In this document: piece after piece, positions 1 through 56,865 of the stretch | How positions within the stretch are numbered: position 1 is the first letter of the stretch | How the letters are laid out: every line of letters starts with the position of its first letter | Virus record (IMG/VR): IMGVR_UViG_3300023489_000004 | Span: 1 to 56,865 of that record | Source of the DNA: a virus | Length of the DNA stretch: 56,865 nt | Strand: one strand, 5' to 3' | The notes under the pieces: generated by a model | Database searches by the model: none | What the model was told of the DNA's origin: nothing | The model's input: the letters and a program-made list of their open reading frames with translations, nothing else | Made by a program: the position numbers and the translations under genes

Positions 1-55
1 TCGGTTCCTTAGCTGGATTCTCCGGTATTGTTGGAGCTGCTGGATTAGACATTGC
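1..55. repeat. Terminal 55-nt overlap, identical to 56811..56865 (circular-assembly signature)
   Basis: Exact identity of the window's first and last 55 nt. The same 55-mer also occurs at 56628..56682 inside the tape measure repeat array. Confidence 0.95.
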
Positions 56-2300
56 AGTTCAATCGCTTAAGCCTGTCGCCGACGCCCTTAATACTTTGGC
101 TCCGTATTCTTGGGATACGTTAAAGTCTGCCGTTGCTGGGATCGGATTATGCTTGACAGAACTTGCCGGTTTATCAGCAATTTCTGGTCTTGGATCTTTG
201 TTTATCACTCTTGGTGGAGCATCGCTTAGTACTGTTACATCTAATCTCGAGTCGTTAGCAAAGGGAATGGCAAAATGGGTTAACATTGGTAAGATCCCAG
301 ATAGCGCTTTCGAAGATCTTAAGAAACTTGGAGAAACCATTCAGTCGTTTAACAACTCCGGAGCTGGCTCGACTGCTATTGATACCGTGGCTAGTTCTTT
401 AGGCGTTATGGCCGATTCGGTATCTAAGTGGTCTAGCGTTACTATTCCTGATGGTTTAGGCGATCAGTTGAAAACTCTTGCTTCCGCATTAAATCAATTC
501 AATGTCGGATTCTTTGTCAGTGGAGGAATTGCTTCCGTAGCCGAACCTCTCGGAACCTTGGCTACTTCTGTATCAAAATGGAGTTCAGTTGTAGTTCCGG
601 AGAACATCGGTACCAGTTTGTCCAATTTGGCTACAGGAGTAAACGCCTTTAGTTTCAGTGGTCTGGCTGGCGGCGGACTCTCGTCTGTGGCTGAGCCTCT
701 CGGAACTTTGGCAAATTCCGTTAAGAAGTGGTCGGACGTAACAATTCCTGACGGATTACAATCCGGGTTACAAGGTCTTGCTACTGGTGTCAATTCCTTT
801 ACTTTCAGTGGTCTGGCTGGCGGCGGACTCTCGTCTGTGGCTGAGCCTCTTGGTAACTTGGCAAAGTCAGTAAAGAAGTGGAATGGTGTCGAGGTTCCTG
901 AAGATATTCAAGGAATGCTTCAGCGTTTAGCTTCCGGCGTTAATGCCTTTACTTTCAGCGGATTTGCTGGTGGAGGAATTAGCGAGATAGTTGAACCTCT
1001 TAAGAGTCTTGCTGGCGCCGTGACAGCTTGGTCTGGTGTTACGATTCCGGAAGGTATTGGAACTGGGCTATCTAGTCTTGCAGCTGGAGTAAACGCGTTT
1101 TCTACGGCACAGACGTCAGCAAGCACTTTATCTTCTGCGGCTAGTGGTCTTAAGACCATGGCTGGCGCTGTTACAACTTTAGGCTCTACAGATCTTAGTG
1201 GTGTTGCGGCAAAAATCAAGGAGTTTGCATCTGCTTTAAAGGATGTCCCAGCTTCTTTGAGCGGTACCGCCGAAGGTGTTGGAACTAGCTTACAGACTGT
1301 TGCTAACGCTATTACTTCAAATTCTGCTTTGATTTCAAACGCGTTTACTACGGTTTTAAATTCCGCTACAACTGCTATTACTAATTCATCTGGTTCATTT
1401 ACCACAGCAGCAAACACTATTACTCAAGGATTTGCTACGGCATTAACTAACGGACTGTCTAATCAGCAAGCAGCAGCTACCACAGCTGTAACATCTATCA
1501 TGGTTGCTATGCGAAATCAGGCGACGTCTAGTGGTGCTGCTTCTCGTACGAATTTCGAGAATGCCGGTAAGGCCATGACTACAGCCCTTAAGCGTGGTAT
1601 TGATAACGGAAAGTCTTCCTGTGTTACTGCTGTGCGTAACGTTGTGAATTCCTGCAAGTCTGCCGTTGATAGTAGTAGCTTCTACAACATTGGTTTGAAT
1701 CTTGCTCAGGGAATGGCTAACGGTATTAATGCTGGAGCCTATAAGGCAATTAACGCAGCCGCTTCCATGGGTGCAAAGGCGGTTCAAGCCACTAAGGACG
1801 CTACCGGCGAGAAATCCCCATCAAGGTTTACTCGTCAAATTGGTGTATTCTTTGTTCAGGGCTTAATCAATGGTATCATTGCTCTTAAGAAGAAAGTTTG
1901 CATGACAGCAGCATCGGTCGGTGACATTGCTGTCGCCAAGATGCAAGATTCTATGTCCGGAGCAACTGCGACTCTTACTCCGGTTATTGATTCGAATAAT
2001 GTTCTTGCTTCCATGAGCAATAAGAGGTTTAAGGTTGATACTCGATTTGTTGGTAATATTACGAATCCTATGAGCAATATGCAAACGGCTATTGAGCAGT
2101 CCAACCTTGAGACAATGAAATCCAACACCCAAGTTCTCAACGCTATCAACGAACTCAACGATAATCTCGGAAGCTACGCTGACGCAGTGGCGAATACCGA
2201 GACTGCCATGTATGTCGATGGCAAGAAACTTGCTTCGTCCATCGCCAAGCCTATGAATCAGCAGCTTGGTGTTCTTTCTAGGAGAGGAGGTCTGGCGTGA
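1..2300 (+). CDS. Tail tape measure protein, C-terminal part (5'-truncated by the window edge; same ORF as 53174..56865 across the circular junction, about 1978 aa in total)
   Basis: Open frame from nt 3 to TGA at 2298-2300. The frame is continuous with the ORF leaving the 3' end once the 55-nt overlap is removed. Contains 50-aa and 61-aa tandem repeats and lies directly upstream of Dit/Tal genes. Confidence 0.9.
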   Translation, partial: GSLAGFSGIVGAAGLDIAVQSLKPVADALNTLAPYSWDTLKSAVAGIGLCLTELAGLSAISGLGSLFITLGGASLSTVTSNLESLAKGMAKWVNIGKIPDSAFEDLKKLGETIQSFNNSGAGSTAIDTVASSLGVMADSVSKWSSVTIPDGLGDQLKTLASALNQFNVGFFVSGGIASVAEPLGTLATSVSKWSSVVVPENIGTSLSNLATGVNAFSFSGLAGGGLSSVAEPLGTLANSVKKWSDVTIPDGLQSGLQGLATGVNSFTFSGLAGGGLSSVAEPLGNLAKSVKKWNGVEVPEDIQGMLQRLASGVNAFTFSGFAGGGISEIVEPLKSLAGAVTAWSGVTIPEGIGTGLSSLAAGVNAFSTAQTSASTLSSAASGLKTMAGAVTTLGSTDLSGVAAKIKEFASALKDVPASLSGTAEGVGTSLQTVANAITSNSALISNAFTTVLNSATTAITNSSGSFTTAANTITQGFATALTNGLSNQQAAATTAVTSIMVAMRNQATSSGAASRTNFENAGKAMTTALKRGIDNGKSSCVTAVRNVVNSCKSAVDSSSFYNIGLNLAQGMANGINAGAYKAINAAASMGAKAVQATKDATGEKSPSRFTRQIGVFFVQGLINGIIALKKKVCMTAASVGDIAVAKMQDSMSGATATLTPVIDSNNVLASMSNKRFKVDTRFVGNITNPMSNMQTAIEQSNLETMKSNTQVLNAINELNDNLGSYADAVANTETAMYVDGKKLASSIAKPMNQQLGVLSRRGGLA
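270..1172 (+). repeat. Six in-frame tandem repeats of 150 nt (50 aa) inside the tape measure gene
   Basis: Protein units xKWSxVxIPxGlxxxLxxLAxGVNAFxFSGxAGGGxSSVAEPLGxLAxSV. A 48-nt exact repeat occurs at 653-700 and 803-850. Confidence 0.9.
572..586 (+). promoter_or_regulatory. Late-region motif copy (ATCAAAATGGAGTTC)
   Basis: Exact 10-mer core ATCAAAATGG. One of 10 copies, all on the + strand and all in the late half. Confidence 0.35.
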
Positions 2301-3187
2301 GTTACCCAGATTTACCCAACAACCGTCTAATTGTAAACGGTGTTGATTTGTCAATTCGTTTTCAGATGGTTTTGTTGGATGGTTACACGCTGGAGCCTCC
2401 TGAGCCTAAGACTTATACGGTTGACATCCCTGGAGGCAACGGAGTCATTGATTTGACCGAGGCGCTTACCGGGGATGTCGCCTACAAGAACCGCAAGCAG
2501 GAATTCACGTTTGCGGTTATCGACGTAAAGAATTTCGAGAAGGTCAAGACTGAGGTAAGCAACTTCCTCCATGGTCGAGCATTCGATTACACCATGACGA
2601 TGGATCCTGGTTATACCTACCACGGACGTTTCTCTGTGGATTCCTATAGCCACGAGGCTTATGCAAATGGCCTTCTCGGACAGTTCAAGATTAAGGTCGA
2701 TGCAGATCCGTATAAGTTGAAAGAGCATTGCGCTTATCGACTTAATGCTACTGGCGGTAATCTGTATCGTTTTGAGTCTGGTAGGCGGCCTGTATACCCA
2801 GTTATCGAAAGCGACGTTGTAACCACAATATCGTTTAATGGAAAAGAAGAAATTGTTCCAGCTGGAACGTATCGATTGAATAACGTTATTTTTAAAGACG
2901 GATATAACGAACTGTACGTTAACAGTAAAGTCCTAGAATATGTTCGTTGGAACGAACTTGAAGAAAACGGAGCTTACGAATCTACTTGGGATTTACTTAG
3001 TTCAATTCGATGGAACGACATTCATAAATTTGCTGTGCCAAACGATGATGCACCACGATGCTGGAACGATTTATTTGAGACTCGTTGGGACGATTTGTCC
3101 GATAAAACATGGAATGATCTGAACTTCGTAATTGGTAATGAAGAGACAAAAGTCGTATATCTAACTTATGACTGGGAGGATTTATAA
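2297..3187 (+). CDS. Distal tail protein (Dit-like)
   Basis: GTG start overlaps the tape measure stop (GTGA). N-terminus LIVNGVDLS...DIPGGNGVIDLT is typical of siphovirus tail family proteins. Gene order is tape measure, Dit, Tal. Confidence 0.7.
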   Translation: MSYPDLPNNRLIVNGVDLSIRFQMVLLDGYTLEPPEPKTYTVDIPGGNGVIDLTEALTGDVAYKNRKQEFTFAVIDVKNFEKVKTEVSNFLHGRAFDYTMTMDPGYTYHGRFSVDSYSHEAYANGLLGQFKIKVDADPYKLKEHCAYRLNATGGNLYRFESGRRPVYPVIESDVVTTISFNGKEEIVPAGTYRLNNVIFKDGYNELYVNSKVLEYVRWNELEENGAYESTWDLLSSIRWNDIHKFAVPNDDAPRCWNDLFETRWDDLSDKTWNDLNFVIGNEETKVVYLTYDWEDL

Positions 3188-3615
3188 TGCCTACACCAAA
3201 TCTTGGGTTGACTACTATTAGCGGAAGCGATTTTGTAAATGCTTCAGTGCTTAGTCAAAATTTTGAAATGCTCGATAAGCTTGGGTATGACTATGTCGTC
3301 GAACAGGGCAAGAGCGGTCAATGGCGATATCGAAAATTCAAAAGCGGAATGGCTGAAGCTTGGGCAAAAATTACGTTCCCGGCAACGACTGCTAGCGGAC
3401 TGCTTCAAAGCGGTGTTACGTTCCCGTTTGCGTTCTCGGAAGAGCCTTGCGTTAGCGTATGTGGCGGCGTAGATTATCATTCTGATTCACATATTTCTTA
3501 TTGCAACACACATGGCGGTGGCACAGCGCTTGACTGTTATTTGTACAAATCGTCGACCGATAACTTGAGTCGATGGGTTTATGTCCATGTCATTGGCATG
3601 GTAAAAGCTTCTTAA
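3187..3615 (+). CDS. Tail/baseplate-associated protein (function unknown)
   Basis: Start overlaps the upstream stop (TAATG). The N-terminal PNLGLTTISGSDFV..N.N...LD pattern resembles tail fibre/baseplate N-termini. Confidence 0.55.
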   Translation: MPTPNLGLTTISGSDFVNASVLSQNFEMLDKLGYDYVVEQGKSGQWRYRKFKSGMAEAWAKITFPATTASGLLQSGVTFPFAFSEEPCVSVCGGVDYHSDSHISYCNTHGGGTALDCYLYKSSTDNLSRWVYVHVIGMVKAS

Positions 3616-3633
3616 GATTTATTTGGAGGTAGC

Positions 3634-6600
3634 ATGGGTTATAGGGTTTTGTATGATAATCAACTGCTTTTCGATCCTTATACGGATGACCGTATAACCG
3701 ATACGAAGCTTTCTTCTAAGCTTAATGCCGCCTCATATTTCGATTTCACTATCTCCTCTACGCATTCTTTATATTCTAAAATTGAAGAGCGAGCAGGAGA
3801 AGTTCGAATCTATTTCAACAATCTTATTCTATTCAAGGGTGAGATTACTAAAATAGAGGAAGACTTTGAGGGGAATTACTCTGTTTCTTGTACGGGCGTT
3901 CTCGATTACTTGACTGCTACTCGAGTTCGTCCGTACTCTACTGTGCAAGGAGAACAACCGCTAACTTGTCCGGCGACAGTTGATGGTTATTTTCAATGGC
4001 TGATCAATCAGCACAATTCTAATTGTCTTGACTCACGCAAGCGTTTCTCAGTCGGTGTGAATCAGGGCAATATGCTTGATAAGAACAATTATATCTATCG
4101 TTCGTCCGAACAGCGTCCAACGACTGCCTCAGAGATTGAGGACAAGATTCTGAATTCTGTTGGCGGTTATCTGTTCGTACGCTATCAGGATGATCTGAAT
4201 ATTCTTGATCTTTACGCTGACGTCCATGATGTCAATACTCAGATTATTGACTACGGTGTCAATATTTTAGATTTTACTAAGACTACTACCGCGGAGACTC
4301 AATATACAGCGGTAGTGGCAACAGGGTATACACCTGACCCCCCTGAAGGTCAAACAGATGTCAAGATGAAGCCAATTACTCTTGAAGGATGCGCTGATGG
4401 TGGTACGCCATACTCTTCGACTATTATCAAAATGGGAGATAGAGTTTATGATGTTGAAGCTGTTGCTCGTTATGGTTATCGAGAGTACTATGTCTCGAAT
4501 ACTGATATCAAGACTCACGACGGCCTTCTTGAGTACGCCTGCAAGACACTTAATACTCTGCTATCTCCTGCTCTCACCATCTCAGTCAGGGCTGTAGACC
4601 TTGCTCTTATTCTTGGCGAGAAGTACCAGCATCTTCAGCTCGGTCAGGCGGTACGAGTTCGTTCTAAGCCCCGCAAGGTAGACGAGTACCTCATGGTTAA
4701 TTCGATCGATCTCGATTTGATGAATCCTGAGAATACTACCTTTGACTTAGGTGCTTCGTATGATACTCTTACCGGCCAGCAGAGTGCATATCTAAAAGCT
4801 CTCAATGCCTCAATCAATGCAAGTCTAGACACAGTCGATGCTCTTGGTGATAATGTTAAGAACTCGGCTAAGCTTGCTCAAGAAGCAAAAGAGAAAGCAG
4901 ATGCTGCTACAGATGCTGCTACAGATGCTGCTGCGAAAGCCGACAAGGTAACTGATATAGCTAACTCAGCTGTAAACAAAGCAGAAAACGCTTCGTCTAA
5001 AGCTGACACGGCTATCTCTACTTCCAATGATACTAAAGCTAAGGTAACTCTTGTTGAAAAGAAGGCTACTGAGGCTAAGAATGCGGCAGATACTGCGAAG
5101 AAGGCCGCTGACGATGCGACAACTGCTGCCAATTCAGCTCAGTCTTCTGCTGAGAAAGCTAATGAGGCTGCATCTAACGCTAATACGGCTGCAAGCAATG
5201 CTCAGTCAACTGCTGATAGTGCTCTAAGCTCTGCTGCTCAGGCAAACAAGGATGTCAGTAACGTCAAGACTCAGATTACTGCGATCAACAAAGAAATGAC
5301 CTCGGTTAAGCAGGATGCTGCTACTCTGCGTGATGATTTGACTGGTCAGATTACCACAGTTAAAGAGACTATGGAAGCTGACTATACAAAGAAGTCCGAG
5401 TTGAGTGCTACCGAAAGTAATCTCAAAACTGAGATTTCCAAATCTGCTGCTGGACTCCGTACTGAGGTTTCTCAGACGTATAGCACAAAGAAAGAGCTCG
5501 AGACTACCACTAAGGCAGCTCAGACGGCTCAATCTACTGCTGACGCGGCTAAGAAAGCAGCTGAATCAAACGCATCTGATTTGGCAAACGCTGTTAGCAA
5601 ATTCGATGGTGACATTTCTGGACTTAAAGATCAGATTGATGGCGCTATTCAGACCTGGTTCTATGATGGCATCCCTAATGCATTGACAGAGCCTGAGGTC
5701 AATTGGACTACCGAGAAAGATCGTCAGACTCATCTCGGAGACCTTTACTACGACAATAAGACCGGATTCTGCTATCGTTACATGAATCAAAATGGGGTCT
5801 ATTCTTGGGCTAGGATTAAAGATACTGAGGTCACTAAGGCTTTGGCTGATGCAGCAACGGCTCAGAACACAGCAAATGCTAAGAAGCGTATCTTTATCGC
5901 CACCCCGAAACCGCCTTACGATATCGGAGACTTATGGGTTCAGGGTTCCACCGGCGATATTATGCGCTGCCAGACTCCCAAGATTGCTAGTCAGGCATAT
6001 ACTGCATCCGACTGGGTTAAAGCGAGCAAGTACACTGATGATACAGCTGTGACTAATCTCTCCAACACCGTTGAGAAGACTTATGCTACCAAGTCAACTG
6101 TGAATCAGCTTAGTGATCGTATTGAGCAGACAGTAAGTAGTGTCGAAGAAGTTCGTACGGATGCTTCTGCTGCAAAGACGACTGCTGATAATGCTAAGAA
6201 GGCCGCTGACGATGCTGCTGCTGCGGCTAACACTGCTCATGAGACGGCTACTGCTGCTCAGACTGCTGCTAATAAGGCACAAGAACATGCTACTAGTGCG
6301 GCTACTGCGGCTTCGACTGCTAAGGCTAATGCTAATGCTGCTCAGACTGCTGCTAACAAAGCTAATGCTGCTCTGAGTGATGCCCAGAAGAATCTTGAAG
6401 ATCTTCAAAATAGGGTCGATGTAACTGATGAGGAGCTCACGGCTGCTAAGAACGCTGTGGCTTCTGCTCAAACTGCTGCTGATGCTGCCAACTCTGCTGC
6501 TAGCAAGGCTAATAAGTTAGCTACGACAGCTCAGTCTACGGCAGACACAGCTAAGCAGAATGCTGCTACAGCTCAGTCCAAGGCTAATGCGGCTGCTAGT

Positions 6601-7902
6601 GCTGCCAGTACGGCACAGAGTACGGCTGATACGGCTAAGGCTAATGCTAAGAAGGCTCAGGATGATGTTGATGCGCTTAAGAACCGTGTAACCCAGGCTG
6701 AGACAAAGATTACGCAGAATAGCGAGGCTATTGCTTTAAGGGCGACTAAGACTGAGGTTACTAGTTCCGTTAATAATGCTTTATCTGAATCCAAAAAATA
6801 CACTGATGCCCAACTAAAGATCACATCTGAATCTATTACGTCAACTGTATCCAAGACATACGCTACCAAAACGGAACTGAGTACTACTAACGGAAACGTC
6901 ACAAAGGCTCAAACCGCTGCTAATACTGCTTCTTCTAATGCTAGTACTGCCCTTTCTACTGCAAATACAGTTAAGAACGACTTGGCGAATTTAAAAATCG
7001 GCGGAAGAAATTTGCTGTTAAATTCAAATTTTCTAAACGGTACTTCTGGGTGGACCACTGAAGGTAATTGTAAAATAAATGTTGGTCCTGCTGGTAGTCT
7101 AGCAGAAGGTAACGCATATGTATTAGTGATCGCTAATACTGGACGTGGTCGAGTATATAATGACTCTCGACCTGACAAGTATCATCTAACGAATACTCAA
7201 TATTCTTTACAGTTTAAGTATAAAACTGAAGATTCTTCACCAGTAACTTTTTACGTAGGCGTTGCAGATACTGGCCTTATTATTGGAAACATAACAGCCC
7301 CGGCGGATAATACTTGGAGAAAATTCACAGCAACGTATACCTCGCCTATGAAGGGATCAGTAACAATTCGCATTACATCTGGAACGGGACGAATTCTGAT
7401 AGGCGTTCCTAAACTAGAATATGGCAATAAAGTCACAGACTGGTCTCCTGCTCCTGAGGATTACTCGACTACGACTGAGATGCACTCCTCGATCAACCAG
7501 ACTGCTGAGTCGATTAAGTCTACAGTAGCCGCTACGTATGTCAATAACGAGACACTATCGAGTTATGCTACTAAGTCTCAGCTTGAACAGACATCCACGT
7601 CTCTGACATCTCGTATTCAGACGACTGAGAAGTCTGTTTCGGGTATGTCTACGACTGTTAAGAATGTCAACGACTATATGACATTCGCTAGGGAGAATAA
7701 CCATCCTACTCTGACAATCGGTAGCTCGTCAAGCTCGTTCCGTACGAAGCTGACCAACACAAGCGAGAAGTTCATGCAGGGCGATCAGACAATCATGGAA
7801 TTGGACGGTGTTACTTCTACGGTGAAAGCTTCTCGAGTGCAAATGGGTCATTATCAATGGCGAGATACGGGTACTTCCATGCAACTGGTTTATATTTCTT
7901 AG
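3634..7902 (+). CDS. Tail-associated (Tal-like) minor structural protein / tail fibre, 1422 aa
   Basis: N-terminus resembles the prophage-tail minor structural protein N-terminal region. Has long Ala-rich coiled-coil tracts (nt ~4880-5230 and 6160-6660). A C-terminal GGRNLLLNSNF..GW segment resembles a carbohydrate-binding module. Confidence 0.8.
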   Translation: MGYRVLYDNQLLFDPYTDDRITDTKLSSKLNAASYFDFTISSTHSLYSKIEERAGEVRIYFNNLILFKGEITKIEEDFEGNYSVSCTGVLDYLTATRVRPYSTVQGEQPLTCPATVDGYFQWLINQHNSNCLDSRKRFSVGVNQGNMLDKNNYIYRSSEQRPTTASEIEDKILNSVGGYLFVRYQDDLNILDLYADVHDVNTQIIDYGVNILDFTKTTTAETQYTAVVATGYTPDPPEGQTDVKMKPITLEGCADGGTPYSSTIIKMGDRVYDVEAVARYGYREYYVSNTDIKTHDGLLEYACKTLNTLLSPALTISVRAVDLALILGEKYQHLQLGQAVRVRSKPRKVDEYLMVNSIDLDLMNPENTTFDLGASYDTLTGQQSAYLKALNASINASLDTVDALGDNVKNSAKLAQEAKEKADAATDAATDAAAKADKVTDIANSAVNKAENASSKADTAISTSNDTKAKVTLVEKKATEAKNAADTAKKAADDATTAANSAQSSAEKANEAASNANTAASNAQSTADSALSSAAQANKDVSNVKTQITAINKEMTSVKQDAATLRDDLTGQITTVKETMEADYTKKSELSATESNLKTEISKSAAGLRTEVSQTYSTKKELETTTKAAQTAQSTADAAKKAAESNASDLANAVSKFDGDISGLKDQIDGAIQTWFYDGIPNALTEPEVNWTTEKDRQTHLGDLYYDNKTGFCYRYMNQNGVYSWARIKDTEVTKALADAATAQNTANAKKRIFIATPKPPYDIGDLWVQGSTGDIMRCQTPKIASQAYTASDWVKASKYTDDTAVTNLSNTVEKTYATKSTVNQLSDRIEQTVSSVEEVRTDASAAKTTADNAKKAADDAAAAANTAHETATAAQTAANKAQEHATSAATAASTAKANANAAQTAANKANAALSDAQKNLEDLQNRVDVTDEELTAAKNAVASAQTAADAANSAASKANKLATTAQSTADTAKQNAATAQSKANAAASAASTAQSTADTAKANAKKAQDDVDALKNRVTQAETKITQNSEAIALRATKTEVTSSVNNALSESKKYTDAQLKITSESITSTVSKTYATKTELSTTNGNVTKAQTAANTASSNASTALSTANTVKNDLANLKIGGRNLLLNSNFLNGTSGWTTEGNCKINVGPAGSLAEGNAYVLVIANTGRGRVYNDSRPDKYHLTNTQYSLQFKYKTEDSSPVTFYVGVADTGLIIGNITAPADNTWRKFTATYTSPMKGSVTIRITSGTGRILIGVPKLEYGNKVTDWSPAPEDYSTTTEMHSSINQTAESIKSTVAATYVNNETLSSYATKSQLEQTSTSLTSRIQTTEKSVSGMSTTVKNVNDYMTFARENNHPTLTIGSSSSSFRTKLTNTSEKFMQGDQTIMELDGVTSTVKASRVQMGHYQWRDTGTSMQLVYIS
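4426..4440 (+). promoter_or_regulatory. Late-region motif copy (ATCAAAATGGGAGAT)
   Basis: Exact ATCAAAATGGGAG 13-mer shared with the sites at 10030 and 50413. Confidence 0.35.
5786..5800 (+). promoter_or_regulatory. Late-region motif copy (ATCAAAATGGGGTCT)
   Basis: Exact 10-mer core, + strand, inside the Tal gene, in a different reading frame from other intragenic copies. Confidence 0.3.
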
Positions 7903-7911
7903 GAGGATCAA

Positions 7912-9426
7912 TTGGCTACTATTTACGGCAACACAACCAATCACTGGCGTTGCTATATTAACACTTGGTCCTCCGAGGATGATGCGTCTGTATCAGCAGG
8001 ACTGACTGTCGGTATTCAGGATTGCGGTTGGGGTTTTCAAATCTGGACTGGTATTGTCGGACATGCTAGCGCTAACGGTAGTGACTCCGAGGTTAATACA
8101 GCCTTCAGCACCCCGACCGGCTCTTGGAATACGAAGGATATTACTTCTGCTTCTCAGAGATTTGTTAAGAAGCATAACGCTTACGATGTTACTCTATCAG
8201 GATGGGTGCGAAACCAGTCCGGTTACATGAACGGCACAAGTTCTGCAAGCCAGACAATCACTATCCCAGCAGTTGCACATCATTACGTCAGCTTCGATGC
8301 AAATGGCGGAACTGGAGGCCCTAGCAAGGTTGACAAGTGGTATGGAGAAGATCTTAGTATACCGTCTCAGAAACCGACACGTGCTAATTATGAGTTTCTT
8401 GGTTGGAGCAAAACCTCTACTGGTACAGCTGTGTATCAACCAGGTCAGACCTACTACGGTACTCCTGATGCTGACTATACTCTATATGCAGTATGGAAAC
8501 TTCTATACATCCTGCCTAAGTTTACCAATGGTCTGGCTATCCGTACCAACTCAATGACGTCTACGACTCCAGATTACTCAGGCGGTTACTGCTATGCCAG
8601 CTTTGCTTACAAGGTAGACACGACTATCTATCCGAGCAATGTTGCAAAATCTATCGTGTGCAGATACTATCAAAATGGAAGTACTACCGGTGTAGTAGTG
8701 ACTCCTACTGGAGATCTTAATAAGGCGTCTGGTACGATTAATGTCCATTTTGCAGCGTCAATCAACTCGGCATATTACATTGAGTGTACTTTGACAGATA
8801 CTAAGGACGGAACAGCAACCATCGCTCGATCCATTACGACAGGAGTTCTACCTATGGAAGTTGCAAACAGAGGAAAGTCGGTCGGCATTCTAAGTGCTGC
8901 TCCGAAAACTGCTGGGTTACAGCTCGGTGGTTCTGGCAATCCAGATTTTCTTATCGCTGCCGATACGACAAATAACCAACAGGAGTCGATGGCTCAGATT
9001 CACGGTAGTACGTCTTCAACCGGTCAAGGTGAGTTGACTCTAAGTACGCAGGGCACAGATTCGAGAGGCAATGTCGCACGGGGGAGTATTAATCTCGTAG
9101 CGGATAGTGTAAAACTTAATGGAAGTCCGATCATTTTAAACAATTTAAAAATTGTTTCCGGCACAAGAGTACTTAATGCGCCAGGAGGAAACTCATTTGA
9201 GTTTATGTCGCTAGATTACATAAAATCGAAGTTTGGGATTGAATATTCTGTAGATAGAACAATTCTTCTCGTAAATAATGGTGATAGCGACGCCAATAGT
9301 GTACACATTGAAGGCGTTTCTTATGTAAACTCGCATAAAAGTTTATGGTGTGTTACGGATAGAAGCATGTCTGGTCTGGTACGAGTAAATTTCATTATGT
9401 TCCATAATCTTGAAACTCCAGTATAA
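7912..9426 (+). CDS. Tail protein with Listeria-Bacteroides repeat (receptor-binding candidate)
   Basis: TTG start 5 nt after AGGAGG. The segment VSFDANGGTGG...YEFLGWSKTSTGTAVYQPGQTY...YTLYAVW matches the Listeria-Bacteroides (Flg_new) repeat pattern. Confidence 0.6.
   Translation: MATIYGNTTNHWRCYINTWSSEDDASVSAGLTVGIQDCGWGFQIWTGIVGHASANGSDSEVNTAFSTPTGSWNTKDITSASQRFVKKHNAYDVTLSGWVRNQSGYMNGTSSASQTITIPAVAHHYVSFDANGGTGGPSKVDKWYGEDLSIPSQKPTRANYEFLGWSKTSTGTAVYQPGQTYYGTPDADYTLYAVWKLLYILPKFTNGLAIRTNSMTSTTPDYSGGYCYASFAYKVDTTIYPSNVAKSIVCRYYQNGSTTGVVVTPTGDLNKASGTINVHFAASINSAYYIECTLTDTKDGTATIARSITTGVLPMEVANRGKSVGILSAAPKTAGLQLGGSGNPDFLIAADTTNNQQESMAQIHGSTSSTGQGELTLSTQGTDSRGNVARGSINLVADSVKLNGSPIILNNLKIVSGTRVLNAPGGNSFEFMSLDYIKSKFGIEYSVDRTILLVNNGDSDANSVHIEGVSYVNSHKSLWCVTDRSMSGLVRVNFIMFHNLETPV
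8669..8683 (+). promoter_or_regulatory. Late-region motif copy (ATCAAAATGGAAGTA)
   Basis: 15-nt identity with the copy at 51775. Confidence 0.35.
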
Positions 9427-9447
9427 ACACAAATAAGAAGGTGAAAA

Positions 9448-10029
9448 ATGTTTTACGGCAATCTTGTAAATGATATGGTAATCCTTACGCCGGATTTATC
9501 TACCGGTCGTCCTATTATAGAGGTCGATCCGCCTACGAATATTCCGACAGGTTACCATGCTGAGTCTCGATTCCGAGACAACGGCAGTTCTATTACCCAG
9601 GTTTGGGATGTTGTACCCAATGCTGGTACTCCTCAGGATGCTGCTATCACGCTTGCTATGATGCAGGCTGAGAAATTGTCTGACGATGAGGCTCTGAAGG
9701 TACCCGCCCTCTATCCCGAGTGGACCGGTAATTCGGTGGTATATCCTGTAGGTACTCGAGTTCTATATAACGGCACTTTGTATAAGGCTCTGGAGACTCA
9801 TACCTCGACTTCTACCACGTCACCGATCGACAGTCCCCAGAATTGGGTTAAGGTACTTCCTTCCTCTTCTGGCGAGACGGCTCCAGAGTGGGAGAATGGG
9901 AATATCTACAACAAAGGTGACCGAGTAAGCAAGTACGGTAATATTTATGAGTCTACCATAGACTCCAATACCTACGAGCCTGGTGTCTTTGGTTCTGAAT
10001 CTGCTTGGACTCAGATCACCCAATCCTAA
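9448..10029 (+). CDS. Tail accessory protein with two CBM5/12-like carbohydrate-binding repeats
   Basis: Two W..G..Y..G..V.Y.G..Y....H......P....W-type segments (YPEWTGNSVVYPVGTRVLYNGTLYKA...NWVKV and APEWENGNIYNKGDRVSKYGNIYES...AWTQI). Confidence 0.5.
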   Translation: MFYGNLVNDMVILTPDLSTGRPIIEVDPPTNIPTGYHAESRFRDNGSSITQVWDVVPNAGTPQDAAITLAMMQAEKLSDDEALKVPALYPEWTGNSVVYPVGTRVLYNGTLYKALETHTSTSTTSPIDSPQNWVKVLPSSSGETAPEWENGNIYNKGDRVSKYGNIYESTIDSNTYEPGVFGSESAWTQITQS

Positions 10030-10044
10030 ATCAAAATGGGAGTA
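10030..10044 (+). promoter_or_regulatory. Late-region motif copy (ATCAAAATGGGAGTA), intergenic, immediately upstream of the endolysin gene
   Basis: Follows the upstream stop codon directly. GG lies 9 nt before the ATG, the same geometry as the copy at 50413. Confidence 0.4.
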
Positions 10045-10048
10045 AATC

Positions 10049-10774
10049 ATGCTTCACGGTATTGATATCGCGTCATATCAGTCCGGTCTGAACCTTACTA
10101 CGGTCAAAGGCCAGATTGATTTCGTCGTGATTAAAGGTACTGAGGGTACGAATTACGTAAATCCCTACTGCGATCCACACTTCCAACAGGCGAAGCAAGC
10201 AGGCATCCTCAGAGGCGTATACCATTACGCTAAGGCTGGTAACGCTACCGCAGAGGCAAACTACTTCTGCGATAACTGTATCGGCTACAAGGGGGATGCC
10301 ATCCCGGTTCTTGACTGGGAAGAGAAGCAATCAGTCGCCTGGGTTAACGAGTGGGTCAAAGTCGTCCGTAGCCGCTGGGGGGTCTCCCCGATCATCTATG
10401 CAAATCCTTGGCGATTCAATCAAGGTGGCGTGGATAAGGAATGCGGACGATGGGTCGCTTCGTATCCAGCAGTATCTCACCCAACTTTCAAAATGGCCGA
10501 ATCGTGGGATTGTCCTGATGTAGACGGACTTGTTTGCATGTGGCAATTCTGCTCTGACGGTCGACTAAACGGCTATAATGGCAATCTTGATGCTGATCTC
10601 TTTTATGGAGACGCAAACGCCTGGGATGCCTATGCTGGAGTAAAGCCTGCTCAGACTCCCCAGCAACCTACAGCCAAACCTGAGCAACCATCGAACCAAG
10701 ATTCTTCGGACGATACAATTATCATCTCGAAGGGCGACGGTTCAAATCCTACTAAGTACAAGAAAATTTCTTAG
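10049..10774 (+). CDS. Endolysin, glycoside hydrolase family 25 muramidase
   Basis: HGIDIASYQ...DFVVIKGTEGTNYVNP...GVYHYA is a classical GH25 N-terminal signature. The C-terminus is Pro/Gln-rich with no recognisable wall-binding domain. Confidence 0.85.
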   Translation: MLHGIDIASYQSGLNLTTVKGQIDFVVIKGTEGTNYVNPYCDPHFQQAKQAGILRGVYHYAKAGNATAEANYFCDNCIGYKGDAIPVLDWEEKQSVAWVNEWVKVVRSRWGVSPIIYANPWRFNQGGVDKECGRWVASYPAVSHPTFKMAESWDCPDVDGLVCMWQFCSDGRLNGYNGNLDADLFYGDANAWDAYAGVKPAQTPQQPTAKPEQPSNQDSSDDTIIISKGDGSNPTKYKKIS

Positions 10775-10780
10775 TAGTTC

Positions 10781-10907
10781 AAAGTAAGAGGGTATCCTGG
10801 GGGCAATTCGTTAGTTCAAGACATCGTAGGTGTTCTTCGATTTAATTCTGTTCTTCTGTCCTTCCATTATTAAATCCAGAATTGTCCCTATGATGCCCTC
10901 TTACTTT
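10781..10907 (+). other. 127-nt imperfect long hairpin after the endolysin gene (terminator-like or processing site)
   Basis: AAAGTAAGAGGG (10781-10792) pairs with CCCTCTTACTTT (10896-10907). A second 10-bp helix pairs 10800-10809 with 10879-10888. Followed by TTTATTT. Confidence 0.4.
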
Positions 10908-10936
10908 ATTTGAGAAAACGTTGAAAGGAGTTTCTC

Positions 10937-11362
10937 ATGTCGCAGACGTACAACCCATATATTGGCCAGATTCCAGGTCAGCAACCAACTACACCACAGA
11001 CTTGGTTGCCGGGCAACCAGAATGTCACTCTGCCATATGTAACGCCCGCTCCAAAGCAGACCATTTTCGGTAAGATCGTTCAAAATGAGAGTCAGATTAC
11101 TCCGAATGATGTACCGATGGATGGAACAATTGCTCTTTTCCCGCTTCAGGACTTCTCCAAGATCATCGCAAAGCAGTGGACACCAAACGGTCTGATTCAG
11201 ACTCTTGAGTATCTTCCTGCGAATGCTAAGGACGACAATCCTACAGTCACTCTCGATGATGTAATGTCTCATATGGACGAACGTCTTGATCAGATTGAGG
11301 ATCTTTTCACTAAGCCTGATAAGGTAATGAGGAAGGGTGATAACAATGCTAAGTCCGCTTAA
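10937..11362 (+). CDS. Hypothetical protein
   Basis: ATG 6 nt after GAAAGGAG; 141-aa ORF. Confidence 0.6.
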   Translation: MSQTYNPYIGQIPGQQPTTPQTWLPGNQNVTLPYVTPAPKQTIFGKIVQNESQITPNDVPMDGTIALFPLQDFSKIIAKQWTPNGLIQTLEYLPANAKDDNPTVTLDDVMSHMDERLDQIEDLFTKPDKVMRKGDNNAKSA

Positions 11363-11555
11363 TGCTATTCTTAACATAGCACAGTCAAATCCTAATATCG
11401 CAAACAACCCTCAGGCCCAGGCAATGCTGAATGTCGTCAAGAGCGGCGATGCTCAGAAGGGCGAGGAGATTGCAAGGAACCTCTGCAACACTATGGGGAT
11501 CACTCCTGAGGAAGCAACCAAGCAGGCTGCTAACTTCTTCAACATCCCTCACTAA
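11346..11555 (+). CDS. Hypothetical protein
   Basis: ATG preceded by GAGGAAGGGTG. The ORF track starts 9 nt earlier at a GTG. Confidence 0.5.
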   Translation: MLSPLNAILNIAQSNPNIANNPQAQAMLNVVKSGDAQKGEEIARNLCNTMGITPEEATKQAANFFNIPH

Positions 11556-11581
11556 TATTTATCGAGCAAAGGATGGTAAAT

Positions 11582-11953
11582 ATGCCGTTTGACAAAACAG
11601 CAAGCATCTTGGATACAGTTAAGAAGACTTGTGGTCTGGGTTCAGACTACGATGCATTCGATCAGGATATTCTGGTTTTTCTAAACGCTGCCATCCTTGA
11701 TCTCACTCAAAATGGGATTGGTCCGTCTGATGGGTTTACGGTTACTGATTCCTCTCAGACATTTGAGGACTTCATCGGAGGGTTTAAGAACGTAGGAGCC
11801 GTGGCAACATATTTGTCACAGAAGACTCGTATTACATTCGACCCTCCGACTTCTTCATACGTTCTTGAGGCAATCAATAAAAATCTTGCTGAGCTCATTT
11901 GGCGACTAAATCTCGAAGCTGAAAATACGAGTAATTCTGACGTTACCTCGTAA
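11582..11953 (+). CDS. Hypothetical protein (weak resemblance to gp6-like head-tail connector)
   Basis: AAAGGA lies 8 nt upstream of ATG 11582 (alternative ATG at 11573). The functional resemblance is only a subjective pattern match. Confidence 0.4.
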   Translation: MPFDKTASILDTVKKTCGLGSDYDAFDQDILVFLNAAILDLTQNGIGPSDGFTVTDSSQTFEDFIGGFKNVGAVATYLSQKTRITFDPPTSSYVLEAINKNLAELIWRLNLEAENTSNSDVTS

Positions 11954-12066
11954 ACTCAGTTAGTTCATATTCTCGGACTAGATTTGGAATAGTGCAGATC
12001 CGACGCTTCGTCAGCAAATGAAGTCTCAGCTAACTTCTTTGGTTAACGAGATGTCTTAGCCTAAAG

Positions 12067-12402
12067 ATGGATACGTTCAAATTAGGTGATGATATTTGGC
12101 GTATCCAATATGTTGATTACAATGATCCGATTCTCGTGGATCGTACTGGTAAAACCACAGTCGCTGTGACTGATCTAGAGACAATGACAGTTTATATATC
12201 AAACCAAATCTCTGGAGAATTTCTAACCAAGGTACTGATTCACGAGATCGGTCATTGTATCATATTTAGCTTCCATTTACTTGATGATATTCATCAAATG
12301 GTCCATCCGCGGTACTGGGTGGAAGCTGAAGAATGGCTATGCAATTTTGTAGCTGACTATGGAGTTTATATTTTACAGACATTAAAGCTAATAGGGAGGT
12401 AG
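12067..12402 (+). CDS. Small HExxH zinc-metallopeptidase-like protein (ImmA/IrrE/M78-like)
   Basis: HEIGH motif in a TVYISNQISGEFLTKVLIHEIGHCII context. Weak RBS. Confidence 0.45.
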   Translation: MDTFKLGDDIWRIQYVDYNDPILVDRTGKTTVAVTDLETMTVYISNQISGEFLTKVLIHEIGHCIIFSFHLLDDIHQMVHPRYWVEAEEWLCNFVADYGVYILQTLKLIGR

Positions 12403-12410
12403 CAACAGGG

Positions 12411-12755
12411 ATGGACTTAACTCAGTGTGTTGTTACTATTGCGTGTGCTATTATTGCATCTTCTGGGTTCTGGAGCGTTATTATGAAGCGCATGGACCAG
12501 AGGGAAGAGGAAAAGCGTGCTCGCGAAGAGATTGCTACTCAAAATCGAGAGGCGCAGAAGAAACTACTTATTGGACTTGCCCATGATCGTATTATCACTC
12601 TCGGCATGACCTATATCGAACGAGGTTATATTACCAAGGACGAGTATGAAAATTTCTTTACATATCTGTATGAGCCATACGTGGAAAACGGTGGAAACGG
12701 ATCGGGTAGTAAAGTAGCCAATGAGTTAAAGAAACTTCCTATTAGGAATTCTTAA
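12411..12755 (+). CDS. Membrane-anchored protein of the lysis region
   Basis: N-terminal TM helix (VVTIACAIIASSGFWSVIM) followed by a charged coiled region. Lies upstream of the holin. Confidence 0.5.
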   Translation: MDLTQCVVTIACAIIASSGFWSVIMKRMDQREEEKRAREEIATQNREAQKKLLIGLAHDRIITLGMTYIERGYITKDEYENFFTYLYEPYVENGGNGSGSKVANELKKLPIRNS

Positions 12756-12766
12756 GGAGAAAAAAC

Positions 12767-13114
12767 ATGGTTCTTGACGACAAGACATATAAGGTTGCTA
12801 AGTATGTTACTAACATTGTTCTTCCTGCTATTGCTACTCTGTATCTGGCCATTAGCGGCGTTCTGGTCCAGGGTGGACTTCCTGGTCTACCTTATCCTGA
12901 TGTTGTGGCTGGTGTTATTACTGCTGTAGTAACCTTCCTCGGTACTATCCTTCATATTTCTTCGAACAATTATACTGGTCAGGGTGAGCTTACCGTCGAC
13001 GAGTCTAAGAACGAAGATGATGAGGACAAGTATCAGCTCGTTCTGCATGAGGATCTCCCCTCGTTGGCTAAGAACGATAAGTTCGTAGTGACGGTCAATA
13101 AGACGCAGAATTAA
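12767..13114 (+). CDS. Holin (phi-LC3/Dp-1-like family) with C-terminal acidic extension
   Basis: KVAKYVTNIVLPAIATLYLAISGV...VITAVVTFLGTILHIS matches the two-TM pattern of Phage_holin_1-type holins. Strong RBS. Confidence 0.65.
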   Translation: MVLDDKTYKVAKYVTNIVLPAIATLYLAISGVLVQGGLPGLPYPDVVAGVITAVVTFLGTILHISSNNYTGQGELTVDESKNEDDEDKYQLVLHEDLPSLAKNDKFVVTVNKTQN

Positions 13115-13127
13115 CACATGCTATAAT
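13103..13127 (+). promoter_or_regulatory. Early-type promoter motif (CGCA-N14-TATAAT)
   Basis: ACGCAGAATTAACACATGCTATAAT, with the same 14-nt spacing as the other copies. Confidence 0.5.
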
Positions 13128-13155
13128 GAGGAGTCATATCTTGAAAGGATGCAAA

Positions 13156-13473
13156 ATGGATATTTTCACCGAAGCAATTAATGGTATTAAGACGTTCTTT
13201 GCTAATCCGTTGGACGACGAGATCAATTCGGTTTATGAAGAGATGGCTTACGAGCATAGTGATACGGACAAGTATACGAAAATGTTGGATAACTTAGAGA
13301 AGCTCGAGAGGATCAAGAGTAACCAGAAGTTTAAGCTGGACTTTGATTTCTCCGGCATCGCTAAGGAATTCGTCAAGATCGGCGGTTCGTTACTTTGCAT
13401 CGTAGCTATCAAGAAGATTGAAGACGAGATCGCTTTGACTGGTAAAGCACCGATGTTTATTCCGAAATTCTAG
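13156..13473 (+). CDS. Hypothetical protein with C-terminal TM segment
   Basis: ATG 6 nt after TTGAAAGGA and downstream of the promoter at 13103. The track's upstream ATG at 13126 overlaps the -10 hexamer (13122-13127), upstream of the expected start site. Confidence 0.55.
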   Translation: MDIFTEAINGIKTFFANPLDDEINSVYEEMAYEHSDTDKYTKMLDNLEKLERIKSNQKFKLDFDFSGIAKEFVKIGGSLLCIVAIKKIEDEIALTGKAPMFIPKF

Positions 13474-13510
13474 TTGAAGTATTTTTAGTATTTATTAGAA
13501 CGACTCCTGA

Positions 13511-13550
13511 AAAGGATATGCCGCGTAGATTATACGCCATATCCTTTTTT
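13511..13550 (+). terminator. Intrinsic terminator
   Basis: AAAGGATATG..GCGTA/TACGC..CATATCCTTT stem followed by T-run. Confidence 0.7.
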
Positions 13551-13552
13551 GC

Positions 13553-13577
13553 TCGCGAGAATTTCACACGGTATAAT
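13553..13577 (+). promoter_or_regulatory. Early promoter P1 (TCGCG-N14-TATAAT)
   Basis: CTCGCGAGAATTTCACACGGTATAAT; about 40 nt nearly identical to P2 and P3. Confidence 0.6.
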
Positions 13578-13583
13578 AGAAGG

Positions 13584-13662
13584 AGATAGGCGAACTATCT
13601 TAAATGTAAGATCGAATCAGAGCAAAATCTGACTTAGATCTACGTCCTTCTTTTTTTTTTTT
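13584..13662 (+). ncRNA. Candidate short phage RNA 1 (~79 nt)
   Basis: No ORF (ATG-TAA only). Hairpins AGATAG/CTATCT, GTAAGATC/GATCTAC and CAGA/TCTG, then GTCCTTC followed by T12. Confidence 0.35.
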
Positions 13663-13667
13663 ATCGC

Positions 13668-13692
13668 TCGCGAAATTTTCACACGGTATAAT
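13668..13692 (+). promoter_or_regulatory. Early promoter P2
   Basis: CTCGCGAAATTTTCACACGGTATAAT. Confidence 0.6.
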
Positions 13693-13698
13693 AGAAGG

Positions 13699-13798
13699 AG
13701 AGATAAAATGCCACGCCATTTTGGTAGGTATCCGGTATTAAAACGAGCGCCGTTATTGCTAGCGGAAGGTGTAATTAGCAACTCTTTCTTTTTTTTTT
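13699..13798 (+). ncRNA. Candidate short phage RNA 2 (~100 nt)
   Basis: Hairpins AAAATG/CATTTT and TTGCTA/TAGCAA, then CTCTTTC followed by T10. Confidence 0.3.
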
Positions 13799-13803
13799 AT
13801 TAT

Positions 13804-13828
13804 TCGCGAAAATATCACACGGTATAAT
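13804..13828 (+). promoter_or_regulatory. Early promoter P3
   Basis: TTCGCGAAAATATCACACGGTATAAT. Confidence 0.6.
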
Positions 13829-13834
13829 AGAAGG

Positions 13835-13910
13835 AGATAATTGATTAGGAAGTTGAGATTATCTTAAACGTAGCATTATGCTTGTGCTATATCCTTCTTT
13901 ATATTTTTCA
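13835..13910 (+). ncRNA. Candidate short phage RNA 3 (~76 nt)
   Basis: Hairpins GATAAT/ATTATC and TAGCA/TGCTA, then TATCCTTCTTTATATTTTT. Confidence 0.3.
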
Positions 13911-14001
13911 GATGGTTGAATCATAGACTCTGGTAAGTAGTATTATCTCACCATTTGCTTTTTTGTAAAAATATTTTACAACTATTGAAAGGAGTATCAC
14001 T

Positions 14002-14310
14002 ATGTTAATGAAGGATTTGGAAGGTACAAAAATAAAAGTTCGGTCAAGGCTGTATCAACAGTTGTTATTCGCTTTTTTGAACAAAAAAAAAAAAGAAAGA
14101 GATCCTGTCTACAAATCAGCAAGTAGTAAAGCACGATCAGAAGAGTATGACAAATGGTATAATAGTGTTAAACGAGAGTACGACAATCTTACTCTACAAC
14201 AACTCTTAGACAAGTTAAACATTCAACGCCCTGAAGAAATTAAGCAATTTAGGTGTTGTGGAGACGGGACCGTTGCAGAATTAAAAAAGCTATTGAAAGG
14301 AATCGAATGA
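14002..14310 (+). CDS. Hypothetical protein (Lys-rich; contains an A12 homopolymer at 14083-14094)
   Basis: ATG after TTGAAAGGAG; 102 aa. Confidence 0.6.
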   Translation: MLMKDLEGTKIKVRSRLYQQLLFAFLNKKKKERDPVYKSASSKARSEEYDKWYNSVKREYDNLTLQQLLDKLNIQRPEEIKQFRCCGDGTVAELKKLLKGIE

Positions 14311-14358
14311 TTTAGACCTTAATTCACACGGATAATTAGACACTTGTAAGGAGTAACC

Positions 14359-14625
14359 ATGAACGACAAGCTTTTATTTACCTATTATGATGCCAAATTT
14401 CTTATCGATTGGTGGAATTCGAAATTAACCCACAAAGGACGAGTAATGGTGGCTGATCTAGAAGGTCTGCTTTCTATCCAACTTCCCTATGACCGTTATT
14501 TAGAGTGGTTCAATCCGTTAACTATGGATTACTTTAAGCTTGACGAATGCGGATATTATGCTTTAACACTTCCCGATCCCAAAGAATCAAGCATTTATTC
14601 AATTCGAGTTTCTAAACGGATCTAG
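14359..14625 (+). CDS. Hypothetical protein, paralogue of 18309..18584
   Basis: Shared LIDWWN..L...GRVM motif; RBS AAGGAG. Confidence 0.6.
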   Translation: MNDKLLFTYYDAKFLIDWWNSKLTHKGRVMVADLEGLLSIQLPYDRYLEWFNPLTMDYFKLDECGYYALTLPDPKESSIYSIRVSKRI

Positions 14626-14641
14626 CATTTACTATTATCTA

Positions 14642-14849
14642 GAGAGAAATGAATGGTTTGGAATTGACAAGCATAACGAGCCGATTAACCCAAAGAAAGT
14701 AGATATTCTTGTAAAAAAGCATGATCTAAAGAAAGAAGCGTTGCCATTTTTGCTAGATTATACGGCAGATTCGCTAAAAGACACTTCGGAAGCTTGGCGA
14801 TATATGAATAAAGAACTTAAGATTATTAATGATATTAGGAACCAAGGAT
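14642..14849 (+). pseudogene. Start-less ORF (possible frameshifted small gene)
   Basis: A 69-codon open frame (EWFGIDKHNEPINPKK...) has no ATG, GTG or TTG near its 5' end. An ATG at 14649 lies in another frame and stops after 17 codons. Confidence 0.3.
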
Positions 14850-14857
14850 GATCTAAA

Positions 14858-15067
14858 ATGGATTACTACAGCTTTTGCGAATTGCAGCCTGGAGATTTGG
14901 TCGCAGCTAATCGAGGACGGTTCAAGGGTCGAATGTTCGAAGTCTAGTCCGTAGACTATGATGAAGAAACTGCTAGGGTTGTATGGTCTACGGCAAACGA
15001 AGCCCTTCCTCCTGATCCGATCCCCGTTATGGACTACGGACGTTATAGTATTGATTCTTTGTATTAA
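14858..15067 (+). pseudogene. Small gene interrupted by in-frame TAG (14945-14947)
   Basis: Reads MDYYSFCELQPGDLVAANRGRFKGRMFEV, then the stop, then SVDYDEETARVVW... as one coherent frame. The distal part has no start of its own. Confidence 0.4.
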
Positions 15068-15076
15068 GGAGCAATA

Positions 15077-15268
15077 ATGAATGACGAAGAGCGTCTATGG
15101 TTGGTTCGTTGTCCCTTATGTGGTAAAGCGATAGCCTTGGCTACTATATTAGATATGTATGATCAAAGCTTCTGGTGTAGTAACTGTTCACGAGGAGTTT
15201 ATATTGATCCACTACGCCCACAACGAGTAATACCTCGCAGAAAAAATACATCGTATAATGACATATAA
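15077..15268 (+). CDS. Small zinc-ribbon protein
   Basis: CPLCG...CSNCS pairs; RBS AAGGAG. Confidence 0.6.
   Translation: MNDEERLWLVRCPLCGKAIALATILDMYDQSFWCSNCSRGVYIDPLRPQRVIPRRKNTSYNDI
15235..15259 (+). promoter_or_regulatory. Early-type promoter motif (CGCA-N14-TATAAT)
   Basis: TCGCAGAAAAAATACATCGTATAAT, inside the 3' end of the upstream ORF. Confidence 0.5.
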
Positions 15269-15289
15269 AGACTTTTGAAAGGAGTCGTA

Positions 15290-15502
15290 ATGGAACTTAC
15301 ACGAGACGAGATTCTTATTCTCATTGATCATTACACCAATCTTAAGTTTGACATTGAGAATCGTATGACCGAATTCGAGAGAGATTGTATCAATCTTCTT
15401 GATGACGATCTGTTCAACACTCAACGCAAACGTTACAAGAACATGCTAGATGGGTATAAGATTCGCATCGGCGAGTTACAAACCGAACTTGACATTCTTT
15501 AG
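15290..15502 (+). CDS. Small coiled-coil protein (paralogue family with 15567, 15908 and 25258)
   Basis: ATG after TTGAAAGGAG; the track's TTG start lies inside the RBS. Confidence 0.6.
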   Translation: MELTRDEILILIDHYTNLKFDIENRMTEFERDCINLLDDDLFNTQRKRYKNMLDGYKIRIGELQTELDIL

Positions 15503-15511
15503 TTTGTCATG

Positions 15512-15550
15512 GAGAAGAGTTTATAGAAATATAAGCTCTTCTCTTTTTCT
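15512..15550 (+). terminator. Intrinsic terminator
   Basis: GAGAAGAG...CTCTTCTC followed by TTTTTCTT. Confidence 0.6.
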
Positions 15551-15566
15551 TTGAAAGGAGATAACC

Positions 15567-15905
15567 ATGAAAATTGATCTAACCCTTCACGATATTGAAC
15601 GAATCATTGCCGGATACAAACTCGAAAAATCTGAACTTGACAAGAAACGCGAAGAACTCAAAGATGAACTAAAGAACAATAAGTTTTTAGACGAACATTA
15701 TGAAGATAGATTAGAAGTTCTAGACACCCAATGGATGGAAGTTCAATCTAGGCTTATGTATTTCCTCATACTATTCGAAAAGCGTAGTGCCTATATGAAC
15801 GCGCTTAATGCTATTTACGGCATTAATAACGTTAAAGAACCAGTACCCGACTATACCGAAGAAGAACTGCTTAAAAAGTTAACGTCTAATCAAAAGGAGA
15901 GCTAA
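15567..15905 (+). CDS. Small coiled-coil protein (paralogue family)
   Basis: The N-terminus MKIDLTLHDIERIIAGYKLEKSEL resembles that of 15908. Confidence 0.6.
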   Translation: MKIDLTLHDIERIIAGYKLEKSELDKKREELKDELKNNKFLDEHYEDRLEVLDTQWMEVQSRLMYFLILFEKRSAYMNALNAIYGINNVKEPVPDYTEEELLKKLTSNQKES

Positions 15906-15907
15906 CC

Positions 15908-16282
15908 ATGAAGATCGATATTAAACCGAGTGAGTTTAAAGCCATTATCAAGAGCTATGAGGCAGAACTAGAAAATCTCAATAAACAATATTGGAGTTTG
16001 GAAAACGTGTATTATGATTATATGCAATACATGTCGATTCATGACGAGCGAACGGATAAAAAAGTCGAAGTGTCTAAACGCATTAATGAAATCAAACCTC
16101 GACTTGCGCATCTAAAAGCCACATACGAATCTCTTATAAATGACGTAAGACTCGTATACCATATTGATGGTGCGAACGGCATTCGTAGAAAGTCCCAGGT
16201 CTATGAAGATATGACGATAGATGACGCCGCAGAATTGCTTGATGAGATTGAATCTCGTAAGGAGGCTGAGGGTGGACATTAG
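15908..16282 (+). CDS. Small coiled-coil protein (paralogue family)
   Basis: MKIDIKPSEFKAIIKSYEAELENL; RBS AAGGAGAG. Confidence 0.6.
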   Translation: MKIDIKPSEFKAIIKSYEAELENLNKQYWSLENVYYDYMQYMSIHDERTDKKVEVSKRINEIKPRLAHLKATYESLINDVRLVYHIDGANGIRRKSQVYEDMTIDDAAELLDEIESRKEAEGGH

Positions 16283-16283
16283 C

Positions 16284-16562
16284 ATGAATCATTCTGACTA
16301 TTCGGTTGTCCGAGTTTATGATAATGCAGGACATCTTTCCGGTATTAGAATCATATTGAATAACTACAAGGTCTCCGATAATTCTGCTGAAGTACGGTCT
16401 GTAACTCTTATTTATGCAGTAAAGGAGCAGCAATGGTTTGCGGAAATTCCACTTAAGGACGGGGCTATCGCATTGGAACCCGGACGAGCATTCGCTATTG
16501 CTAATTCTATGGGTTTGGCTGACAAAATTATTAACGATACGGTTAAGGAAGAAGGTTTGTAA
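16284..16562 (+). CDS. Hypothetical protein
   Basis: In-frame ATG just after the upstream stop; the track starts earlier at an alternative codon. Confidence 0.5.
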   Translation: MNHSDYSVVRVYDNAGHLSGIRIILNNYKVSDNSAEVRSVTLIYAVKEQQWFAEIPLKDGAIALEPGRAFAIANSMGLADKIINDTVKEEGL

Positions 16563-16765
16563 TGGAATATACTGTAAAAATTTCCTCCAGTGCAACAAAT
16601 GAATCAGCTAGATACGTTGATATTTTGCAACAAACCTTCGAGATAATTATGGAGGATTCGACGCTAAACGGATATGAACTAGCCGGAATTTCCGACTATA
16701 TGCGACAATTATGCACACAGATGGACGACGTAGCTCGTAAGCGGAAGGATCTATGGGATGAGTAG
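16562..16765 (+). CDS. Hypothetical protein
   Basis: ATG overlaps the upstream stop (TAATG). Confidence 0.55.
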   Translation: MEYTVKISSSATNESARYVDILQQTFEIIMEDSTLNGYELAGISDYMRQLCTQMDDVARKRKDLWDE

Positions 16766-17222
16766 CTGGACTTATGTTCAAGGTTTGATTGAATTGGACG
16801 TTCCTGGACGAACCCAAGCTGAGAAGAATTATATTCTACAGACTGTAATTGATCATCTTCCAAAAGTTACTGGTTCAGAAAAGTCTATGAATATTTATAC
16901 GATTCAAACTGCTGGACATGATTCGTGGCAAAATTTCGACGAGTTTTATAATCGAGTAGAAGATTTCAGAACTCAAAGTCGATACTTTCTCGTTCTCGAT
17001 GGCAATCTGAGGGATCGTCATTATAAAGACACATTCAAAGAACTGAACAAATTCCTAAATCGACTTGGAAAACGCCTTATGGTCGATTCTGTTTATGTAC
17101 GACTTTATAATTACGAACATTCACACATATTTACAAATAAAAATAATTGCTATGGAAACATGTTCGACAGCGAAGATCCTTGGTATAACTATCTGATGTG
17201 GGAGTTTGAAGATGAAGACTAA
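16758..17222 (+). CDS. Hypothetical protein
   Basis: 154-aa ORF; GGAAGGA lies 8 nt upstream. Confidence 0.6.
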   Translation: MSSWTYVQGLIELDVPGRTQAEKNYILQTVIDHLPKVTGSEKSMNIYTIQTAGHDSWQNFDEFYNRVEDFRTQSRYFLVLDGNLRDRHYKDTFKELNKFLNRLGKRLMVDSVYVRLYNYEHSHIFTNKNNCYGNMFDSEDPWYNYLMWEFEDED

Positions 17223-17391
17223 GCAGCGTGCGGTAAAGATACATTACAGCGGCAACGGATGTTGGGGATACGACGATCTCGTCAAAGCATTACGTGAAGG
17301 CTGGTTCGTCAAACGGATGGACCATCTGTACAACCATGAGGGCAAGGCAGTCTCCAATGTCTATATTCTAGAGAAAGAGGTTGAAGCATGA
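17212..17391 (+). CDS. Small protein, paralogue of 17388..17579
   Basis: Shared ..GW.V......VYILEKE C-terminus. Confidence 0.55.
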   Translation: MKTKQRAVKIHYSGNGCWGYDDLVKALREGWFVKRMDHLYNHEGKAVSNVYILEKEVEA

Positions 17392-17579
17392 TCGAGCATC
17401 AAGCAGTATGGGTGTTTTGGGATAACAATAAACTGGTAAACGCCGACTATCTTAGAGAGCGTCTTGACGATGGTTGGATCGTTTTCAAATCAGATTTATT
17501 GTCCGATGAGGATTGGCCAGATACGGTCATCTATATTCTAGAGAAAGAGTCTACAAATAATGGAGAACAAAATAATTGA
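17388..17579 (+). CDS. Small protein, paralogue of 17212..17391
   Basis: ATGA overlap with the upstream gene; C-terminus DGWIVFKSD...VIYILEKE. Confidence 0.55.
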   Translation: MIEHQAVWVFWDNNKLVNADYLRERLDDGWIVFKSDLLSDEDWPDTVIYILEKESTNNGEQNN

Positions 17580-17751
17580 TGCTTTTCTAGTTATTATAAT
17601 AATTGAATGTTTTTTAGCCTTATTTTTAGTAACGTATATTCTGATACAAATTGTCGTTTGCAATTATAAAACATGGAAACGAAATAAAGCCGAAGAAGAT
17701 CGTTATCGCAAAATGGAAGATAAATTCAAAAATCGTAAACTGACTGATTAA
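17560..17751 (+). CDS. Small membrane protein
   Basis: One hydrophobic helix (FLVIIIIECFLALFLVTYILIQIVV). Confidence 0.45.
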   Translation: MENKIIDAFLVIIIIECFLALFLVTYILIQIVVCNYKTWKRNKAEEDRYRKMEDKFKNRKLTD

Positions 17752-17764
17752 AAGGAGACTATAA

Positions 17765-17959
17765 TTGAAAGAACTAACAATTATCCTTAACCTGATATGT
17801 TGTATCAGTATAACTGTGATACTTGCAGCTATTGCAATCATGATCCTTTCTTTTATGTGTCATGTAATTATCGAATTTATTGATGAGTGGAGGTACGAAC
17901 ATGCCAACATGCGTTCACGGAGACATCTGTCGAGCTTGGATGATGAGCGATCGAACTAG
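17765..17959 (+). CDS. Small membrane protein
   Basis: TTG start 7 nt after AAAGGAG; TM helix. Confidence 0.45.
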   Translation: MKELTIILNLICCISITVILAAIAIMILSFMCHVIIEFIDEWRYEHANMRSRRHLSSLDDERSN

Positions 17960-18107
17960 GGGTAATGCTCCTTTGGTTTGTACTTGTCCAAACGGATGTA
18001 AATTCTTTGAGGCAAAGTTTAGTAATACCACAGTAGTTGAGCGTAGATATTCAACATATCACCCATTTGGTTATGTTGAGAAAACCACAACTACTTGGAG
18101 CAATTAA
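17901..18107 (+). CDS. Small Cys-rich protein
   Basis: ATG after GGAGG; MPTCVHGDICRAW...CTCPNGC. Confidence 0.5.
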   Translation: MPTCVHGDICRAWMMSDRTRGNAPLVCTCPNGCKFFEAKFSNTTVVERRYSTYHPFGYVEKTTTTWSN

Positions 18108-18120
18108 ACGAAGTATACCA

Positions 18121-18309
18121 ATGTGCACCAAACGCATATATCAGGTAGATTATAACGATAAAGTTATAGGTTACTGGACACTGACAGATGGCGAGGATCT
18201 GATTAATACATTCATTCGCGAACTTAAACAGCAGAAAATCGAAGAAATTCGTATTGAGATGAAGAACTACGGTATAACTATAAATGATTTAAAAGAGGTT
18301 GATAAATAA
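18121..18309 (+). CDS. Hypothetical protein (start uncertain; the track ORF begins at 18037)
   Basis: ORF in the track; no clear RBS. Confidence 0.4.
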   Translation: MCTKRIYQVDYNDKVIGYWTLTDGEDLINTFIRELKQQKIEEIRIEMKNYGITINDLKEVDK

Positions 18310-18584
18310 TGGATACCAATGATAAATATCGTTTGGAACTTTCTAGCGATCAATATGTAAATAAATTGATTCAATGGTGGAATGATACACTATTTGAGTA
18401 TGGTCGTGTTATGACATTAGACTTTAAAGAATATTGCGACTTGGATTCTTATAATTCAGATTTTGGATCTTTTTGGTCATTTGAACTAACTACAGATAAC
18501 TTTAAAATGTCTATTAAACGAGATGCTCATCATGTAAAATCCGTTTGGACACTCGATCTGCCAGAACCAGAATTTCTTTTGTAG
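18309..18584 (+). CDS. Hypothetical protein, paralogue of 14359..14625
   Basis: LIQWWNDTLFEYGRVM motif. Confidence 0.6.
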   Translation: MDTNDKYRLELSSDQYVNKLIQWWNDTLFEYGRVMTLDFKEYCDLDSYNSDFGSFWSFELTTDNFKMSIKRDAHHVKSVWTLDLPEPEFLL

Positions 18585-18594
18585 GAGAGGTAAT

Positions 18595-19281
18595 ATGATT
18601 AAGATTGAAGAAACTGAAACTTACGGATGGGAAGCAGCTATTCGAGGTATGCGCAACCCAATGAATTCTTGGGATAAGAGTGATAGTGGTATTTGCTATA
18701 AAGAAGTTGCTTGCCATTCATGCAATGAAAATAGAAACAATTGCGCCTATAATCTGGAACATGACGGTTTCGTTATAGGCGATAATGATCTAGATCTTAT
18801 GCATCGTCTTTGTGCTGCTGGTAGCGATCATCGTAAGTTTATGCGTATGATCGCCGTGTCTTGTGATATCACTGCTCCACTATATTGGTGGAAAGAATTC
18901 GATACCTACAAGGTAGGCACGGTAGCAAATTCTTGCAGTACGATGCATAAGATTCACGATAAAGAGTTCACTATTGAAGATTTTAGTCATGAGCATTTGC
19001 AAGAACCTATGCTCGAAATTTTGAAGCATACCATACATGGCCTTAATGATTCTCGAGAAGCATATTTGAATTCAAAAGACAAACTCATGTGGTGGCAAAT
19101 GATTCAGCTTCTGCCTAGCTCCTATAATCAGAAGCGCACGGTAATGCTGAACTACGAGGTTCTTTCAAATATTTACAAGTCTCGTAAGAACCATAAGCTC
19201 GATGAGTGGCACGATTTCTGTGATTGGATTAAGACACTGCCGTACTCAGAACTTATCATAGATAAAAAAAAAAGATCGTGA
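18595..19281 (+). CDS. ThyX-like (flavin-dependent thymidylate synthase fold) protein lacking the RHR...S motif
   Basis: Collinear with ThyX blocks: ITAPLYWWKEFDTYKVG aligns with APIFVARQWFRHRIAS, and LLPSSY...N...L.N aligns with VLPLNLYT...N..SL.N. A Cys-rich insert is present at aa 34-50. Confidence 0.45.
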   Translation: MIKIEETETYGWEAAIRGMRNPMNSWDKSDSGICYKEVACHSCNENRNNCAYNLEHDGFVIGDNDLDLMHRLCAAGSDHRKFMRMIAVSCDITAPLYWWKEFDTYKVGTVANSCSTMHKIHDKEFTIEDFSHEHLQEPMLEILKHTIHGLNDSREAYLNSKDKLMWWQMIQLLPSSYNQKRTVMLNYEVLSNIYKSRKNHKLDEWHDFCDWIKTLPYSELIIDKKKRS

Positions 19282-19291
19282 TGATCTTTTT
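19266..19291 (+). terminator. A/T-rich hairpin (weak terminator)
   Basis: AAAAAGATC-GTGAT-GATCTTTTT overlapping the stop codon. Confidence 0.35.
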
Positions 19292-19394
19292 CGAGCACAC
19301 ATTCGTGCGACATTCGGCTCATCACTAGTAGATCCGATAGCTCGTGCAATTCTTACAGGCGAACAGATGCCAGAGGCAAAGGTGGTTTATAAAG

Positions 19395-19718
19395 ATGCGC
19401 TCTCTGAAAAGTAAAATCGGAGTAACCGTAAGAAACACTGATGATTTCGATAACGAACTAACTCTGATCGCCAGTTTGGTAGTGTTGGATACTATGCAAA
19501 TCCACAAATATCAAACAGAGAAACTGACTCCCGAAAAGCAAAGAAACTTAACCAATGACGTAAAAGATCGACTAATGCAATCCCTTTTTAGATACGACGA
19601 AATACAGAAGCTTAAAGAAGATGCCTATAAGCAAGGCTATGACGCTGGATTTCACGACGCAATGGTAGAACTTGATCCAGATGCTCAGCCGCTCAATGAT
19701 AAAGGATATACAGCATAA
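19395..19718 (+). CDS. Hypothetical protein
   Basis: ATG 9 nt after AAAGGTGG; the track ORF starts at 19344. Confidence 0.45.
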   Translation: MRSLKSKIGVTVRNTDDFDNELTLIASLVVLDTMQIHKYQTEKLTPEKQRNLTNDVKDRLMQSLFRYDEIQKLKEDAYKQGYDAGFHDAMVELDPDAQPLNDKGYTA

Positions 19719-19743
19719 ACGACCACAGGTTAAAGGAGTTCTA

Positions 19744-20103
19744 ATGGGTATTATCGAGTATTCTAATATTCAATGTAGAGTTCGTAAATTACACGAACAT
19801 ATCAACCCAAGAGGTTGCTTGGAGTTATTAGCAGAAGAGGCTTCAGAAGTAACTAAAGCAGCTATGAAGCTTATTCGAGTATCAGAGTCTTGCAATGATA
19901 AAGTTTATCCGGCCGATAAAAACAAATACAACATTAAAAACTGCGAAGTAGCTCTTAATAATGAAATAATGGACGTTATAACTTGCGTATTTCTTTTGCA
20001 GGCAGCTCATTATGATGTTCCTAATTCCCTCATGGATTACGACGTTATTATCGAGCGTTTGGACAAGATGATCGCACGGATTGAGGAGAATAAAAATGAG
20101 TAA
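19744..20103 (+). CDS. MazG-like nucleotide pyrophosphohydrolase (putative)
   Basis: LELLAEEASEV...NEIMDV pattern of small all-alpha NTP-PPases; RBS AAAGGAG. Confidence 0.4.
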   Translation: MGIIEYSNIQCRVRKLHEHINPRGCLELLAEEASEVTKAAMKLIRVSESCNDKVYPADKNKYNIKNCEVALNNEIMDVITCVFLLQAAHYDVPNSLMDYDVIIERLDKMIARIEENKNE

Positions 20104-20563
20104 TCTGCCGGAAAAGCATATCATTGACGAATGTATAGATAAAATTTCAAATGTCTATAGTAATAACGATTGCGCTTTTGAGATTCATCCGTTTGATTGT
20201 GACTCGAGGGAATTTTCAATCACATATAACGGTCGTGTGCCACGTCTAACTTTGGTACACGTTGTTGTGAACGACGGTGGAGCAAATCGAACTTTTATAT
20301 TTCAAGTTTGTCAGGATTATGCGTATTGCTATGCTGACGATTTGATGCCGAATAAAACTGATCATTATCTGTATATCGGAGAAATCACTGATTGTACAGA
20401 AAAGCCTCATATTCTATACGAATGTGACGGAATGGCTTGTAAAGATTGTTTTCACAAAGAATGTCATGAGACAACAGATATTACTCATGCAAAGAATTTC
20501 AAGTACTATAACGGAAAATGGGTCGAACGTCGAGATTATTCTCCAAGGAATTTGTATTGCTAG
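20096..20563 (+). CDS. Hypothetical Cys-rich protein
   Basis: ATG 7 nt after GAGGAG; C-terminal CDGMACKDCFHKECH. Confidence 0.5.
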   Translation: MSNLPEKHIIDECIDKISNVYSNNDCAFEIHPFDCDSREFSITYNGRVPRLTLVHVVVNDGGANRTFIFQVCQDYAYCYADDLMPNKTDHYLYIGEITDCTEKPHILYECDGMACKDCFHKECHETTDITHAKNFKYYNGKWVERRDYSPRNLYC

Positions 20564-20575
20564 AAAGGAATCATT

Positions 20576-21583
20576 ATGCAAAATCTACTATTATTCACAT
20601 TTATTAAGAACGCAGCTATAGATTATTATCGTGAAAACTTTGGACAGCTAATTCGGATAGTATCGGATCACGAAGAAAATACTTTCAGTTTAACAGTGCA
20701 TAATCCAGAATATAAATACCAAGTAAACGGTACCAAGTATGAAAGGCTAAGTGAAGGGGTCGAGCGAATAACCTATAGACTTGATTTAGATTTTGAACAT
20801 TATGGAATAACGCTACCGACAAAGAAAATAGAAGCGGTGAAGCGTGTAGAGGTAATCGATAAAAAGTATAATAATTTCAAGGTTACTTATACAATCACTG
20901 ACGTTAAAGACGATGAGCCGTATTTTATGTATTGGGGGAGAAAGGCTATTTATAACTCCCTTCGAATGGACGATTGCGGAAAGAAATTAGCAGAATTTAT
21001 AGAAAATACGTTCTTCAAAGACGCATTTGTTATGTGGTTCGATGATCGTGAAAAACGTTTTACGATTGCTACGCATAAGGACCTTCAAGACATTACTGAT
21101 TATTTTATAATCACAAACGTTAAACCTTGTCCAGAATTCGAGATGTTTTTTAGATGCATAAAGACTTATAGCTCTAACATCAATCCGGAAGTTATAGAGC
21201 GAACTTATATTCTCGAAGGCGTTCGCCCGAAACCTTCAACGATTAAATGTGGAGATCAGACTTTCAAGTTTGTCGGGAATATTGTAGATGAGGGCTTTGA
21301 TGAGCCGAATTCTTGCGAATCTAGTTCTGATCCAGTAAACCATCCGAATCATTACGAGATGGTCGGACCGTTCGAGTCTTTTGATATTATTGTCGAATCT
21401 CTCGGAATTGATGGTGCTCGACAGTTCTGCCAGGGCAATATTATTAAATACCAGACTCGTTATAAGGAGAAGAACGGTGAAGAGGATCTCAAGAAGCGTC
21501 ATTGGTATTCTAGGATGGATCAAATGCTAGCCAAATGCAAAACCATTAAAGACTACTATAAATTGAAGGAGAGTGATTTTTAA
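20576..21583 (+). CDS. Protein with C-terminal DUF3310-like domain
   Basis: NHPNHYE...FDIIVESLG...FCQGNIIKYQTRYKEKNGEEDLKKRHWY resembles the DUF3310 consensus. Confidence 0.5.
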   Translation: MQNLLLFTFIKNAAIDYYRENFGQLIRIVSDHEENTFSLTVHNPEYKYQVNGTKYERLSEGVERITYRLDLDFEHYGITLPTKKIEAVKRVEVIDKKYNNFKVTYTITDVKDDEPYFMYWGRKAIYNSLRMDDCGKKLAEFIENTFFKDAFVMWFDDREKRFTIATHKDLQDITDYFIITNVKPCPEFEMFFRCIKTYSSNINPEVIERTYILEGVRPKPSTIKCGDQTFKFVGNIVDEGFDEPNSCESSSDPVNHPNHYEMVGPFESFDIIVESLGIDGARQFCQGNIIKYQTRYKEKNGEEDLKKRHWYSRMDQMLAKCKTIKDYYKLKESDF

Positions 21584-21861
21584 TGGCCGTCGCTAAAATG
21601 GACAAGCTGATGGAAAATTTGTCAAACGGTTTTGCTAATTTTTATAGGACCGCTTATGGCAAAAATCCACCTGATGTTGACCATGTTATCTTTAACGGAC
21701 CAGCGACTATCGTGTTCTGGGAAGACGGCAAGAAGACAGTCGTAAAGCGTAAGATGGACGATCCTGATAACAAGAATCTGGCTATCATGTACGCGATTAT
21801 GAAGCGAATTCTCGGATCGACCTCTGCCGTGAACCGCTATATCAACAAAACTTGTCTCTGA
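21583..21861 (+). CDS. Hypothetical conserved phage protein
   Basis: VIFNGPATIVFWEDGKKTVVK pattern; TAATG overlap. Confidence 0.55.
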   Translation: MAVAKMDKLMENLSNGFANFYRTAYGKNPPDVDHVIFNGPATIVFWEDGKKTVVKRKMDDPDNKNLAIMYAIMKRILGSTSAVNRYINKTCL

Positions 21862-21897
21862 GGCTAAGATCAAGGATTCTAAGTAGAAAGGTTTTTA

Positions 21898-22101
21898 ATG
21901 CTTGCAATTATTGTCATTATTGCCGGTTTGATAATCGGCTGGGCATTCTCTTGGGGTATTACTGTCGGTATTCTTTGGGGCATTGTCTGGTTACTAAATA
22001 TGGCCGGCGTTGCGATCGAGTTTAACATTTACGTTGTCACGGCAATTTGGCTTATCATGGCTCTGCTTCGTAGCGTATTTTCTTCAAAGAATGGAGACTA
22101 A
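21898..22101 (+). CDS. Small membrane protein
   Basis: Two to three hydrophobic helices. Confidence 0.55.
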   Translation: MLAIIVIIAGLIIGWAFSWGITVGILWGIVWLLNMAGVAIEFNIYVVTAIWLIMALLRSVFSSKNGD

Positions 22102-22105
22102 TCAT

Positions 22106-22276
22106 ATGAAGCGCTATATGATCCGGGATATCCTGGAGATGATTGGTGAAGTTTTGCTATGGGCCATTGGGATTCTTGCTGCTCTGCTCATTATTGTACT
22201 GCTTGGAATTCTAATCTACGGTTTACTTTTCGATCCATCGATGTTTGTCCACCATGTTGTAGTGACTGCTAAGTAA
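22106..22276 (+). CDS. Small membrane protein
   Basis: In-frame ATG; one long TM segment. Confidence 0.5.
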   Translation: MKRYMIRDILEMIGEVLLWAIGILAALLIIVLLGILIYGLLFDPSMFVHHVVVTAK

Positions 22277-22286
22277 AGGTAACGCC

Positions 22287-22397
22287 ATGAAACGATACAC
22301 ATTTTTACACTTCTGCTTTGATATGATTATGACTGTTATCACTGGAGGTCTATGGCTTGTTTGGTTGTTTTTCAAGTTTCTAAGGAATAACTCATGA
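22287..22397 (+). CDS. 36-aa membrane peptide
   Basis: MKRYTFLHFCFDMIMTVITGGLWLVWLFFKF; ATGA overlap with the next gene. Below the track's size cutoff. Confidence 0.4.
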   Translation: MKRYTFLHFCFDMIMTVITGGLWLVWLFFKFLRNNS

Positions 22398-22579
22398 TGC
22401 ATATAGTAGAATTTAACAAATACTGCGAGACTTGTAAGTATTCAGATGTAGACGAATGGGAAGACCCATGTAACGAATGTTTGCATAACCCGGTTAAAGA
22501 AGATAGTCGAAAGCCAGTAAATTACACAGAAGACGGACACAAGAATGAACCCAAGAGATCTAAGAAAACTAAGGCTTAG
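22394..22579 (+). CDS. Small zinc-finger protein
   Basis: CETC...CNEC. Confidence 0.55.
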   Translation: MMHIVEFNKYCETCKYSDVDEWEDPCNECLHNPVKEDSRKPVNYTEDGHKNEPKRSKKTKA

Positions 22580-22745
22580 TCTTGGGTTAAGTCCGCGAGT
22601 CTGTGCAGCCGATATGGGTGTTACCAGGCAAACCGTCTATAATCTAGAATCGGGAAGAACTACCAAAGAAGCAAGCCTATATTACTATGAGCTATATTTA
22701 CAAGAAGTAAAACGTAGGAGAGACGATGCAAGAAACAAAATGTAA
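22545..22745 (+). CDS. XRE-family helix-turn-helix regulator
   Basis: LRKLRLSLGLSPRVCAADMGVTRQTVYNLESG. Confidence 0.65.
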   Translation: MNPRDLRKLRLSLGLSPRVCAADMGVTRQTVYNLESGRTTKEASLYYYELYLQEVKRRRDDARNKM

Positions 22746-22980
22746 TATTACTTTCGAACCGTTATACAAAAGCTATTCAGACAAAGAAGTTATCGGTAGT
22801 CTTTGTCATATTAGCGATCCAAAGATGACCATCGGTTATAAGGACGGACGTTATTGGGGATCTGCTCGTAATGGCGGCATTACGACTCCTATCGATGAGA
22901 AGAGATTAGCTACGATTATCAAGATTCACAAACTTGACGTACTTCTTCCTTCTGAGTTTGAGTCGTATTCGCAGAAATAG
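22726..22980 (+). CDS. Hypothetical protein
   Basis: RBS AGGAGAG; 84 aa. Confidence 0.55.
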   Translation: MQETKCNITFEPLYKSYSDKEVIGSLCHISDPKMTIGYKDGRYWGSARNGGITTPIDEKRLATIIKIHKLDVLLPSEFESYSQK

Positions 22981-22992
22981 TACAGGCTATAA
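22968..22992 (+). promoter_or_regulatory. Early-type promoter motif (CGCA-N14-TATAAT)
   Basis: TCGCAGAAATAGTACAGGCTATAAT. Confidence 0.45.
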
Positions 22993-23019
22993 TAGACTGG
23001 ACAATGAAAGGAGTCTATT

Positions 23020-23223
23020 ATGTACATGTCTGTGTCAGATCAATACTTTTGGGAATTCATTCTTGTTATTTCAATTGGTATTACTTTCGCATTTTGGTAC
23101 ATCAAAGGAGTTATTGACGACAAAATGAAGGAACAGTACCGACTTGGATTTTACGAAGGATATGATAAAGGATGGTATACGTGTCGTGACATAATGTGGG
23201 ATACATCAGACGAGAAAAATTAA
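23020..23223 (+). CDS. Small membrane protein
   Basis: GAAAGGAG RBS; one TM helix. Confidence 0.55.
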   Translation: MYMSVSDQYFWEFILVISIGITFAFWYIKGVIDDKMKEQYRLGFYEGYDKGWYTCRDIMWDTSDEKN

Positions 23224-23234
23224 TCTAGTCAAAT

Positions 23235-23269
23235 AGGGGTCAAGAAAAATCTTGACCTCTTTATTTTTT
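23235..23269 (+). terminator. Intrinsic terminator
   Basis: GGGGTCAAG-AAAAAT-CTTGACCTC followed by TTTATTTTTT. Confidence 0.7.
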
Positions 23270-23288
23270 CTCTTGAAAGGAGAACGGT

Positions 23289-24098
23289 ATGGTAAACTTT
23301 GACGTTATTAGGAGTGGCATGGAGAAACATTCCCCAGCAATTCTAACAGGACTCGGAATTATTGGAATCGGATCGACTGTTGTATTTGCAGTACGAGCAA
23401 CCCCTAAAGCACTTGATCTTATCGATGATGCGTATTTGGATAAGGCACACTGTGATCACGATGAAATGCTATATGGCATGGGGGGAGGAGAACCCGTTAT
23501 TAGCCATAAGCTTGAATTTTTGGGAGTCCGCGACACCGTAAAGGCAACATGGAAGTGCTATATTCCTGCAGCCGTAATGGGAGCCTTCACAATTGCATGC
23601 TTTATCGGATCAAATCGAGTAAGTGCTCTTCGAACTGCAGCGCTTAGCAGTGCATATTCTATGACTGAGAAAGCTCTTAATACATACGAGCAGAAAGTCA
23701 TTGATATTCTTGGAGCTGATAAGAACGAAGAGATCCGAGAAGCAATTGCACAAGATCAACTTGATTCTTCTACGGACGTTGTGATTCCAACATATAGCAC
23801 TGGAACGGAGCTTTGTTATGACACGATCACTGGTCAATATTTTTGGAGTGATAAAGAAAAGATCAGAGCTGCCGTAAATGATTTTAACAAGGTTCTTATC
23901 GGAGACATGTATGCTGATAAGAACGAATGGCTCCTTACGGTTGGCGAGAATCAAGTAAAAGACGGCCATCTTGTAGGTTGGAGCATTAGCAAACTGTTAG
24001 ATATTGATATTAAGTCTCTAGTTGCTCCGAATGGAAAACCCTGTTTAGCTATTGATTATTATACCCTTCCTTCTCCGGATTTCCGTCGCGAATTTTAA
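23289..24098 (+). CDS. Membrane-anchored protein, paralogue of 28380..29321
   Basis: Shared N-terminal ..SPxILTxxGxIGxxSTVxxAxxATxK.. helix and LVGW motif. Confidence 0.6.
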   Translation: MVNFDVIRSGMEKHSPAILTGLGIIGIGSTVVFAVRATPKALDLIDDAYLDKAHCDHDEMLYGMGGGEPVISHKLEFLGVRDTVKATWKCYIPAAVMGAFTIACFIGSNRVSALRTAALSSAYSMTEKALNTYEQKVIDILGADKNEEIREAIAQDQLDSSTDVVIPTYSTGTELCYDTITGQYFWSDKEKIRAAVNDFNKVLIGDMYADKNEWLLTVGENQVKDGHLVGWSISKLLDIDIKSLVAPNGKPCLAIDYYTLPSPDFRREF

Positions 24099-24110
24099 AC
24101 ATCCTATAAT
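24086..24110 (+). promoter_or_regulatory. Early promoter motif
   Basis: GTCGCGAATTTTAAACATCCTATAAT. Confidence 0.55.
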
Positions 24111-24142
24111 GAAGGGTTAAAGCTATTGAAAGGAGAGCCCTC

Positions 24143-24478
24143 ATGAAGAAGCAGGATATTATGCATTTCTTCGACGAGCACAAAACTGAGCTTATTTGCT
24201 TGGGAGTTGGTATTGGAATTGGCGCTTATGCTATGTATAGGCATCACTTTGGACCGATCTGCCAGGATGTCAGTCATGCTGTTCTAAAAGTTAGCGGAAA
24301 GAATCAAGCTAAGGCAGTAGAGACGTTGACTGGATGGTGGAACGCGGCCGGTGATATGCCTAGTAAGGGCGGAGCTTGCGCGATTCAACCGGCTCCTGTA
24401 GCAAAGGAAGCTATCGAGGGACTGCTCAAAGAAGCTGGAAATGATGATAGTATCATGTGGTGGATTGAGAAACTGTAA
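24143..24478 (+). CDS. Small membrane protein
   Basis: TM helix LICLGVGIGIGAYAMY; has its own promoter and terminator. Confidence 0.6.
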   Translation: MKKQDIMHFFDEHKTELICLGVGIGIGAYAMYRHHFGPICQDVSHAVLKVSGKNQAKAVETLTGWWNAAGDMPSKGGACAIQPAPVAKEAIEGLLKEAGNDDSIMWWIEKL

Positions 24479-24493
24479 ATCGATTTAGCCCAG

Positions 24494-24531
24494 AAAGAGA
24501 TACTAAGAATTCTTAGTATCTCTTTTTTTTT
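24494..24531 (+). terminator. Intrinsic terminator
   Basis: 32-nt perfect palindrome (AAAGAGATACTAAGAATTCTTAGTATCTCTTT) followed by T-run. Confidence 0.8.
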
Positions 24532-24546
24532 CTTTGTGAGGTTCTT

Positions 24547-24876
24547 ATGTATTGCTATCTTCTGGTTGACGGAAAATTCGTAAACGGCGGATATTTTGAT
24601 ACTTTAACTGTGAACATGCTTGATACTAAGGTATATGTAGCAACTTTGCAAGGACGTCTTGGACCAGAAAAGGTTTTTGTATCCGGTCGTCCGAATACTA
24701 TCTACAACAACACTTTGTGGTTGGAAGAAGACGATCCTGAGTTGGCTAAGAACGCATTTGGAGATATGATCAGAAAAGACTACGTCCAAAAGAGATGGCA
24801 ATTGACCGAGGAATATCATACTAAAATGGCTATCCTGTGTACATCATACAGCCTTCAATATCCGCCAGAAGACTAG
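24547..24876 (+). CDS. Hypothetical protein, paralogue of 25808..26152
   Basis: MYCYLLVDGKF...WLEEDDPELAKN aligns with MYGYMLLNKKF...WLKNDNPERAKK. Confidence 0.6.
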   Translation: MYCYLLVDGKFVNGGYFDTLTVNMLDTKVYVATLQGRLGPEKVFVSGRPNTIYNNTLWLEEDDPELAKNAFGDMIRKDYVQKRWQLTEEYHTKMAILCTSYSLQYPPED

Positions 24877-24882
24877 TCAATT

Positions 24883-24907
24883 TCGCGAAAAAATAACATC
24901 CTATAAT
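24883..24907 (+). promoter_or_regulatory. Early promoter motif
   Basis: TTCGCGAAAAAATAACATCCTATAAT; the next 47 nt are identical to 27670-27720. Confidence 0.55.
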
Positions 24908-24939
24908 GACATGGTATATTTAGTTGAAAGGAGTTTACC

Positions 24940-25182
24940 ATGGCTGACGAGAAGAACGTTCAGGTTGAAGCTGACGAGGTAGTCGAGGAGAAGACTGATA
25001 AGAAGTTTGATATTCCGTTCCCCGCTAAGGTTGTTCTTGTCGCCGGAGCAGGCATCGCTGGTGTTGCTCTGGTGGCTTGGGCAATCTGCTCGGGAAAGGG
25101 AAAGCAAGTTTCCGAGGTCGCTGAGGCTGCTAAGGAAGTCCTTCCCGAAGTTACAGAAGAAGCTGTGAAAGCTGCGATCTAG
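24940..25182 (+). CDS. Small membrane protein
   Basis: Acidic N-terminus followed by TM VVLVAGAGIAGVALVAWAI. Confidence 0.6.
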   Translation: MADEKNVQVEADEVVEEKTDKKFDIPFPAKVVLVAGAGIAGVALVAWAICSGKGKQVSEVAEAAKEVLPEVTEEAVKAAI

Positions 25183-25199
25183 CAATTCGCACATGTCTT

Positions 25200-25234
25200 T
25201 AGAGACGCTAAGAAAACTTAGCGTCTCTATTTTT
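25200..25234 (+). terminator. Intrinsic terminator
   Basis: AGAGACGCTAAG-AAAA-CTTAGCGTCTCT followed by ATTTTT. Confidence 0.8.
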
Positions 25235-25257
25235 CTCTTGAAAGGTAAGTCGCCACC

Positions 25258-25443
25258 ATGATTAAGCTTTCGGATTTTGAACTCCACTCACTAATAAACA
25301 TATATCAAGATGCATTGGACACGTTGACAAAAGCTCGAGACGAGTACTGGTATTCGGAAGAAGACCTAGTACATTTCGATAAAAATATTTCAGCTTTGGA
25401 AGATCGAATTGAACTACTCTCGCGAGAATTAAACGCCCTATAA
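25258..25443 (+). CDS. Small coiled-coil protein (paralogue family with 15290, 15567 and 15908)
   Basis: MIKLSDFELHSLINIYQDALDTL. Confidence 0.55.
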   Translation: MIKLSDFELHSLINIYQDALDTLTKARDEYWYSEEDLVHFDKNISALEDRIELLSRELNAL

Positions 25444-25444
25444 T
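25420..25444 (+). promoter_or_regulatory. Early promoter motif
   Basis: TCGCGAGAATTAAACGCCCTATAAT; the TATAAT contains the upstream stop codon. Confidence 0.55.
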
Positions 25445-25476
25445 GAAGGTGTTATTCTCTTGAAAGGAGAACTATT

Positions 25477-25743
25477 ATGAACTGGAAAATTATCGAGACT
25501 GTAGGAAGCATCGTTGGATCGATCGCTGGCTATCAGACTGCTGCTACAATTATCGAGGCATTCATTCCAGCTACTGCATCAGTATTTAAGAAGAGTTCTA
25601 TGCTGATCGGAGCTACTTTGATTGGTTCGATTGTTGGTGGTAAATGCATGGATGAGGCTTATGATCAGATTCGATCGATTAAGTATTTCTACGAGCACGC
25701 CGATTTCACCAAGTTCTTTGGTAAAAAAGTAAAAGAGCACTAA
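25477..25743 (+). CDS. Small membrane protein
   Basis: Two hydrophobic segments; has its own promoter and terminator. Confidence 0.6.
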   Translation: MNWKIIETVGSIVGSIAGYQTAATIIEAFIPATASVFKKSSMLIGATLIGSIVGGKCMDEAYDQIRSIKYFYEHADFTKFFGKKVKEH

Positions 25744-25748
25744 CACAG

Positions 25749-25784
25749 AATAATAGGAGCTAATTAGCTCCTATTATTTTTTTT
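25749..25784 (+). terminator. Intrinsic terminator
   Basis: AATAATAGGAGCTAATTAGCTCCTATTATT followed by T-run; near-copy of 27965. Confidence 0.8.
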
Positions 25785-25807
25785 CATTTTCTCGAAAGGA
25801 TTAAATC

Positions 25808-26152
25808 ATGTACGGTTATATGCTTCTGAACAAAAAATTCTATGAATTAGGAGAAATCCAACTAACTAAGTTTCGTTCTTATGATGGTTCGACATTTGCG
25901 TGTCCTTTAGATGATGATCCTAACGACAAGCATATGGCATTAAGAGGATCTAAAGTTTGGAAGATGTCGGATAACGAAGGAGAAGTTCTTCAATGCCGAA
26001 CTGTATGGTTGAAAAACGATAATCCCGAACGAGCAAAGAAACTTATCGCAGAAGCTCTAATGGCTAGACGTTGCGCTGAAATCGAGAAAGCAAATGTTAA
26101 ATACCAAAATGCCTTCGAGGCATTGAATATTTCTGATGTTTTCGCCTTTTAG
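25808..26152 (+). CDS. Hypothetical protein, paralogue of 24547..24876
   Basis: See 24547. Confidence 0.6.
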   Translation: MYGYMLLNKKFYELGEIQLTKFRSYDGSTFACPLDDDPNDKHMALRGSKVWKMSDNEGEVLQCRTVWLKNDNPERAKKLIAEALMARRCAEIEKANVKYQNAFEALNISDVFAF

Positions 26153-26166
26153 AAAGGACCAAACCA

Positions 26167-26805
26167 ATGGCAGAGATTCCGAATTTCCCAGGTAATTCCA
26201 ACAAGAGTAAGCAGTTGAAGGCTGAGCAAGAGGAGAAAAACCTTAAGCCGATTGTCAGTCAGCCTGCTGTTAAGCGTAAGAAGAGTATTGCGCGCAAATT
26301 CAAGGAAGCTTTCATCGGAGAGGAATCAGAATCCGATAGTATTGTTGATTATATTCTCTACGATGTGCTTGTCCCAGCGTTTAAGGATACTGTTAGTGAT
26401 ATGATCAAGGGTTCTTTGGACATGGCTCTATATGGTGAGCGTCGTCCTAATACCCGTAATATTTCTCGAGATCGAGGTCGATCCTATGTTAGCTATGGAT
26501 CATACTCCAACACTTCTAATCGAGATTCTCGTCCGACAAACCGATCAAGGCGCTCGGCTACTTTGAAGCTCAATAATGATGATATTGTTCTAAACAGTCG
26601 TTTGGAGGCAGAACAGGTAATTGATCGACTTTGTGATCTGTGCGATCGTTATGGTTGTGCTACTCTTGCTGATCTATATTCTCTCGTGGGTATTGATAGC
26701 GATCCTACTGATAATAATTGGGGTTGGAGCGACATGCGGATGGCGAGCACTAGTCGAGTTCGTGATGGGTATATTCTCAACCTTCCACGAGTAGAAGCTC
26801 TATAA
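26167..26805 (+). CDS. Hypothetical protein
   Basis: 212-aa ORF; GAAAGGA RBS. Confidence 0.6.
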   Translation: MAEIPNFPGNSNKSKQLKAEQEEKNLKPIVSQPAVKRKKSIARKFKEAFIGEESESDSIVDYILYDVLVPAFKDTVSDMIKGSLDMALYGERRPNTRNISRDRGRSYVSYGSYSNTSNRDSRPTNRSRRSATLKLNNDDIVLNSRLEAEQVIDRLCDLCDRYGCATLADLYSLVGIDSDPTDNNWGWSDMRMASTSRVRDGYILNLPRVEAL

Positions 26806-26822
26806 TTTTAAGGATGGAAAAG

Positions 26823-26972
26823 GTGGATAGGCTTAAACGAATCTTAAACATACTCGCCTATTTGTTAATTGGGGTTATCTCTAGCGTAGCGTTGTTCTGT
26901 ATTATTAAGTTCGTTGCGAAACTGGAGATAACCGTTATTCTAATGCTCTTATATATGGGGGTATGGCGGTGA
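26823..26972 (+). CDS. 49-aa membrane peptide (GTG start)
   Basis: AAGGA 8 nt upstream; hydrophobic LAYLLIGVISSVALFCII. Below the track's size cutoff. Confidence 0.35.
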   Translation: MDRLKRILNILAYLLIGVISSVALFCIIKFVAKLEITVILMLLYMGVWR

Positions 26973-27130
26973 GGACCTTGAGTCTTAATATTAGTCAAAT
27001 GCGCGAGAAAATTGCGGATGCTTATAATGGCGATGGATGGAAGAAGAAAGTTCGTTTCATGCCTGACGACCAAGTTATCGCTATTTTCTATAGAATGAAA
27101 AAGAAGGGACAAATCAAAGATGCTGGTTAG
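26969..27130 (+). CDS. 53-aa conserved-looking small protein (GTG start, GTGA overlap)
   Basis: ISQMREKIADAYNGDGWKKKVRFMPDDQVIAIFYRM reads as a coherent globular peptide. Confidence 0.4.
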   Translation: MRTLSLNISQMREKIADAYNGDGWKKKVRFMPDDQVIAIFYRMKKKGQIKDAG

Positions 27131-27219
27131 CTTCAATCTATTTACCCTATTTCTTTATACAAGTTTTGTATTTTTTATGGGCTTTATTGCTTCTACGATT
27201 CTTCGAGCGGGTGGACGCA

Positions 27220-27414
27220 ATGAATAATGAAGGTTGTTGTTTTCTTGTAAGCTTCTCACCTTTCGAGGATAATGGTCGAATCTGCGTCATCGGAACAAAA
27301 GCAAAGGGTAAAGATGTAGAGATCATCAACGCTCTTGATGATCAGAAAAAGGTTCAAGCCATCTATGACATTCTTACGAATAAGGATTATGTATGGCCGG
27401 ACGACCTCAAATAA
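27220..27414 (+). CDS. Hypothetical protein
   Basis: In-frame ATG after GGGTGG. Confidence 0.5.
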   Translation: MNNEGCCFLVSFSPFEDNGRICVIGTKAKGKDVEIINALDDQKKVQAIYDILTNKDYVWPDDLK

Positions 27415-27449
27415 TTTCTATTTTTGCTTATAAAGGAGTACTGTATACC

Positions 27450-27665
27450 ATGATCTGCTCGATTTGTAATTGCCGACTTGCCAGCGAAGATACTCATACA
27501 ATCACCATCAGCGATGGAGTTGACGATCGCAAGTATATTCACAACCATTTTATTCTCTGTCCAACTTGTTATTCTAATTTCAAGTATCAGTTGGAGGTCG
27601 TTGGAACTCCTATTGAGGGTCCTGAGGATCGAGATGATATTGAGTGGCCTGATGATAACGCGTAA
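27450..27665 (+). CDS. Small zinc-ribbon protein
   Basis: CSICNC...CPTC. Confidence 0.55.
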   Translation: MICSICNCRLASEDTHTITISDGVDDRKYIHNHFILCPTCYSNFKYQLEVVGTPIEGPEDRDDIEWPDDNA

Positions 27666-27682
27666 AAATCACATCCTATAAT
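27658..27682 (+). promoter_or_regulatory. Early promoter motif
   Basis: ACGCGTAAAAATCACATCCTATAAT. Confidence 0.55.
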
Positions 27683-27714
27683 GACATGGTATATTTAGTT
27701 GAAAGGAGTTTACC

Positions 27715-27951
27715 ATGGCTAAGCAGAACGATAAGACTATCGGAGAGATTCTTGATGATATGGAGTTTCGCGAGAAGATCTTTAAGTACGCCAAGATTGG
27801 AGCCTTTTTAGGTGTAACAGGATTGTTCATCTACTTTAAGGGTTACACTCTGGGTGTTCCTTATGGATACGGAATGGCACTCAATGATATTAAGACCACT
27901 TTTCCTGAAATCTTTGAAGAGCTATTAAAAGCCACGATGACTGTTAAGTAA
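27715..27951 (+). CDS. Small membrane protein
   Basis: TM IGAFLGVTGLFIYF; its promoter and 5'UTR duplicate those of 24940. Confidence 0.6.
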   Translation: MAKQNDKTIGEILDDMEFREKIFKYAKIGAFLGVTGLFIYFKGYTLGVPYGYGMALNDIKTTFPEIFEELLKATMTVK

Positions 27952-27964
27952 CAGACACATGTCG

Positions 27965-27997
27965 AATAATAGGGAGTAATTACTCCCTATTATTTTT
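27965..27997 (+). terminator. Intrinsic terminator
   Basis: AATAATAGGGAGTAATTACTCCCTATTATT followed by TTT. Confidence 0.75.
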
Positions 27998-28012
27998 GAG
28001 AAAGAGATTGTC

Positions 28013-28174
28013 ATGACTAAGACCTTTTCTGAGAAGCTTGATGATTGGCGCGCTCATAACGATATAAGACAGTGTATCGTGGAAAGCTACAAAGAAGCAC
28101 AGCCATTAATTGAGGAAGACATAAAGAATATTGTGAAGACAACGCTTTCTTTAAAAGGAGCATCTGTATGCAAG
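28013..28174 (+). CDS. 53-aa hypothetical protein
   Basis: ATG after AAGAGA; below the track's size cutoff. Confidence 0.4.
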
Positions 28175-28365
28175 TAGCAAGACAATCTGGAAAATCTACT
28201 CGTGATATCATCAAAGTCTTGAAGTCTATGACGCCTGAGCAGTATGCTTTGGTTAACAAGATGGTTAAGGACGAATTAGAGCATCGAATCTTGAACGGAA
28301 GTCCTGAAATGAGACGACTTGACACAGTGATGCAAGTACGAGCAAATCTTAAGAAAGCTTATTAA
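28168..28365 (+). CDS. Hypothetical protein
   Basis: RBS AAAGGAG. Confidence 0.55.
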   Translation: MQVARQSGKSTRDIIKVLKSMTPEQYALVNKMVKDELEHRILNGSPEMRRLDTVMQVRANLKKAY

Positions 28366-28379
28366 TAAAAGGAGAAATC

Positions 28380-29321
28380 ATGAATTTTTCGAATGCTATT
28401 CAAACTGCTAAGTTCGCAATTGGACGAGGTGGTCTTGTTCTGAAGAAGTATAGTCCGGAGATCCTTACCGCTGCTGGTGTTATCGGCACGGTAGGTTCGA
28501 CGGTTCTCGCCTGCAAGGCTACTTTGAAGGTTGAGGATATTCTCGACGAGGCTAAGAAGAAGTCGAATCTCATTAATGCTGTCCATAATGGCGAGATTGA
28601 GGTAGACGCTGAGTATACTGACAAGGATTATTCTAAGGATCTGATTGTCAACCGCACCCAGACTGCTGTAAAGCTTATCAAGCTCTATGGTCCTGCTATT
28701 ACTCTCGGTGCTCTCTCGATTACAGCTATTCTCGGCGGTCAGCATATTCTCCGCAAGCGTAATGTTGCAGTCATGGCTGCTTATAAGCTTTGTGAGGAGA
28801 GCTTCAATAATTATCGTTCTCGCGTTAAGGATGAGCTTGGCGAGGAGAAGGATCGCCAGTTTTATTATGGCATGACCGAGGAGACCGTCAAGGATAAGGT
28901 GAAGTCTAAGGACGGTAAGACCAAGACTGTCACTAAGAAGGTAGAGAAGGCTCCGGATCATCTGTATTCTCAGTACGCTCGTTTCTTCGACGAGGCTAAT
29001 ATTAATTGGGATAAGTCTCCTGAGCAGAACATGTATTTCCTTAAGATGGTCCAGAATCAGATGAACGATAAGCTCAAGGCCCGTGGTCATGTATTCTTGA
29101 ACGAGGTATATGACGCGCTCGGTTTCGATCGTTCCGAGGCCGGTCAGCTTGTCGGTTGGGTTTGGGATAAGGACAATACGGCGATGGAGGCCGGAGATGG
29201 ATATATTGACTTCGGTATTTTCGACGGTAGCGACTATGCTAAGCGTGCTTTCGTCAATGGTGATGAGCGTTCTATCCTCTTGGATTTCAATATTGACGGT
29301 ATGATCTACGATCTTATTTGA
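28380..29321 (+). CDS. Membrane-anchored protein, paralogue of 23289..24098
   Basis: See 23289; the C-terminal RGHVFLNEVYDALGF...LVGWVW block looks conserved. Confidence 0.6.
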   Translation: MNFSNAIQTAKFAIGRGGLVLKKYSPEILTAAGVIGTVGSTVLACKATLKVEDILDEAKKKSNLINAVHNGEIEVDAEYTDKDYSKDLIVNRTQTAVKLIKLYGPAITLGALSITAILGGQHILRKRNVAVMAAYKLCEESFNNYRSRVKDELGEEKDRQFYYGMTEETVKDKVKSKDGKTKTVTKKVEKAPDHLYSQYARFFDEANINWDKSPEQNMYFLKMVQNQMNDKLKARGHVFLNEVYDALGFDRSEAGQLVGWVWDKDNTAMEAGDGYIDFGIFDGSDYAKRAFVNGDERSILLDFNIDGMIYDLI

Positions 29322-29419
29322 GATCTAAAAGGTTTTAATGCACCTGGGACTGGGATACGAGAGTTGGATATTCTCAACTATCCTGGTCTTTATTATTGTA
29401 AACCTAAGGAGAATTAACA

Positions 29420-29731
29420 ATGAATTACATTCACACAGCCGGAGCTTCTAAGAACGCCCAGATTGCAACCAATCTTGTATGGGATTATTTTATTAAGCAC
29501 CTTGATGATAGCTATAACCCTACTCTAAAGGATCTTGAGGATGTTGACATTTATGAGGTGTGACATTGCTATATTCTCGGAAACGAGAAGTGGCTTATAG
29601 CTACAACGTATCCCGATGGCATGTATTATGAGGTGACTTATAATAAGTCTAAGGATGAGTGGTATTTCGACGCTTACCAGAAGGTTAAGAATATTAAGGT
29701 AAATTCTGATATTATCAGCAATCTTATTTAA
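29420..29731 (+). pseudogene. Small conserved-looking gene interrupted by in-frame TGA (29561-29563)
   Basis: ...DVDIYEV, then the stop, then HCYILGNEKWLIATTYPDGMYYEVTYNKSKDEWYFDAYQKV in one frame. I think the stop falls where related phage proteins have Trp, but this is from memory. Confidence 0.45.
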
Positions 29732-29748
29732 CAGTATAGGAGCAAACC

Positions 29749-30555
29749 ATGAAACCTTTGGTTGGCACTTTGCTCGGTTTTGTTGGAGGCGTGGCAGTAG
29801 GCGGAATTGCTACGTATTTCGGAATGAAGGCAAAATTCGAGAAGCACGCGAACGATGTTATTCGTGAGTATCGTGAATACAGCAACGGTCGTATTCAGAA
29901 GGCTCAAAGTGAGCTGAATAAGATTATTGCTAGCGAAAAATTTGATGAGGAGGAGTATAAGAAGAAGGTCGCCTCAGAGCCCGAATTTGAGGACTATACG
30001 TCTTATTCGCATGATAACACCTCCGAGGACGATAACGGGCCTTCTAGGGGCATCTCAGAGCCTCTGAAGGGCATTTCTGTTGACTCTGCTAAGGCTATTA
30101 AGGCTGATATGGATGCTTTGAGTCGAGACGTACATGATTGTGACTTTGACGAGCATATGGCTGAGCGAGAAGTTCCTGAGGAAGATATTTCTGAGTATGA
30201 AGACGCTTTGGAGTTCGACCGACAAATGCATGAGGAAGCTCTAGCTGAAGGAAGTTCCGATTTTCCTCGAACGATTTCTGCCAGTGAGATGCTCAACCAA
30301 AAGCAGTGGTACTCGAAAGTGACACTCACATATTATGCAGGTGATGATGTCCTGGCTGATGATCAGGACGAGCCTATTGAGGATCCCAAGGATATTATCG
30401 GCGAGCATTTTAAAGAGTTCTTTGGGATGAATGAAGACGAGCCTGATATCATCTACGTACGTAATGATGATCGGGAAAGTGATTATGAGGTAGCGAAAGT
30501 CGAGGATTCGTATGGCGATCGTTATCCCTCAGAGAATGTCAGCATTAGCGATTAG
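29749..30555 (+). CDS. N-terminally membrane-anchored acidic protein
   Basis: TM LVGTLLGFVGGVAVGGIATYF followed by a highly acidic region. Confidence 0.6.
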   Translation: MKPLVGTLLGFVGGVAVGGIATYFGMKAKFEKHANDVIREYREYSNGRIQKAQSELNKIIASEKFDEEEYKKKVASEPEFEDYTSYSHDNTSEDDNGPSRGISEPLKGISVDSAKAIKADMDALSRDVHDCDFDEHMAEREVPEEDISEYEDALEFDRQMHEEALAEGSSDFPRTISASEMLNQKQWYSKVTLTYYAGDDVLADDQDEPIEDPKDIIGEHFKEFFGMNEDEPDIIYVRNDDRESDYEVAKVEDSYGDRYPSENVSISD

Positions 30556-30563
30556 GAGTTCAT

Positions 30564-31160
30564 ATGAGCGGACTTATTGATACCGCTCGAGCACGACAAG
30601 AGTATTTTGCTTATTTGTGCAGTCTGGTTCATGCTGACGATCCGGACTGCACCTTTTCTAAGCTCATGCTAACTTTATTTAACATGGAGTTCGTATGGAA
30701 TATCGATAATGACGTAAATCGAGCGGAAGATGGACTGAGTCTTCGATCGGATTTTGCCAGGTTGTATTGTGATGGAGATGCAGACTTTGAAGATTGGCTA
30801 TATTCTTCATCGCCTTGTTCTGTTTTGGAGATGCTTATTGCGCTGGCGTATCGAATTGATGAAGACATTATGTGGAATCCTACTAAGGGAAACCGAGTGT
30901 TGCAGTGGTTTTATGAGATGCTCGAGAACCTTGGTTTAGATGGATTGAGTGATGATAATTGGGTGTATCCCGACTCGGATTTTAGGGTTAAAGACATTGT
31001 TATTAGGATGCTTGACCGCACTTACACCCGAAATGGCTTTGGTGGTTTGTTTCCTTTAACTGATGGCCGGTGTGAAGATCAGCGAAAAATTGAGATCTGG
31101 AAGCAGATGAACACCTACTTTATTGAGAAATATGGGGTCGAAGAAGACCTTGATCCGTAA
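30564..31160 (+). CDS. Hypothetical protein
   Basis: 198-aa ORF; RBS AGGAG. Confidence 0.6.
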   Translation: MSGLIDTARARQEYFAYLCSLVHADDPDCTFSKLMLTLFNMEFVWNIDNDVNRAEDGLSLRSDFARLYCDGDADFEDWLYSSSPCSVLEMLIALAYRIDEDIMWNPTKGNRVLQWFYEMLENLGLDGLSDDNWVYPDSDFRVKDIVIRMLDRTYTRNGFGGLFPLTDGRCEDQRKIEIWKQMNTYFIEKYGVEEDLDP

Positions 31161-31486
31161 TTTTTGTGATAAAATGTGATATTTTTGAGTGATAAAAAAC
31201 ATCACATGGACTATCACAGCTATTTTTGGGCTTTGTGAGAATGGTCGAAAAAGGGCAAAAAAGGCCATTTGTGATAGAAATTTTTATCACATATCACAAA
31301 AAACATCACACAACGTTTTGCCTGGTAGATTGGGTTATTTGGACGTATTTGTGATACTTTTTCTTATACTACTATAAAATAATATTTAAAATAGTATATA
31401 TATATATAAAGGTTTCCAGCCCCAAATATCTCAAAAACATCACAAAGCCATTTTTAACAGATTTTAGCTCTTGAAAGGAGGAACCG
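31161..31486. promoter_or_regulatory. Putative replication origin: at least 11 TGTGATA/TATCACA iterons plus a (TA)7 AT-rich tract
   Basis: Heptamer copies in both orientations near 31166, 31175, 31189, 31201, 31212, 31270, 31286, 31292, 31303, 31350 and 31439. TATATATATATATA lies at about 31396-31409. Directly upstream of the replicase gene. Confidence 0.6.
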
Positions 31487-34400
31487 TTGGACTTTTATCG
31501 TATACGGCAGACAATGATCAAAAATCAGGGCCTCAAGATATTTCCTGACTTTCGAATCGGAAGCTATAGGGATTTCATGGCTCGCGGACATTCGTTCTAT
31601 GCTGTCTGGGATCCTAATACTGGTTTGTGGTCTCAGAACGAATTGGATATTCAAAGGATTGTCGATGATGATCTAGATCGTCATTATGAGAAAGTTAAGG
31701 ATAAGTTCGAGACAGATATTTTTGTTGAGTACATGAGTTCGTACAAATCCAGTAGTTGGAAGAACTATACTCAATGGGTTAAGACTCTTCCGGATCAGTA
31801 TCATCCTCTTGATACGAAGTTGATATTCTCGAACCAAGAAGTTAAGCGAGAGGATTACGCTAGCAAGAAATTGCCATATCCTCTTGAGGCTGGAGACTAT
31901 AGCGCTTGGGACGAACTGATTGGTACTTTGTATGAACCTGCCGAGCGCGAGAAAATTGAATGGGCAATCGGATCGATCGTTGCCGGAGCAAGTAAGAGCA
32001 TCCAGAAGTTCTGTGTGTTTTATGGCGAAGCCGGAGCCGGCAAGTCAACTATCCTAGGAATCATTGAGGAACTGTTTGAAGGATATTGTGTCAACTTCGA
32101 TGCTAAGTCTCTTGGATCATCGAGGAATATGTTTGCCACGGAAGCATTTAAGTCAAATCCGTTAGTAGGCGTTCAGCACGATGGCGATCTTAGCAAGATT
32201 GAAGACAACACTCTGCTGAATTCGATCGTTTCTCATGAGAACATGTTGATGAATGAGAAGTATAAATCTAGTTATTCTTCTAAAGTTAACGCATTCTTAT
32301 TTATGGGAACGAACAAACCTGTAAAGATTACAGATGCTAAGTCTGGTATTATTCGAAGACTCATTGATATTTCGCCTAGCGGCAACAAAGTTCCAATCAA
32401 TCGATATTTCGAATTGATGAGTCAGATTCGATTCGAGCTTGGTGCGATCGCATATCATTGTCGAGATGTGTTCGAGAATCTCGGTAAGCATTATTATGAT
32501 GCATATCGTCCGGTTAGCATGATGTTCAAGACTGATGTGTTCTTTAACTTTGTTGAGGATTCATATTTGGTCTTTAGTCAGCAACCATGTGTTACCTTGA
32601 AGCAGGCTTATGATATTTACAAAGAGTATTGTCAAGAAGCTAATGTCGAATACAAGATGCCTAAGTATAAATTCAGGGAAGAGCTCAAGAATTATTTCGA
32701 GAACTACTCTGAAAGGGGTCGAGTTGACGACAAGCAAGTCTGGAACATATATTCTGGATTCTTGAAAGATAAGTTTGAACTTATCAAAAAGCTTGATGAC
32801 GGTGCCGGAGAAGAAGAGATTGAAGTAGCAGAGCCTACTAGAATGGCCCTAGAAGCCTCTGAGAGCCTATTTGATGGCATGTTTAAGGATTGTCCGGCTC
32901 AATATGCCTCTTCTAATGAAACACCCCTTGAAAAGTGGTCTGAGGTCTCCACAACCCTTAACGATATTGACACTCACCAGTTACATTATGTTAAGGTCCC
33001 GGAGAATCATATTGTTATTGATTTTGATTTGAAGAATTCAGATGGAGATAAGGACCAAGATTTAAATTTGGAAGCTGCTGCAAAATGGCCTCCGACTTAT
33101 GCAGAGTTTAGCAAAGGGGGTGCTGGAGTACATCTGCATTATATTTATGATGGAGATCCTAAGAAACTCAGTCGAGTATATTCTGAGGGTATTGAGATCA
33201 AAGTCTTTACTGGGAATAGTTCGTTGCGTAGACGTTTGAGCAAATGTAACGATCTTCCCATTGCCCATATTTCTAGTGGGCTTCCCTTGAAAGGAGAGAA
33301 AGTGATTAATTTCAAAGCTGTGAAAAGCGAGCGATCACTTCGAGAGCAAGTAACAAGGAATCTTAATAAGGAGATTCATCCCGGAACCAAACCGAGTGTC
33401 GACTTTATTTATAAGATTCTTGAAGATGCGTACAAGAGTGATCTTAAGTATGATCTTACTGACATGCGTCCGAAGGTTCTCGCATTCGCTAACAATAGCT
33501 CACACCAAGCGGATTATTGTGTTCGACTTGTAGCCAAGATGCATTTTAAGTCTGAGAATTATGAGAGCGATCCGTCTATTGATTATGACGATCAGAGAAT
33601 CGTATTCTTCGACGTTGAGGTATTTCCTAATCTGTTCCTGATTAACTGGAAGTATGCCGGAGAAGATACGACATGCGTTCGTATGATTAATCCTACGCCT
33701 TCTGAAGTCGAACAACTTATTAAGATGAAGTTAGTTGGCTTCAATTGTCGTAGGTATGATAATCATATTCTGTATGCTCGATATCTCGGTTACAGCAATC
33801 TCGAACTTTATAATCTGAGTCAGAAGATTGTTAACGGTAGTCGAAATGCTTTCTTTGGCGAAGCGTACAATATTTCGTATACTGACGTGTATGATTTTGC
33901 TTCCGCTGCTAATAAGATGAGTCTTAAGAAGTGGGAGATTAAGCTCGGAATTCATCACCAAGAGTTGGGTCTTCCTTGGGATCAGCCGGTTCCTGAAAGC
34001 AAATGGGTTCAGGTTGCAGAGTACTGTGACAATGATGTTATTTCTACTGAGGCAGTCTTCAATCATTTGAGTGGTGACTGGGCTGCACGACAAATTCTTT
34101 CCAAGATCTCCGGACTTAGTGTAAATGATACGACCAACCAGCATTCCACTAAGATTATCTTCGGGAATGATCGTCATCCTCAGGGCAAATTTGTATATAC
34201 TGATTTGTCTGAGATGTTCCCGGGATATACTTTCGATCACGGAAAGAGTTATTATCGTGATGAGCTAGTTGGCGAGGGCGGATACGTTTACGCCAATCCT
34301 GGAATGTATACAGATATTGCATTGCTCGATATTGCGTCCATGCATCCGAGTTCGATTGAAGCATTGAATCTGTTTGGTCCATATACTCAGAGGTTCAGTG

Positions 34401-35545
34401 ATATTAAGCAAGCACGTATTGATATTAAGCACAAGGACTATGAGTTGGCCAAGACCATTCTGGATGGAAAGCTTGCCCCATTTGTCGAAGAGCTTGAGTC
34501 TGGTACGGCATCATATACCAATAAGGATCTTGCTGCAGCATTGAAGACCGTTATTAATTCGGTTTATGGATTGACTTCTGCCAAGTTTGAGAATCCGTTT
34601 AAGGATCCTAGGAATGTTGATAATATTGTTGCTAAACGTGGCGCACTGTTTATGATTAATCTTAAGCATGAGTGTCTTGATCGCGGTTGGCCTGTTGTCC
34701 ATATTAAGACTGATAGTATCAAGCTAGCTAACGCTACTCCTGAGATGATTCAGTTTGTTGTCGATTATGGTAAGAAGTATGGGTATAATTTCGAGCATGA
34801 GGCTACTTATGATCGTATGTGTATTGTAAATAATTCGGTTTATATTGCACATTCGAAGTGGGGCGACCATGCTGGCGAATGGACCGCTACAGGAGCGCAA
34901 TTCGCTCAGCCGTATGTGTTTAAGACTTTGTTCTCTAAGGAACCGATCGAATTTAAGGATCTTTGTGAGACGAAGTCTACTACTTCGGCGCTATATTTGG
35001 ATATGAATGAGACTCTTCGAGATGTAAAGAAAGAAGAGGGAGAGTTAGCTAATCGAGTATTTAATGCAAAACTTGATTTGAGCGATCCGGAACAAAAGAA
35101 GAGACTTAAGCGTCTTAATTCAGAATTTGAAGGTATGTCTGATGATGAGCTGAAGCCGATTATTTCTGAGGGACACTCGTACAACTTCGTTGGTCGTGTT
35201 GGTTCATTCTGTCCTATCAAGAAAGATTGTGGTGGCGGTCTTCTTGTCAGAGAGAAAGATGGAAAGTATTACGCTGTAACCGGAACTACTGGATATCGTT
35301 GGTTGGAATCTGAGACAGTAGAGCTCATGAGTAAGCAAGACGATATCGATCTTGGCTATTATAATTCATTAGTTGATGATGCAATTAATGATATTTCGAA
35401 GTATGGCGATTTCGAATGGTTCGTATCCTTGGAGGATCCCAAGGAAATTGTTCCGCCTTGGTGTACTAAGCCAGAGCTCCGAGATCCTGATCTGAATCAG
35501 TGCGCTACTTGTTCTGAGAATTCTACTTGCGGATTGCTCAATTAG
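31487..35545 (+). CDS. Fused replicase: SF3 (P4/D5-type) helicase, AEP primase-polymerase and family-B DNA polymerase with 3'-5' exonuclease
   Basis: TTG start 5 nt after AAGGAGG. Walker A GEAGAGKST (aa 180-188). AEP motifs IVIDFD (aa 509-514) and GAGVHLHY (aa 545-552). Exonuclease motifs FFDVE, FNCRRYDNHIL and YCDNDV. PolB motifs LDIASMHPS, KTVINSVYG and IKTDS. Confidence 0.8.
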   Translation: MDFYRIRQTMIKNQGLKIFPDFRIGSYRDFMARGHSFYAVWDPNTGLWSQNELDIQRIVDDDLDRHYEKVKDKFETDIFVEYMSSYKSSSWKNYTQWVKTLPDQYHPLDTKLIFSNQEVKREDYASKKLPYPLEAGDYSAWDELIGTLYEPAEREKIEWAIGSIVAGASKSIQKFCVFYGEAGAGKSTILGIIEELFEGYCVNFDAKSLGSSRNMFATEAFKSNPLVGVQHDGDLSKIEDNTLLNSIVSHENMLMNEKYKSSYSSKVNAFLFMGTNKPVKITDAKSGIIRRLIDISPSGNKVPINRYFELMSQIRFELGAIAYHCRDVFENLGKHYYDAYRPVSMMFKTDVFFNFVEDSYLVFSQQPCVTLKQAYDIYKEYCQEANVEYKMPKYKFREELKNYFENYSERGRVDDKQVWNIYSGFLKDKFELIKKLDDGAGEEEIEVAEPTRMALEASESLFDGMFKDCPAQYASSNETPLEKWSEVSTTLNDIDTHQLHYVKVPENHIVIDFDLKNSDGDKDQDLNLEAAAKWPPTYAEFSKGGAGVHLHYIYDGDPKKLSRVYSEGIEIKVFTGNSSLRRRLSKCNDLPIAHISSGLPLKGEKVINFKAVKSERSLREQVTRNLNKEIHPGTKPSVDFIYKILEDAYKSDLKYDLTDMRPKVLAFANNSSHQADYCVRLVAKMHFKSENYESDPSIDYDDQRIVFFDVEVFPNLFLINWKYAGEDTTCVRMINPTPSEVEQLIKMKLVGFNCRRYDNHILYARYLGYSNLELYNLSQKIVNGSRNAFFGEAYNISYTDVYDFASAANKMSLKKWEIKLGIHHQELGLPWDQPVPESKWVQVAEYCDNDVISTEAVFNHLSGDWAARQILSKISGLSVNDTTNQHSTKIIFGNDRHPQGKFVYTDLSEMFPGYTFDHGKSYYRDELVGEGGYVYANPGMYTDIALLDIASMHPSSIEALNLFGPYTQRFSDIKQARIDIKHKDYELAKTILDGKLAPFVEELESGTASYTNKDLAAALKTVINSVYGLTSAKFENPFKDPRNVDNIVAKRGALFMINLKHECLDRGWPVVHIKTDSIKLANATPEMIQFVVDYGKKYGYNFEHEATYDRMCIVNNSVYIAHSKWGDHAGEWTATGAQFAQPYVFKTLFSKEPIEFKDLCETKSTTSALYLDMNETLRDVKKEEGELANRVFNAKLDLSDPEQKKRLKRLNSEFEGMSDDELKPIISEGHSYNFVGRVGSFCPIKKDCGGGLLVREKDGKYYAVTGTTGYRWLESETVELMSKQDDIDLGYYNSLVDDAINDISKYGDFEWFVSLEDPKEIVPPWCTKPELRDPDLNQCATCSENSTCGLLN

Positions 35546-35559
35546 GAAAGGATATTTTT

Positions 35560-35754
35560 ATGGACGATAAGGATACGTCGTTTATGTCTTTGATTTTTGC
35601 AGTAGTGATCATGCTTGCTGTGTGTTGGCTAATTTGTACTTTTGGTACATATTTGGTTTGTGTTTGTTTGGGCATTAACTGGGTTATGTCTTATGGCACA
35701 GCTGTGTTCGTTGCTTTGTTAACTATCAAAAGCGTACTTATTTTGATGAAATAA
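35560..35754 (+). CDS. Small membrane protein
   Basis: Two TM helices; in-frame ATG after AGGAAAGGA. Confidence 0.5.
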   Translation: MDDKDTSFMSLIFAVVIMLAVCWLICTFGTYLVCVCLGINWVMSYGTAVFVALLTIKSVLILMK

Positions 35755-35773
35755 TTTTGAAAGGATTTTTATT

Positions 35774-36253
35774 ATGAACAATCAGAATCGAGTTACTAAT
35801 AACATCTCTATCGAGAACGCGCATATTATGTGGCGTAACTTTGCCGGAAAGCCTTCTCAGTATAATGCTCAGGGTAAGCGTAATTTCTGTGTTCAGCTTG
35901 ATGAGGATCTTGCGCATGAGCTTGAGCGTGACGGTTGGGCAGTTAAGTGGCGCGAGCCTCGTGATCCTCAGGATACTCCGTTTGCGTATTTGCAGGTGTC
36001 TGTGAGCTTCGATGTTATTCCGCCTAACATTTATACCGTCACTTCTCGTAATAAGACTCGACTTACTTCTGAGACTGTTGATATTCTCGATTGGGCTGAT
36101 ATCTCTAACGTCGATCTTATCATTCGTCCTTACAATTGGGAGGTTAACGGCAAGCATGGCGTAAAGGCTTATGTCAAGGCCATGTATGTCACTCTCGATG
36201 AGGACGAGTTTGCCGATAAGTATTCTGATCTTTACGACAGTAATGAGGATTAA
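35774..36253 (+). CDS. Putative ssDNA-binding protein (phage SSB-like)
   Basis: Position in the replication module, an acidic DEDEF..YSDLYDSNED tail and a beta-rich core. The assignment is tentative. Confidence 0.4.
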   Translation: MNNQNRVTNNISIENAHIMWRNFAGKPSQYNAQGKRNFCVQLDEDLAHELERDGWAVKWREPRDPQDTPFAYLQVSVSFDVIPPNIYTVTSRNKTRLTSETVDILDWADISNVDLIIRPYNWEVNGKHGVKAYVKAMYVTLDEDEFADKYSDLYDSNED

Positions 36254-37454
36254 TCTATATCCTCATCAAAGAAAAGCGATAAACGAACTGAGGCCTGGCT
36301 CCATCCTTTGCGGTGGGGTCGGGTCCGGTAAGTCCAGAACTGCCATAGCCTATTATTTTTGCCAAGAGTGTGGTGGTAACATATCTTCTGATGGTGAGTT
36401 ATCGTCGATGACAAAACCAAAGGATTTATATATTATCACCACGGCTCGTAAACGAGATACTTTGGAGTGGGAGGATGAATGCTTACCTTTTTTGATAGGC
36501 AAGAAGGATTCTCCATATTCCATGAACTTCGTTGTGGATAGTTGGAACAATGTAAAAAAGTATCAAGATGTAAAAGATGCTTTCTTTATATTCGACGAAC
36601 AGAGAGTGGTTGGTAGCGGTACTTGGGTAAAAGCTTTTCTTAAAATCGCTAAGAATAATCATTGGATTTTACTTTCTGCTACTCCTGGAGACACTTGGTC
36701 TGATTATATCCCAGTGTTTGTGGCAAATGGCTTTTATAAGAATCGAACAGATTTTCTTCGTCAGCACGCAGTCTTTAATCGTTTTACGAAGTATCCTAAG
36801 ATCGATAGATATGTAGATTGTCGAAGGCTTGAAAAGCATAGAGATTCTATAACTGTCGAGATGCCTTTTAAGAAACATACTGTTAGACATATGATCGATG
36901 TGTTTGTCCCTTATGATGAAAATCTATATTCTGTCATAAGTAAAGATCGATGGAATCCGTTTGAAGATCGCCCAATAAAAGATATCAGTGAAGTTTGTTA
37001 TTCTATGCGCAAAGCAGTGAATTCCGATTCAGCTAGAATCGAACAAGTCATATCTTTGTTGGCGAAGAATCCAAAAGCTATTATTTTTTATAACTTTGAT
37101 TACGAATTAGACATGCTTCGAACTATGTGCTTCGAGAATCATATTTCTTGGGGTGAATGGAATGGGCACAATCACCAATCGATTCCAGAAGGAGACCGTT
37201 GGGTATATTTGGTTCAATACACAGCCGGTGCGGAAGGATGGAATTGTATAAAGACCAATGTTGTTATTTTCTATTCGTTGAATTATTCTTATAAAATCAT
37301 GGAACAAGCTTCTGGTCGAATAGATCGAATGAATACTCCATATTTTGATTTGTACTACTATCGTCTTCGATCAAGATCTAGCATTGACTCGGCGATATTC
37401 AAGACATTGATGAATAAGAAAACATTCAACGAAAAGAAATTTCTTGGCGTATGA
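36243..37454 (+). CDS. SF2 (SNF2/DEAD-like) helicase
   Basis: LYPHQRKAI, GGVGSGKS (motif I), FIFDEQ (motif II), SATPG (motif III), QASGRIDR (motif VI). Start uncertain (the track begins at 36171). Confidence 0.7.
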   Translation: MRINLYPHQRKAINELRPGSILCGGVGSGKSRTAIAYYFCQECGGNISSDGELSSMTKPKDLYIITTARKRDTLEWEDECLPFLIGKKDSPYSMNFVVDSWNNVKKYQDVKDAFFIFDEQRVVGSGTWVKAFLKIAKNNHWILLSATPGDTWSDYIPVFVANGFYKNRTDFLRQHAVFNRFTKYPKIDRYVDCRRLEKHRDSITVEMPFKKHTVRHMIDVFVPYDENLYSVISKDRWNPFEDRPIKDISEVCYSMRKAVNSDSARIEQVISLLAKNPKAIIFYNFDYELDMLRTMCFENHISWGEWNGHNHQSIPEGDRWVYLVQYTAGAEGWNCIKTNVVIFYSLNYSYKIMEQASGRIDRMNTPYFDLYYYRLRSRSSIDSAIFKTLMNKKTFNEKKFLGV

Positions 37455-37457
37455 GGC

Positions 37458-37482
37458 TCGCGTAAAAATAACATGCTATAAT
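37458..37482 (+). promoter_or_regulatory. Early-type promoter motif followed by a short hairpin/T-tract leader (37483-37530)
   Basis: CTCGCGTAAAAATAACATGCTATAAT followed by AGAAGGAG, as in P1-P3. Confidence 0.5.
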
Positions 37483-37544
37483 AGAAGGAGTAGAATACGC
37501 CTAGGGGCTAAATCTGCTCCTTTTATTTTTCTGAAAGGTTTTTT

Positions 37545-37838
37545 ATGCCAAAAGAAAATTCCTTTCAAGCACAACTCATAAAAGATTTGAAGATACTGTT
37601 TCCTGGGTGCATGGTTTTAAAGAATGATGCAAACTATATTCAAGGGATTCCGGATCTTCTTATTTTGTTTAATGATCGATGGGCAATGCTTGAATGTAAA
37701 CGAACCGAAAAAGCATCGCATAGACCTAATCAGGAATATTATGTTGACCTTCTAGGAAAGATGTCTTATGCGGCATTCATATACCCTGAGAATAGAGAGG
37801 ATATTTTGAATGAACTTCAACAAGCATTACGATCTTGA
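37545..37838 (+). CDS. VRR-NUC-like PD-(D/E)xK nuclease
   Basis: GIPDLLILFNDRWAMLECK...NQEYY. Confidence 0.6.
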   Translation: MPKENSFQAQLIKDLKILFPGCMVLKNDANYIQGIPDLLILFNDRWAMLECKRTEKASHRPNQEYYVDLLGKMSYAAFIYPENREDILNELQQALRS

Positions 37839-38367
37839 GGGTAAACATGCTTTTCTTAGTGCAAGTCAGCACGCTTGGGTTAACTATGATGAAGGCAAGT
37901 TGATTCGAGTATATTCTAATTTGCTGGCTGCAGCTCGAGGAACTAAACTTCATGAGTTTGCTTGTGAAGCTATTAAGTTGGGAGTTCGACTTCCAGATAA
38001 TAAGCAAACTATTAACATGTATGTTAACGATGCTATTGGTTATAAGATGACTCCCGAGTTGGTTCTTAAGTATTCCAATAATGCTTTTGGAACGGCTGAT
38101 GCTCTTTCTTTCAAGAAGGATCTTTTAAGGATTCATGATTTGAAAACTGGTAGATCAAAAGTTTCTATGGTTCAGTTGGAGATCTATGCGGCTCTATTCT
38201 GTCTAGAGTATGACGTAAAGCCAAATGATATTCAGATGGAGTTGCGGATTTATCAATCAAATGAAGTTCTGGTACACAATCCAGATCCTGATGATATTTT
38301 CCACATCGAAGACAAGATTATTTTGTTCGATCAGCGCATTGAAGAACTCAAGCAAGAGGAGGAATAA
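37810..38367 (+). CDS. PD-(D/E)XK (Cas4/RecB-like) exonuclease family protein
   Basis: HAFLSASQHAW N-terminus, GTADAL and IHDLKTG, QLEIYA. Confidence 0.5.
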   Translation: MNFNKHYDLEGKHAFLSASQHAWVNYDEGKLIRVYSNLLAAARGTKLHEFACEAIKLGVRLPDNKQTINMYVNDAIGYKMTPELVLKYSNNAFGTADALSFKKDLLRIHDLKTGRSKVSMVQLEIYAALFCLEYDVKPNDIQMELRIYQSNEVLVHNPDPDDIFHIEDKIILFDQRIEELKQEEE

Positions 38368-41066
38368 TGAACGATGACGAATTAATGCATTATGGTACTC
38401 CTCGACATTCTGGTCGATATCCTTGGGGTAGTGGCGAGAATCCATATCAATCATCCACTGGTCTTTATGGGATGGCCAAACAGCTAAAAAGCCAAGGCAT
38501 GTCTGATAAAGAAATTGCTGAGTCATTCGGCATGAGTACTCGAGAGTATAAATCAGCATATTCTAATGCAAAGAATGAAGTTCGTGCAGCAAATCGTGCT
38601 GAGGCTCTTAGGCTAAAGGATAAGGGATATTCTAACACCGCTATTGGTAAACGAATGGGCGTTAACGAATCTACTGTTCGCAGCTGGATGGATGAGGATA
38701 TTGCTGAGCGATCAAGTATTTCTAAAAACACAGCAAAAGCTTTAAAGAGCGCTGTAGATGATAAGAAATATATTGACATTGGCGGTGGCGTTGAGAATCA
38801 AATGGGTATTTCTCGTACCGCTCTCGATAATGCCGTTAAGATGCTGAAAGATGAGGGTTATACCGTTCATTATATTCAGACAGAACAACTTGGAACTGGT
38901 CATAAGACCTCCATCAAGGTTCTAGCTCCTCCCGATACTACATATTCTGAAGTATGGAACCATAAAGCCGATATTGAGTTTCCTGGATTTCATTCTGAAG
39001 ATAAAGGCCGAACCATTGATAAAATCGGAAAGCCTGTTAGTATTTCCTCTAAACGCATAAAAATTAATTATGCTGAAGAAGGAGGAAAAGACAAAGATGG
39101 TGTTATCGAACTTCGTCGAGGCGTAGATGATATTTCTTTGGGTAAAGCCAAGTATGCTCAGGTTCGAATCGCTGTAGATGGTACCCATTATTTAAAGGGC
39201 ATGGCAATGTATCGTGATGATATGCCAGATGGTGTTGACATTATATTTAACACTAACAAGGCAAAAGGTACTCCCATGCTTGGCGAAAAGGATAATTCAG
39301 TCCTAAAGCCTATGAAGAAAGATCAGGATAATCCTTTCGGAGCAACTATCAAAGGTGAACGAGAGCTTATTCTTGCTCAGCGATATTATACCGACAAGAA
39401 CGGAAAGCGTCAGCAATCGGCAATTAATATTGTAAACGAGGAAGGCGATTGGAATACCTGGCGAAAGAGCTTATCTTCGCAGATGTTATCTAAGCAAAGT
39501 CCTATGCTGGCTAAGAAGCAATTAAAACTCGCTTATGATCTTAAGCAGGATGAGTTTGATAGTATTATGAAACTCGAGAATCCTGTTATTCGCCAGCAAC
39601 TTCTTGATAAATTCGCAGATGGATGCGATTCGGCATCAGTTCATCTCAAGGCCGCTGGTCTTCCTCGTCAAGCATCAAAGGTTATTCTTCCATTTCCTTC
39701 GATGAAAGAAAACGAAGTTTATGCTCCATCATTTCGTGATGGTGAAGAAGTCGTATTAATTCGATATCCTCATGGCGGAACGTTTGAGATCCCTCGCCTT
39801 AAGGTAAACAACAAAGTTCCAGACGCTAAGAAGACACTTCATAATGCTCAAGATGCAATTGGTATTAACGCCAAAGTGGCTGAGCGATTATCTGGAGCAG
39901 ACTTTGATGGCGATACTGTTCTTGTTATTCCTACAAGCACTGCTAAAATTAAAACTTCTAAGCCTTTGGATGGGTTAAAAGACTTCGACCCTCAACGAGA
40001 CTATAAAGCATATCCTGGTATGCCTGAAGTAAAGGGTTCTGGTTTTAATAAACAGCAACAGATGGGCAATGTTTCAAATCTTATTACAGACATGACCATC
40101 AAAGGTGCTACGCCTGATGAATTGGCTCGTGCTGTTCGCCATTCTATGGTTATTATCGATGCTGAGAAACATAATCTTAATTATAAACAATCGGCTATTG
40201 ATAACAATATTGCTGAGTTGAAAAAGAAATATCAAGGCGGAAGCAATCGCGGAGCTTCTACGATTATTTCTAGAGCCAGTGCTACAGCATATGTTCCGGT
40301 TCGTAAGGAAATAACGAACACGAAATATATGACTGACGATGAGAAGAAGCGATATTCTAAAGGCGAAAAGATATATCGCGAAACTGGTGAAACTTATATT
40401 TCTAAGAAGACTGGAAAAGAAGTCAAACGTATTTCTAAATCCACAAAAATGGCCGAGACTTCTGATGCGAATACTTTATCTTCAGGATATTTAATCGAGA
40501 CCGTATATTCTGAACATGCCAATAAATTAAAGGCCCTAGCAAATAAAGCTCGAGCCGAATCTAGGTCTACTGATTATATTCCATATTCAAAAGAAGCGCA
40601 TGTAAAATATAAAGATCAAGTAGACTCTTTGAATTCTAAGCTAAATATAGCATTGAAGAATAGGCCCCTTGAGCGTAAGGCCCAGCTTATAGCTAATGCT
40701 AAGGTTAAGAATGTATATGCGGCCAATCCAGACATGGATTCGGATGATCTAAAGAAGCTTAAAGGTAGGTGCTTAACAGAGGCCCGCTTACAGACGGGTG
40801 CTTCTAAGCAACAGATTAAGATAGAGCCTAAAGAATGGGAAGCTATTCAGGCTGGTGCTATCTCTACCAATAAGCTTAAGTCTATTGTACAGAACTCAGA
40901 CCTTGATGTACTAAAGCAGTTAGCTATGCCTCGTGAGATGCGTGGTGTAACACCAGCACAAGAGTCAAGGATCAAGGTTCTTGAGAGTCGTGGATACACT
41001 CTTGCTGAGATAGCTGATGCTGTTGGTGTGTCTACTGGTACTATTACCAATGTACTGCAAGGATAG
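38367..41066 (+). CDS. Single-subunit two-barrel RNA polymerase (YonO/RdRP-like) with terminal HTH modules
   Basis: Beta-like barrel motif GTHYLKGMAMYRDDMPDGVDIIFN (aa 272-295). Beta'-like barrel VVLIRYPHGGTFEI...AERLSGADFDGDTVLVIP (aa 462-522). HTH-like segments at aa 44-65, 86-108 and 875-899. Confidence 0.75.
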   Translation: MNDDELMHYGTPRHSGRYPWGSGENPYQSSTGLYGMAKQLKSQGMSDKEIAESFGMSTREYKSAYSNAKNEVRAANRAEALRLKDKGYSNTAIGKRMGVNESTVRSWMDEDIAERSSISKNTAKALKSAVDDKKYIDIGGGVENQMGISRTALDNAVKMLKDEGYTVHYIQTEQLGTGHKTSIKVLAPPDTTYSEVWNHKADIEFPGFHSEDKGRTIDKIGKPVSISSKRIKINYAEEGGKDKDGVIELRRGVDDISLGKAKYAQVRIAVDGTHYLKGMAMYRDDMPDGVDIIFNTNKAKGTPMLGEKDNSVLKPMKKDQDNPFGATIKGERELILAQRYYTDKNGKRQQSAINIVNEEGDWNTWRKSLSSQMLSKQSPMLAKKQLKLAYDLKQDEFDSIMKLENPVIRQQLLDKFADGCDSASVHLKAAGLPRQASKVILPFPSMKENEVYAPSFRDGEEVVLIRYPHGGTFEIPRLKVNNKVPDAKKTLHNAQDAIGINAKVAERLSGADFDGDTVLVIPTSTAKIKTSKPLDGLKDFDPQRDYKAYPGMPEVKGSGFNKQQQMGNVSNLITDMTIKGATPDELARAVRHSMVIIDAEKHNLNYKQSAIDNNIAELKKKYQGGSNRGASTIISRASATAYVPVRKEITNTKYMTDDEKKRYSKGEKIYRETGETYISKKTGKEVKRISKSTKMAETSDANTLSSGYLIETVYSEHANKLKALANKARAESRSTDYIPYSKEAHVKYKDQVDSLNSKLNIALKNRPLERKAQLIANAKVKNVYAANPDMDSDDLKKLKGRCLTEARLQTGASKQQIKIEPKEWEAIQAGAISTNKLKSIVQNSDLDVLKQLAMPREMRGVTPAQESRIKVLESRGYTLAEIADAVGVSTGTITNVLQG

Positions 41067-41079
41067 AAAGGAGAATGAC

Positions 41080-41319
41080 ATGGTGATGCTTACTACTGTT
41101 GACAATCCTTTTGATCCTATCACACAGTTCGATGATTGGTATGAGTATGATGAGTCGAAAGGCTATTGTACTTCTGGTTATGTGGCTCGAATAGCTAAGA
41201 CTAGTGATGATCTATCAAAGAATGATCAAGACCTAGCCATCCAGGCGGCTATCGATGAGATTATTAGTATGAATCCTGATGGTTTTTATAAAAAAGTGAC
41301 GGATTCTACACAAAAATAA
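41080..41319 (+). CDS. Hypothetical conserved phage protein
   Basis: ATG 6 nt after GAAAGGAG; NPFDPITQFDDWYEYD. Confidence 0.55.
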   Translation: MVMLTTVDNPFDPITQFDDWYEYDESKGYCTSGYVARIAKTSDDLSKNDQDLAIQAAIDEIISMNPDGFYKKVTDSTQK

Positions 41320-41340
41320 GACATTTTATATTGTCTTACC

Positions 41341-41378
41341 GGGGAGGGAGGGGTCTCTCGCGAAACTACCCCCTCCCC
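41341..41378 (+). other. GC-rich hairpin with TCGCGA in the loop
   Basis: GGGGAGGGAGGGG pairs with CCCCCTCCCC; the loop is TCTCTCGCGAAACTA. Followed by a polypyrimidine tract. Confidence 0.5.
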
Positions 41379-41442
41379 ACATCGCCGGCCTCTTTCTCTC
41401 TTCTCCAGCGGGATTTTTTCTGAAAACTATCGGAGGTTATTC

Positions 41443-41964
41443 ATGCCTGATACGTGGAAGAAAATACCAGGTTTTTCTCAATATTCTGTATCTAGTTCCG
41501 GAGAAGTTCGGAATGATGTACGAGATTTGATAAAAAAGCCGTTTGTCACTAGTAATGGTTACGCAAATGTTGATTTGTATCGAGATGGGAAGAGGTATAA
41601 ATTCCGGGTTCATCGTTTGGTTGGAGAATTATTCGTTCCAAATCCGGACGAATTAGATTTTGTAAATCACAAAGATGGAAACAAACTAAATAACGATTAT
41701 TCCAATTTGGAATGGGTTACGGCTAGTTATAATATGAAACATGCCTATTCTACTGGCTTGGCAAAACCTAGTAAGGGAATGCTTGGAAAAAAGAATCCTA
41801 ATGGTGGTCGAAAAGGACATCCGGTTCGAGTAATTGAGACTGGCGAAGAATTTCCCAGTATTACTGCTTGTGCCAAAGCCATTAACGGAAACGATAGGCA
41901 TATTTGCGATTGTTTATCTGGTCGTCAATCTTTTCATAAAGGATACTCGTTTGAATTGATTTAA
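41443..41964 (+). CDS. HNH homing endonuclease (NUMOD4 plus HNH_3 type)
   Basis: WKKIPGFSQYSVSSSGEVRN...HRLV...VNHKDGNKLNNDYSNLEWVT. Confidence 0.8.
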   Translation: MPDTWKKIPGFSQYSVSSSGEVRNDVRDLIKKPFVTSNGYANVDLYRDGKRYKFRVHRLVGELFVPNPDELDFVNHKDGNKLNNDYSNLEWVTASYNMKHAYSTGLAKPSKGMLGKKNPNGGRKGHPVRVIETGEEFPSITACAKAINGNDRHICDCLSGRQSFHKGYSFELI

Positions 41965-41967
41965 AAA

Positions 41968-42054
41968 GCCGGAATGGCGGAATTGGCATACGCAGGAGAC
42001 TTAAAATCTCTCGTCATATTTGACTTGTGGGTTCGAATCCCACTTCCGGCACCA
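41968..42054 (+). tRNA. tRNA-Leu (anticodon UAA), type II with long variable arm, CCA encoded
   Basis: Acceptor GCCGGAA/TTCCGGC. Anticodon stem GGAGA/TCTCT with loop CTTAAAA. Variable-arm stem GTCA/TGAC. T-arm GTGGG-TTCGAAT-CCCAC. Confidence 0.85.
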
Positions 42055-42073
42055 TTTATAAGGAGTAAACCAA

Positions 42074-42646
42074 ATGCTACTTGAAGATACAGCAATCAAG
42101 TTTAAGTCCCAGTACAAGAATTTGATTGTTCCTTTTAACGAGAATCAACTTCAGCCTTGTAGTTATGACTTGACTCTCGATAAAGATCTACTAACGTTCG
42201 AGTTTGCATCGAATTCGTGTCCGCCCGATGCATTTATTACGGCTTATGACAAGCAAGTTCATGGTATCGATTACCAATCGATCGATCTTTCTACTCTCAA
42301 AGATGAGATCTATGTTCTTCAGCCGAATCAGTTTATCATTGCTTCAACGCAAGAGACGGTAAACATGCCGGATGACATTGCTGGCCGCTTCGAGGGAAAG
42401 TCTTCTCTCGGTCGTCTTGGACTCACCACCCATGTTACGGCAGGTTTCATTGACGCTGGTTTCTCAGGTCAGATCACACTCGAAATGAAGAACGAGAATC
42501 GCTTTCCCATTTGGATTAAGCGAGGAATGAAGATTGGGCAAATCTGCTTCTTCAAAATGAATGGTCGAGCAAGGCATCCGTATGGATCCGAAGGTCTCGG
42601 CTCACATTACAACAATCAAAATGGACCAACTCCCGCAAGGTCTTAA
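42074..42646 (+). CDS. dcd: dCTP deaminase (dUTPase superfamily)
   Basis: QPCSYDLTL...GRFEGKSSLGRLGLTTHVTAGFIDAGFSGQITLEMKN. Confidence 0.8.
   Translation: MLLEDTAIKFKSQYKNLIVPFNENQLQPCSYDLTLDKDLLTFEFASNSCPPDAFITAYDKQVHGIDYQSIDLSTLKDEIYVLQPNQFIIASTQETVNMPDDIAGRFEGKSSLGRLGLTTHVTAGFIDAGFSGQITLEMKNENRFPIWIKRGMKIGQICFFKMNGRARHPYGSEGLGSHYNNQNGPTPARS
42615..42629 (+). promoter_or_regulatory. Late-region motif copy (ATCAAAATGGACCAA)
   Basis: Exact 10-mer core in the 3' end of dcd, 186-195 nt upstream of the putative small terminase gene (start GTG 42801 or 42810). Confidence 0.3.
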
Positions 42647-42653
42647 TTATTTC

Positions 42654-42778
42654 TAAGCTTACTCACAGAGGGCCTCTGGTCTTTCATAACTAAACAGGGA
42701 TGTGGTGACCCCTGGCTCCTTTCAAGAGGGTACTGAAAAGTATCTGGAAACTCTAGAGGTTCTCCATGAGTAAGCTTA
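42654..42778 (+). other. 125-nt segment closed by a perfect 12-bp inverted repeat, upstream of the small terminase (cos/packaging region or structured RNA candidate)
   Basis: TAAGCTTACTCA (42654-42665) pairs with TGAGTAAGCTTA (42767-42778); internal helices include CAGGG/CCCTG. Confidence 0.4.
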
Positions 42779-42809
42779 TGATTAACTAAGAAAGTATGAG
42801 GTGAGTTAC

Positions 42810-43133
42810 GTGGCAAAGAGTAAAAGGCAAGTAAAACCAGCCTTGACCCCTGAAGAGCAAGAGAATCGTTTAATTGCCGAAGCTACCAATTTGGCAGAAC
42901 GTAAGATTCTTGACGGCACGGCGTCTCCTCAGATCGTGGTTCATTATTTAAAGCTTGGAACCGCCAAAGCAAAGCTTGAGAATGAGAAACTTCAGGAAGA
43001 GAATCGACTTCTCAAAGCTAAGACAGCTAACCTTGAATCTCAGAAGCGTTCTGAGGAGTTCTATCAGAAGGTTCTTGAAGCGATGCGTGATTATTCTGGC
43101 GCTGATGATGGAGAGATAATCGATGAGTATTAG
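42810..43133 (+). CDS. Putative terminase small subunit
   Basis: Position upstream of HNH and TerL; coiled-coil C-terminus. GTG 6 nt after GAGGTG (the track starts at 42801). Confidence 0.45.
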   Translation: MAKSKRQVKPALTPEEQENRLIAEATNLAERKILDGTASPQIVVHYLKLGTAKAKLENEKLQEENRLLKAKTANLESQKRSEEFYQKVLEAMRDYSGADDGEIIDEY

Positions 43134-43536
43134 AACTTACTCGGAACTTATCGAGATTCCATCCTTTAAAGAACGCTACGAGTATCTAAGACTCGATGGC
43201 AAAGTTGGAGAGGATACTTTTGGTTGAAGTCGATACTTAAACCAAGCACTGTATACCTCGGATGAATGGAAACGAATACGACGTCAGGTAATACTTCGTG
43301 ATAACGGATGCGATTTGGCTGTAGCTGGTTTTGAAATTCAAAATAGGCTTTTGATTCATCACATCAATCCGATAACCGCTGAAGACATAGAAACTGGTTC
43401 TCCACTAATCTTCGATTTAAACAATCTTATTTGTTGTTCACTTAATACTCACGAAGCCATTCATTATGGGAATGTAAATCTACTTCCGTCCGATCCAGTT
43501 ATACGCAGACCGAATGATACTTGTTTATGGAGGTGA
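43123..43536 (+). CDS. Terminase-associated HNH endonuclease, interrupted by in-frame TGA (43225-43227)
   Basis: MSIRTYSELIEIPSFKERYEYLRLDGKVGEDTFG, then the stop, then SRYLNQALYTSDEWKRIRRQVILRDNGCDLAVAGFEI..LLIHHINPIT...H in one frame. The track sees only 43315..43536. Confidence 0.6.
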
Positions 43537-43542
43537 TTCTGT

Positions 43543-45288
43543 ATGAGTCTTTCTAATTCAGCTACTCCAATTTATTACGGCAAATTTCGTGACGCTGTAA
43601 TTCGAGGAGAGATTCCTGTTTGTCGAGAGATCTCTATGCAGATGAACCGAATCGACAACATGATCCGAGATCCTGGTTTGTATTATGATGACAAAGCCAT
43701 TAATGGTTTCGTACATTTTTGCGAGAATGAGCTAACTCTTACCGACGGTAGTGATCTTAAGTTACTAGACACTTTTAAACTTTGGGCAGAAGATGCACTC
43801 AGTTGGTTTTATTTCGTAGATCGAACTGTTTATCAACCTAGTCCTGATAACCATGGCGGGGTTTATGTAAAGAAGCGAATAAAGAAGCGTCTTGTTAACA
43901 AGCAGTATTTGATCGTTTCTCGTGGTTCGGCCAAGTCAATGTATGCAGCTTGTATGCAAGCGTATTATCTGACAGTTGATACTTCAACTACTCAGCAGAT
44001 AGTAATGGCTCCAATCCTTACTCAGACTGAAGAGACACTTAGTCCTATTCGAACAGCTATCACTCGAGCTAAAGGTCCATTATTTCAGTTTCTAACTGAT
44101 GGTAATCTAGCTAATACCGCTGGAAGTTTGGCAGATCGCAAGAAACTCTCATCTACCAAGAAGGGTATTGAGAATTTCTTAACGAACTCGATCATTGAAG
44201 CTCGAGCCATGGGAATTGACAAAGTACAAGGAGCTAAGCCAAAATTCTCATCAGTTGACGAATGGCTTTCATGCGACATTCGAGAAGACGTCATCGGTGC
44301 TTTGGAACAGGGTGCTACTAAGAATGACGATTACTTGATTCTTGCCATCTCTTCTGAGGGTACAGTTCGTAACGGTGCCGGCGATACAATCAAAATGGAA
44401 TTAATGGACATACTCAAAGGCGAGTATGTGAACCCGCATGTGTCCATTTGGTATTATAAACTTGACAGTATTGAAGAAGTTGCTGATCCTTCTATGTGGA
44501 TGAAGGCGGCTCCTAATATTGGTAAGACTGTTTCTTATGAGACTTATCAGCTTGCTGTTGAGCGTGCTGAGAAGGCTCCCTCTACTCGAAACGATATTCT
44601 TGCTAAGCGTTTCGGCATTCCCATGGAAGGCTACACATATTTCTTCACTTACGAAGAGACTCTACCTCATAAGCCACGAAATTTCTGGCAGATGCAATGT
44701 TCTATGGGAGCGGATCTTTCTCAGGGCGATGACTTCTGTGCGTTTACATTCCTATTCCCTCTTCCTCGAGAAAAATACGGAATTAAGACTCGGTGCTACA
44801 TTTCTTCCGACACAATGGCGAAACTTACTCCTGCAACAAGGATCAAGTACGAAGACTTCTTACGAGAAGGTTCTTTGATGGTACTCGATTGTGTTGCTCT
44901 GGATATGAATGAAGTTTACAATGATCTAGATCAGTATATTGCTGATAACGAATACGATGTTACCTCTTTCGGTTACGATCCGTATAACGCAAAGGAATTT
45001 GTCAACCGATGGGCTACCGAGAACGGTCCGTTTGGTATCGAGAAAGTAATTCAAGGTGTTAAGACGGAGTCGGTTCCTCTTGGCGAGTTGAAGAAACTTG
45101 CTGAGAATCGAGCTTTGCTATTCGATGAATCTTTGATGGAATTCTGTATGGGTAACGCAATTGCTTTGGAGGATACTAACGGTAATCGCAAGCTGTATAA
45201 GAAGCGCCATCAAGATAAGATCGACTCGGTAGCAGCAATGCTTGACGCCTATGTAGCATTTAAGCTTAATCGAGATTCTTTTGAATAG
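43543..45288 (+). CDS. Terminase large subunit
   Basis: Terminase_1-like organisation, 581 aa; position before the portal gene. Confidence 0.85.
   Translation: MSLSNSATPIYYGKFRDAVIRGEIPVCREISMQMNRIDNMIRDPGLYYDDKAINGFVHFCENELTLTDGSDLKLLDTFKLWAEDALSWFYFVDRTVYQPSPDNHGGVYVKKRIKKRLVNKQYLIVSRGSAKSMYAACMQAYYLTVDTSTTQQIVMAPILTQTEETLSPIRTAITRAKGPLFQFLTDGNLANTAGSLADRKKLSSTKKGIENFLTNSIIEARAMGIDKVQGAKPKFSSVDEWLSCDIREDVIGALEQGATKNDDYLILAISSEGTVRNGAGDTIKMELMDILKGEYVNPHVSIWYYKLDSIEEVADPSMWMKAAPNIGKTVSYETYQLAVERAEKAPSTRNDILAKRFGIPMEGYTYFFTYEETLPHKPRNFWQMQCSMGADLSQGDDFCAFTFLFPLPREKYGIKTRCYISSDTMAKLTPATRIKYEDFLREGSLMVLDCVALDMNEVYNDLDQYIADNEYDVTSFGYDPYNAKEFVNRWATENGPFGIEKVIQGVKTESVPLGELKKLAENRALLFDESLMEFCMGNAIALEDTNGNRKLYKKRHQDKIDSVAAMLDAYVAFKLNRDSFE
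44389..44403 (+). promoter_or_regulatory. Late-region motif copy (ATCAAAATGGAATTA)
   Basis: Exact 10-mer core inside TerL. Confidence 0.3.
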
Positions 45289-45305
45289 GGAGGGGGTAAC
45301 GGTGA

Positions 45306-46421
45306 ATGTACGAATATCCAGACTACCTTATGCGCTACGGTGTCCTAGGAATGAAATGGGGCGTACGTAGATATCAAAATAAAGATGGTGCATATACGCC
45401 AAAGGGTCATAGACGATATTTTAATGGTTCAAATAAAGTAAAAACTTCTCATAAAGATAAATTAATTGCCAAGTATAAAGAAAAAGGGTATAGCAATAAA
45501 GCAGCGGAATTAGCTGCTCAAAAGCGGATTCGTAATGAACGAATAATGATTGCTGCTGGAGCGATAACTTTAACGGCAGCAGTTGCTTACTTGGCTACTA
45601 GAGATAATTTTGATCGTGCTGATCGAATTATTAAAGAAGGAGCCAAATTAGGCCGAATCGAAAATAACGATTCAGGAAAGCTATATGACGGTTTTTACGC
45701 GTTTAATAATAAGCGTGACGCTGTTCGATATAAAGGCTTTTATGGAAATCAAGTAGCCTCTACTGGGGCAAAAACATATCTTATGGATCTTACGACTACT
45801 GGTAGTATTAAAATTCCATCACGTGATAACGCTAAAAAGGCCCTTAGTGAATTGATTAAAGAAGATCCGACATATGCTCGTAATTTGAAGAGTATGTTAA
45901 ATTCGAATTTCGGAGTTGATCATAGAGATAGACTCGCTCGTAAAGCACTTAGGGATCTTTCAAAAGGAAAAGTTACAGATGCAGTCTATGATGCAGTTAA
46001 TACTGATTTAACTTTTAAGGGCGATATTCCGAATTATCAAAAAACGAAATATTATGAGAAATTAGCCTCCAAGGGATATAACGCTATTAGGGATATTCAT
46101 GATGTCAAGTATAGCGGATACAAATCTCAAGATCCGTTAATTGTCTTTGATAAATCAAAGGTTATGGTGAATAAAATATCCCAGATGTCCGCTTCTGAAC
46201 TAATTTCGAATAATTACGAAGCGATCGGTCAGAACGCATTAGAATATACGCGAGATTACACTTTGAAGGCTTTAATAGCCGGAGGAGCTGCAACTACTGG
46301 ACTTACTGCCGGAGCACAATCAGTAAAAACAGTAGGTGAGAAGAATTTCTTACGATCTTATAAGAAAGCTCATCCAGAAACAAAGAAGACCGATTATCAA
46401 ATTTTGAAAATGTATAAGTGA
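45306..46421 (+). CDS. Head-module protein with N-terminal YLMxYGxxGMKWGxR motif (371 aa, TM segments)
   Basis: N-terminus MYEYPDYLMRYGVLGMKWGVRRYQNKDG; hydrophobic IMIAAGAITLTAAVAYLA. Confidence 0.6.
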   Translation: MYEYPDYLMRYGVLGMKWGVRRYQNKDGAYTPKGHRRYFNGSNKVKTSHKDKLIAKYKEKGYSNKAAELAAQKRIRNERIMIAAGAITLTAAVAYLATRDNFDRADRIIKEGAKLGRIENNDSGKLYDGFYAFNNKRDAVRYKGFYGNQVASTGAKTYLMDLTTTGSIKIPSRDNAKKALSELIKEDPTYARNLKSMLNSNFGVDHRDRLARKALRDLSKGKVTDAVYDAVNTDLTFKGDIPNYQKTKYYEKLASKGYNAIRDIHDVKYSGYKSQDPLIVFDKSKVMVNKISQMSASELISNNYEAIGQNALEYTRDYTLKALIAGGAATTGLTAGAQSVKTVGEKNFLRSYKKAHPETKKTDYQILKMYK

Positions 46422-46430
46422 GGTGATTTG

Positions 46431-46820
46431 ATGGATCAATATTCAAACTATCTTATGCATTACGGCATTCCTGGAATGAAATGGGGAGTTCGTAAAAAAC
46501 GAAATTCTGTTGGAAAGAAAACAACGAGACGAAAGAAACGTCAAGATTCGTATTCCAAGGATTACTTGGATTCAAAGGCTTTGCGGTCTAAGAGCTATAA
46601 GCAATTGTCAACTTCCGAAATGAAAGAGTTAAACAAACGACTAGAAGCGGAATCACAATATCGTAGATTAAACCCAAAGGGGTTTGATAAAGGTATGGCA
46701 ATAGCGAAAAAAGCCATTGCTATTGGTGGAACCGCTGCTGGCGTATACGCATTAAGCAAAAACCCTTGGGTTCCCGTTGGCGAGGACTTGATAAAACATG
46801 TTGGAAGGTATTTGGTGTAA
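46431..46820 (+). CDS. Head-module protein with the same N-terminal motif (129 aa)
   Basis: MDQYSNYLMHYGIPGMKWGVRKKRN. Confidence 0.6.
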   Translation: MDQYSNYLMHYGIPGMKWGVRKKRNSVGKKTTRRKKRQDSYSKDYLDSKALRSKSYKQLSTSEMKELNKRLEAESQYRRLNPKGFDKGMAIAKKAIAIGGTAAGVYALSKNPWVPVGEDLIKHVGRYLV

Positions 46821-46821
46821 C

Positions 46822-47220
46822 ATGAATTATAAAGATGATTATTTAGCTCACTATGAAGTTCTCGGTATGAAATGGGGACAACGTCGAGTTCGAGTTAATC
46901 AAGAAAAAGCTAGACGAGCTAAGGCGTTGGGTAACAAAGAAGCGTACTCCAAGTATTCTGCCAAGGCTAATCGAATAAAGCAGAAGCACATTCGATTGTC
47001 TGGAGGTAAGAAGGCCTACGATTATACCAAAAATGAGAGTCTTGGCAAGTCGTTGGTTAAGTCTGTTTTGCTTACTACGTATGGTACCATGAAGTATAAC
47101 GAGTTTCGATCTAACGGTGAAAGTCAAATGAAATCCGGAGTTAAAGCCGTAGCGTATGGATTCGCTAACAATTTAACTAGCGGCATCGTGTCGATTGCCG
47201 AACCTAGGCTTCGAAAATAG
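46822..47220 (+). CDS. Head-module protein with the same N-terminal motif (132 aa)
   Basis: MNYKDDYLAHYEVLGMKWGQRRVR. Confidence 0.6.
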   Translation: MNYKDDYLAHYEVLGMKWGQRRVRVNQEKARRAKALGNKEAYSKYSAKANRIKQKHIRLSGGKKAYDYTKNESLGKSLVKSVLLTTYGTMKYNEFRSNGESQMKSGVKAVAYGFANNLTSGIVSIAEPRLRK

Positions 47221-47232
47221 ATCGGTGATTCT

Positions 47233-48507
47233 ATGGCTGAATCTTTTAGGACCAGACTTCAACATGCCTGGAATGCTTTTAGTAATCAAGAGACTACTGA
47301 CTATAGGTATTCTACGTCTGTTGGGTCTTCTTATGGTTATCGGCCGGATCGTGTTGGGATATCTATCGGATCAGAACGTACAATCATTAACGCCATTTAC
47401 AATCGAATAGCCGTTGATGTTGCAGCTACAACTTTTATGCATGTTCGTGTAGATGAGAATAAGCGTTATGAAGAAGAGATTAATTCTGGTTTAAACTATT
47501 GCCTTAACGAAGAGGCGAATATTGATCAGACAGCAACAGCCTTTATGGCCGATATTGCTTATTCTCTTCTAGAAGAAGGATGTATCGCAATCGTCCCGAT
47601 TGATACGACATTGGATCCGTTTGTTACAGGGTCCTATGATATCAATTCTATGCGACGAGGAAAAATTGTTGGTTGGCATCCGAAGCATGTTGATCTTGAA
47701 GTTTATAACGATAATTCAGGAATCAAACAGCAAATTACAATGCCTAAATCATCGGTAGCTATTATCGAAAATCCGTTTTATGCTGTTATGAATGAGCCCA
47801 ATTCTACTTTGAAGCGACTCGTTTATAAGCTTAAACTTCTTGATGATGCGGATGCAAAAGCTAACTCGTCGAAGCTCGATGCTATTGTTCAGTTACCATA
47901 TACGATTCGTAACGAATCTCAAAAGAAGCGCGCTGAAGAGCGTAAGCGCTCTCTTGAAGATCAGCTTGAGAATTCCAAGTATGGTGTCGCATATATTGAC
48001 GCTACGGAAAAGTTTACTCAACTTAATCGTTCTGTTGAGAATACTCTTCCTGAGCAGATTAAGACACTTACTGATCAGTTATATTCTCAGTTGAGTCTTG
48101 ACGTCACAGTGCTTAATGGTACCGCTACCGATTCTACGATGAACAATTATTATCAGCGAACAGTAGCACCAGTTGTTAAGGCAATTCGTGATGCTATGAA
48201 TTGTAAATTCTTGACAAAGACTGCTCGAACTCAGAATCAGCAGATTATGACGTTCCAAGATCCGTTCAAGTATATGACTGTGACACAGATTTCTCAGATG
48301 GTTGATTCTTTGAGTCGTAACGAGGTTCTTACTGGTAACGAGTTCCGCACAGCTCTTGGATTTAAGCCTTCCGAAGAGCCTAGTGCTGACGAGCTTCGTA
48401 ACAAGAATCTTATTGATCCAAATGCTGATTACAGTTCTTCATCAGATGAAGATTATTATCCCGATGACGTATCCGACGTCGAAAATCAAAATGGAAGTTA
48501 TCAGTAA
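47233..48507 (+). CDS. Portal protein
   Basis: 424 aa, between the terminase and the capsid/protease gene; acidic C-terminus. Confidence 0.7.
   Translation: MAESFRTRLQHAWNAFSNQETTDYRYSTSVGSSYGYRPDRVGISIGSERTIINAIYNRIAVDVAATTFMHVRVDENKRYEEEINSGLNYCLNEEANIDQTATAFMADIAYSLLEEGCIAIVPIDTTLDPFVTGSYDINSMRRGKIVGWHPKHVDLEVYNDNSGIKQQITMPKSSVAIIENPFYAVMNEPNSTLKRLVYKLKLLDDADAKANSSKLDAIVQLPYTIRNESQKKRAEERKRSLEDQLENSKYGVAYIDATEKFTQLNRSVENTLPEQIKTLTDQLYSQLSLDVTVLNGTATDSTMNNYYQRTVAPVVKAIRDAMNCKFLTKTARTQNQQIMTFQDPFKYMTVTQISQMVDSLSRNEVLTGNEFRTALGFKPSEEPSADELRNKNLIDPNADYSSSSDEDYYPDDVSDVENQNGSYQ
48485..48499 (+). promoter_or_regulatory. Late-region motif copy (ATCAAAATGGAAGTT)
   Basis: Lies in the last codons of the portal gene, 96 nt upstream of the capsid gene start. 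Confidence 0.4.
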
Positions 48508-48580
48508 AGATATAGTACTTGCTTGATAATTCTATTTATATGTATTGTAAACAAAATTACAAATGTAAAGGAGGAACCGC

Positions 48581-50407
48581 ATGAAGTACGATTTTTCAGG
48601 TTATGCAACACGCAACAACATTAAGTGTTCTGACGGTCGCGTTATTATGCGCGATGCGTTTAAGGATAATGACCATAAGAAGGTACCTCTTGTTTGGCAG
48701 CATGATCATATGTCTCCGGATAATGTGCTAGGTCACGCTATGCTCGAGAATCGAGAAGATGGCGTTTATGCTTATGGTTGTTTTAATGATACTCCATCTG
48801 GTTTAAACGCTAAAGAGCTGGTTAAGAACGGAGACGTTCGAGCGCTTTCCATTTACGCGAACAAGCTTAAGCAGGATGGCGCTAACGTTATTCATGGAGC
48901 AATTCGCGAAGTAAGTTTGGTTCTTGCTGGAGCAAATCCTGGAGCATATATCGATACCGTTATGGTTCATTCAGATGGCGATGAGGAAACGGAAGACGCC
49001 GAGATTTGCTTTAATCTTAATAGCAATCCTGTAATTTATCATTCTGATGAGGCCGACGACGGTGACGATTCGAATGATAAGTCAGACGATAGCATCGCTC
49101 ATGCTGATAAAGTTGATGAAAAAGGAAAAGACATGGCCAATAATAATACCGGATCCGATGGTAAGACTGTTCAGGATGTCATTGATTCCATGACTGACGA
49201 GCAGAAGAATGTATTGTATACTCTTGTCGGTATGGCTGCCGACGGTTCTTTAGATGAAAGTGGGGCTGATATGAAGCATAATGCTTTTGAGGATGAGGAT
49301 GACACCATGGCTCATTCTATTGATTTTGATGAGATTCTTCGAGACGCAAAGCGTTGCGGTTCTTTGCGTGACTCTGTGATGCAGCATGGTCTTGAGGATG
49401 TTAGCTATACTGATTATCTTGAGCATGGTAAGGCGACCTACGGCATCGATCAGATTGATACCTTGTTCCCCGATTTTAAGAGCCTTAACACTCCTCCTGC
49501 CTTTGTTTCCCGCAATATGGACTGGGTTGCCGGCGTTATGAACAGTGTTTCGCATACGCCGTTCTCCCGAATCAAGTCTGTGTTTGCTAACATTACTGCT
49601 GACGAGGCGCGTGCTCGAGGCTATACTAAGGGTAAGAAGAAGCTTGAGGAAGTCTTTACTCTTCTTAAGCGTACCACTACCCCTCAGACCATTTATAAGA
49701 AGCAGAAGTTTGATCGAGACGACGTTCTCGATATTACCGAGTTCGATGTCGTTGCCTGGGTTAAGGGCGAGATGCGAATGATGCTTGATGAGGAAATTGC
49801 TCGTGCTATTCTTGTTGGCGATGGTCGATCCGATTCCTCCGATGATCGCATCTTCCCGACTAACATTCGACCGGTTTGGCAGGATGATACTTTCTATACC
49901 ATCCGTGCTCAGGTTGACACCAAGGGTATGACCACCGAGGAAGCTAAGACCGAGGCTGTTATCAAGGCTATCATTCGTGCTCGTAAGAATTATAAGGGTT
50001 CTGGCAACCCGGTGTTCTATACCACCGAGGATGTTCTTACCGACATGCTTCTCCTTGAGAATCAGATCGGCGATGTTAAGTATAAGACGAAGCAGGAGCT
50101 GGCTAACCGTCTGCGCGTTTCTGACATCGTGACTGTCGAGGTCATGGAGGGTCTGACCCGCAAGGGCGATGCTAGCAAGGGCGACGCGGCTGATTCCGCT
50201 ACCAAGGATCTGAACCTTGTTGGTCTTATTGTCAACCTCAAGGATTACAATGTTGGTGCCGATAAGGGTGGTGCCGTGTCCATGTTTGATGACTTCGACA
50301 TTGACTACAACCAGCAGAAGTATCTGATCGAGACCCGTTGCTCTGGCGCTCTGATTAAGCCTTATGCCGCTATCTCGGTCGAGACGTTCGATTCTACCGC
50401 TGCGTAG
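48581..50407 (+). CDS. Prohead serine protease (HK97/S78-like) fused to the major capsid protein
   Basis: N-terminal KVPLVWQHD...GHA...VRALSIYAN...IREVSLVLAGANPGAYID resembles the S78 protease. An acidic linker is followed by an HK97-fold-like capsid domain. Confidence 0.7.
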   Translation: MKYDFSGYATRNNIKCSDGRVIMRDAFKDNDHKKVPLVWQHDHMSPDNVLGHAMLENREDGVYAYGCFNDTPSGLNAKELVKNGDVRALSIYANKLKQDGANVIHGAIREVSLVLAGANPGAYIDTVMVHSDGDEETEDAEICFNLNSNPVIYHSDEADDGDDSNDKSDDSIAHADKVDEKGKDMANNNTGSDGKTVQDVIDSMTDEQKNVLYTLVGMAADGSLDESGADMKHNAFEDEDDTMAHSIDFDEILRDAKRCGSLRDSVMQHGLEDVSYTDYLEHGKATYGIDQIDTLFPDFKSLNTPPAFVSRNMDWVAGVMNSVSHTPFSRIKSVFANITADEARARGYTKGKKKLEEVFTLLKRTTTPQTIYKKQKFDRDDVLDITEFDVVAWVKGEMRMMLDEEIARAILVGDGRSDSSDDRIFPTNIRPVWQDDTFYTIRAQVDTKGMTTEEAKTEAVIKAIIRARKNYKGSGNPVFYTTEDVLTDMLLLENQIGDVKYKTKQELANRLRVSDIVTVEVMEGLTRKGDASKGDAADSATKDLNLVGLIVNLKDYNVGADKGGAVSMFDDFDIDYNQQKYLIETRCSGALIKPYAAISVETFDSTAA

Positions 50408-50412
50408 AATTA

Positions 50413-50427
50413 ATCAAAATGGGAGTA
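50413..50427 (+). promoter_or_regulatory. Late-region motif copy (ATCAAAATGGGAGTA), intergenic
   Basis: 17-nt identity with the copy at 10030; GG lies 9 nt before the ATG. Confidence 0.4.
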
Positions 50428-50431
50428 ACGA

Positions 50432-50746
50432 ATGACAAAGTATTATGGCGCTATTGGGTTCGCCTCTAGTGTGGAGAGTTCTCCTGACGTTTGGACTGAA
50501 GAGATTACCGAACGTAACTATTACGGAGACGTGATTCGCAATATTCGTCGTCTTGACGGAACCGAGTTCATTAACGACAAGGTAGTTGTTAATAACTCGA
50601 TTAGTATTGTTGCAGATGCTTATGCTAATGAGAATTTCTTTGCCATTCGATATGCTTCTTGGATGGGGAGCAACTGGAAAGTAACATCTGTTGAGGTCCA
50701 GCCTCCCCGTCTTATTTTGACTCTTGGCGGTGTTTACAATGAGTAA
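50432..50746 (+). CDS. Head-tail adaptor / head closure protein (putative)
   Basis: Position after the capsid gene; resembles the SPP1 gp16-like pattern (..FAIRYASWMGSNWKVTSVE). Confidence 0.5.
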   Translation: MTKYYGAIGFASSVESSPDVWTEEITERNYYGDVIRNIRRLDGTEFINDKVVVNNSISIVADAYANENFFAIRYASWMGSNWKVTSVEVQPPRLILTLGGVYNE

Positions 50747-51053
50747 TAATCGAGACGGACTGAGCAAAATCTTACACGAGATTCTCGGTTCCGATTATGT
50801 ATATTTCGATCCGCCAGAGTCTCAACGAATTCATTATCCGTGCATTATCTATCAGCGATCTAGTGGAGATACAGATTTTGCTAATAACGTTGGATACCGT
50901 TTCACAAAGCGTTATCAGCTAACTGTTATCTCTAAAGATCCAGACGTTAGTTCGAGGATAATGGATAAACTTGCAAAATTGCCTATGTGTACGTATGATC
51001 GTCATTACACGTCAGACAATTTGCATCATGACATTTTTAATCTTTATTATTAA
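50739..51053 (+). CDS. Tail completion / terminator-like protein (putative)
   Basis: ATGA-type overlap; position before the major tail gene. Confidence 0.45.
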   Translation: MSNNRDGLSKILHEILGSDYVYFDPPESQRIHYPCIIYQRSSGDTDFANNVGYRFTKRYQLTVISKDPDVSSRIMDKLAKLPMCTYDRHYTSDNLHHDIFNLYY

Positions 51054-51064
51054 GGAGGAAACAC

Positions 51065-51775
51065 ATGGCTTCTAAGACCCTTACTTGGGATGACGATGGT
51101 AAGCGTTTCTATGAGAATGGCACTGATCGAGGCGTTCTGTATCCTAAGAGCGCTTCCGGTTATGCCGCTGGCGTAGCTTGGAACGGTTTGACGGCTGTCA
51201 CCGAGTCTCCTGATGGCGCAGAGCCTACGGATCTTTACGCCGATAATGGTAAGTATGCTGTTATGCGTTCTGCCGAGACTCTTGGTTTTACGATTGAGGC
51301 TTATACCTATCCTGATGAGTTTGCTGCCTGTGATGGTAGTCGCCAGGTCGCTAAGGGTGCTTACATTGGTCAGCAGACTCGTAGTTCTTTCGGTTTCTGC
51401 TATCGTACTCGTATTGGCAATGATGTCGATTCTGAAGTTGCTTATCGACTCCACATCTATTATGGTTGCACTGCTTCTCCTTCTGAGAAGGCTTACGAGA
51501 CGGTTAATGATTCTCCGGATGCTATGACTCTTTCTTGGGAGTGCACGACCACTCCTGTGTCCATTGCTGGCTTTAAGCCTACCGCTAGCATTATGGTTGA
51601 TTCTCGTTATGCTGACAAGGATAAGCTTGTGGCTCTCGAGAAGCTCCTTTACGGTTCTGAGACTGCAGACGCAGCTCTTCCTGATCCTCAGACCATTATC
51701 ACTACACTCGGTGCGGCTGAGGCAGTATCACTTTCCGATATGTCTACTGAGAATACCGAGAAGTCTGTAATTTAA
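51065..51775 (+). CDS. Major tail protein
   Basis: 236 aa, strong RBS AAGGAGGA; position upstream of the chaperone and tape measure genes. Confidence 0.7.
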   Translation: MASKTLTWDDDGKRFYENGTDRGVLYPKSASGYAAGVAWNGLTAVTESPDGAEPTDLYADNGKYAVMRSAETLGFTIEAYTYPDEFAACDGSRQVAKGAYIGQQTRSSFGFCYRTRIGNDVDSEVAYRLHIYYGCTASPSEKAYETVNDSPDAMTLSWECTTTPVSIAGFKPTASIMVDSRYADKDKLVALEKLLYGSETADAALPDPQTIITTLGAAEAVSLSDMSTENTEKSVI

Positions 51776-51789
51776 TCAAAATGGAAGTA
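51775..51789 (+). promoter_or_regulatory. Late-region motif copy (ATCAAAATGGAAGTA), intergenic
   Basis: Begins at the last base of the major tail stop codon. Confidence 0.4.
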
Positions 51790-51810
51790 ATCTTTTAAGG
51801 AGTTATTACT

Positions 51811-52224
51811 ATGCTTAAGAAGTCTATTACGTATGTCGATTATAACGGAGTAGAGCGAACTGAGGATTTTTACTTCAACCTCAATGAAGACGAAACTTTA
51901 GGGTACATTATTGGATTCGAAGGTGGAATCGAGAGTTTTATTGAGAAAGTTGTAAAAGAAGAAGATGTGAAAAAGCTTTGGGAACTTTGGTCAGATTTTA
52001 TTTATCGTTGCTATGGTGAGAAGTCTTCTGATGGTCGACGTTTTATTAAATCTAAGGAACTCTCTGATGGATTTAGGCAGACCAAAGCATATACGAATCT
52101 TATGAAGGAGCTTCTTAGCGATAAGGGTAATAAATGCGCTGAGTTTATTAACGCGGTTGTTGCCGATGTTGAGAAGGATCCGAATAAGAAGGCTCTTATC
52201 GACTCTTTCAAGGTTGTAGAGTAA
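51811..52224 (+). CDS. Tail assembly chaperone
   Basis: YFNLNEDE...YGEKSSDGRRFIKSKE pattern and position. Confidence 0.6.
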   Translation: MLKKSITYVDYNGVERTEDFYFNLNEDETLGYIIGFEGGIESFIEKVVKEEDVKKLWELWSDFIYRCYGEKSSDGRRFIKSKELSDGFRQTKAYTNLMKELLSDKGNKCAEFINAVVADVEKDPNKKALIDSFKVVE

Positions 52225-52255
52225 TCATAGTGGCTTCTTAAAGGAGGCGAAGCGA

Positions 52256-52798
52256 ATGCTCGAAATAAAGATTCCCGATTCTGAGTTCTTTAATGATGAA
52301 ACTAATGAATTCTTTACAGTTAACGGTGGGACGTTACTTCTTGAGCATTCGCTTCTTTCCATCTCCAAATGGGAATCAAAATTTTGTAAGCCGTTTATTA
52401 TTGATGGCGAGCATCCATACGACGAAATGATTGAATACATAAAATGTATGACGATTAACAAAAATGTCGATGAGCGTTTATACGAAATTATTGATGTTGA
52501 AAGTTATAACAAAATCATAGAGTATATAAATGCTCCGATGACTGCGACTGTGATAAAAGACGTTCGATCAAACAATAGATCTTCTTCTTTCATCACAAAC
52601 GAAGTCATATATTATTATATGACGGCTCTCAGTATTCCCTTTGAATGTGAAAAGTGGCATTTCAATCGGTTACTTACTCTTATTAATGTTTGTTCGCAAA
52701 AGAACGCTCCTCCCAAGAAAATGTCAAAAGATGATGTTCGTAGACGTTACGCTGAATTAAACGCTAAGCGCAGAGCAGTAATGAATTCCAAGGGATAA
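52256..52798 (+). CDS. Tail assembly-associated protein
   Basis: LEHSLLSISKWES...EKWHFNRLLTLINV conserved-looking blocks; basic C-terminus. Confidence 0.5.
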   Translation: MLEIKIPDSEFFNDETNEFFTVNGGTLLLEHSLLSISKWESKFCKPFIIDGEHPYDEMIEYIKCMTINKNVDERLYEIIDVESYNKIIEYINAPMTATVIKDVRSNNRSSSFITNEVIYYYMTALSIPFECEKWHFNRLLTLINVCSQKNAPPKKMSKDDVRRRYAELNAKRRAVMNSKG

Positions 52799-52802
52799 TC
52801 TT

Positions 52803-53177
52803 ATGTCTTCTATGATCCGAATTGTACAAAAAGGGGATTTTAAGAAAACTGAGAAATTCCTTAAGGCCATGTCTAAAAGAAAATATTTACAGATCTTTAA
52901 CAAGTATGGCCAAAAAGGAGTTCAAGCTCTTTCTAGTGCTACCCCGGTTGATTCTGGAAAAACCGCATCTTCTTGGGATTACGAGATTCATGGAACATCT
53001 ATTTACTGGACCAATAGTAATATTAACAAAGGTGTTAACATTGCTGTAATTTTGCAATACGGACATGGTACTAGAAATGGCGGATATGTCCAAGGAAGAG
53101 ATTATATTAATCCTGCGATAAGGCCTATTTTTGATTCTATGGTAGATGAAATTTGGAAGGAGGTTACGTCAGCATGA
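52803..53177 (+). CDS. HK97 gp10-like protein
   Basis: NIAVILQYGHGTRNGGYVQGRDYINPAIRP. Confidence 0.55.
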   Translation: MSSMIRIVQKGDFKKTEKFLKAMSKRKYLQIFNKYGQKGVQALSSATPVDSGKTASSWDYEIHGTSIYWTNSNINKGVNIAVILQYGHGTRNGGYVQGRDYINPAIRPIFDSMVDEIWKEVTSA

Positions 53178-56100
53178 GTAGCGTTGATAATCGAGTTGTT
53201 GAGATGCAATTCGAGAATAAACAATTTGAGAGCGGCGTAGCGAAAACCCTTTCATCGGTTAAGAAGTTAAAAGAAGGTCTTAACTTTAAGGATTCCGCAG
53301 AATCTCTTAAGAATTTGGGATCCGTTTCCAAGAACGTAGACATGTCAAATCTTATTGGAGCAGTTGAATCGATCAAAGATAGGTTCTCGACGCTTGGCAT
53401 TATCGGCATGACGGTTCTTCAGAATATTGCTAACAAAGCGATAAGTGTCGGAAGCACGTTAACCAAATCTCTCACTTTGCAGCCTATTACAGAAGGTTTC
53501 GCTGAGTATGAGACTCAGATGAATGCCATTCAGACGATTCTTTCTAACACTCGTTCAGAAGGAACAAACATTCAGCAGGTTAACTCGGCGTTAGATGAGT
53601 TGAATCATTATGCCGATCAGACCATTTATAACTTTACTGAGATGACGAGAAACATCGGTACGTTTACTGCTGCCGGTGTGGATCTTAATACTTCAGTAAA
53701 TGCCATTCAGGGTATCGCTAACCTTGCCGCTGTTTCTGGTTCTAGTTCGCAACAGGCAAGTACTGCTATGTATCAGCTTTCTCAGGCACTTGCTACCGGT
53801 ACGGTTAAGTTGATGGACTGGAACTCGGTTGTTAATGCTGGTATGGGCGGTCAGGTATTTCAGGATGCTCTTAAAGAAACTTCTAAAGAACTTGGAACTG
53901 GTGCAGAAGCAGCCATTAAAGCCAATGGCTCATTCCGCGAATCTTTACAGACAGGCTGGTTGACTAGCCAAGTTCTTACTGAAACTCTTAAGAAGTTCAC
54001 TACTTCTGGTGCAATGGAGTGGGTTGCTAATTATTGTGATGTTTCTAAAGATGCCGTCCAATCAGCCTACGATCAAGCATACGCTAATTCTAAAGCTACC
54101 GATACTATCGGGAAGCAAAAAGATGCTATTGATGGTTGCGCTGAAGCCTTAGCCAAGCAAACCGGAAAGTCAAAAGATGCAATTAAAGAAACTTTATCCC
54201 TTGCTTATGATGCTCAGGATGCCGCAACTAAAGTAAAAACCTTCTCACAGTTGATTGATACTTTGAAAGAGGCTCTTGGTTCTGGTTGGACTAAGTCTTG
54301 GCAGATTATGATCGGCGACTTCGAAGAAGCTCGAGAAATGTGGACGAATGTTTCTGTCGTCCTTTCCGATATGATTAATAAATCAGCTGATGCTCGAAAT
54401 GCTCTACTGCAGGATTGGGCCAATCTTGGTGGACGAAAGGCCATTATCGACGGAATTGCTACGGCTTTTAATAATATCGTATCAGTAGCTGGAGCTGTTA
54501 GTAAAGCCTTTCGAGAAGTATTCCCGACCGTAACAGCTCAGCAATTGATGAATATTTCTAATGGGTTTAAAACCCTTATGGAAAAGATGAAACCATCAGA
54601 GCAGACATTATCTAACATCGGTCGAGTAGCCAAAGGTGTGTTTTCACTACTCGATTTAGCTGGAAAAGCGGTTTTTAATCTAGCAGAGGCATTCGGCAAA
54701 TTTGCTGCAAGTTCTGCTATCGCGTCGTTAGCCAAGGCCATCGGTGACATAGTTCTTAAACTAAGCGATTATTTGGTAGAACTCGATAAGGGCGCGACAA
54801 AAATAAACGTCTTTTCGAAGGCTATGGACGCGTTAATCGATGTGGTTTCTGGTTTTATCAACAAGGCCGGACAAATGGCTACGTCAATTCGAGAGAAAAT
54901 CGTTGGCGTTCTTAAAGATGCAAAAGACACAATAATCGATTTCGTTAATGGCGTTAAGAAAGAAACTTCCGAGGCTGATAACAACTCGAATGATTTGGTA
55001 AAACTCATAGCCGTTATTGGAGCTGTTGGAGCAGCTTTAAAGAAGGCAAATATTGTTAGCATTTTGCAAAAGATCGGAACGACGTTTCTCAAATTCTTCG
55101 GTAAGAAGAAGGCGTCTTCTTTATTCGATGATTTGGTTAAGCCGTTTCAAGAGTCGATGGATACGATAGCAAATTCTTTGCAGAATTTAACAAAGTCTGT
55201 CAAAGTTGGACAGTTATTAGCCATCGCAGCTGCCGTAGGAATTCTCGCTGGAAGCATAAAGACTCTCGGCGAAATGGATCCCATCCAATTGGGAATCGGT
55301 CTTGCTGGAATTGTTGCGGCTTTCGAGGCTCTTACTTTCGGCTTCAAACAACTATCAATCATGACCGGTAAGATGAACACAAAGGGTACTCTGAAATCTG
55401 CTGGTGTTATGATAGTTATGGCTGAGGCTATGAAAATCTTAGCCAAAGCTATGAAAATCTTAGCAGATTTGGATTTCCAGCAAATAGCACAAGGCGTGGC
55501 TGGTATTTCGATATTGATGAATCAAATGAGTAAATCGATTTCGAAATTAGACGGAATATCAGTCAAAGCTGGAGCTATTGCCGAGACTTTAGTTATGGCA
55601 TTAGCCGTTAAGTCTTTGGTCAAAGCACTAAAGAGCATTTCGGATCTTAAGCCAACTCAGATAGCTAAGGGTCTTGGTGGTCTTGCCGGATGCATGTTTA
55701 TGCTGGTAAAATCATTGAATAGTCTTGATGGTTTATCAATTAATGCCGGAGTTATTGTAGAAACCATTGCCGTTGCAGTATCGGTGAAAACTTTAGTAGA
55801 ATCGCTCAAGAGTATTTCAGATCTTAAGCCGACTCAGATAGCCAAGGGTCTTGGCGGTCTTGCCGGATGTTTAGTAGTATTGATAGAATCTTTAAAGGCT
55901 GTTAACAAAACAAGCGGTTCTTTAAAGAACATTGCAATATTGATTTCTTTGACAGCATCTGTTAAGAGCCTTGCCAAAACTTTAAAGACCATTTCGTCTA
56001 TGTCATGGGACGAGATCAAAAAGGGTCTCTTCGGAATGGCTGGAGCTTTTGCCGAGTTAGTTATTGTTATGAAGGCTTTGCCAAAAGTGCAGGGCTTTGA

Positions 56101-56865
56101 TGGACTTATGGCTGGCACAGGCATGGCTATAGTGGCCGATTCATTGAAGAACATTGTTGGGCCGTTTAAGCAAATCGCATCTATGTCCTGGGAAGAAATA
56201 ATTAGAGGCTTAGTCGGCATGGGCGGTGCTCTGGGCGAGTTGGCAGGTATTACTGGCCTCTTTGGAAAGCTAGCCGGATTCTCAGGTATTGTTGGTGCCG
56301 CAGGATTAGATATTGCTGTGCAAGCACTTAAGCCTACTGCTGATGCTCTTAATTCCTTAGCCGGTCTTGATTGGGAATCAATTAAGGTAGGACTCGTTGG
56401 TATCGGAGGAGTATTAGCCGAATTAGCGACAATTAGTGGCTTATTTGGAAAACTAGCCGGATTCTCGGGCATCGTTGGTGCTGCAGGATTGGATATCGCA
56501 GTTCAGTCACTTAAACCTACTGCTGATGCGCTTAATTCTTTAGCTGGTCTTAGTTGGGAATCAATTAAGGTAGGACTCGTTGGTATCGGAGGAGTATTAG
56601 CCGAATTAGCAACAATTAGTGGCTTATTCGGTTCCTTAGCTGGATTCTCCGGTATTGTTGGAGCTGCTGGATTAGACATTGCTGCTCAGTCACTTAAACC
56701 AGTGGCCGAGTCACTTAATTCCTTAGCGGGTCTTGGTTGGGACTCAGTGGTTAGTGGCTTAGTTGGTCTTGGAGGAGTATTAACAGAATTAGCTGTAATT
56801 AGTGGCTTATTCGGTTCCTTAGCTGGATTCTCCGGTATTGTTGGAGCTGCTGGATTAGACATTGC
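53174..56865 (+). CDS. Tail tape measure protein, N-terminal part (3'-open; continues at nt 1..2300)
   Basis: ATGA overlap with the upstream gene. The core YQLSQALATGTVKLMDWNSVVNAGMGGQVFQDAL is the TP901-type tape measure signature. No stop before the window end. Confidence 0.9.
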   Translation, partial: MSSVDNRVVEMQFENKQFESGVAKTLSSVKKLKEGLNFKDSAESLKNLGSVSKNVDMSNLIGAVESIKDRFSTLGIIGMTVLQNIANKAISVGSTLTKSLTLQPITEGFAEYETQMNAIQTILSNTRSEGTNIQQVNSALDELNHYADQTIYNFTEMTRNIGTFTAAGVDLNTSVNAIQGIANLAAVSGSSSQQASTAMYQLSQALATGTVKLMDWNSVVNAGMGGQVFQDALKETSKELGTGAEAAIKANGSFRESLQTGWLTSQVLTETLKKFTTSGAMEWVANYCDVSKDAVQSAYDQAYANSKATDTIGKQKDAIDGCAEALAKQTGKSKDAIKETLSLAYDAQDAATKVKTFSQLIDTLKEALGSGWTKSWQIMIGDFEEAREMWTNVSVVLSDMINKSADARNALLQDWANLGGRKAIIDGIATAFNNIVSVAGAVSKAFREVFPTVTAQQLMNISNGFKTLMEKMKPSEQTLSNIGRVAKGVFSLLDLAGKAVFNLAEAFGKFAASSAIASLAKAIGDIVLKLSDYLVELDKGATKINVFSKAMDALIDVVSGFINKAGQMATSIREKIVGVLKDAKDTIIDFVNGVKKETSEADNNSNDLVKLIAVIGAVGAALKKANIVSILQKIGTTFLKFFGKKKASSLFDDLVKPFQESMDTIANSLQNLTKSVKVGQLLAIAAAVGILAGSIKTLGEMDPIQLGIGLAGIVAAFEALTFGFKQLSIMTGKMNTKGTLKSAGVMIVMAEAMKILAKAMKILADLDFQQIAQGVAGISILMNQMSKSISKLDGISVKAGAIAETLVMALAVKSLVKALKSISDLKPTQIAKGLGGLAGCMFMLVKSLNSLDGLSINAGVIVETIAVAVSVKTLVESLKSISDLKPTQIAKGLGGLAGCLVVLIESLKAVNKTSGSLKNIAILISLTASVKSLAKTLKTISSMSWDEIKKGLFGMAGAFAELVIVMKALPKVQGFDGLMAGTGMAIVADSLKNIVGPFKQIASMSWEEIIRGLVGMGGALGELAGITGLFGKLAGFSGIVGAAGLDIAVQALKPTADALNSLAGLDWESIKVGLVGIGGVLAELATISGLFGKLAGFSGIVGAAGLDIAVQSLKPTADALNSLAGLSWESIKVGLVGIGGVLAELATISGLFGSLAGFSGIVGAAGLDIAAQSLKPVAESLNSLAGLGWDSVVSGLVGLGGVLTELAVISGLFGSLAGFSGIVGAAGLDI
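56276..56865 (+). repeat. High-identity 183-nt (61-aa) tandem repeats in the tape measure gene (copies at 56276, 56459, 56642 and 56825; the last continues at nt 56-197)
   Basis: Units GFSGIVGAAGLDIAxQxLKPxAxxLNSLAGLxWxSxxxGLVGxGGVLxELAxISGLFGxLA. Degenerate units of about 59-61 aa extend back to about 55.4 kb. A 69-nt exact repeat occurs at 56614-56682 and 56797-56865. Confidence 0.9.
56811..56865. repeat. Terminal 55-nt overlap, identical to 1..55
   Basis: Exact identity. Confidence 0.95.

Follow-up and report, generated by a model that had tools for sequence, protein, structure and literature searches.

A short strand-specific word marks the late genes of phages that encode an HTH-fused single-chain two-barrel RNA polymerase and may be its promoter core

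The single-chain two-barrel RNA polymerases, among them YonO, the crAss-like gp66 and gp64/gp96 of P23-45, serve as models of the enzyme from which all cellular RNA polymerases descend, and how they find their promoters is largely unknown; for the transcripts of crAss gp66 no common upstream motif was found. The 56,865-nt stretch of viral DNA analysed here (the window; IMG/VR record IMGVR_UViG_3300023489_000004), a circular contig whose ends overlap by 55 bp and whose true length is 56810 bp, encodes a candidate of this kind with fused helix-turn-helix (HTH) domains, and its late genes carry a short, exactly repeated word. The question raised by this locus is whether the one reads the other.

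The first-pass annotation of the window had reported ten exact copies of the 10-mer ATCAAAATGG, every one of them on the + strand of the late arc, and a recount on both strands agrees, with starts at 572, 4426, 5786, 8669, 10030, 42615, 44389, 48485, 50413 and 51775; in 100 dinucleotide shuffles 0.18 copies are expected and the maximum is 2. The purine following GG, the 17-nt match between the copies at 10030 and 50413 and the 15-nt match between those at 8669 and 51775 all hold. Two further copies with one mismatch, placed by the same annotation at 10487 and 11705, both exist and carry the full core, the second in fact starting at 11706. The true core is the 9-mer TCAAAATGG, which is found 12 times on the + strand and is absent from both the - strand and the early arc (Table 1). 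In the longer consensus proposed earlier, continuing with -R-AGTAA, the GGRAGTAA extension belongs only to the window's lineage and is in part a Shine-Dalgarno sequence; the unit conserved across the family is W-TCAAAATG-G(-a). All 12 core sites fall within one 25.9-kb arc, 0.5-5.6 kb apart through the packaging, head, tail and lysis genes, and an empty arc of at least 30.9 kb arises in 0.2% of random placements of the sites. The late genes marked in this way are virion and lysis genes, and the word lies on their sense strand. Chance or a codon artefact as the source of the word was rejected on the basis of the shuffles, mismatch counts, codon usage and an 8-mer scan. Three spacings between adjacent sites measure 1360-1362 nt (post hoc P about 2.5e-4); the spacing histogram of the family mirrors gene lengths, and this regularity is treated as coincidence.

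Table 1. Candidate polymerase gene and core copies of the word in the window, in order along the arc
Feature	Position	Strand	Location	Neighbouring gene and conservation
Putative reader of the word: homologue of single-chain two-barrel RNA polymerases, 899 aa	38367..41066	+		
Core copy 1, TCAAAATGG	42616..42624	+	Last 31 nt of dCTP-deaminase-like gene (42074-42646)	185 nt upstream of terS-like ORF (42801); first copy downstream of polymerase gene; conserved in L001
Core copy in TerL	44390..44398	+	TerL gene (43543-45288); codons ATC AAA ATG G, motif DTIKMEL	
Core copy at end of portal gene	48486..48494	+	Last 22 nt of portal gene (47233-48507)	95 nt upstream of protease-capsid fusion gene (48581); conserved in L001 and L002
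Core copy after capsid stop codon	50414..50422	+	7 nt past stop	GG opens GGGAG ribosome-binding site of DUF7253 head-tail gene (start 50432)
Core copy after stop codon of 51065-51775	51776..51784	+	Directly after stop	27 nt upstream of tail assembly chaperone gene (51811)
Core copy in tape-measure gene	573..581	+	C-terminal part of gene (ORF 96-2300); frame S-K-W	Kept in close relatives, local identity 78-100% (blastn)
Core copy in 1422-aa tail protein gene	4427..4435	+	Gene 3634-7902	Kept in 12/12 relatives, local identity 79-95%
Second core copy in 1422-aa tail protein gene	5787..5795	+	Same gene	Kept in 13/13 relatives, one at only 67% local identity
Core copy in gene 7912-9426	8670..8678	+	Within gene	Specific to window's lineage
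Core copy after stop codon of 9448-10029	10031..10039	+	1 nt past stop	GG opens GGGAG ribosome-binding site of GH25 endolysin gene (start 10049)
Core copy in endolysin gene	10488..10496	+	One-mismatch copy of 10-mer	Kept in 13/13 relatives
Core copy in connector-protein gene	11707..11715	+	Gene 11573-11953; one-mismatch copy of 10-mer	Kept in 12/12 relatives

A search in related phages carrying the same RNA polymerase, proposed with the original observation, finds the word there with the same specificity for late genes and for the sense strand. In 80 capsid-centred loci (1.10 Mb), every one of which contains it, all 376 copies of TCAAAATGG are on the coding strand and none is on the opposite one, and in 80 DNA-polymerase-centred loci of the replication module (1.65 Mb) it occurs 22 and 15 times on the two strands; the corresponding densities are 3.4 per 10 kb in late and 0.13 per 10 kb in early loci, about 25-fold rarer in the latter. 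An unbiased 8-mer scan of the family loci ranks TCAAAATG first (479 on the late + strand, 3 on the late - strand and 16 early), and no other independent 8-mer comes close to it in late specificity. Phages of Faecalibacterium, Streptomyces (61% GC), Arthrobacter, Gordonia and Bifidobacterium carry the word at orthologous positions; given this conservation across host phyla and from 34% to 61% GC, the reader of the word must therefore be a conserved product of the phages themselves. In the actinobacterial phages the copies number only 3-5, none at the very start of the late module, and 4 of 15 genomes lack a copy between the polymerase gene and TerL, which means that other late promoters or read-through must also exist.

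It is clear that the word is exact and is maintained at the nucleotide level. Against the 376 occurrences of the 9-mer, each one-mismatch variant at positions 1-8 occurs 1-25 times in the family, which is background, and at position 9 the counts are 376 for G, 75 for A, 17 for C and 11 for T. Recognition of the word is all-or-none save at position 9 (G>>A), as expected of a dedicated polymerase, and position 9 is relaxed (TCAAAATG+N) in the Lactococcus 1706 group, which has the most divergent polymerases. Inside TerL, 51 of 64 homologues keep the 9-mer at the same codons, including those of Streptomyces, Gordonia and Faecalibacterium phages, with ATC used in 51 of 57 (33% background) and AAA in 52 of 57 (53% background); this copy is held by synonymous constraint, and selection acts on nucleotides within genes. 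The tape-measure copy at 573 had been scored as not conserved in an early tblastn mapping, where the match was a paralogous repeat within the same gene; blastn shows that it is conserved. The copy at 8670 is shared with the relative L194 only, 11 relatives reading TCAAGACGG, TCAAGATGG or TCAGGACGG there, and sites can therefore be gained or lost.

Placement relative to genes follows a small number of arrangements. Across the family, sites are enriched 13-fold in the interval 0-20 nt past a stop codon, where 29% of them lie, and at 133 of 390 unique sites (34%) a late gene (portal, capsid, head-tail or TerL) uses the ATG of the word itself as its start codon, its ribosome-binding site lying 8-10 nt upstream. 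At another 38 of the 390 the GG opens a ribosome-binding site, and the share of sites overlapping a translation-initiation region is about 44%. A further 166 (~43%) lie inside long ORFs, in all three frames (72/54/44) and with no bias toward the 3' ends of genes. The first-pass annotation had placed five copies just upstream of late transcription units, and 5 of the 12 in the window do precede terS, capsid, head-tail, chaperone and endolysin genes; across the family, however, upstream placement describes the word only in part, given the shares of sites that are intragenic or contain a start codon. These positions bear on the view that the word acts at the level of DNA, whether as a strand-specific nick site like those of T5 and Pseudomonas phage tf, as a Chi- or KOPS-like word or as a site related to packaging. 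An exact oriented 8-9-mer repeated on one strand would suit such a role, and the window encodes a homologue of I-HmuI-like HNH nicking endonucleases (41443-41964) as well as a second HNH-like ORF adjoining the terminase genes, but conservation across the family extends to the word and not to homing HNH genes, and neither the enrichment after stop codons nor the coincidence with start codons is predicted. We regard a DNA-level role as highly improbable, and a genome-wide oriented word of the Chi or KOPS type is rejected by the roughly 25-fold depletion in the replication module, which is on the same strand.

The overlap with translation starts, through the ATG or the GG, is also what would be expected if the word were a tag on late mRNAs at translation-initiation regions (UCAAAAUGG), bound or cut by a conserved phage RNA-binding protein or endoribonuclease that activates, times or processes the messages, and specificity for the sense strand fits RNA as well as DNA. 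There is precedent in the Start-Associated Sequences (SAS) of Cluster K mycobacteriophages, an oriented 13-bp word (GGGATAGGAGCCC) at start codons whose function is still unknown and whose copies, rare exceptions aside, lie immediately upstream of gene starts (PMC3203893). Like the SAS, the word is short and asymmetric, nearly always in one orientation, found at translation starts and conserved between subgroups, as the SAS is across subclusters; unlike it, the word is tied to a late module and to a polymerase-encoding lineage, and with 43% of its sites deep within genes it lacks the adjacency to starts that characterizes the SAS. Those intragenic sites lie far from starts and are still conserved, relative to the start codon the word is 13-16 nt out of register between the two junction arrangements, and economy is enough to account for its overlap with starts, since it contains both ATG and GG. 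No complementary RNA is encoded (0 reverse-strand copies in the window) and no candidate RNA-binding factor is known. A separate late promoter would still be needed, moreover, and the 8-mer scan holds no other late-specific word. An mRNA tag therefore seems to us rather unlikely. Base-pairing with a phage-encoded RNA was considered unlikely in its own right, as the complementary word is absent from the + strand of the window, in which a search against Rfam returned tRNA-Leu only.

The many copies along one co-oriented 26-kb unit, within and between genes and in no fixed register, recall elongation-phase signals of the ops, pause or antitermination type, which, read in the non-template strand or nascent RNA, would serve along the late operon either to reload a processivity or coupling factor or to make the polymerase pause where genes start. 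The word is as exact as ops, and its frequency at start codons would place pauses where they could help ribosome loading. Known ops-type elements occur once per operon leader and not every 1-2 kb, however, no accessory factor has been identified, and the actinobacterial phages manage with their 3-5 copies. An elongation signal, which would also leave the late promoter unaccounted for, is in our judgement improbable.

The gene for the candidate reader is among the last in the early/replication module. Its 899-aa product has a GADFDGD catalytic loop at residues 510-516 (D512/D514/D516), two HTH domains, one N-terminal (about 73-108) and one C-terminal (about 867-898), and a weak Pfam match to RdRP; a published HHpred and motif analysis of the family agrees with its identity as an RNA polymerase (10.1101/842583). 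The recognition helix of the N-terminal HTH, NES(S/T)VR, is invariant in five distant homologues. A phmmer comparison with PDB sequences gave no match, a single-sequence AlphaFold model (pLDDT 43.9) was unusable, and a homologue search returned only copies at least 99% identical, which made no useful alignment. The polymerase is present in 250 sequenced isolates, from Arthrobacter, Gordonia, Streptomyces, Lactococcus and Faecalibacterium hosts, and its lineage, to which a very common phage belongs, in hundreds of metagenomic contigs. Polymerase and capsid are found in the same isolates, and word and polymerase go together without exception; since every relative has the polymerase, the absence side of this co-variation is without cases. 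Within the window the exact hexamer TATAAT has 30 copies on the + strand of the early region and 3 on that of the late, and TCAAAATG has 1 and 13, a pattern complementary to that of TATAAT, and strong terminators lie in the early region only; a generic sigma-70 consensus scan found as many sites as expected in early and late regions alike and did not discriminate between them.

The reading we favour, and think probable if only by a modest degree, is that TCAAAATGG is the promoter core, a recognition and initiation word, of the phage's own HTH-fused single-chain two-barrel polymerase. That the enzyme reads the word, that transcription initiates there and where it starts are matters that we infer from sequence. 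A late-gene promoter for the two-barrel enzyme had been suggested from the outset, and the strand and module specificity, the enrichment at gene junctions, the complementarity to TATAAT and the co-inheritance with the polymerase speak for it, placement upstream of genes being only part of the picture. Counted against the promoter reading are the ~43% of sites deep within genes and the 34% that contain the start codon of the gene they would be presumed to serve, and also the low copy numbers of the actinobacterial phages. Under the promoter reading, host RNA polymerase would transcribe the early and replication module from TATAAT-type promoters, and the phage polymerase, because its gene lies near the end of that module, would accumulate late and would then start + strand transcription wherever the word occurs. 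At junction copies the ATG would serve as start codon or the GG would begin the ribosome-binding site, and in long genes the word would be written into the coding sequence; because it contains ATG and ends in GG, it would fit compact junctions almost for free. If this is true, the phages hold a minimal orthogonal promoter-polymerase pair that works across Gram-positive phyla, a simple rule for annotating the late modules of the lineage, a cis-element kept frozen between very distant lineages and a regulatory word written into coding sequence at a cost in codon choice. The word offers a sharply defined candidate recognition sequence of 8-9 bp for a third, HTH-fused and widespread branch of these enzymes, and since cultured phages and clonable enzymes exist, the question is directly testable.

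The closest analogues are late promoters read by non-canonical two-barrel phage polymerases. That of the phiKZ non-virion RNA polymerase is a word of 4-5 bp overlapping the transcription start, (-3)TATG(+1), and the consensus of the AR9 non-virion enzyme lies at -11 to -8 (PMC7618050). The present word shares with them its shortness, the lack of a -35-like element, its association with late genes and a phage two-barrel polymerase as, in this case, candidate reader, and the ATG-G inside TCAAAATGG resembles the phiKZ start word. The phiKZ and AR9 enzymes are, however, multisubunit with a separate sigma-like subunit, whereas here a single 899-aa chain carries fused HTH domains, and the phiKZ consensus is loosely defined over its 4-5 bp whereas here 8-9 positions are all-or-none. 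By analogy with phiKZ the start could be the G of the ATG. Alternatively it could lie at or before the A, giving leaderless mRNAs, and only then would start-codon copies serve their own gene; the preference for G over A at position 9 instead suggests the G of the ATG as +1. In its most specific form, which we hold to be doubtful, initiation would occur at the A of the word's own ATG or 1-4 nt before it, the portal, capsid, head-tail and TerL mRNAs would be leaderless, and a single 9-mer would set the starts of both transcription and translation, unchanged between phages of Actinobacteria and of Firmicutes.

YonO of the Bacillus prophage SPbeta is likewise a single-peptide polymerase with a DxDGD loop, to which the GADFDGD of the window enzyme compares; it transcribes the SPbeta late genes and is needed for their expression, its gene lies just upstream of the late operon, and it starts at one mapped site, whose promoter sequence the study left undefined (PMC5467207). 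It is only distantly related, as it is absent from the 250 phage records matched by the window polymerase. Of the SPbeta primer extension, the forward primer matched 11 viral contigs, and neither its reverse partner nor the start coordinate could be placed. Literature searches covering the word, the promoters of this polymerase family and the transcriptomics of its member phages gave no relevant result.

Two classical late promoter systems are also instructive. The class III promoters of T7 are multiple near-identical, co-oriented copies confined to late genes, read by a phage polymerase made earlier, and their transcripts start with GGGAGA. The first-pass annotation had likened the word to promoters of this single-subunit kind, and in the window GGRAG does follow the word much as G-rich sequence opens T7 transcripts. 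The likeness is superficial, the start-site words of the two-barrel phage polymerases being the better analogy: the T7 polymerase is an unrelated right-hand single-subunit enzyme whose promoters are 23 bp long, intergenic and quick to diverge between related phages, whereas the 9-bp word often lies within genes and stays the same from phylum to phylum. The late promoters of T4 (TATAAATA) consist of a lone 8-bp element in dozens of copies, some intragenic, co-oriented with the late genes; they resemble a -10 element and are read by host core polymerase with phage gp55/gp33 and the sliding clamp. TCAAAATGG, by contrast, is neither -10-like nor TATA-like. A word present in the early module of the window, TTATATTY, is the better match to the T4 kind.

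The 10-mer ATCAAAATGG, singled out in the first-pass annotation as a strand-specific element of the late genes, is present in the window at exactly the ten positions assigned to it, with 10/10 copies on the + strand, against an expectation of 0.18 from dinucleotide shuffles (maximum 2 in 100). Its flanks are also as described there, a purine following GG and pairs of copies sharing stretches of 17 nt and 15 nt. Two one-mismatch copies exist as well, at 10487 as reported and at 11706 rather than 11705, and both deviate from the 10-mer at the first base only, so that the full 9-mer TCAAAATGG, the core of what is termed here the late word, is retained. This core occurs 12 times on the + strand of the window and 0 times on the - strand. 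The window's assembly closes into a circle, its ends overlapping by 55 bp to leave a real length of 56810 bp, and the proposed confinement to the late arc, which carries the packaging, head, tail and lysis genes, holds for 12/12 core copies: all lie within one 25.9-kb arc, leaving a copy-free arc of 30.9 kb, a length reached in 0.2% of random placements. The extension of the consensus to GGRAGTAA is seen in the window's lineage, of which it proves to be a feature, and it doubles as a ribosome-binding site at gene junctions. Three pairs of adjacent copies (4426/5786, 8669/10030 and 50413/51775) have spacings of 1360, 1361 and 1362 nt (post hoc P ~2.5e-4); this near-equality is probably coincidental, spacing in relatives tracking gene lengths.

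It is clear that the original observation was sound and that it reaches well beyond this one genome. In a late sample of 80 capsid-related viral contigs (51-95% amino-acid identity, 1.10 Mb), every contig carries TCAAAATGG on the coding strand, with 376 copies on that strand and 0 on the opposite one. An early sample of 80 loci centred on DNA polymerase, comprising 1.65 Mb of early module, had 22 forward copies, a density of 0.13 per 10 kb compared with 3.4 in the late sample, and 15 reverse ones; most were at the edges of the loci, at the onset of late genes. When all 8-mers were scanned without bias, TCAAAATG, the first eight positions of the core, came top for specificity to the late-module + strand (479 late +, 3 late -, 16 early; 80/80 loci); the runners-up were overlapping sub-words of the same motif, and the scan returned no comparable independent word. 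Among individual genomes, FP_oengus (50% GC) has 17 copies on + and 1 on -, 13 of them in the late module, and Streptomyces phage Scap1 (61% GC) has 3, all + and all late, where a rough estimate from base composition predicts <0.1. Arthrobacter phage Correa, Gordonia phage Kenosha and Bifidobacterium phage BitterVaud1 have 3, 4 and 5 copies, respectively, and Lactococcus phage 1706 has 8 copies of TCAAAATG, followed by any base at position 9, all + and 7 of them late. In 75 kb of SPbeta-like control loci there were 0 forward and 2 reverse copies. In the temperate relative FP_oengus (locus L084), copies at 2441, 3427, 3724 and 6070 are situated outside the structural module, adjoining or covering the start codons of small genes that follow closely downstream of the integrase; late expression of these genes is one possibility, a broader function of the word in this phage another.

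The position matrix of 377 unique instances consists of W at -2, T (93%), CAAAATGG and then a weak preference for A, with no -35-like block upstream. The 24 single-substitution variants of positions 1-8 are found in 1-25 copies each on the late + strand, against 376 exact 9-mers, and their counts there do not exceed those of the opposite strand or of early DNA. Recognition of the late word is all-or-none at positions 1-8; position 9 alone is graded (G 376, A 75, C 17, T 11), and the same preference recurs separately in intragenic, start-codon and remaining sites. Chance as the source of the word is excluded by the shuffle counts and the one-mismatch variant counts.

Placement relative to genes is also far from uniform. 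Across 83 genomes or loci, 29% of 408 sites follow a long ORF's stop codon by 0-20 nt, a 13-fold excess over random expectation. When 390 unique sites are sorted into classes, 133 (34%) have an ATG that also starts a gene ≥70 codons long, with a ribosome-binding site 8-10 nt upstream, and the genes started in this way include those for the portal, the protease-capsid, the 'MAKYYGKVGY' head-tail protein and TerL. At a further 38 sites (10%) the word precedes a start codon by 13-78 nt, mostly 13-33 nt, and its GG usually opens a GGAG; window copies 10031 and 50414 have this arrangement, the GG opening the ribosome-binding site. The remainder are deep within a long ORF (166, or 43%) or placed otherwise (53, or 14%). 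An RNA-level tag at translation-initiation regions, modelled on the Start-Associated Sequences (SAS) of Cluster K mycobacteriophages (PMC3203893), would account for the coincidence with start codons, but it would leave unexplained the conserved intragenic copies, which occupy all reading frames (72, 54 and 44), and would still require a late promoter to be supplied, the 8-mer scan having given no other late-specific word; we regard such a tag as unlikely. Identity with SAS proper was rejected, a defining SAS feature being absent on testing. The intragenic copies have no bias towards the 3' ends of genes. An elongation-phase signal, whether ops-like, pausing or antiterminating, would accommodate copies anywhere along an operon, but it would be without a known reader and without precedent at such density, and seems to us distinctly improbable.

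Single sites have been preserved over long distances. Two intragenic sites are orthologous between Firmicutes phages and Actinobacteria phages, one in a gene encoding L-E-H-S-L-x-S-L-S-K-W-E and the other in TerL (D-T-I-K-M-E-L), where the 9-mer is retained in 51 of 64 homologues. At the TerL site, ATC is the Ile codon in 51/57 genomes, compared with a frequency of 33% in the rest of these genes (binomial P 7e-19, uncorrected for phylogeny), and AAA is the Lys codon in 52/57, compared with 53% in the rest (binomial P 7e-10, likewise uncorrected); even the 61%-GC Streptomyces phage retains ATC AAA ATG GAA. A pure coding constraint is excluded by this codon choice and by the variant counts. Window copies 573, 4427, 5787, 10488 and 11707 are retained in every covering relative, even at 67-82% local identity; copy 8670 is found in the window and one relative only, and copy 10031 reads TCAAAATAG in two relatives. 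Retention in diverged surroundings, with these few exceptions, means that late-word sites are under purifying selection, with occasional gain and loss.

The occurrence of the word on the late sense strand only links it to the expression of late genes, not to whole-chromosome replication, recombination or packaging. A signal acting purely on DNA, such as a nick, a Chi- or KOPS-like word or a packaging site, is thus very improbable, disfavoured as it is by the restriction to one module and the association with gene junctions; a word of Chi or KOPS type was also rejected directly, a defining feature being absent on testing. Since the word is identical in phages whose hosts differ in transcription and RNA-decay machinery, its reader must be a conserved phage product, and the signature conserved non-structural protein of the lineage is the HTH-fused polymerase, with a catalytic loop, GADFDGD, that is a signature of two-barrel RNA polymerases. 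Homologues at 44-54% identity are encoded in 250 phage records, from phages of Arthrobacter, Gordonia, Streptomyces, Lactococcus (1706 group), Faecalibacterium (FP_oengus), Curtobacterium, Microbacterium, Rhodococcus and Bifidobacterium, and the recognition helix of the N-terminal HTH, NES(S/T)VR, is invariant across five distant homologues. The same protein has been described in a preprint as a putative YonO-like or RdRP-like polymerase and the signature gene of this inter-phylum lineage (10.1101/842583); its HTH domains have led one source to name it a sigma-24 family protein. The polymerase is encoded at ≥99% identity in more than 100 public contigs, many of 55-60 kb, and the window's phage is therefore very common in public data.

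On balance we lean towards the late word being the promoter of the phage's own polymerase. In the strategy classical for phages, early genes are left to host polymerase and late promoters are then served by a phage polymerase; here the host enzyme would transcribe the early genes, that of the phage polymerase among them, and the latter would then initiate at late words throughout the late module. Of what is expected of a phage-polymerase promoter, the polymerase itself and the distribution and orientation of the word are found; position upstream of transcription units and co-variation with the polymerase are less clear-cut. YonO, the SPbeta polymerase, is the precedent for a single-chain two-barrel enzyme in a late-transcription role, although its promoter was left undetermined (PMC5467207), and the phiKZ non-virion polymerase is the precedent for a very short word, (-3)TATG(+1), that overlaps the start (PMC7618050). 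For crAss gp66 transcripts, no common upstream motif was found. In function the late word is closest to promoters of phage-encoded polymerases, above all the short start-overlapping words of non-canonical two-barrel enzymes, and in copy number and uniformity it is like T7 class III and T4 late promoters. Our literature search found no publication on the word or on a promoter of this polymerase family. As a candidate promoter the word is new, sharply defined and open to experiment, and the single-chain two-barrel RNA polymerases that it would serve form an uncharacterised branch.

Overlap with start codons and ribosome-binding sites need not imply a translational function, because a 9-mer containing ATG and ending in GG fits gene junctions almost free: it could take up the spacer, the start codon and the first base of codon 2, or stand just before GGAG, and compact junctions would offer little other space. 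If, by analogy with phiKZ, the G of ATG is +1, the preference for a purine at position 9 would fit, and start-codon copies could not express the gene they overlap and would serve downstream genes only; with +1 at the A or immediately ahead of it, overlapped genes would have leaderless or near-leaderless mRNAs. The intragenic copies (43%) would be internal promoters. Actinobacterial members have 3-5 copies, and their late modules have none right at the start, so the late word cannot be the sole route to late transcription. The start position, the intragenic copies and these low copy numbers restrain our confidence, and leave the late-promoter reading of the first-pass annotation the best available, with support that is only circumstantial.

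The window is a siphovirus-type phage genome with nearly all genes on the + strand.

Features of the window, with coordinates where assigned
Feature	Position (nt)	Strand	Particulars
Late arc, first part			in gene order: dCTP-deaminase-like; terS-like, HNH, TerL; portal; protease-capsid fusion; head-tail genes
Late arc, continued			tail assembly chaperone; tape-measure (spans junction); tail proteins; GH25 endolysin; connector protein
Early arc	~13.5-41 kb		small early genes; 1352-aa primase-polymerase; helicase; nucleases; 899-aa protein near end
~35-nt elements ending CACACGGTATAATAGAAGGAG	13572, 13687, 13823, 37477		four copies; three in tandem at start of early module
Octamer TATATTCT	15 of 17 + copies in 16830-40504; others 3770, 48080	17 on +, 2 on -	16/17 + copies within ORFs
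Early cassette (recurrent)	e.g. 24126, 24924, 25460, 27699		long-stem terminator, CCTATAATGA, ~15 nt, TTGAAAGGAG, start codon
Polymerase	38367-41066	+	899 aa; two HTH domains; weak RdRP match; catalytic loop GADFDGD
GC-rich hairpin GGGGAGGGAGGGG...CCCCCTCCCC	41337-41420		3' of polymerase operon; T-run further downstream
Homing-endonuclease gene	41443-41964		I-HmuI-like, HNH/NUMOD
tRNA-Leu	41968-42054		anticodon TAA
Structured region	42615-42815		folding energy -68.8 kcal/mol; z = -3.9 vs shuffles
Imperfect inverted repeat	42641-42791		45 nt, 76% complementary, arms 61 nt apart

The homing-endonuclease and tRNA-Leu genes sit between the polymerase operon and the late module, and the inverted repeat is located between the first late-word copy and the terS-like ORF, in a structured region that could be a terS leader or a cos/pac-type site. 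The hairpin is either a terminator or close to the physical end of the genome; sequenced relatives have a linear genome, with the polymerase gene at its far right end.

Exact TATAAT on the + strand is concentrated in the early arc (30, vs 3 in the late arc), the reverse of the pattern for TCAAAATG (1 early vs 13 late), and long-stem intrinsic terminators followed by TATAAT and TTGAAAGGAG modules are confined to the early arc. Cassettes 24924 and 27699 have >50 identical bases in common, and TTGAAAGGA occurs in 14 copies on the + strand. The ~35-nt elements look like strong host-type early promoters. The early module also has a strand-specific octamer of its own, TATATTCT in the window and TTATATTY family-wide, with TTATATTT found 867 times on + vs 95 on - in 80 DNA-polymerase-centred loci and ~134 times (scaled) in late DNA; in its flanks the preceding T is conserved and nothing else. 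It looks like a -10-only promoter, is comparable to the T4 late promoter TATAAATA, and mirrors the late word in the opposite half of the genome.

Follow-up and report, generated by a model that had tools for sequence, protein, structure and literature searches.

A DUF7211 peptide on head-module proteins, and in diverged form on a YonO-like RNA polymerase, as a candidate capsid-targeting tag of 1706-like siphophages

Three DUF7211 proteins between terminase and portal

Three neighbouring proteins encoded in the head module of a virus genome open with one short peptide and an RNA polymerase (RNAP) encoded further upstream opens with a similar one, raising the question whether this peptide is a sorting signal that directs otherwise different proteins into the capsid for ejection, as the initial annotation had proposed. 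The window analyzed here is the whole stretch of 56,865 nucleotides of IMG/VR record IMGVR_UViG_3300023489_000004. Three ORFs at 45,306–46,421 (371-aa protein), 46,431–46,820 (129-aa, or 129/130-aa, protein) and 46,822–47,220 (132-aa, or 132/140-aa, protein) are indeed located on the plus strand between the genes for the terminase large subunit (TerL, 43,543–45,288, plus strand; Pfam TerL_nuclease, 7e-35, and TerL_ATPase) and the portal protein (47,233–48,507, plus strand; Pfam Phage_portal, 6e-18, and phrog_12), the latter directly 3' of the third ORF. A Shine-Dalgarno sequence lies closely 5' of each of the three ATG codons chosen in the initial annotation: the ribosome binding site GAGGTGA stands just 5' of the ATG of the 129-aa protein, and GGAAGG precedes the ATG at 46,822, which directly follows the upstream stop codon.

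All three proteins begin with a YLM(R/H)YG..GMKWG-type sequence and pass the gathering cut-off (27 bits) of the 25-position model PF23847 (DUF7211), with 32.4 (371-aa), 45.8 (129-aa) and 32.2 bits (132-aa). The motif noticed from the letters is real, with the correction that it is an already curated Pfam family of unknown function. The 371-aa protein also matches phrog_7502 (4e-30), and no NCBIfam model matches any of the three. The tag covers aa 4–28 in the 371-aa protein (nt 45,315–45,389) and aa 4–22 in both the 129-aa protein (nt 46,440–46,496) and the 132-aa protein (nt 46,831–46,887), where E replaces the glycine of HYG; the conserved histidine is not invariant, Arg taking its place in the 371-aa protein. 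A six-frame scan of the window found the motif at these ORFs and at the RNAP N-terminus, and nowhere else. Among 7,732 ORFs of the window and of loci related to it, the core [LIVMFY]xH[YFHWI]G[VITM] is present in 201 of 209 DUF7211 ORFs, in 28 of 35 RNAP ORFs (at least five of the seven lacking it are truncated and without N-terminus) and in 24 of the 7,488 ORFs belonging to neither group. A protein search with the motif profile returned chiefly truncated fragments on short contigs, which extended the motif to WGVRRYQNKDGSLT.AGKKRY and were uninformative on cargo; the literature search found no mention of DUF7211.

Beyond the tag, the three proteins had been described as different in length and sequence and as all having hydrophobic segments. 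This description stands in part. By Kyte-Doolittle hydropathy, the segments range from strong (1.89; 371-aa protein, aa 80–98) over moderate (1.22; 129-aa protein) to weak (0.96; 132-aa protein), and the small paralogues are not wholly unrelated past the tag, since members of the family repeatedly show a basic linker, a helix of the form 'LS.EL..N.R..LE..Y' and a hydrophobic helix rich in Gly/Ala. In the 129-aa protein, the tag is followed by the basic linker, the 'LSTSEMKELNKRLEAESQY' helix and the Gly/Ala-rich hydrophobic helix (aa 90–108), and the 132-aa protein continues basic and helical up to its weakly hydrophobic C-terminal segment. The 371-aa protein, the only one of these three single-unit proteins with a globular domain, consists of the tag, a long helix with the hydrophobic stretch, an alpha/beta domain (aa ~105–295) and a C-terminal Gly/Ala-rich helix.

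The AF2 model of the 371-aa protein (mean pLDDT 82) reaches more than 90 in the cargo domain and about 50 in the tag (residues 1–20), and the DUF7211 motif is accordingly predicted to be flexible or disordered. Foldseek searches with this model gave, as best match to a solved structure, chain 9k3a_B of the cyanophage A4 pre-ejectosome (E 3e-4, local only with a TM of 0.24), as well as weak matches to 'polyvalent'/ART-PolyVal viral proteins (E 1e-4 to 3e-2). The conserved His of the H-Y-D triad is absent from the invariant columns of the 371-aa cargo domain family (p371), which comprises 54 local homologues; nearly all of them start with a DUF7211-type N-terminus and 44 pass the DUF7211 HMM. 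PDB sequence searches yielded no match for the DUF7211 profile or the RNAP, and only insignificant ones (E ≥ 0.014) for the p371-domain profile.

Lineage-wide distribution, cargo and junction sites

The tag arrangement is a lineage trait and no local accident. In 151 related loci (79 from IMG/VR, 72 from genomes or MAGs), the gene order is RNAP, DUF7211 genes on either side of TerL, portal and capsid-protease fusion, with 186 DUF7211 ORFs upstream of TerL, 167 between TerL and portal, 4 after the portal gene and 1 on the other strand. The RNAP was found in 36 of 36 loci having at least 9 kb upstream of TerL, and one locus (L142) carries DUF7211 genes without head genes. In case of isolated phages, matches of the RNAP and of the 129-aa protein come from almost identical host genera and in similar numbers. 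The carriers are 1706-like siphophages, a lineage also described as an actinobacteriophage supercluster together with Lactococcus and Faecalibacterium phages; DUF7211 is common in phages of gut Clostridia and in actinobacteriophages. The motif is found in some 45,760 protein representatives (50 % identity). Placement is mostly N-terminal, 181 of 245 motif matches lying at most 15 aa from the first start codon and the motif His standing at position 5–20 with a mode of 10–12 (354 called proteins), but in some relatives the motif is internal, after DUF5662, DUF6582 or 2H phosphoesterase domains. A DUF7211 gene is often situated directly 5' of TerL, i.e., in the position of a small terminase. The identity with small terminase that this position suggests was rejected because of the copy number of 1 to 10 per genome, the fusions to toxins and enzymes and the absence of a DNA-binding fold.

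Virion evidence comes from Lactococcus phage 1706 as database annotation: in the depositors' record (EU081845), orf7 and orf75 are both entered as 'structural protein'. Orf7 is encoded directly 5' of TerL and contains two DUF7211 motifs (41.8 bits); orf75, homologous to the RNAP with 39 % identity along its full length, has the same N-terminal motif. The structural proteins of phage 1706 were reportedly obtained by LC-MS/MS of virions. Since orf62 and orf71 are motif-less yet also annotated as 'structural protein', detection in the virion is not tag-dependent and could include contaminants. The structural annotation of ReqiPepy6 gp019 was made by similarity to 1706 gp07. Literature searches gave nothing useful on 'orf75' or on the virion proteomes of further members of the lineage.

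The proteins that carry the motif are diverse. Domains fused to DUF7211 in relatives include a Gln_amidase toxin (5 of 75 relatives), GNAT, 2H phosphoesterase, DUF5662/DUF6883 and the p371 domain. This diversity bears on the possibility that the DUF7211 family supplies ordinary minor parts of the head (with a scaffold-like, decoration or head-completion function), the motif joining them to the capsid lattice, and that its members are neither cargo nor ejected. The location in the head module of a lineage without separate scaffolding gene would agree with such a role, as would the weak match of phrog_35934 ('virion structural protein') to two of the three proteins. However, the variable copy number and the extreme variation in length and domains are atypical of lattice components, the motif is found fused to enzymes and toxins and is itself predicted to be disordered, and an RNA polymerase with a related peptide is no lattice protein; a purely structural role is therefore considered quite improbable.

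In addition, units occur in series: among the 45,760 representatives, the best 150 have two to five units each. A Φ-x-H-[SDATGMN] sequence is present at most 39 aa upstream of 161 of 237 internal units as compared to 7–12 % expected (about 6–10 fold enriched), and the spacing between site His and motif His is most often 10–12, equalling the motif-His position in stand-alone proteins. Similar sites are crowded in the protein that joins the prohead protease (S78) to the major capsid protein (48,581–50,407, plus strand; Pfam Peptidase_S78 and Phage_capsid; phrog_3270, 5e-205), the linker of which (aa 127–290, nt 48,959–49,450) contains seven Φ-x-H-[SADNG] sites (VMVHS, VIYHS, SIAHA, DMKHN, TMAHS, VMQHG and YLEHG). 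By pattern scans, the linker holds several Φ-x-H sites in 99 of 99 capsid-protease fusions; the density of these sites, clustered in the linker, amounts to 1.42 per 100 aa of the whole fusion versus 0.02 in TerL (about 70 fold). Based on their occurrence both before internal units and in this linker, the Φ-x-H-S/D sites probably are maturation cleavage sites of the prohead protease, suggesting a cleavage specificity for the S78 prohead proteases of this lineage. Sites common to the polyproteins and the capsid-protease linker would imply exposure to the prohead protease and thus a location inside the procapsid. The motif His as cleaved P1 residue is kept as a mere possibility, weakened by the Arg at this place in the 371-aa protein. 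The portal N-terminus 'RLKHAWNAF' was dismissed as a conserved cleavage site, His being present in only 63 of 107 sequences.

A location inside the procapsid would be at odds with a second alternative, in which the tag serves docking during assembly or regulation. In this case, DUF7211 proteins would be membrane-anchored or chaperone-like and bind TerL, portal or procapsid transiently, for instance to keep packaging at the membrane; the RNAP would use the same peptide to link packaging with late transcription, and the mature virion would contain none of them. A model for transcription-packaging coupling exists in T4, where gp55 binds the terminase gp17. The placement of the genes on both sides of TerL, often with one in the small-terminase slot, fits this proposal. 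So do the frequent hydrophobic helices, an excess of predicted membrane proteins having been noted for 1706-like phages, and the place of the RNAP gene, which in circular form directly precedes the late operon, as would suit a late-gene transcriptase. Nevertheless, transient docking is judged unlikely, given the structural annotation of 1706 orf7 and orf75, the toxin and enzyme cargo that is hard to square with assembly factors, and the junction sites.

The N-terminal peptide of the RNA polymerase

The RNAP (38,367–41,066, plus strand; 899 aa) matches phrog_4291 (E=0) over aa 2–898 and contains the metal-binding/catalytic DxDGD loop as GADFDGD (aa 510–516; DFDGD at nt 39,900–39,914). On the basis of full-length homology and this loop, it can be assigned by sequence to the YonO/QDE-1-like two-barrel single-subunit RNAPs; the family has been placed with the YonO-like RNAPs (PMC2919709; 10.1101/842583). 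HTH domains are predicted at both ends (Pfam HTH_23/HTH_38), and the match to Pfam RdRP is weak, remaining below cut-off (16.5 vs 23.8 bits). The gene is located at the end of the replication arm. As a separate observation, the early region of the window contains promoter-like repeats of the form TCGCG...TATAAT with a perfect TATAAT, so that the host RNAP may suffice for early transcription. The repeat occurs in 0 of 164 related loci, and no tie to the phage RNAP is therefore possible.

The tag-like peptide of the RNAP, DDELMHYGTPRHSGRYPWGSGENPYQ, comprises aa 3–28 (nt 38,373–38,450). It had been taken to share the LMHYG.P...G..WG skeleton of the head-module proteins; this applies to the first half (acidic, L-x-HYG-[VTI]) but not to the second, which reads R-x-SGRYPWGSG-x-NPYQ. 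The polymerase of the window has no match to PF23847 at E ≤ 1 with the whole protein or at E ≤ 10 with the first 60 aa, and the N-termini of three of five homologues match below threshold (13.4–18.7 bits), in profile positions 3–13 only. In contrast, hhalign comparison of the RNAP N-terminus with the DUF7211 profile gave a probability of 93.5 % and a P of 2.3e-7 over 'deL.HYGv'. Judged from these alignments, the RNAP motif is only half-homologous to DUF7211, the kinship being visible at the profile-profile level only. The pattern 'acidic-L-x-HYG...SGRYPWGSG' is kept in every full-length RNAP homologue examined, and homologues with the N-terminal peptide were found in phages of Streptomyces, Arthrobacter, Gordonia, Microbacterium, Lactococcus and Faecalibacterium as well as in oral phages. 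A protein search with the RNAP retrieved only near-identical copies from the same abundant gut phage and hence no diversity.

The limited likeness leaves room for a third alternative, namely that the resemblance is convergent or trivial: 'HYG..R.SGRYPWGSG.NPYQ' would be an element of the polymerase's own, e.g., a DNA/RNA-binding or autoinhibitory one beside the HTH, and the true tag would be confined to the three head-module proteins. Besides the failing or half-profile matches, this is supported by the shortness of the common part (about 8 residues), by a spacing from HYG to WG of 9–16 residues in RNAPs versus 5 in DUF7211 (4 to 11 extra) and by the restriction of 'SGRYPWGSG' to RNAPs among about 14,000 local ORFs. 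Convergence is still regarded as rather unlikely, for several observations contradict it: the hhalign P value, the 1000-fold rarer occurrence of the core pattern in other ORFs, its invariably extreme N-terminal position in RNAPs with the same acidic lead-in, the strict co-occurrence of the RNAP with DUF7211 genes in all 36 loci, and the annotation of the 1706 homologue as a virion protein.

Proposed role and known systems

With moderate confidence, we interpret the DUF7211 peptide as a flexible linear tag by which injected proteins, a virion RNAP among them, would be targeted to the capsid; this reading is plausible for the phage of the window and apparently undescribed. The sorting signal for capsid and ejection postulated in the initial annotation, RNAP included, is thereby partly supported in view of the 1706 annotations, the genomic context, the cargo diversity, the predicted flexibility and the junction sites. 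Its wording as a shared N-terminal signal is inexact, as the RNAP motif is half-homologous and, in some primary translation products, the motif stands elsewhere than at the N-terminus. No requirement for capsid ejection proteins is known in siphophages, which counts against the proposed role.

What follows on the signalling role of the tag, its binding partner, the cleavage and the ejection, and on an injected RNAP that transcribes early, is our inference. Tagged proteins would be made late, from genes on either side of the terminase gene, and would dock inside the assembling procapsid, the likely partner being either the portal or, within the capsid-protease fusion, the protease/scaffold part. 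Fused multi-unit polyproteins may be cut by the prohead protease at Φ-x-H|S/D, each unit thereby gaining an N-terminus like that of stand-alone proteins. The products would remain in the head until infection, when they would exit together with the DNA. Small members, in which the tag is followed by a basic linker, a helix and a Gly/Ala-rich hydrophobic helix, may then enter the host membrane or accompany the DNA, and larger ones could bring effector domains, i.e., an ART/polyvalent-like domain in case of the 371-aa protein and a papain-fold toxin, GNAT or 2H phosphoesterase elsewhere. The YonO-like RNAP would be loaded likewise through its diverged tag and so be able to transcribe phage genes on entry. 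Put forward only tentatively, as possible rather than probable, is the full version, in which a very large siphophage lineage uses DUF7211 as a portable tag for loading and ejection. In this version, the capsid-protease fusion would recognize the tag through its protease/scaffold part, multi-unit polyproteins would be cut at the previously undescribed Φ-x-H|S/D, and a diverged copy of the tag would load the YonO-like RNAP, which would be co-injected with variable effectors. If the tag reading is true, a role would be assigned to DUF7211, a large uncharacterized family, and the many small membrane-like ORFs near the terminase in 1706-like and SEA-PHAGES genomes would be explained.

The closest parallel may be the capsid targeting sequence (CTS) of T4, which is found on the internal proteins IPI-III and on Alt. 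As in T4, a short N-terminal peptide stands on otherwise unrelated proteins in case of DUF7211, loading into the prohead is proposed, presumed prohead-protease sites are associated, cargo would be injected with the DNA and host-modifying enzymes are among it. The packaging of Alt is summarized in PMC5512222. The sequences of CTS and DUF7211 are unrelated, however, and the present system belongs to a Gram-positive siphophage with capsid-protease fusion and no separate core; its putative tag of about 20–40 aa is often followed by a basic linker and hydrophobic helix and also occurs in multi-unit polyproteins. A true tag of this type would be a short sequence fusable to arbitrary cargo for delivery by phage heads.

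Podophage ejection or pre-ejectosome proteins (T7 gp14–16; cyanophage A4 gp26–29, PMC12002296) are likewise capsid-internal, include members with membrane-inserting helices and enzymatic domains, and exit with the DNA; the A4 chain matched locally by the 371-aa model belongs to this group. Differing from podophages, siphophages normally form the channel with the tape-measure protein.

Virion RNAPs are described for N4 and, fused to the tape-measure protein, for P23-45 (e.g., 10.1101/2022.12.01.518664; PMC13434306). The RNAP of the window resembles virion RNAPs in being a single polypeptide, with carriage in the particle and transcription on entry being proposed. CrAss-like phages possess a YonO/QDE-1-type virion RNAP, likewise two-barrel with DxDGD. 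The present RNAP differs by its 899 aa, by HTH/sigma-region-4-like domains at both ends and by its position at the end of a siphophage replication arm, and its presence in virions is suggested by the annotation of the 1706 homologue. We know of no vRNAP for which packaging via a tag common to other cargo has been described; if true, this would represent a fourth vRNAP route in ordinary Gram-positive siphophages, beside those of N4, crAss-like phages and the P23-45 tape-measure fusion.

Similarities also exist with toxins fused to MuF and with polyvalent proteins (Iyer et al. 2017, PMC5512222; phage 1706 is unmentioned there). Encoded in head modules, they string several variable enzyme or toxin domains (ART-like, GNAT, peptidase-fold toxins) together as 'beads on a string', and packaging and injection have been predicted for them; 'polyvalent'/ART-PolyVal entries are among the weak matches of the p371 model. 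If the tag reading holds, injected anti-defence effectors could be found as whatever comes after the tag. The common module is a short linear DUF7211 before each unit here versus a MuF/portal domain there, and the proteins of the window are small and single-unit, relatives reaching up to five units.

Motif-bearing proteins of the head module

The standard head module of the window is encoded on the + strand and comprises TerL (43543-45288), a portal (47233-48507) and an S78 prohead protease fused to an HK97-type capsid protein (48581-50407). The initial annotation had placed three ORFs with a common N-terminal motif between TerL and portal, and this holds: the proteins of 371 aa (ORF starting at 45306, +), 129 aa (46431, +) and 132 aa (46822, +) score 32.4, 45.8 and 32.2 bits, respectively, against Pfam PF23847 (DUF7211; a 25-position model of unassigned function in Pfam), all above the gathering cut-off of 27 bits; an NCBIfam search provided no model matching them. 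Each ATG named in that annotation is preceded by a Shine-Dalgarno sequence, and each protein opens, 4-5 residues past the Met, with [YD]-[YFL]-L-x-[HR]-Y-[GE]-[VI]-x-G-M-K-W-G. The hydrophobic segments ascribed to all three are strong in the 371-aa, moderate in the 129-aa and weak in the 132-aa protein. A six-frame scan of the window retrieves four motif sites only, the fourth being the N-terminus (MNDDELMHYGTPRHSGRYPWGSGENPYQ) of a YonO-like single-subunit RNA polymerase (RNAP; 899 aa, 38367-41066, +). The latter aligns with phrog_4291 from end to end (E=0), carries HTH/sigma-region-4-like domains at both termini and contains the two-barrel catalytic loop 'GADFDGD' at aa 510-516. The YonO-like RNAP family of phage 1706 and relatives was noted previously (PMC2919709; 10.1101/842583).

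In the interval from the RNAP gene to TerL, two ORFs resemble HNH endonucleases and one a dCTP deaminase/dUTPase (41443-41964, 42074-42646 and 43315-43536), a layout in agreement with the conserved HNH-terminase arrangement described for this lineage. Portal N-termini across the lineage have 'SRL(K/R)(H/N/R/S)AWNAF' in common (47254-47283, portal aa 8-17 in the window), the variable residue being His in 63 of 107 homologues.

A motif-profile scan yielded 79 IMG/VR loci and 72 loci from bacterial genomes or MAGs, some being integrated prophages in Clostridia. Local HMM searches of these 151 loci detected 1-10 DUF7211 ORFs per locus and a TerL homologue of the window's type in 139; 186 of the DUF7211 ORFs are located upstream of TerL, 167 in the TerL-portal interval, four past the portal and one on the other strand. 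The RNAP is encoded in all 36 loci having at least 9 kb upstream of TerL. The sole exception to the head-module context is a Lachnospiraceae MAG contig (CAMVKW010000013.1; DUF7211 ORFs at 2079-2696 and 9989-10696), where homologues of TerL, portal, capsid and RNAP are all missing from a 20-kb stretch; one of its DUF7211 ORFs has a GNAT-like C-terminus, and a recombinase-like ORF is located beside the pair. Among isolated phages, 250 records match the RNAP and 192 the 129-aa protein, with nearly identical host genera and comparable counts (RNAP and 129-aa protein, respectively: Arthrobacter, 95 and 95; Streptomyces, 54 and 49; Curtobacterium, 7 and 7; Microbacterium, 4 and 4; Rhodococcus, 4 and 4; Faecalibacterium, 2 and 2). 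Microbacterium phage Count carries the motif on genes 10, 12, 14, 15 and 16, around TerL (gene 11) and ahead of the portal (gene 17), ReqiPepy6 on eight genes (gp013 and gp015-021), and FP_oengus on a single gene directly ahead of the portal.

The RNAP peptide and the virion of phage 1706

RNAP homologues occur in phages of Streptomyces, Arthrobacter, Gordonia, Microbacterium, Lactococcus and Faecalibacterium as well as in oral and gut metagenomes. All those examined begin with acidic residues and [LI]-x-H-Y-G-[VTIM], followed by a spacer of 3-10 residues and 'SGRYP[WL]GSG-x-NP[YF]Q'. The acidic lead-in and L-x-HYG-[VI] are common to DUF7211, which then continues directly with G-M-K-W-G. Profile-profile comparison of 192 DUF7211 and 24 RNAP N-termini aligned the two over 'deL.HYGv' (probability 93.5%, P 2.3e-7). 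The Pfam model produced three sub-threshold matches to RNAP N-termini (13-19 bits, profile positions 3-13 only) and none to that of the window RNAP. The core pattern is present in 201 of 209 DUF7211 ORFs, 28 of 35 RNAP ORFs (at least five of the other seven being truncated, with the N-terminus missing) and 24 of 7,488 other ORFs, two of these 24 being diverged family members. A coincidental resemblance appears rather unlikely in view of the profile alignment; we conclude from these comparisons that the first half of the RNAP peptide is genuinely common with DUF7211, by descent or via the same binding partner, and that the second half is RNAP-specific. Thus, the same skeleton originally claimed for the RNAP and the three ORFs applies to the first half only.

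EU081845, the GenBank record first deposited for Lactococcus phage 1706, gives the name 'structural protein' to both orf7 and orf75. The former (462 aa) is encoded directly upstream of TerL and contains two DUF7211 stretches (41.8 bits); the latter (1,029 aa) shows, along its entire length, 39% identity to the window RNAP and has 'LQHYGTKRHSGRYPWGSG' at its N-terminus. The 11 'structural protein' entries of EU081845, together with portal, capsid/protease and two tail proteins, amount to 15, and Garneau et al. reportedly identified by LC-MS/MS, in 2008, the same number of virion proteins. As a caveat, the motif-free orf62 and orf71 are likewise 'structural' in this record. RefSeq later named orf75 'RNA-dependent RNA polymerase', and a literature search retrieved no paper linking its two annotations or mentioning the motif.

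The best-supported model, somewhat favoured overall, is that the DUF7211 motif serves as a capsid-targeting tag for injected cargo and that the RNAP is packaged in the virion. The sorting signal envisaged by the initial annotation is partly supported, gaining from the annotation of orf7 and orf75 and from synteny; its extension to the RNAP is weakened by the tag being only half-similar there. Further points against packaging are the Arg replacing the conserved His in the window's 371-aa protein and the internal position of the motif in some proteins, as is the fact that no need for capsid ejection proteins is known in siphophages. An assembly or regulatory docking peptide acting without packaging is considered unlikely. 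For the capsid-targeting tag, a function like that of the T4 capsid targeting sequence is proposed, for DUF7211 proteins an injected-cargo role as in polyvalent and MuF-toxin proteins, and for the RNAP a virion location as in N4, crAss-like phages and P23-45. By sequence, the DUF7211 system stands outside all of these. It would represent a variant of capsid-targeting signal, virion RNAP and injected effectors, attached to a catalogued but uncharacterised Pfam family.

Putative cargo domains and a candidate protease site

Many family members, including the window's 371-aa protein, extend the motif to '...GMKWGVRRYQNKDGSLT.AGKKRY'. Downstream of the motif there is usually a basic linker, together with an 'LS.EL...N.R..LE..Y' helix and a hydrophobic helix rich in Gly/Ala. 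The motif could have belonged to an ordinary globular domain; the AlphaFold2 model of the 371-aa protein (80 homologues, mean pLDDT 82) argues otherwise, since a pLDDT of ~50 for the tag, versus above 90 for the domain, suggests the tag to be flexible and outside any fold. The globular domain has 54 local homologues, 44 of which pass the DUF7211 HMM and nearly all of which open with a DUF7211-type N-terminus; it recurs in ReqiPepy6 gp017, gp018 and gp020 and in Count gp12. Its top solved Foldseek match is a cyanophage A4 pre-ejectosome chain (E 3e-4, TM only 0.24), followed by weak matches to diphtheria toxin and Tse6, while predicted viral structures retrieved 'large polyvalent protein-associated', 'PolyVal ADP-ribosyltransferase' and 'ART-PolyVal-like' entries. 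The domain may tentatively be regarded as an ART; the invariant columns of the homologue alignment include no His. In other family members, the domain behind the tag is a papain-fold glutamine-deamidase toxin, a GNAT acetyltransferase, a 2H phosphoesterase, or DUF5662 with DUF6883; that DUF7211 proteins form a lattice component appears very unlikely.

In ReqiPepy6 gp013 (1682-3277 of its locus) and protein P0323, the DUF7211 units come after a fused 2H phosphoesterase (LigT/2'-5' RNA ligase-like), an enzyme that is a candidate for injection against host defences relying on cyclic nucleotides or RNA. Proteins P0249 and P0250 and an ORF of related locus L011 (1048-2667) are DUF7211 polyproteins terminating in the glutamine-deamidase domain (Pfam PF15644), pointing to putatively phage-head-delivered toxins in the lineage.

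An exhaustive search of 1.84 billion representatives retrieved 45,760 proteins at E<=1e-3, the best 150 of which contain 2-5 motif units apiece and reach 1,569 aa. Within these 150, 161 of 237 internal units are preceded, at most 39 residues upstream, by Φ-x-H-[S/D/A/T/G/M/N] (Φ, hydrophobic; e.g., 'VKHSDEIIDDYLQHFG' and 'KMQHSDDELAHFG'), against ~7-12% by chance. The distance from site His to motif His peaks at 10-12 residues, in agreement with where the motif His lies in stand-alone proteins. Since many of the latter start with 'MS(D/S/A)..', a cut after the site His would make the N-termini of internal units resemble those of Met-removed stand-alone proteins. All 99 capsid-protease fusions examined have several Φ-x-H sites in the protease-capsid linker, including near-invariant 'MKHN[VAI]F[DE]' and 'VLSH[SA]D'; site density per 100 aa across the lineage is 1.42 in the fusion, 0.23 in the portal, 0.18 in the RNAP and 0.02 in TerL. 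The window fusion has seven Φ-x-H-[SADNG] sites in its acidic linker (aa 127-290, nt 48959-49450), probably the maturation cleavage sites of the S78 protease; no site is present in the window's TerL, three DUF7211 proteins or 1,422-aa ORF. From this distribution we infer Φ-x-H| to be the prohead-protease site of the lineage, DUF7211 polyproteins being presumably processed within the procapsid. We know of no earlier description of such a specificity for an S78 protease.

Promoter-like and other repeats

The early region contains eleven intergenic copies of a ~25-nt repeat, TCGCGAAAAAWTMACAYSSTATAAT, ending in TATAAT (13103-13132; 13538-13837, three copies; 15235-15264; 22969-22998; 24086-24147; 24883-24953; 25420-25481; 27658-27728; 37443-37491). 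Each stands shortly upstream of an RBS and start codon, one of them ahead of the operon whose last gene encodes the RNAP. Within three mismatches, six copies were observed versus none expected by chance. No TTGACA-like -35 element was found with the copies, and the repeat is absent from 164 related loci. It could be a promoter, either one of the host sigma-A type equipped with an upstream element specific to the phage or one belonging to the phage RNAP itself; being potentially readable by host RNAP, the repeats count against the packaging of the phage enzyme.

Both window ends (1-100 and 56189-56865) lie inside a 183-nt tandem repeat of a tape-measure-like ORF, and the genome is probably complete and circularly permuted, its assembly having broken in this repeat. 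An Ala-rich, imperfect 66-nt repeat occurs 16 times in the 1,422-aa ORF (3634-7902), and the low-complexity, A/T/Q/S/N-rich product of this ORF may be a fibre or surface protein.
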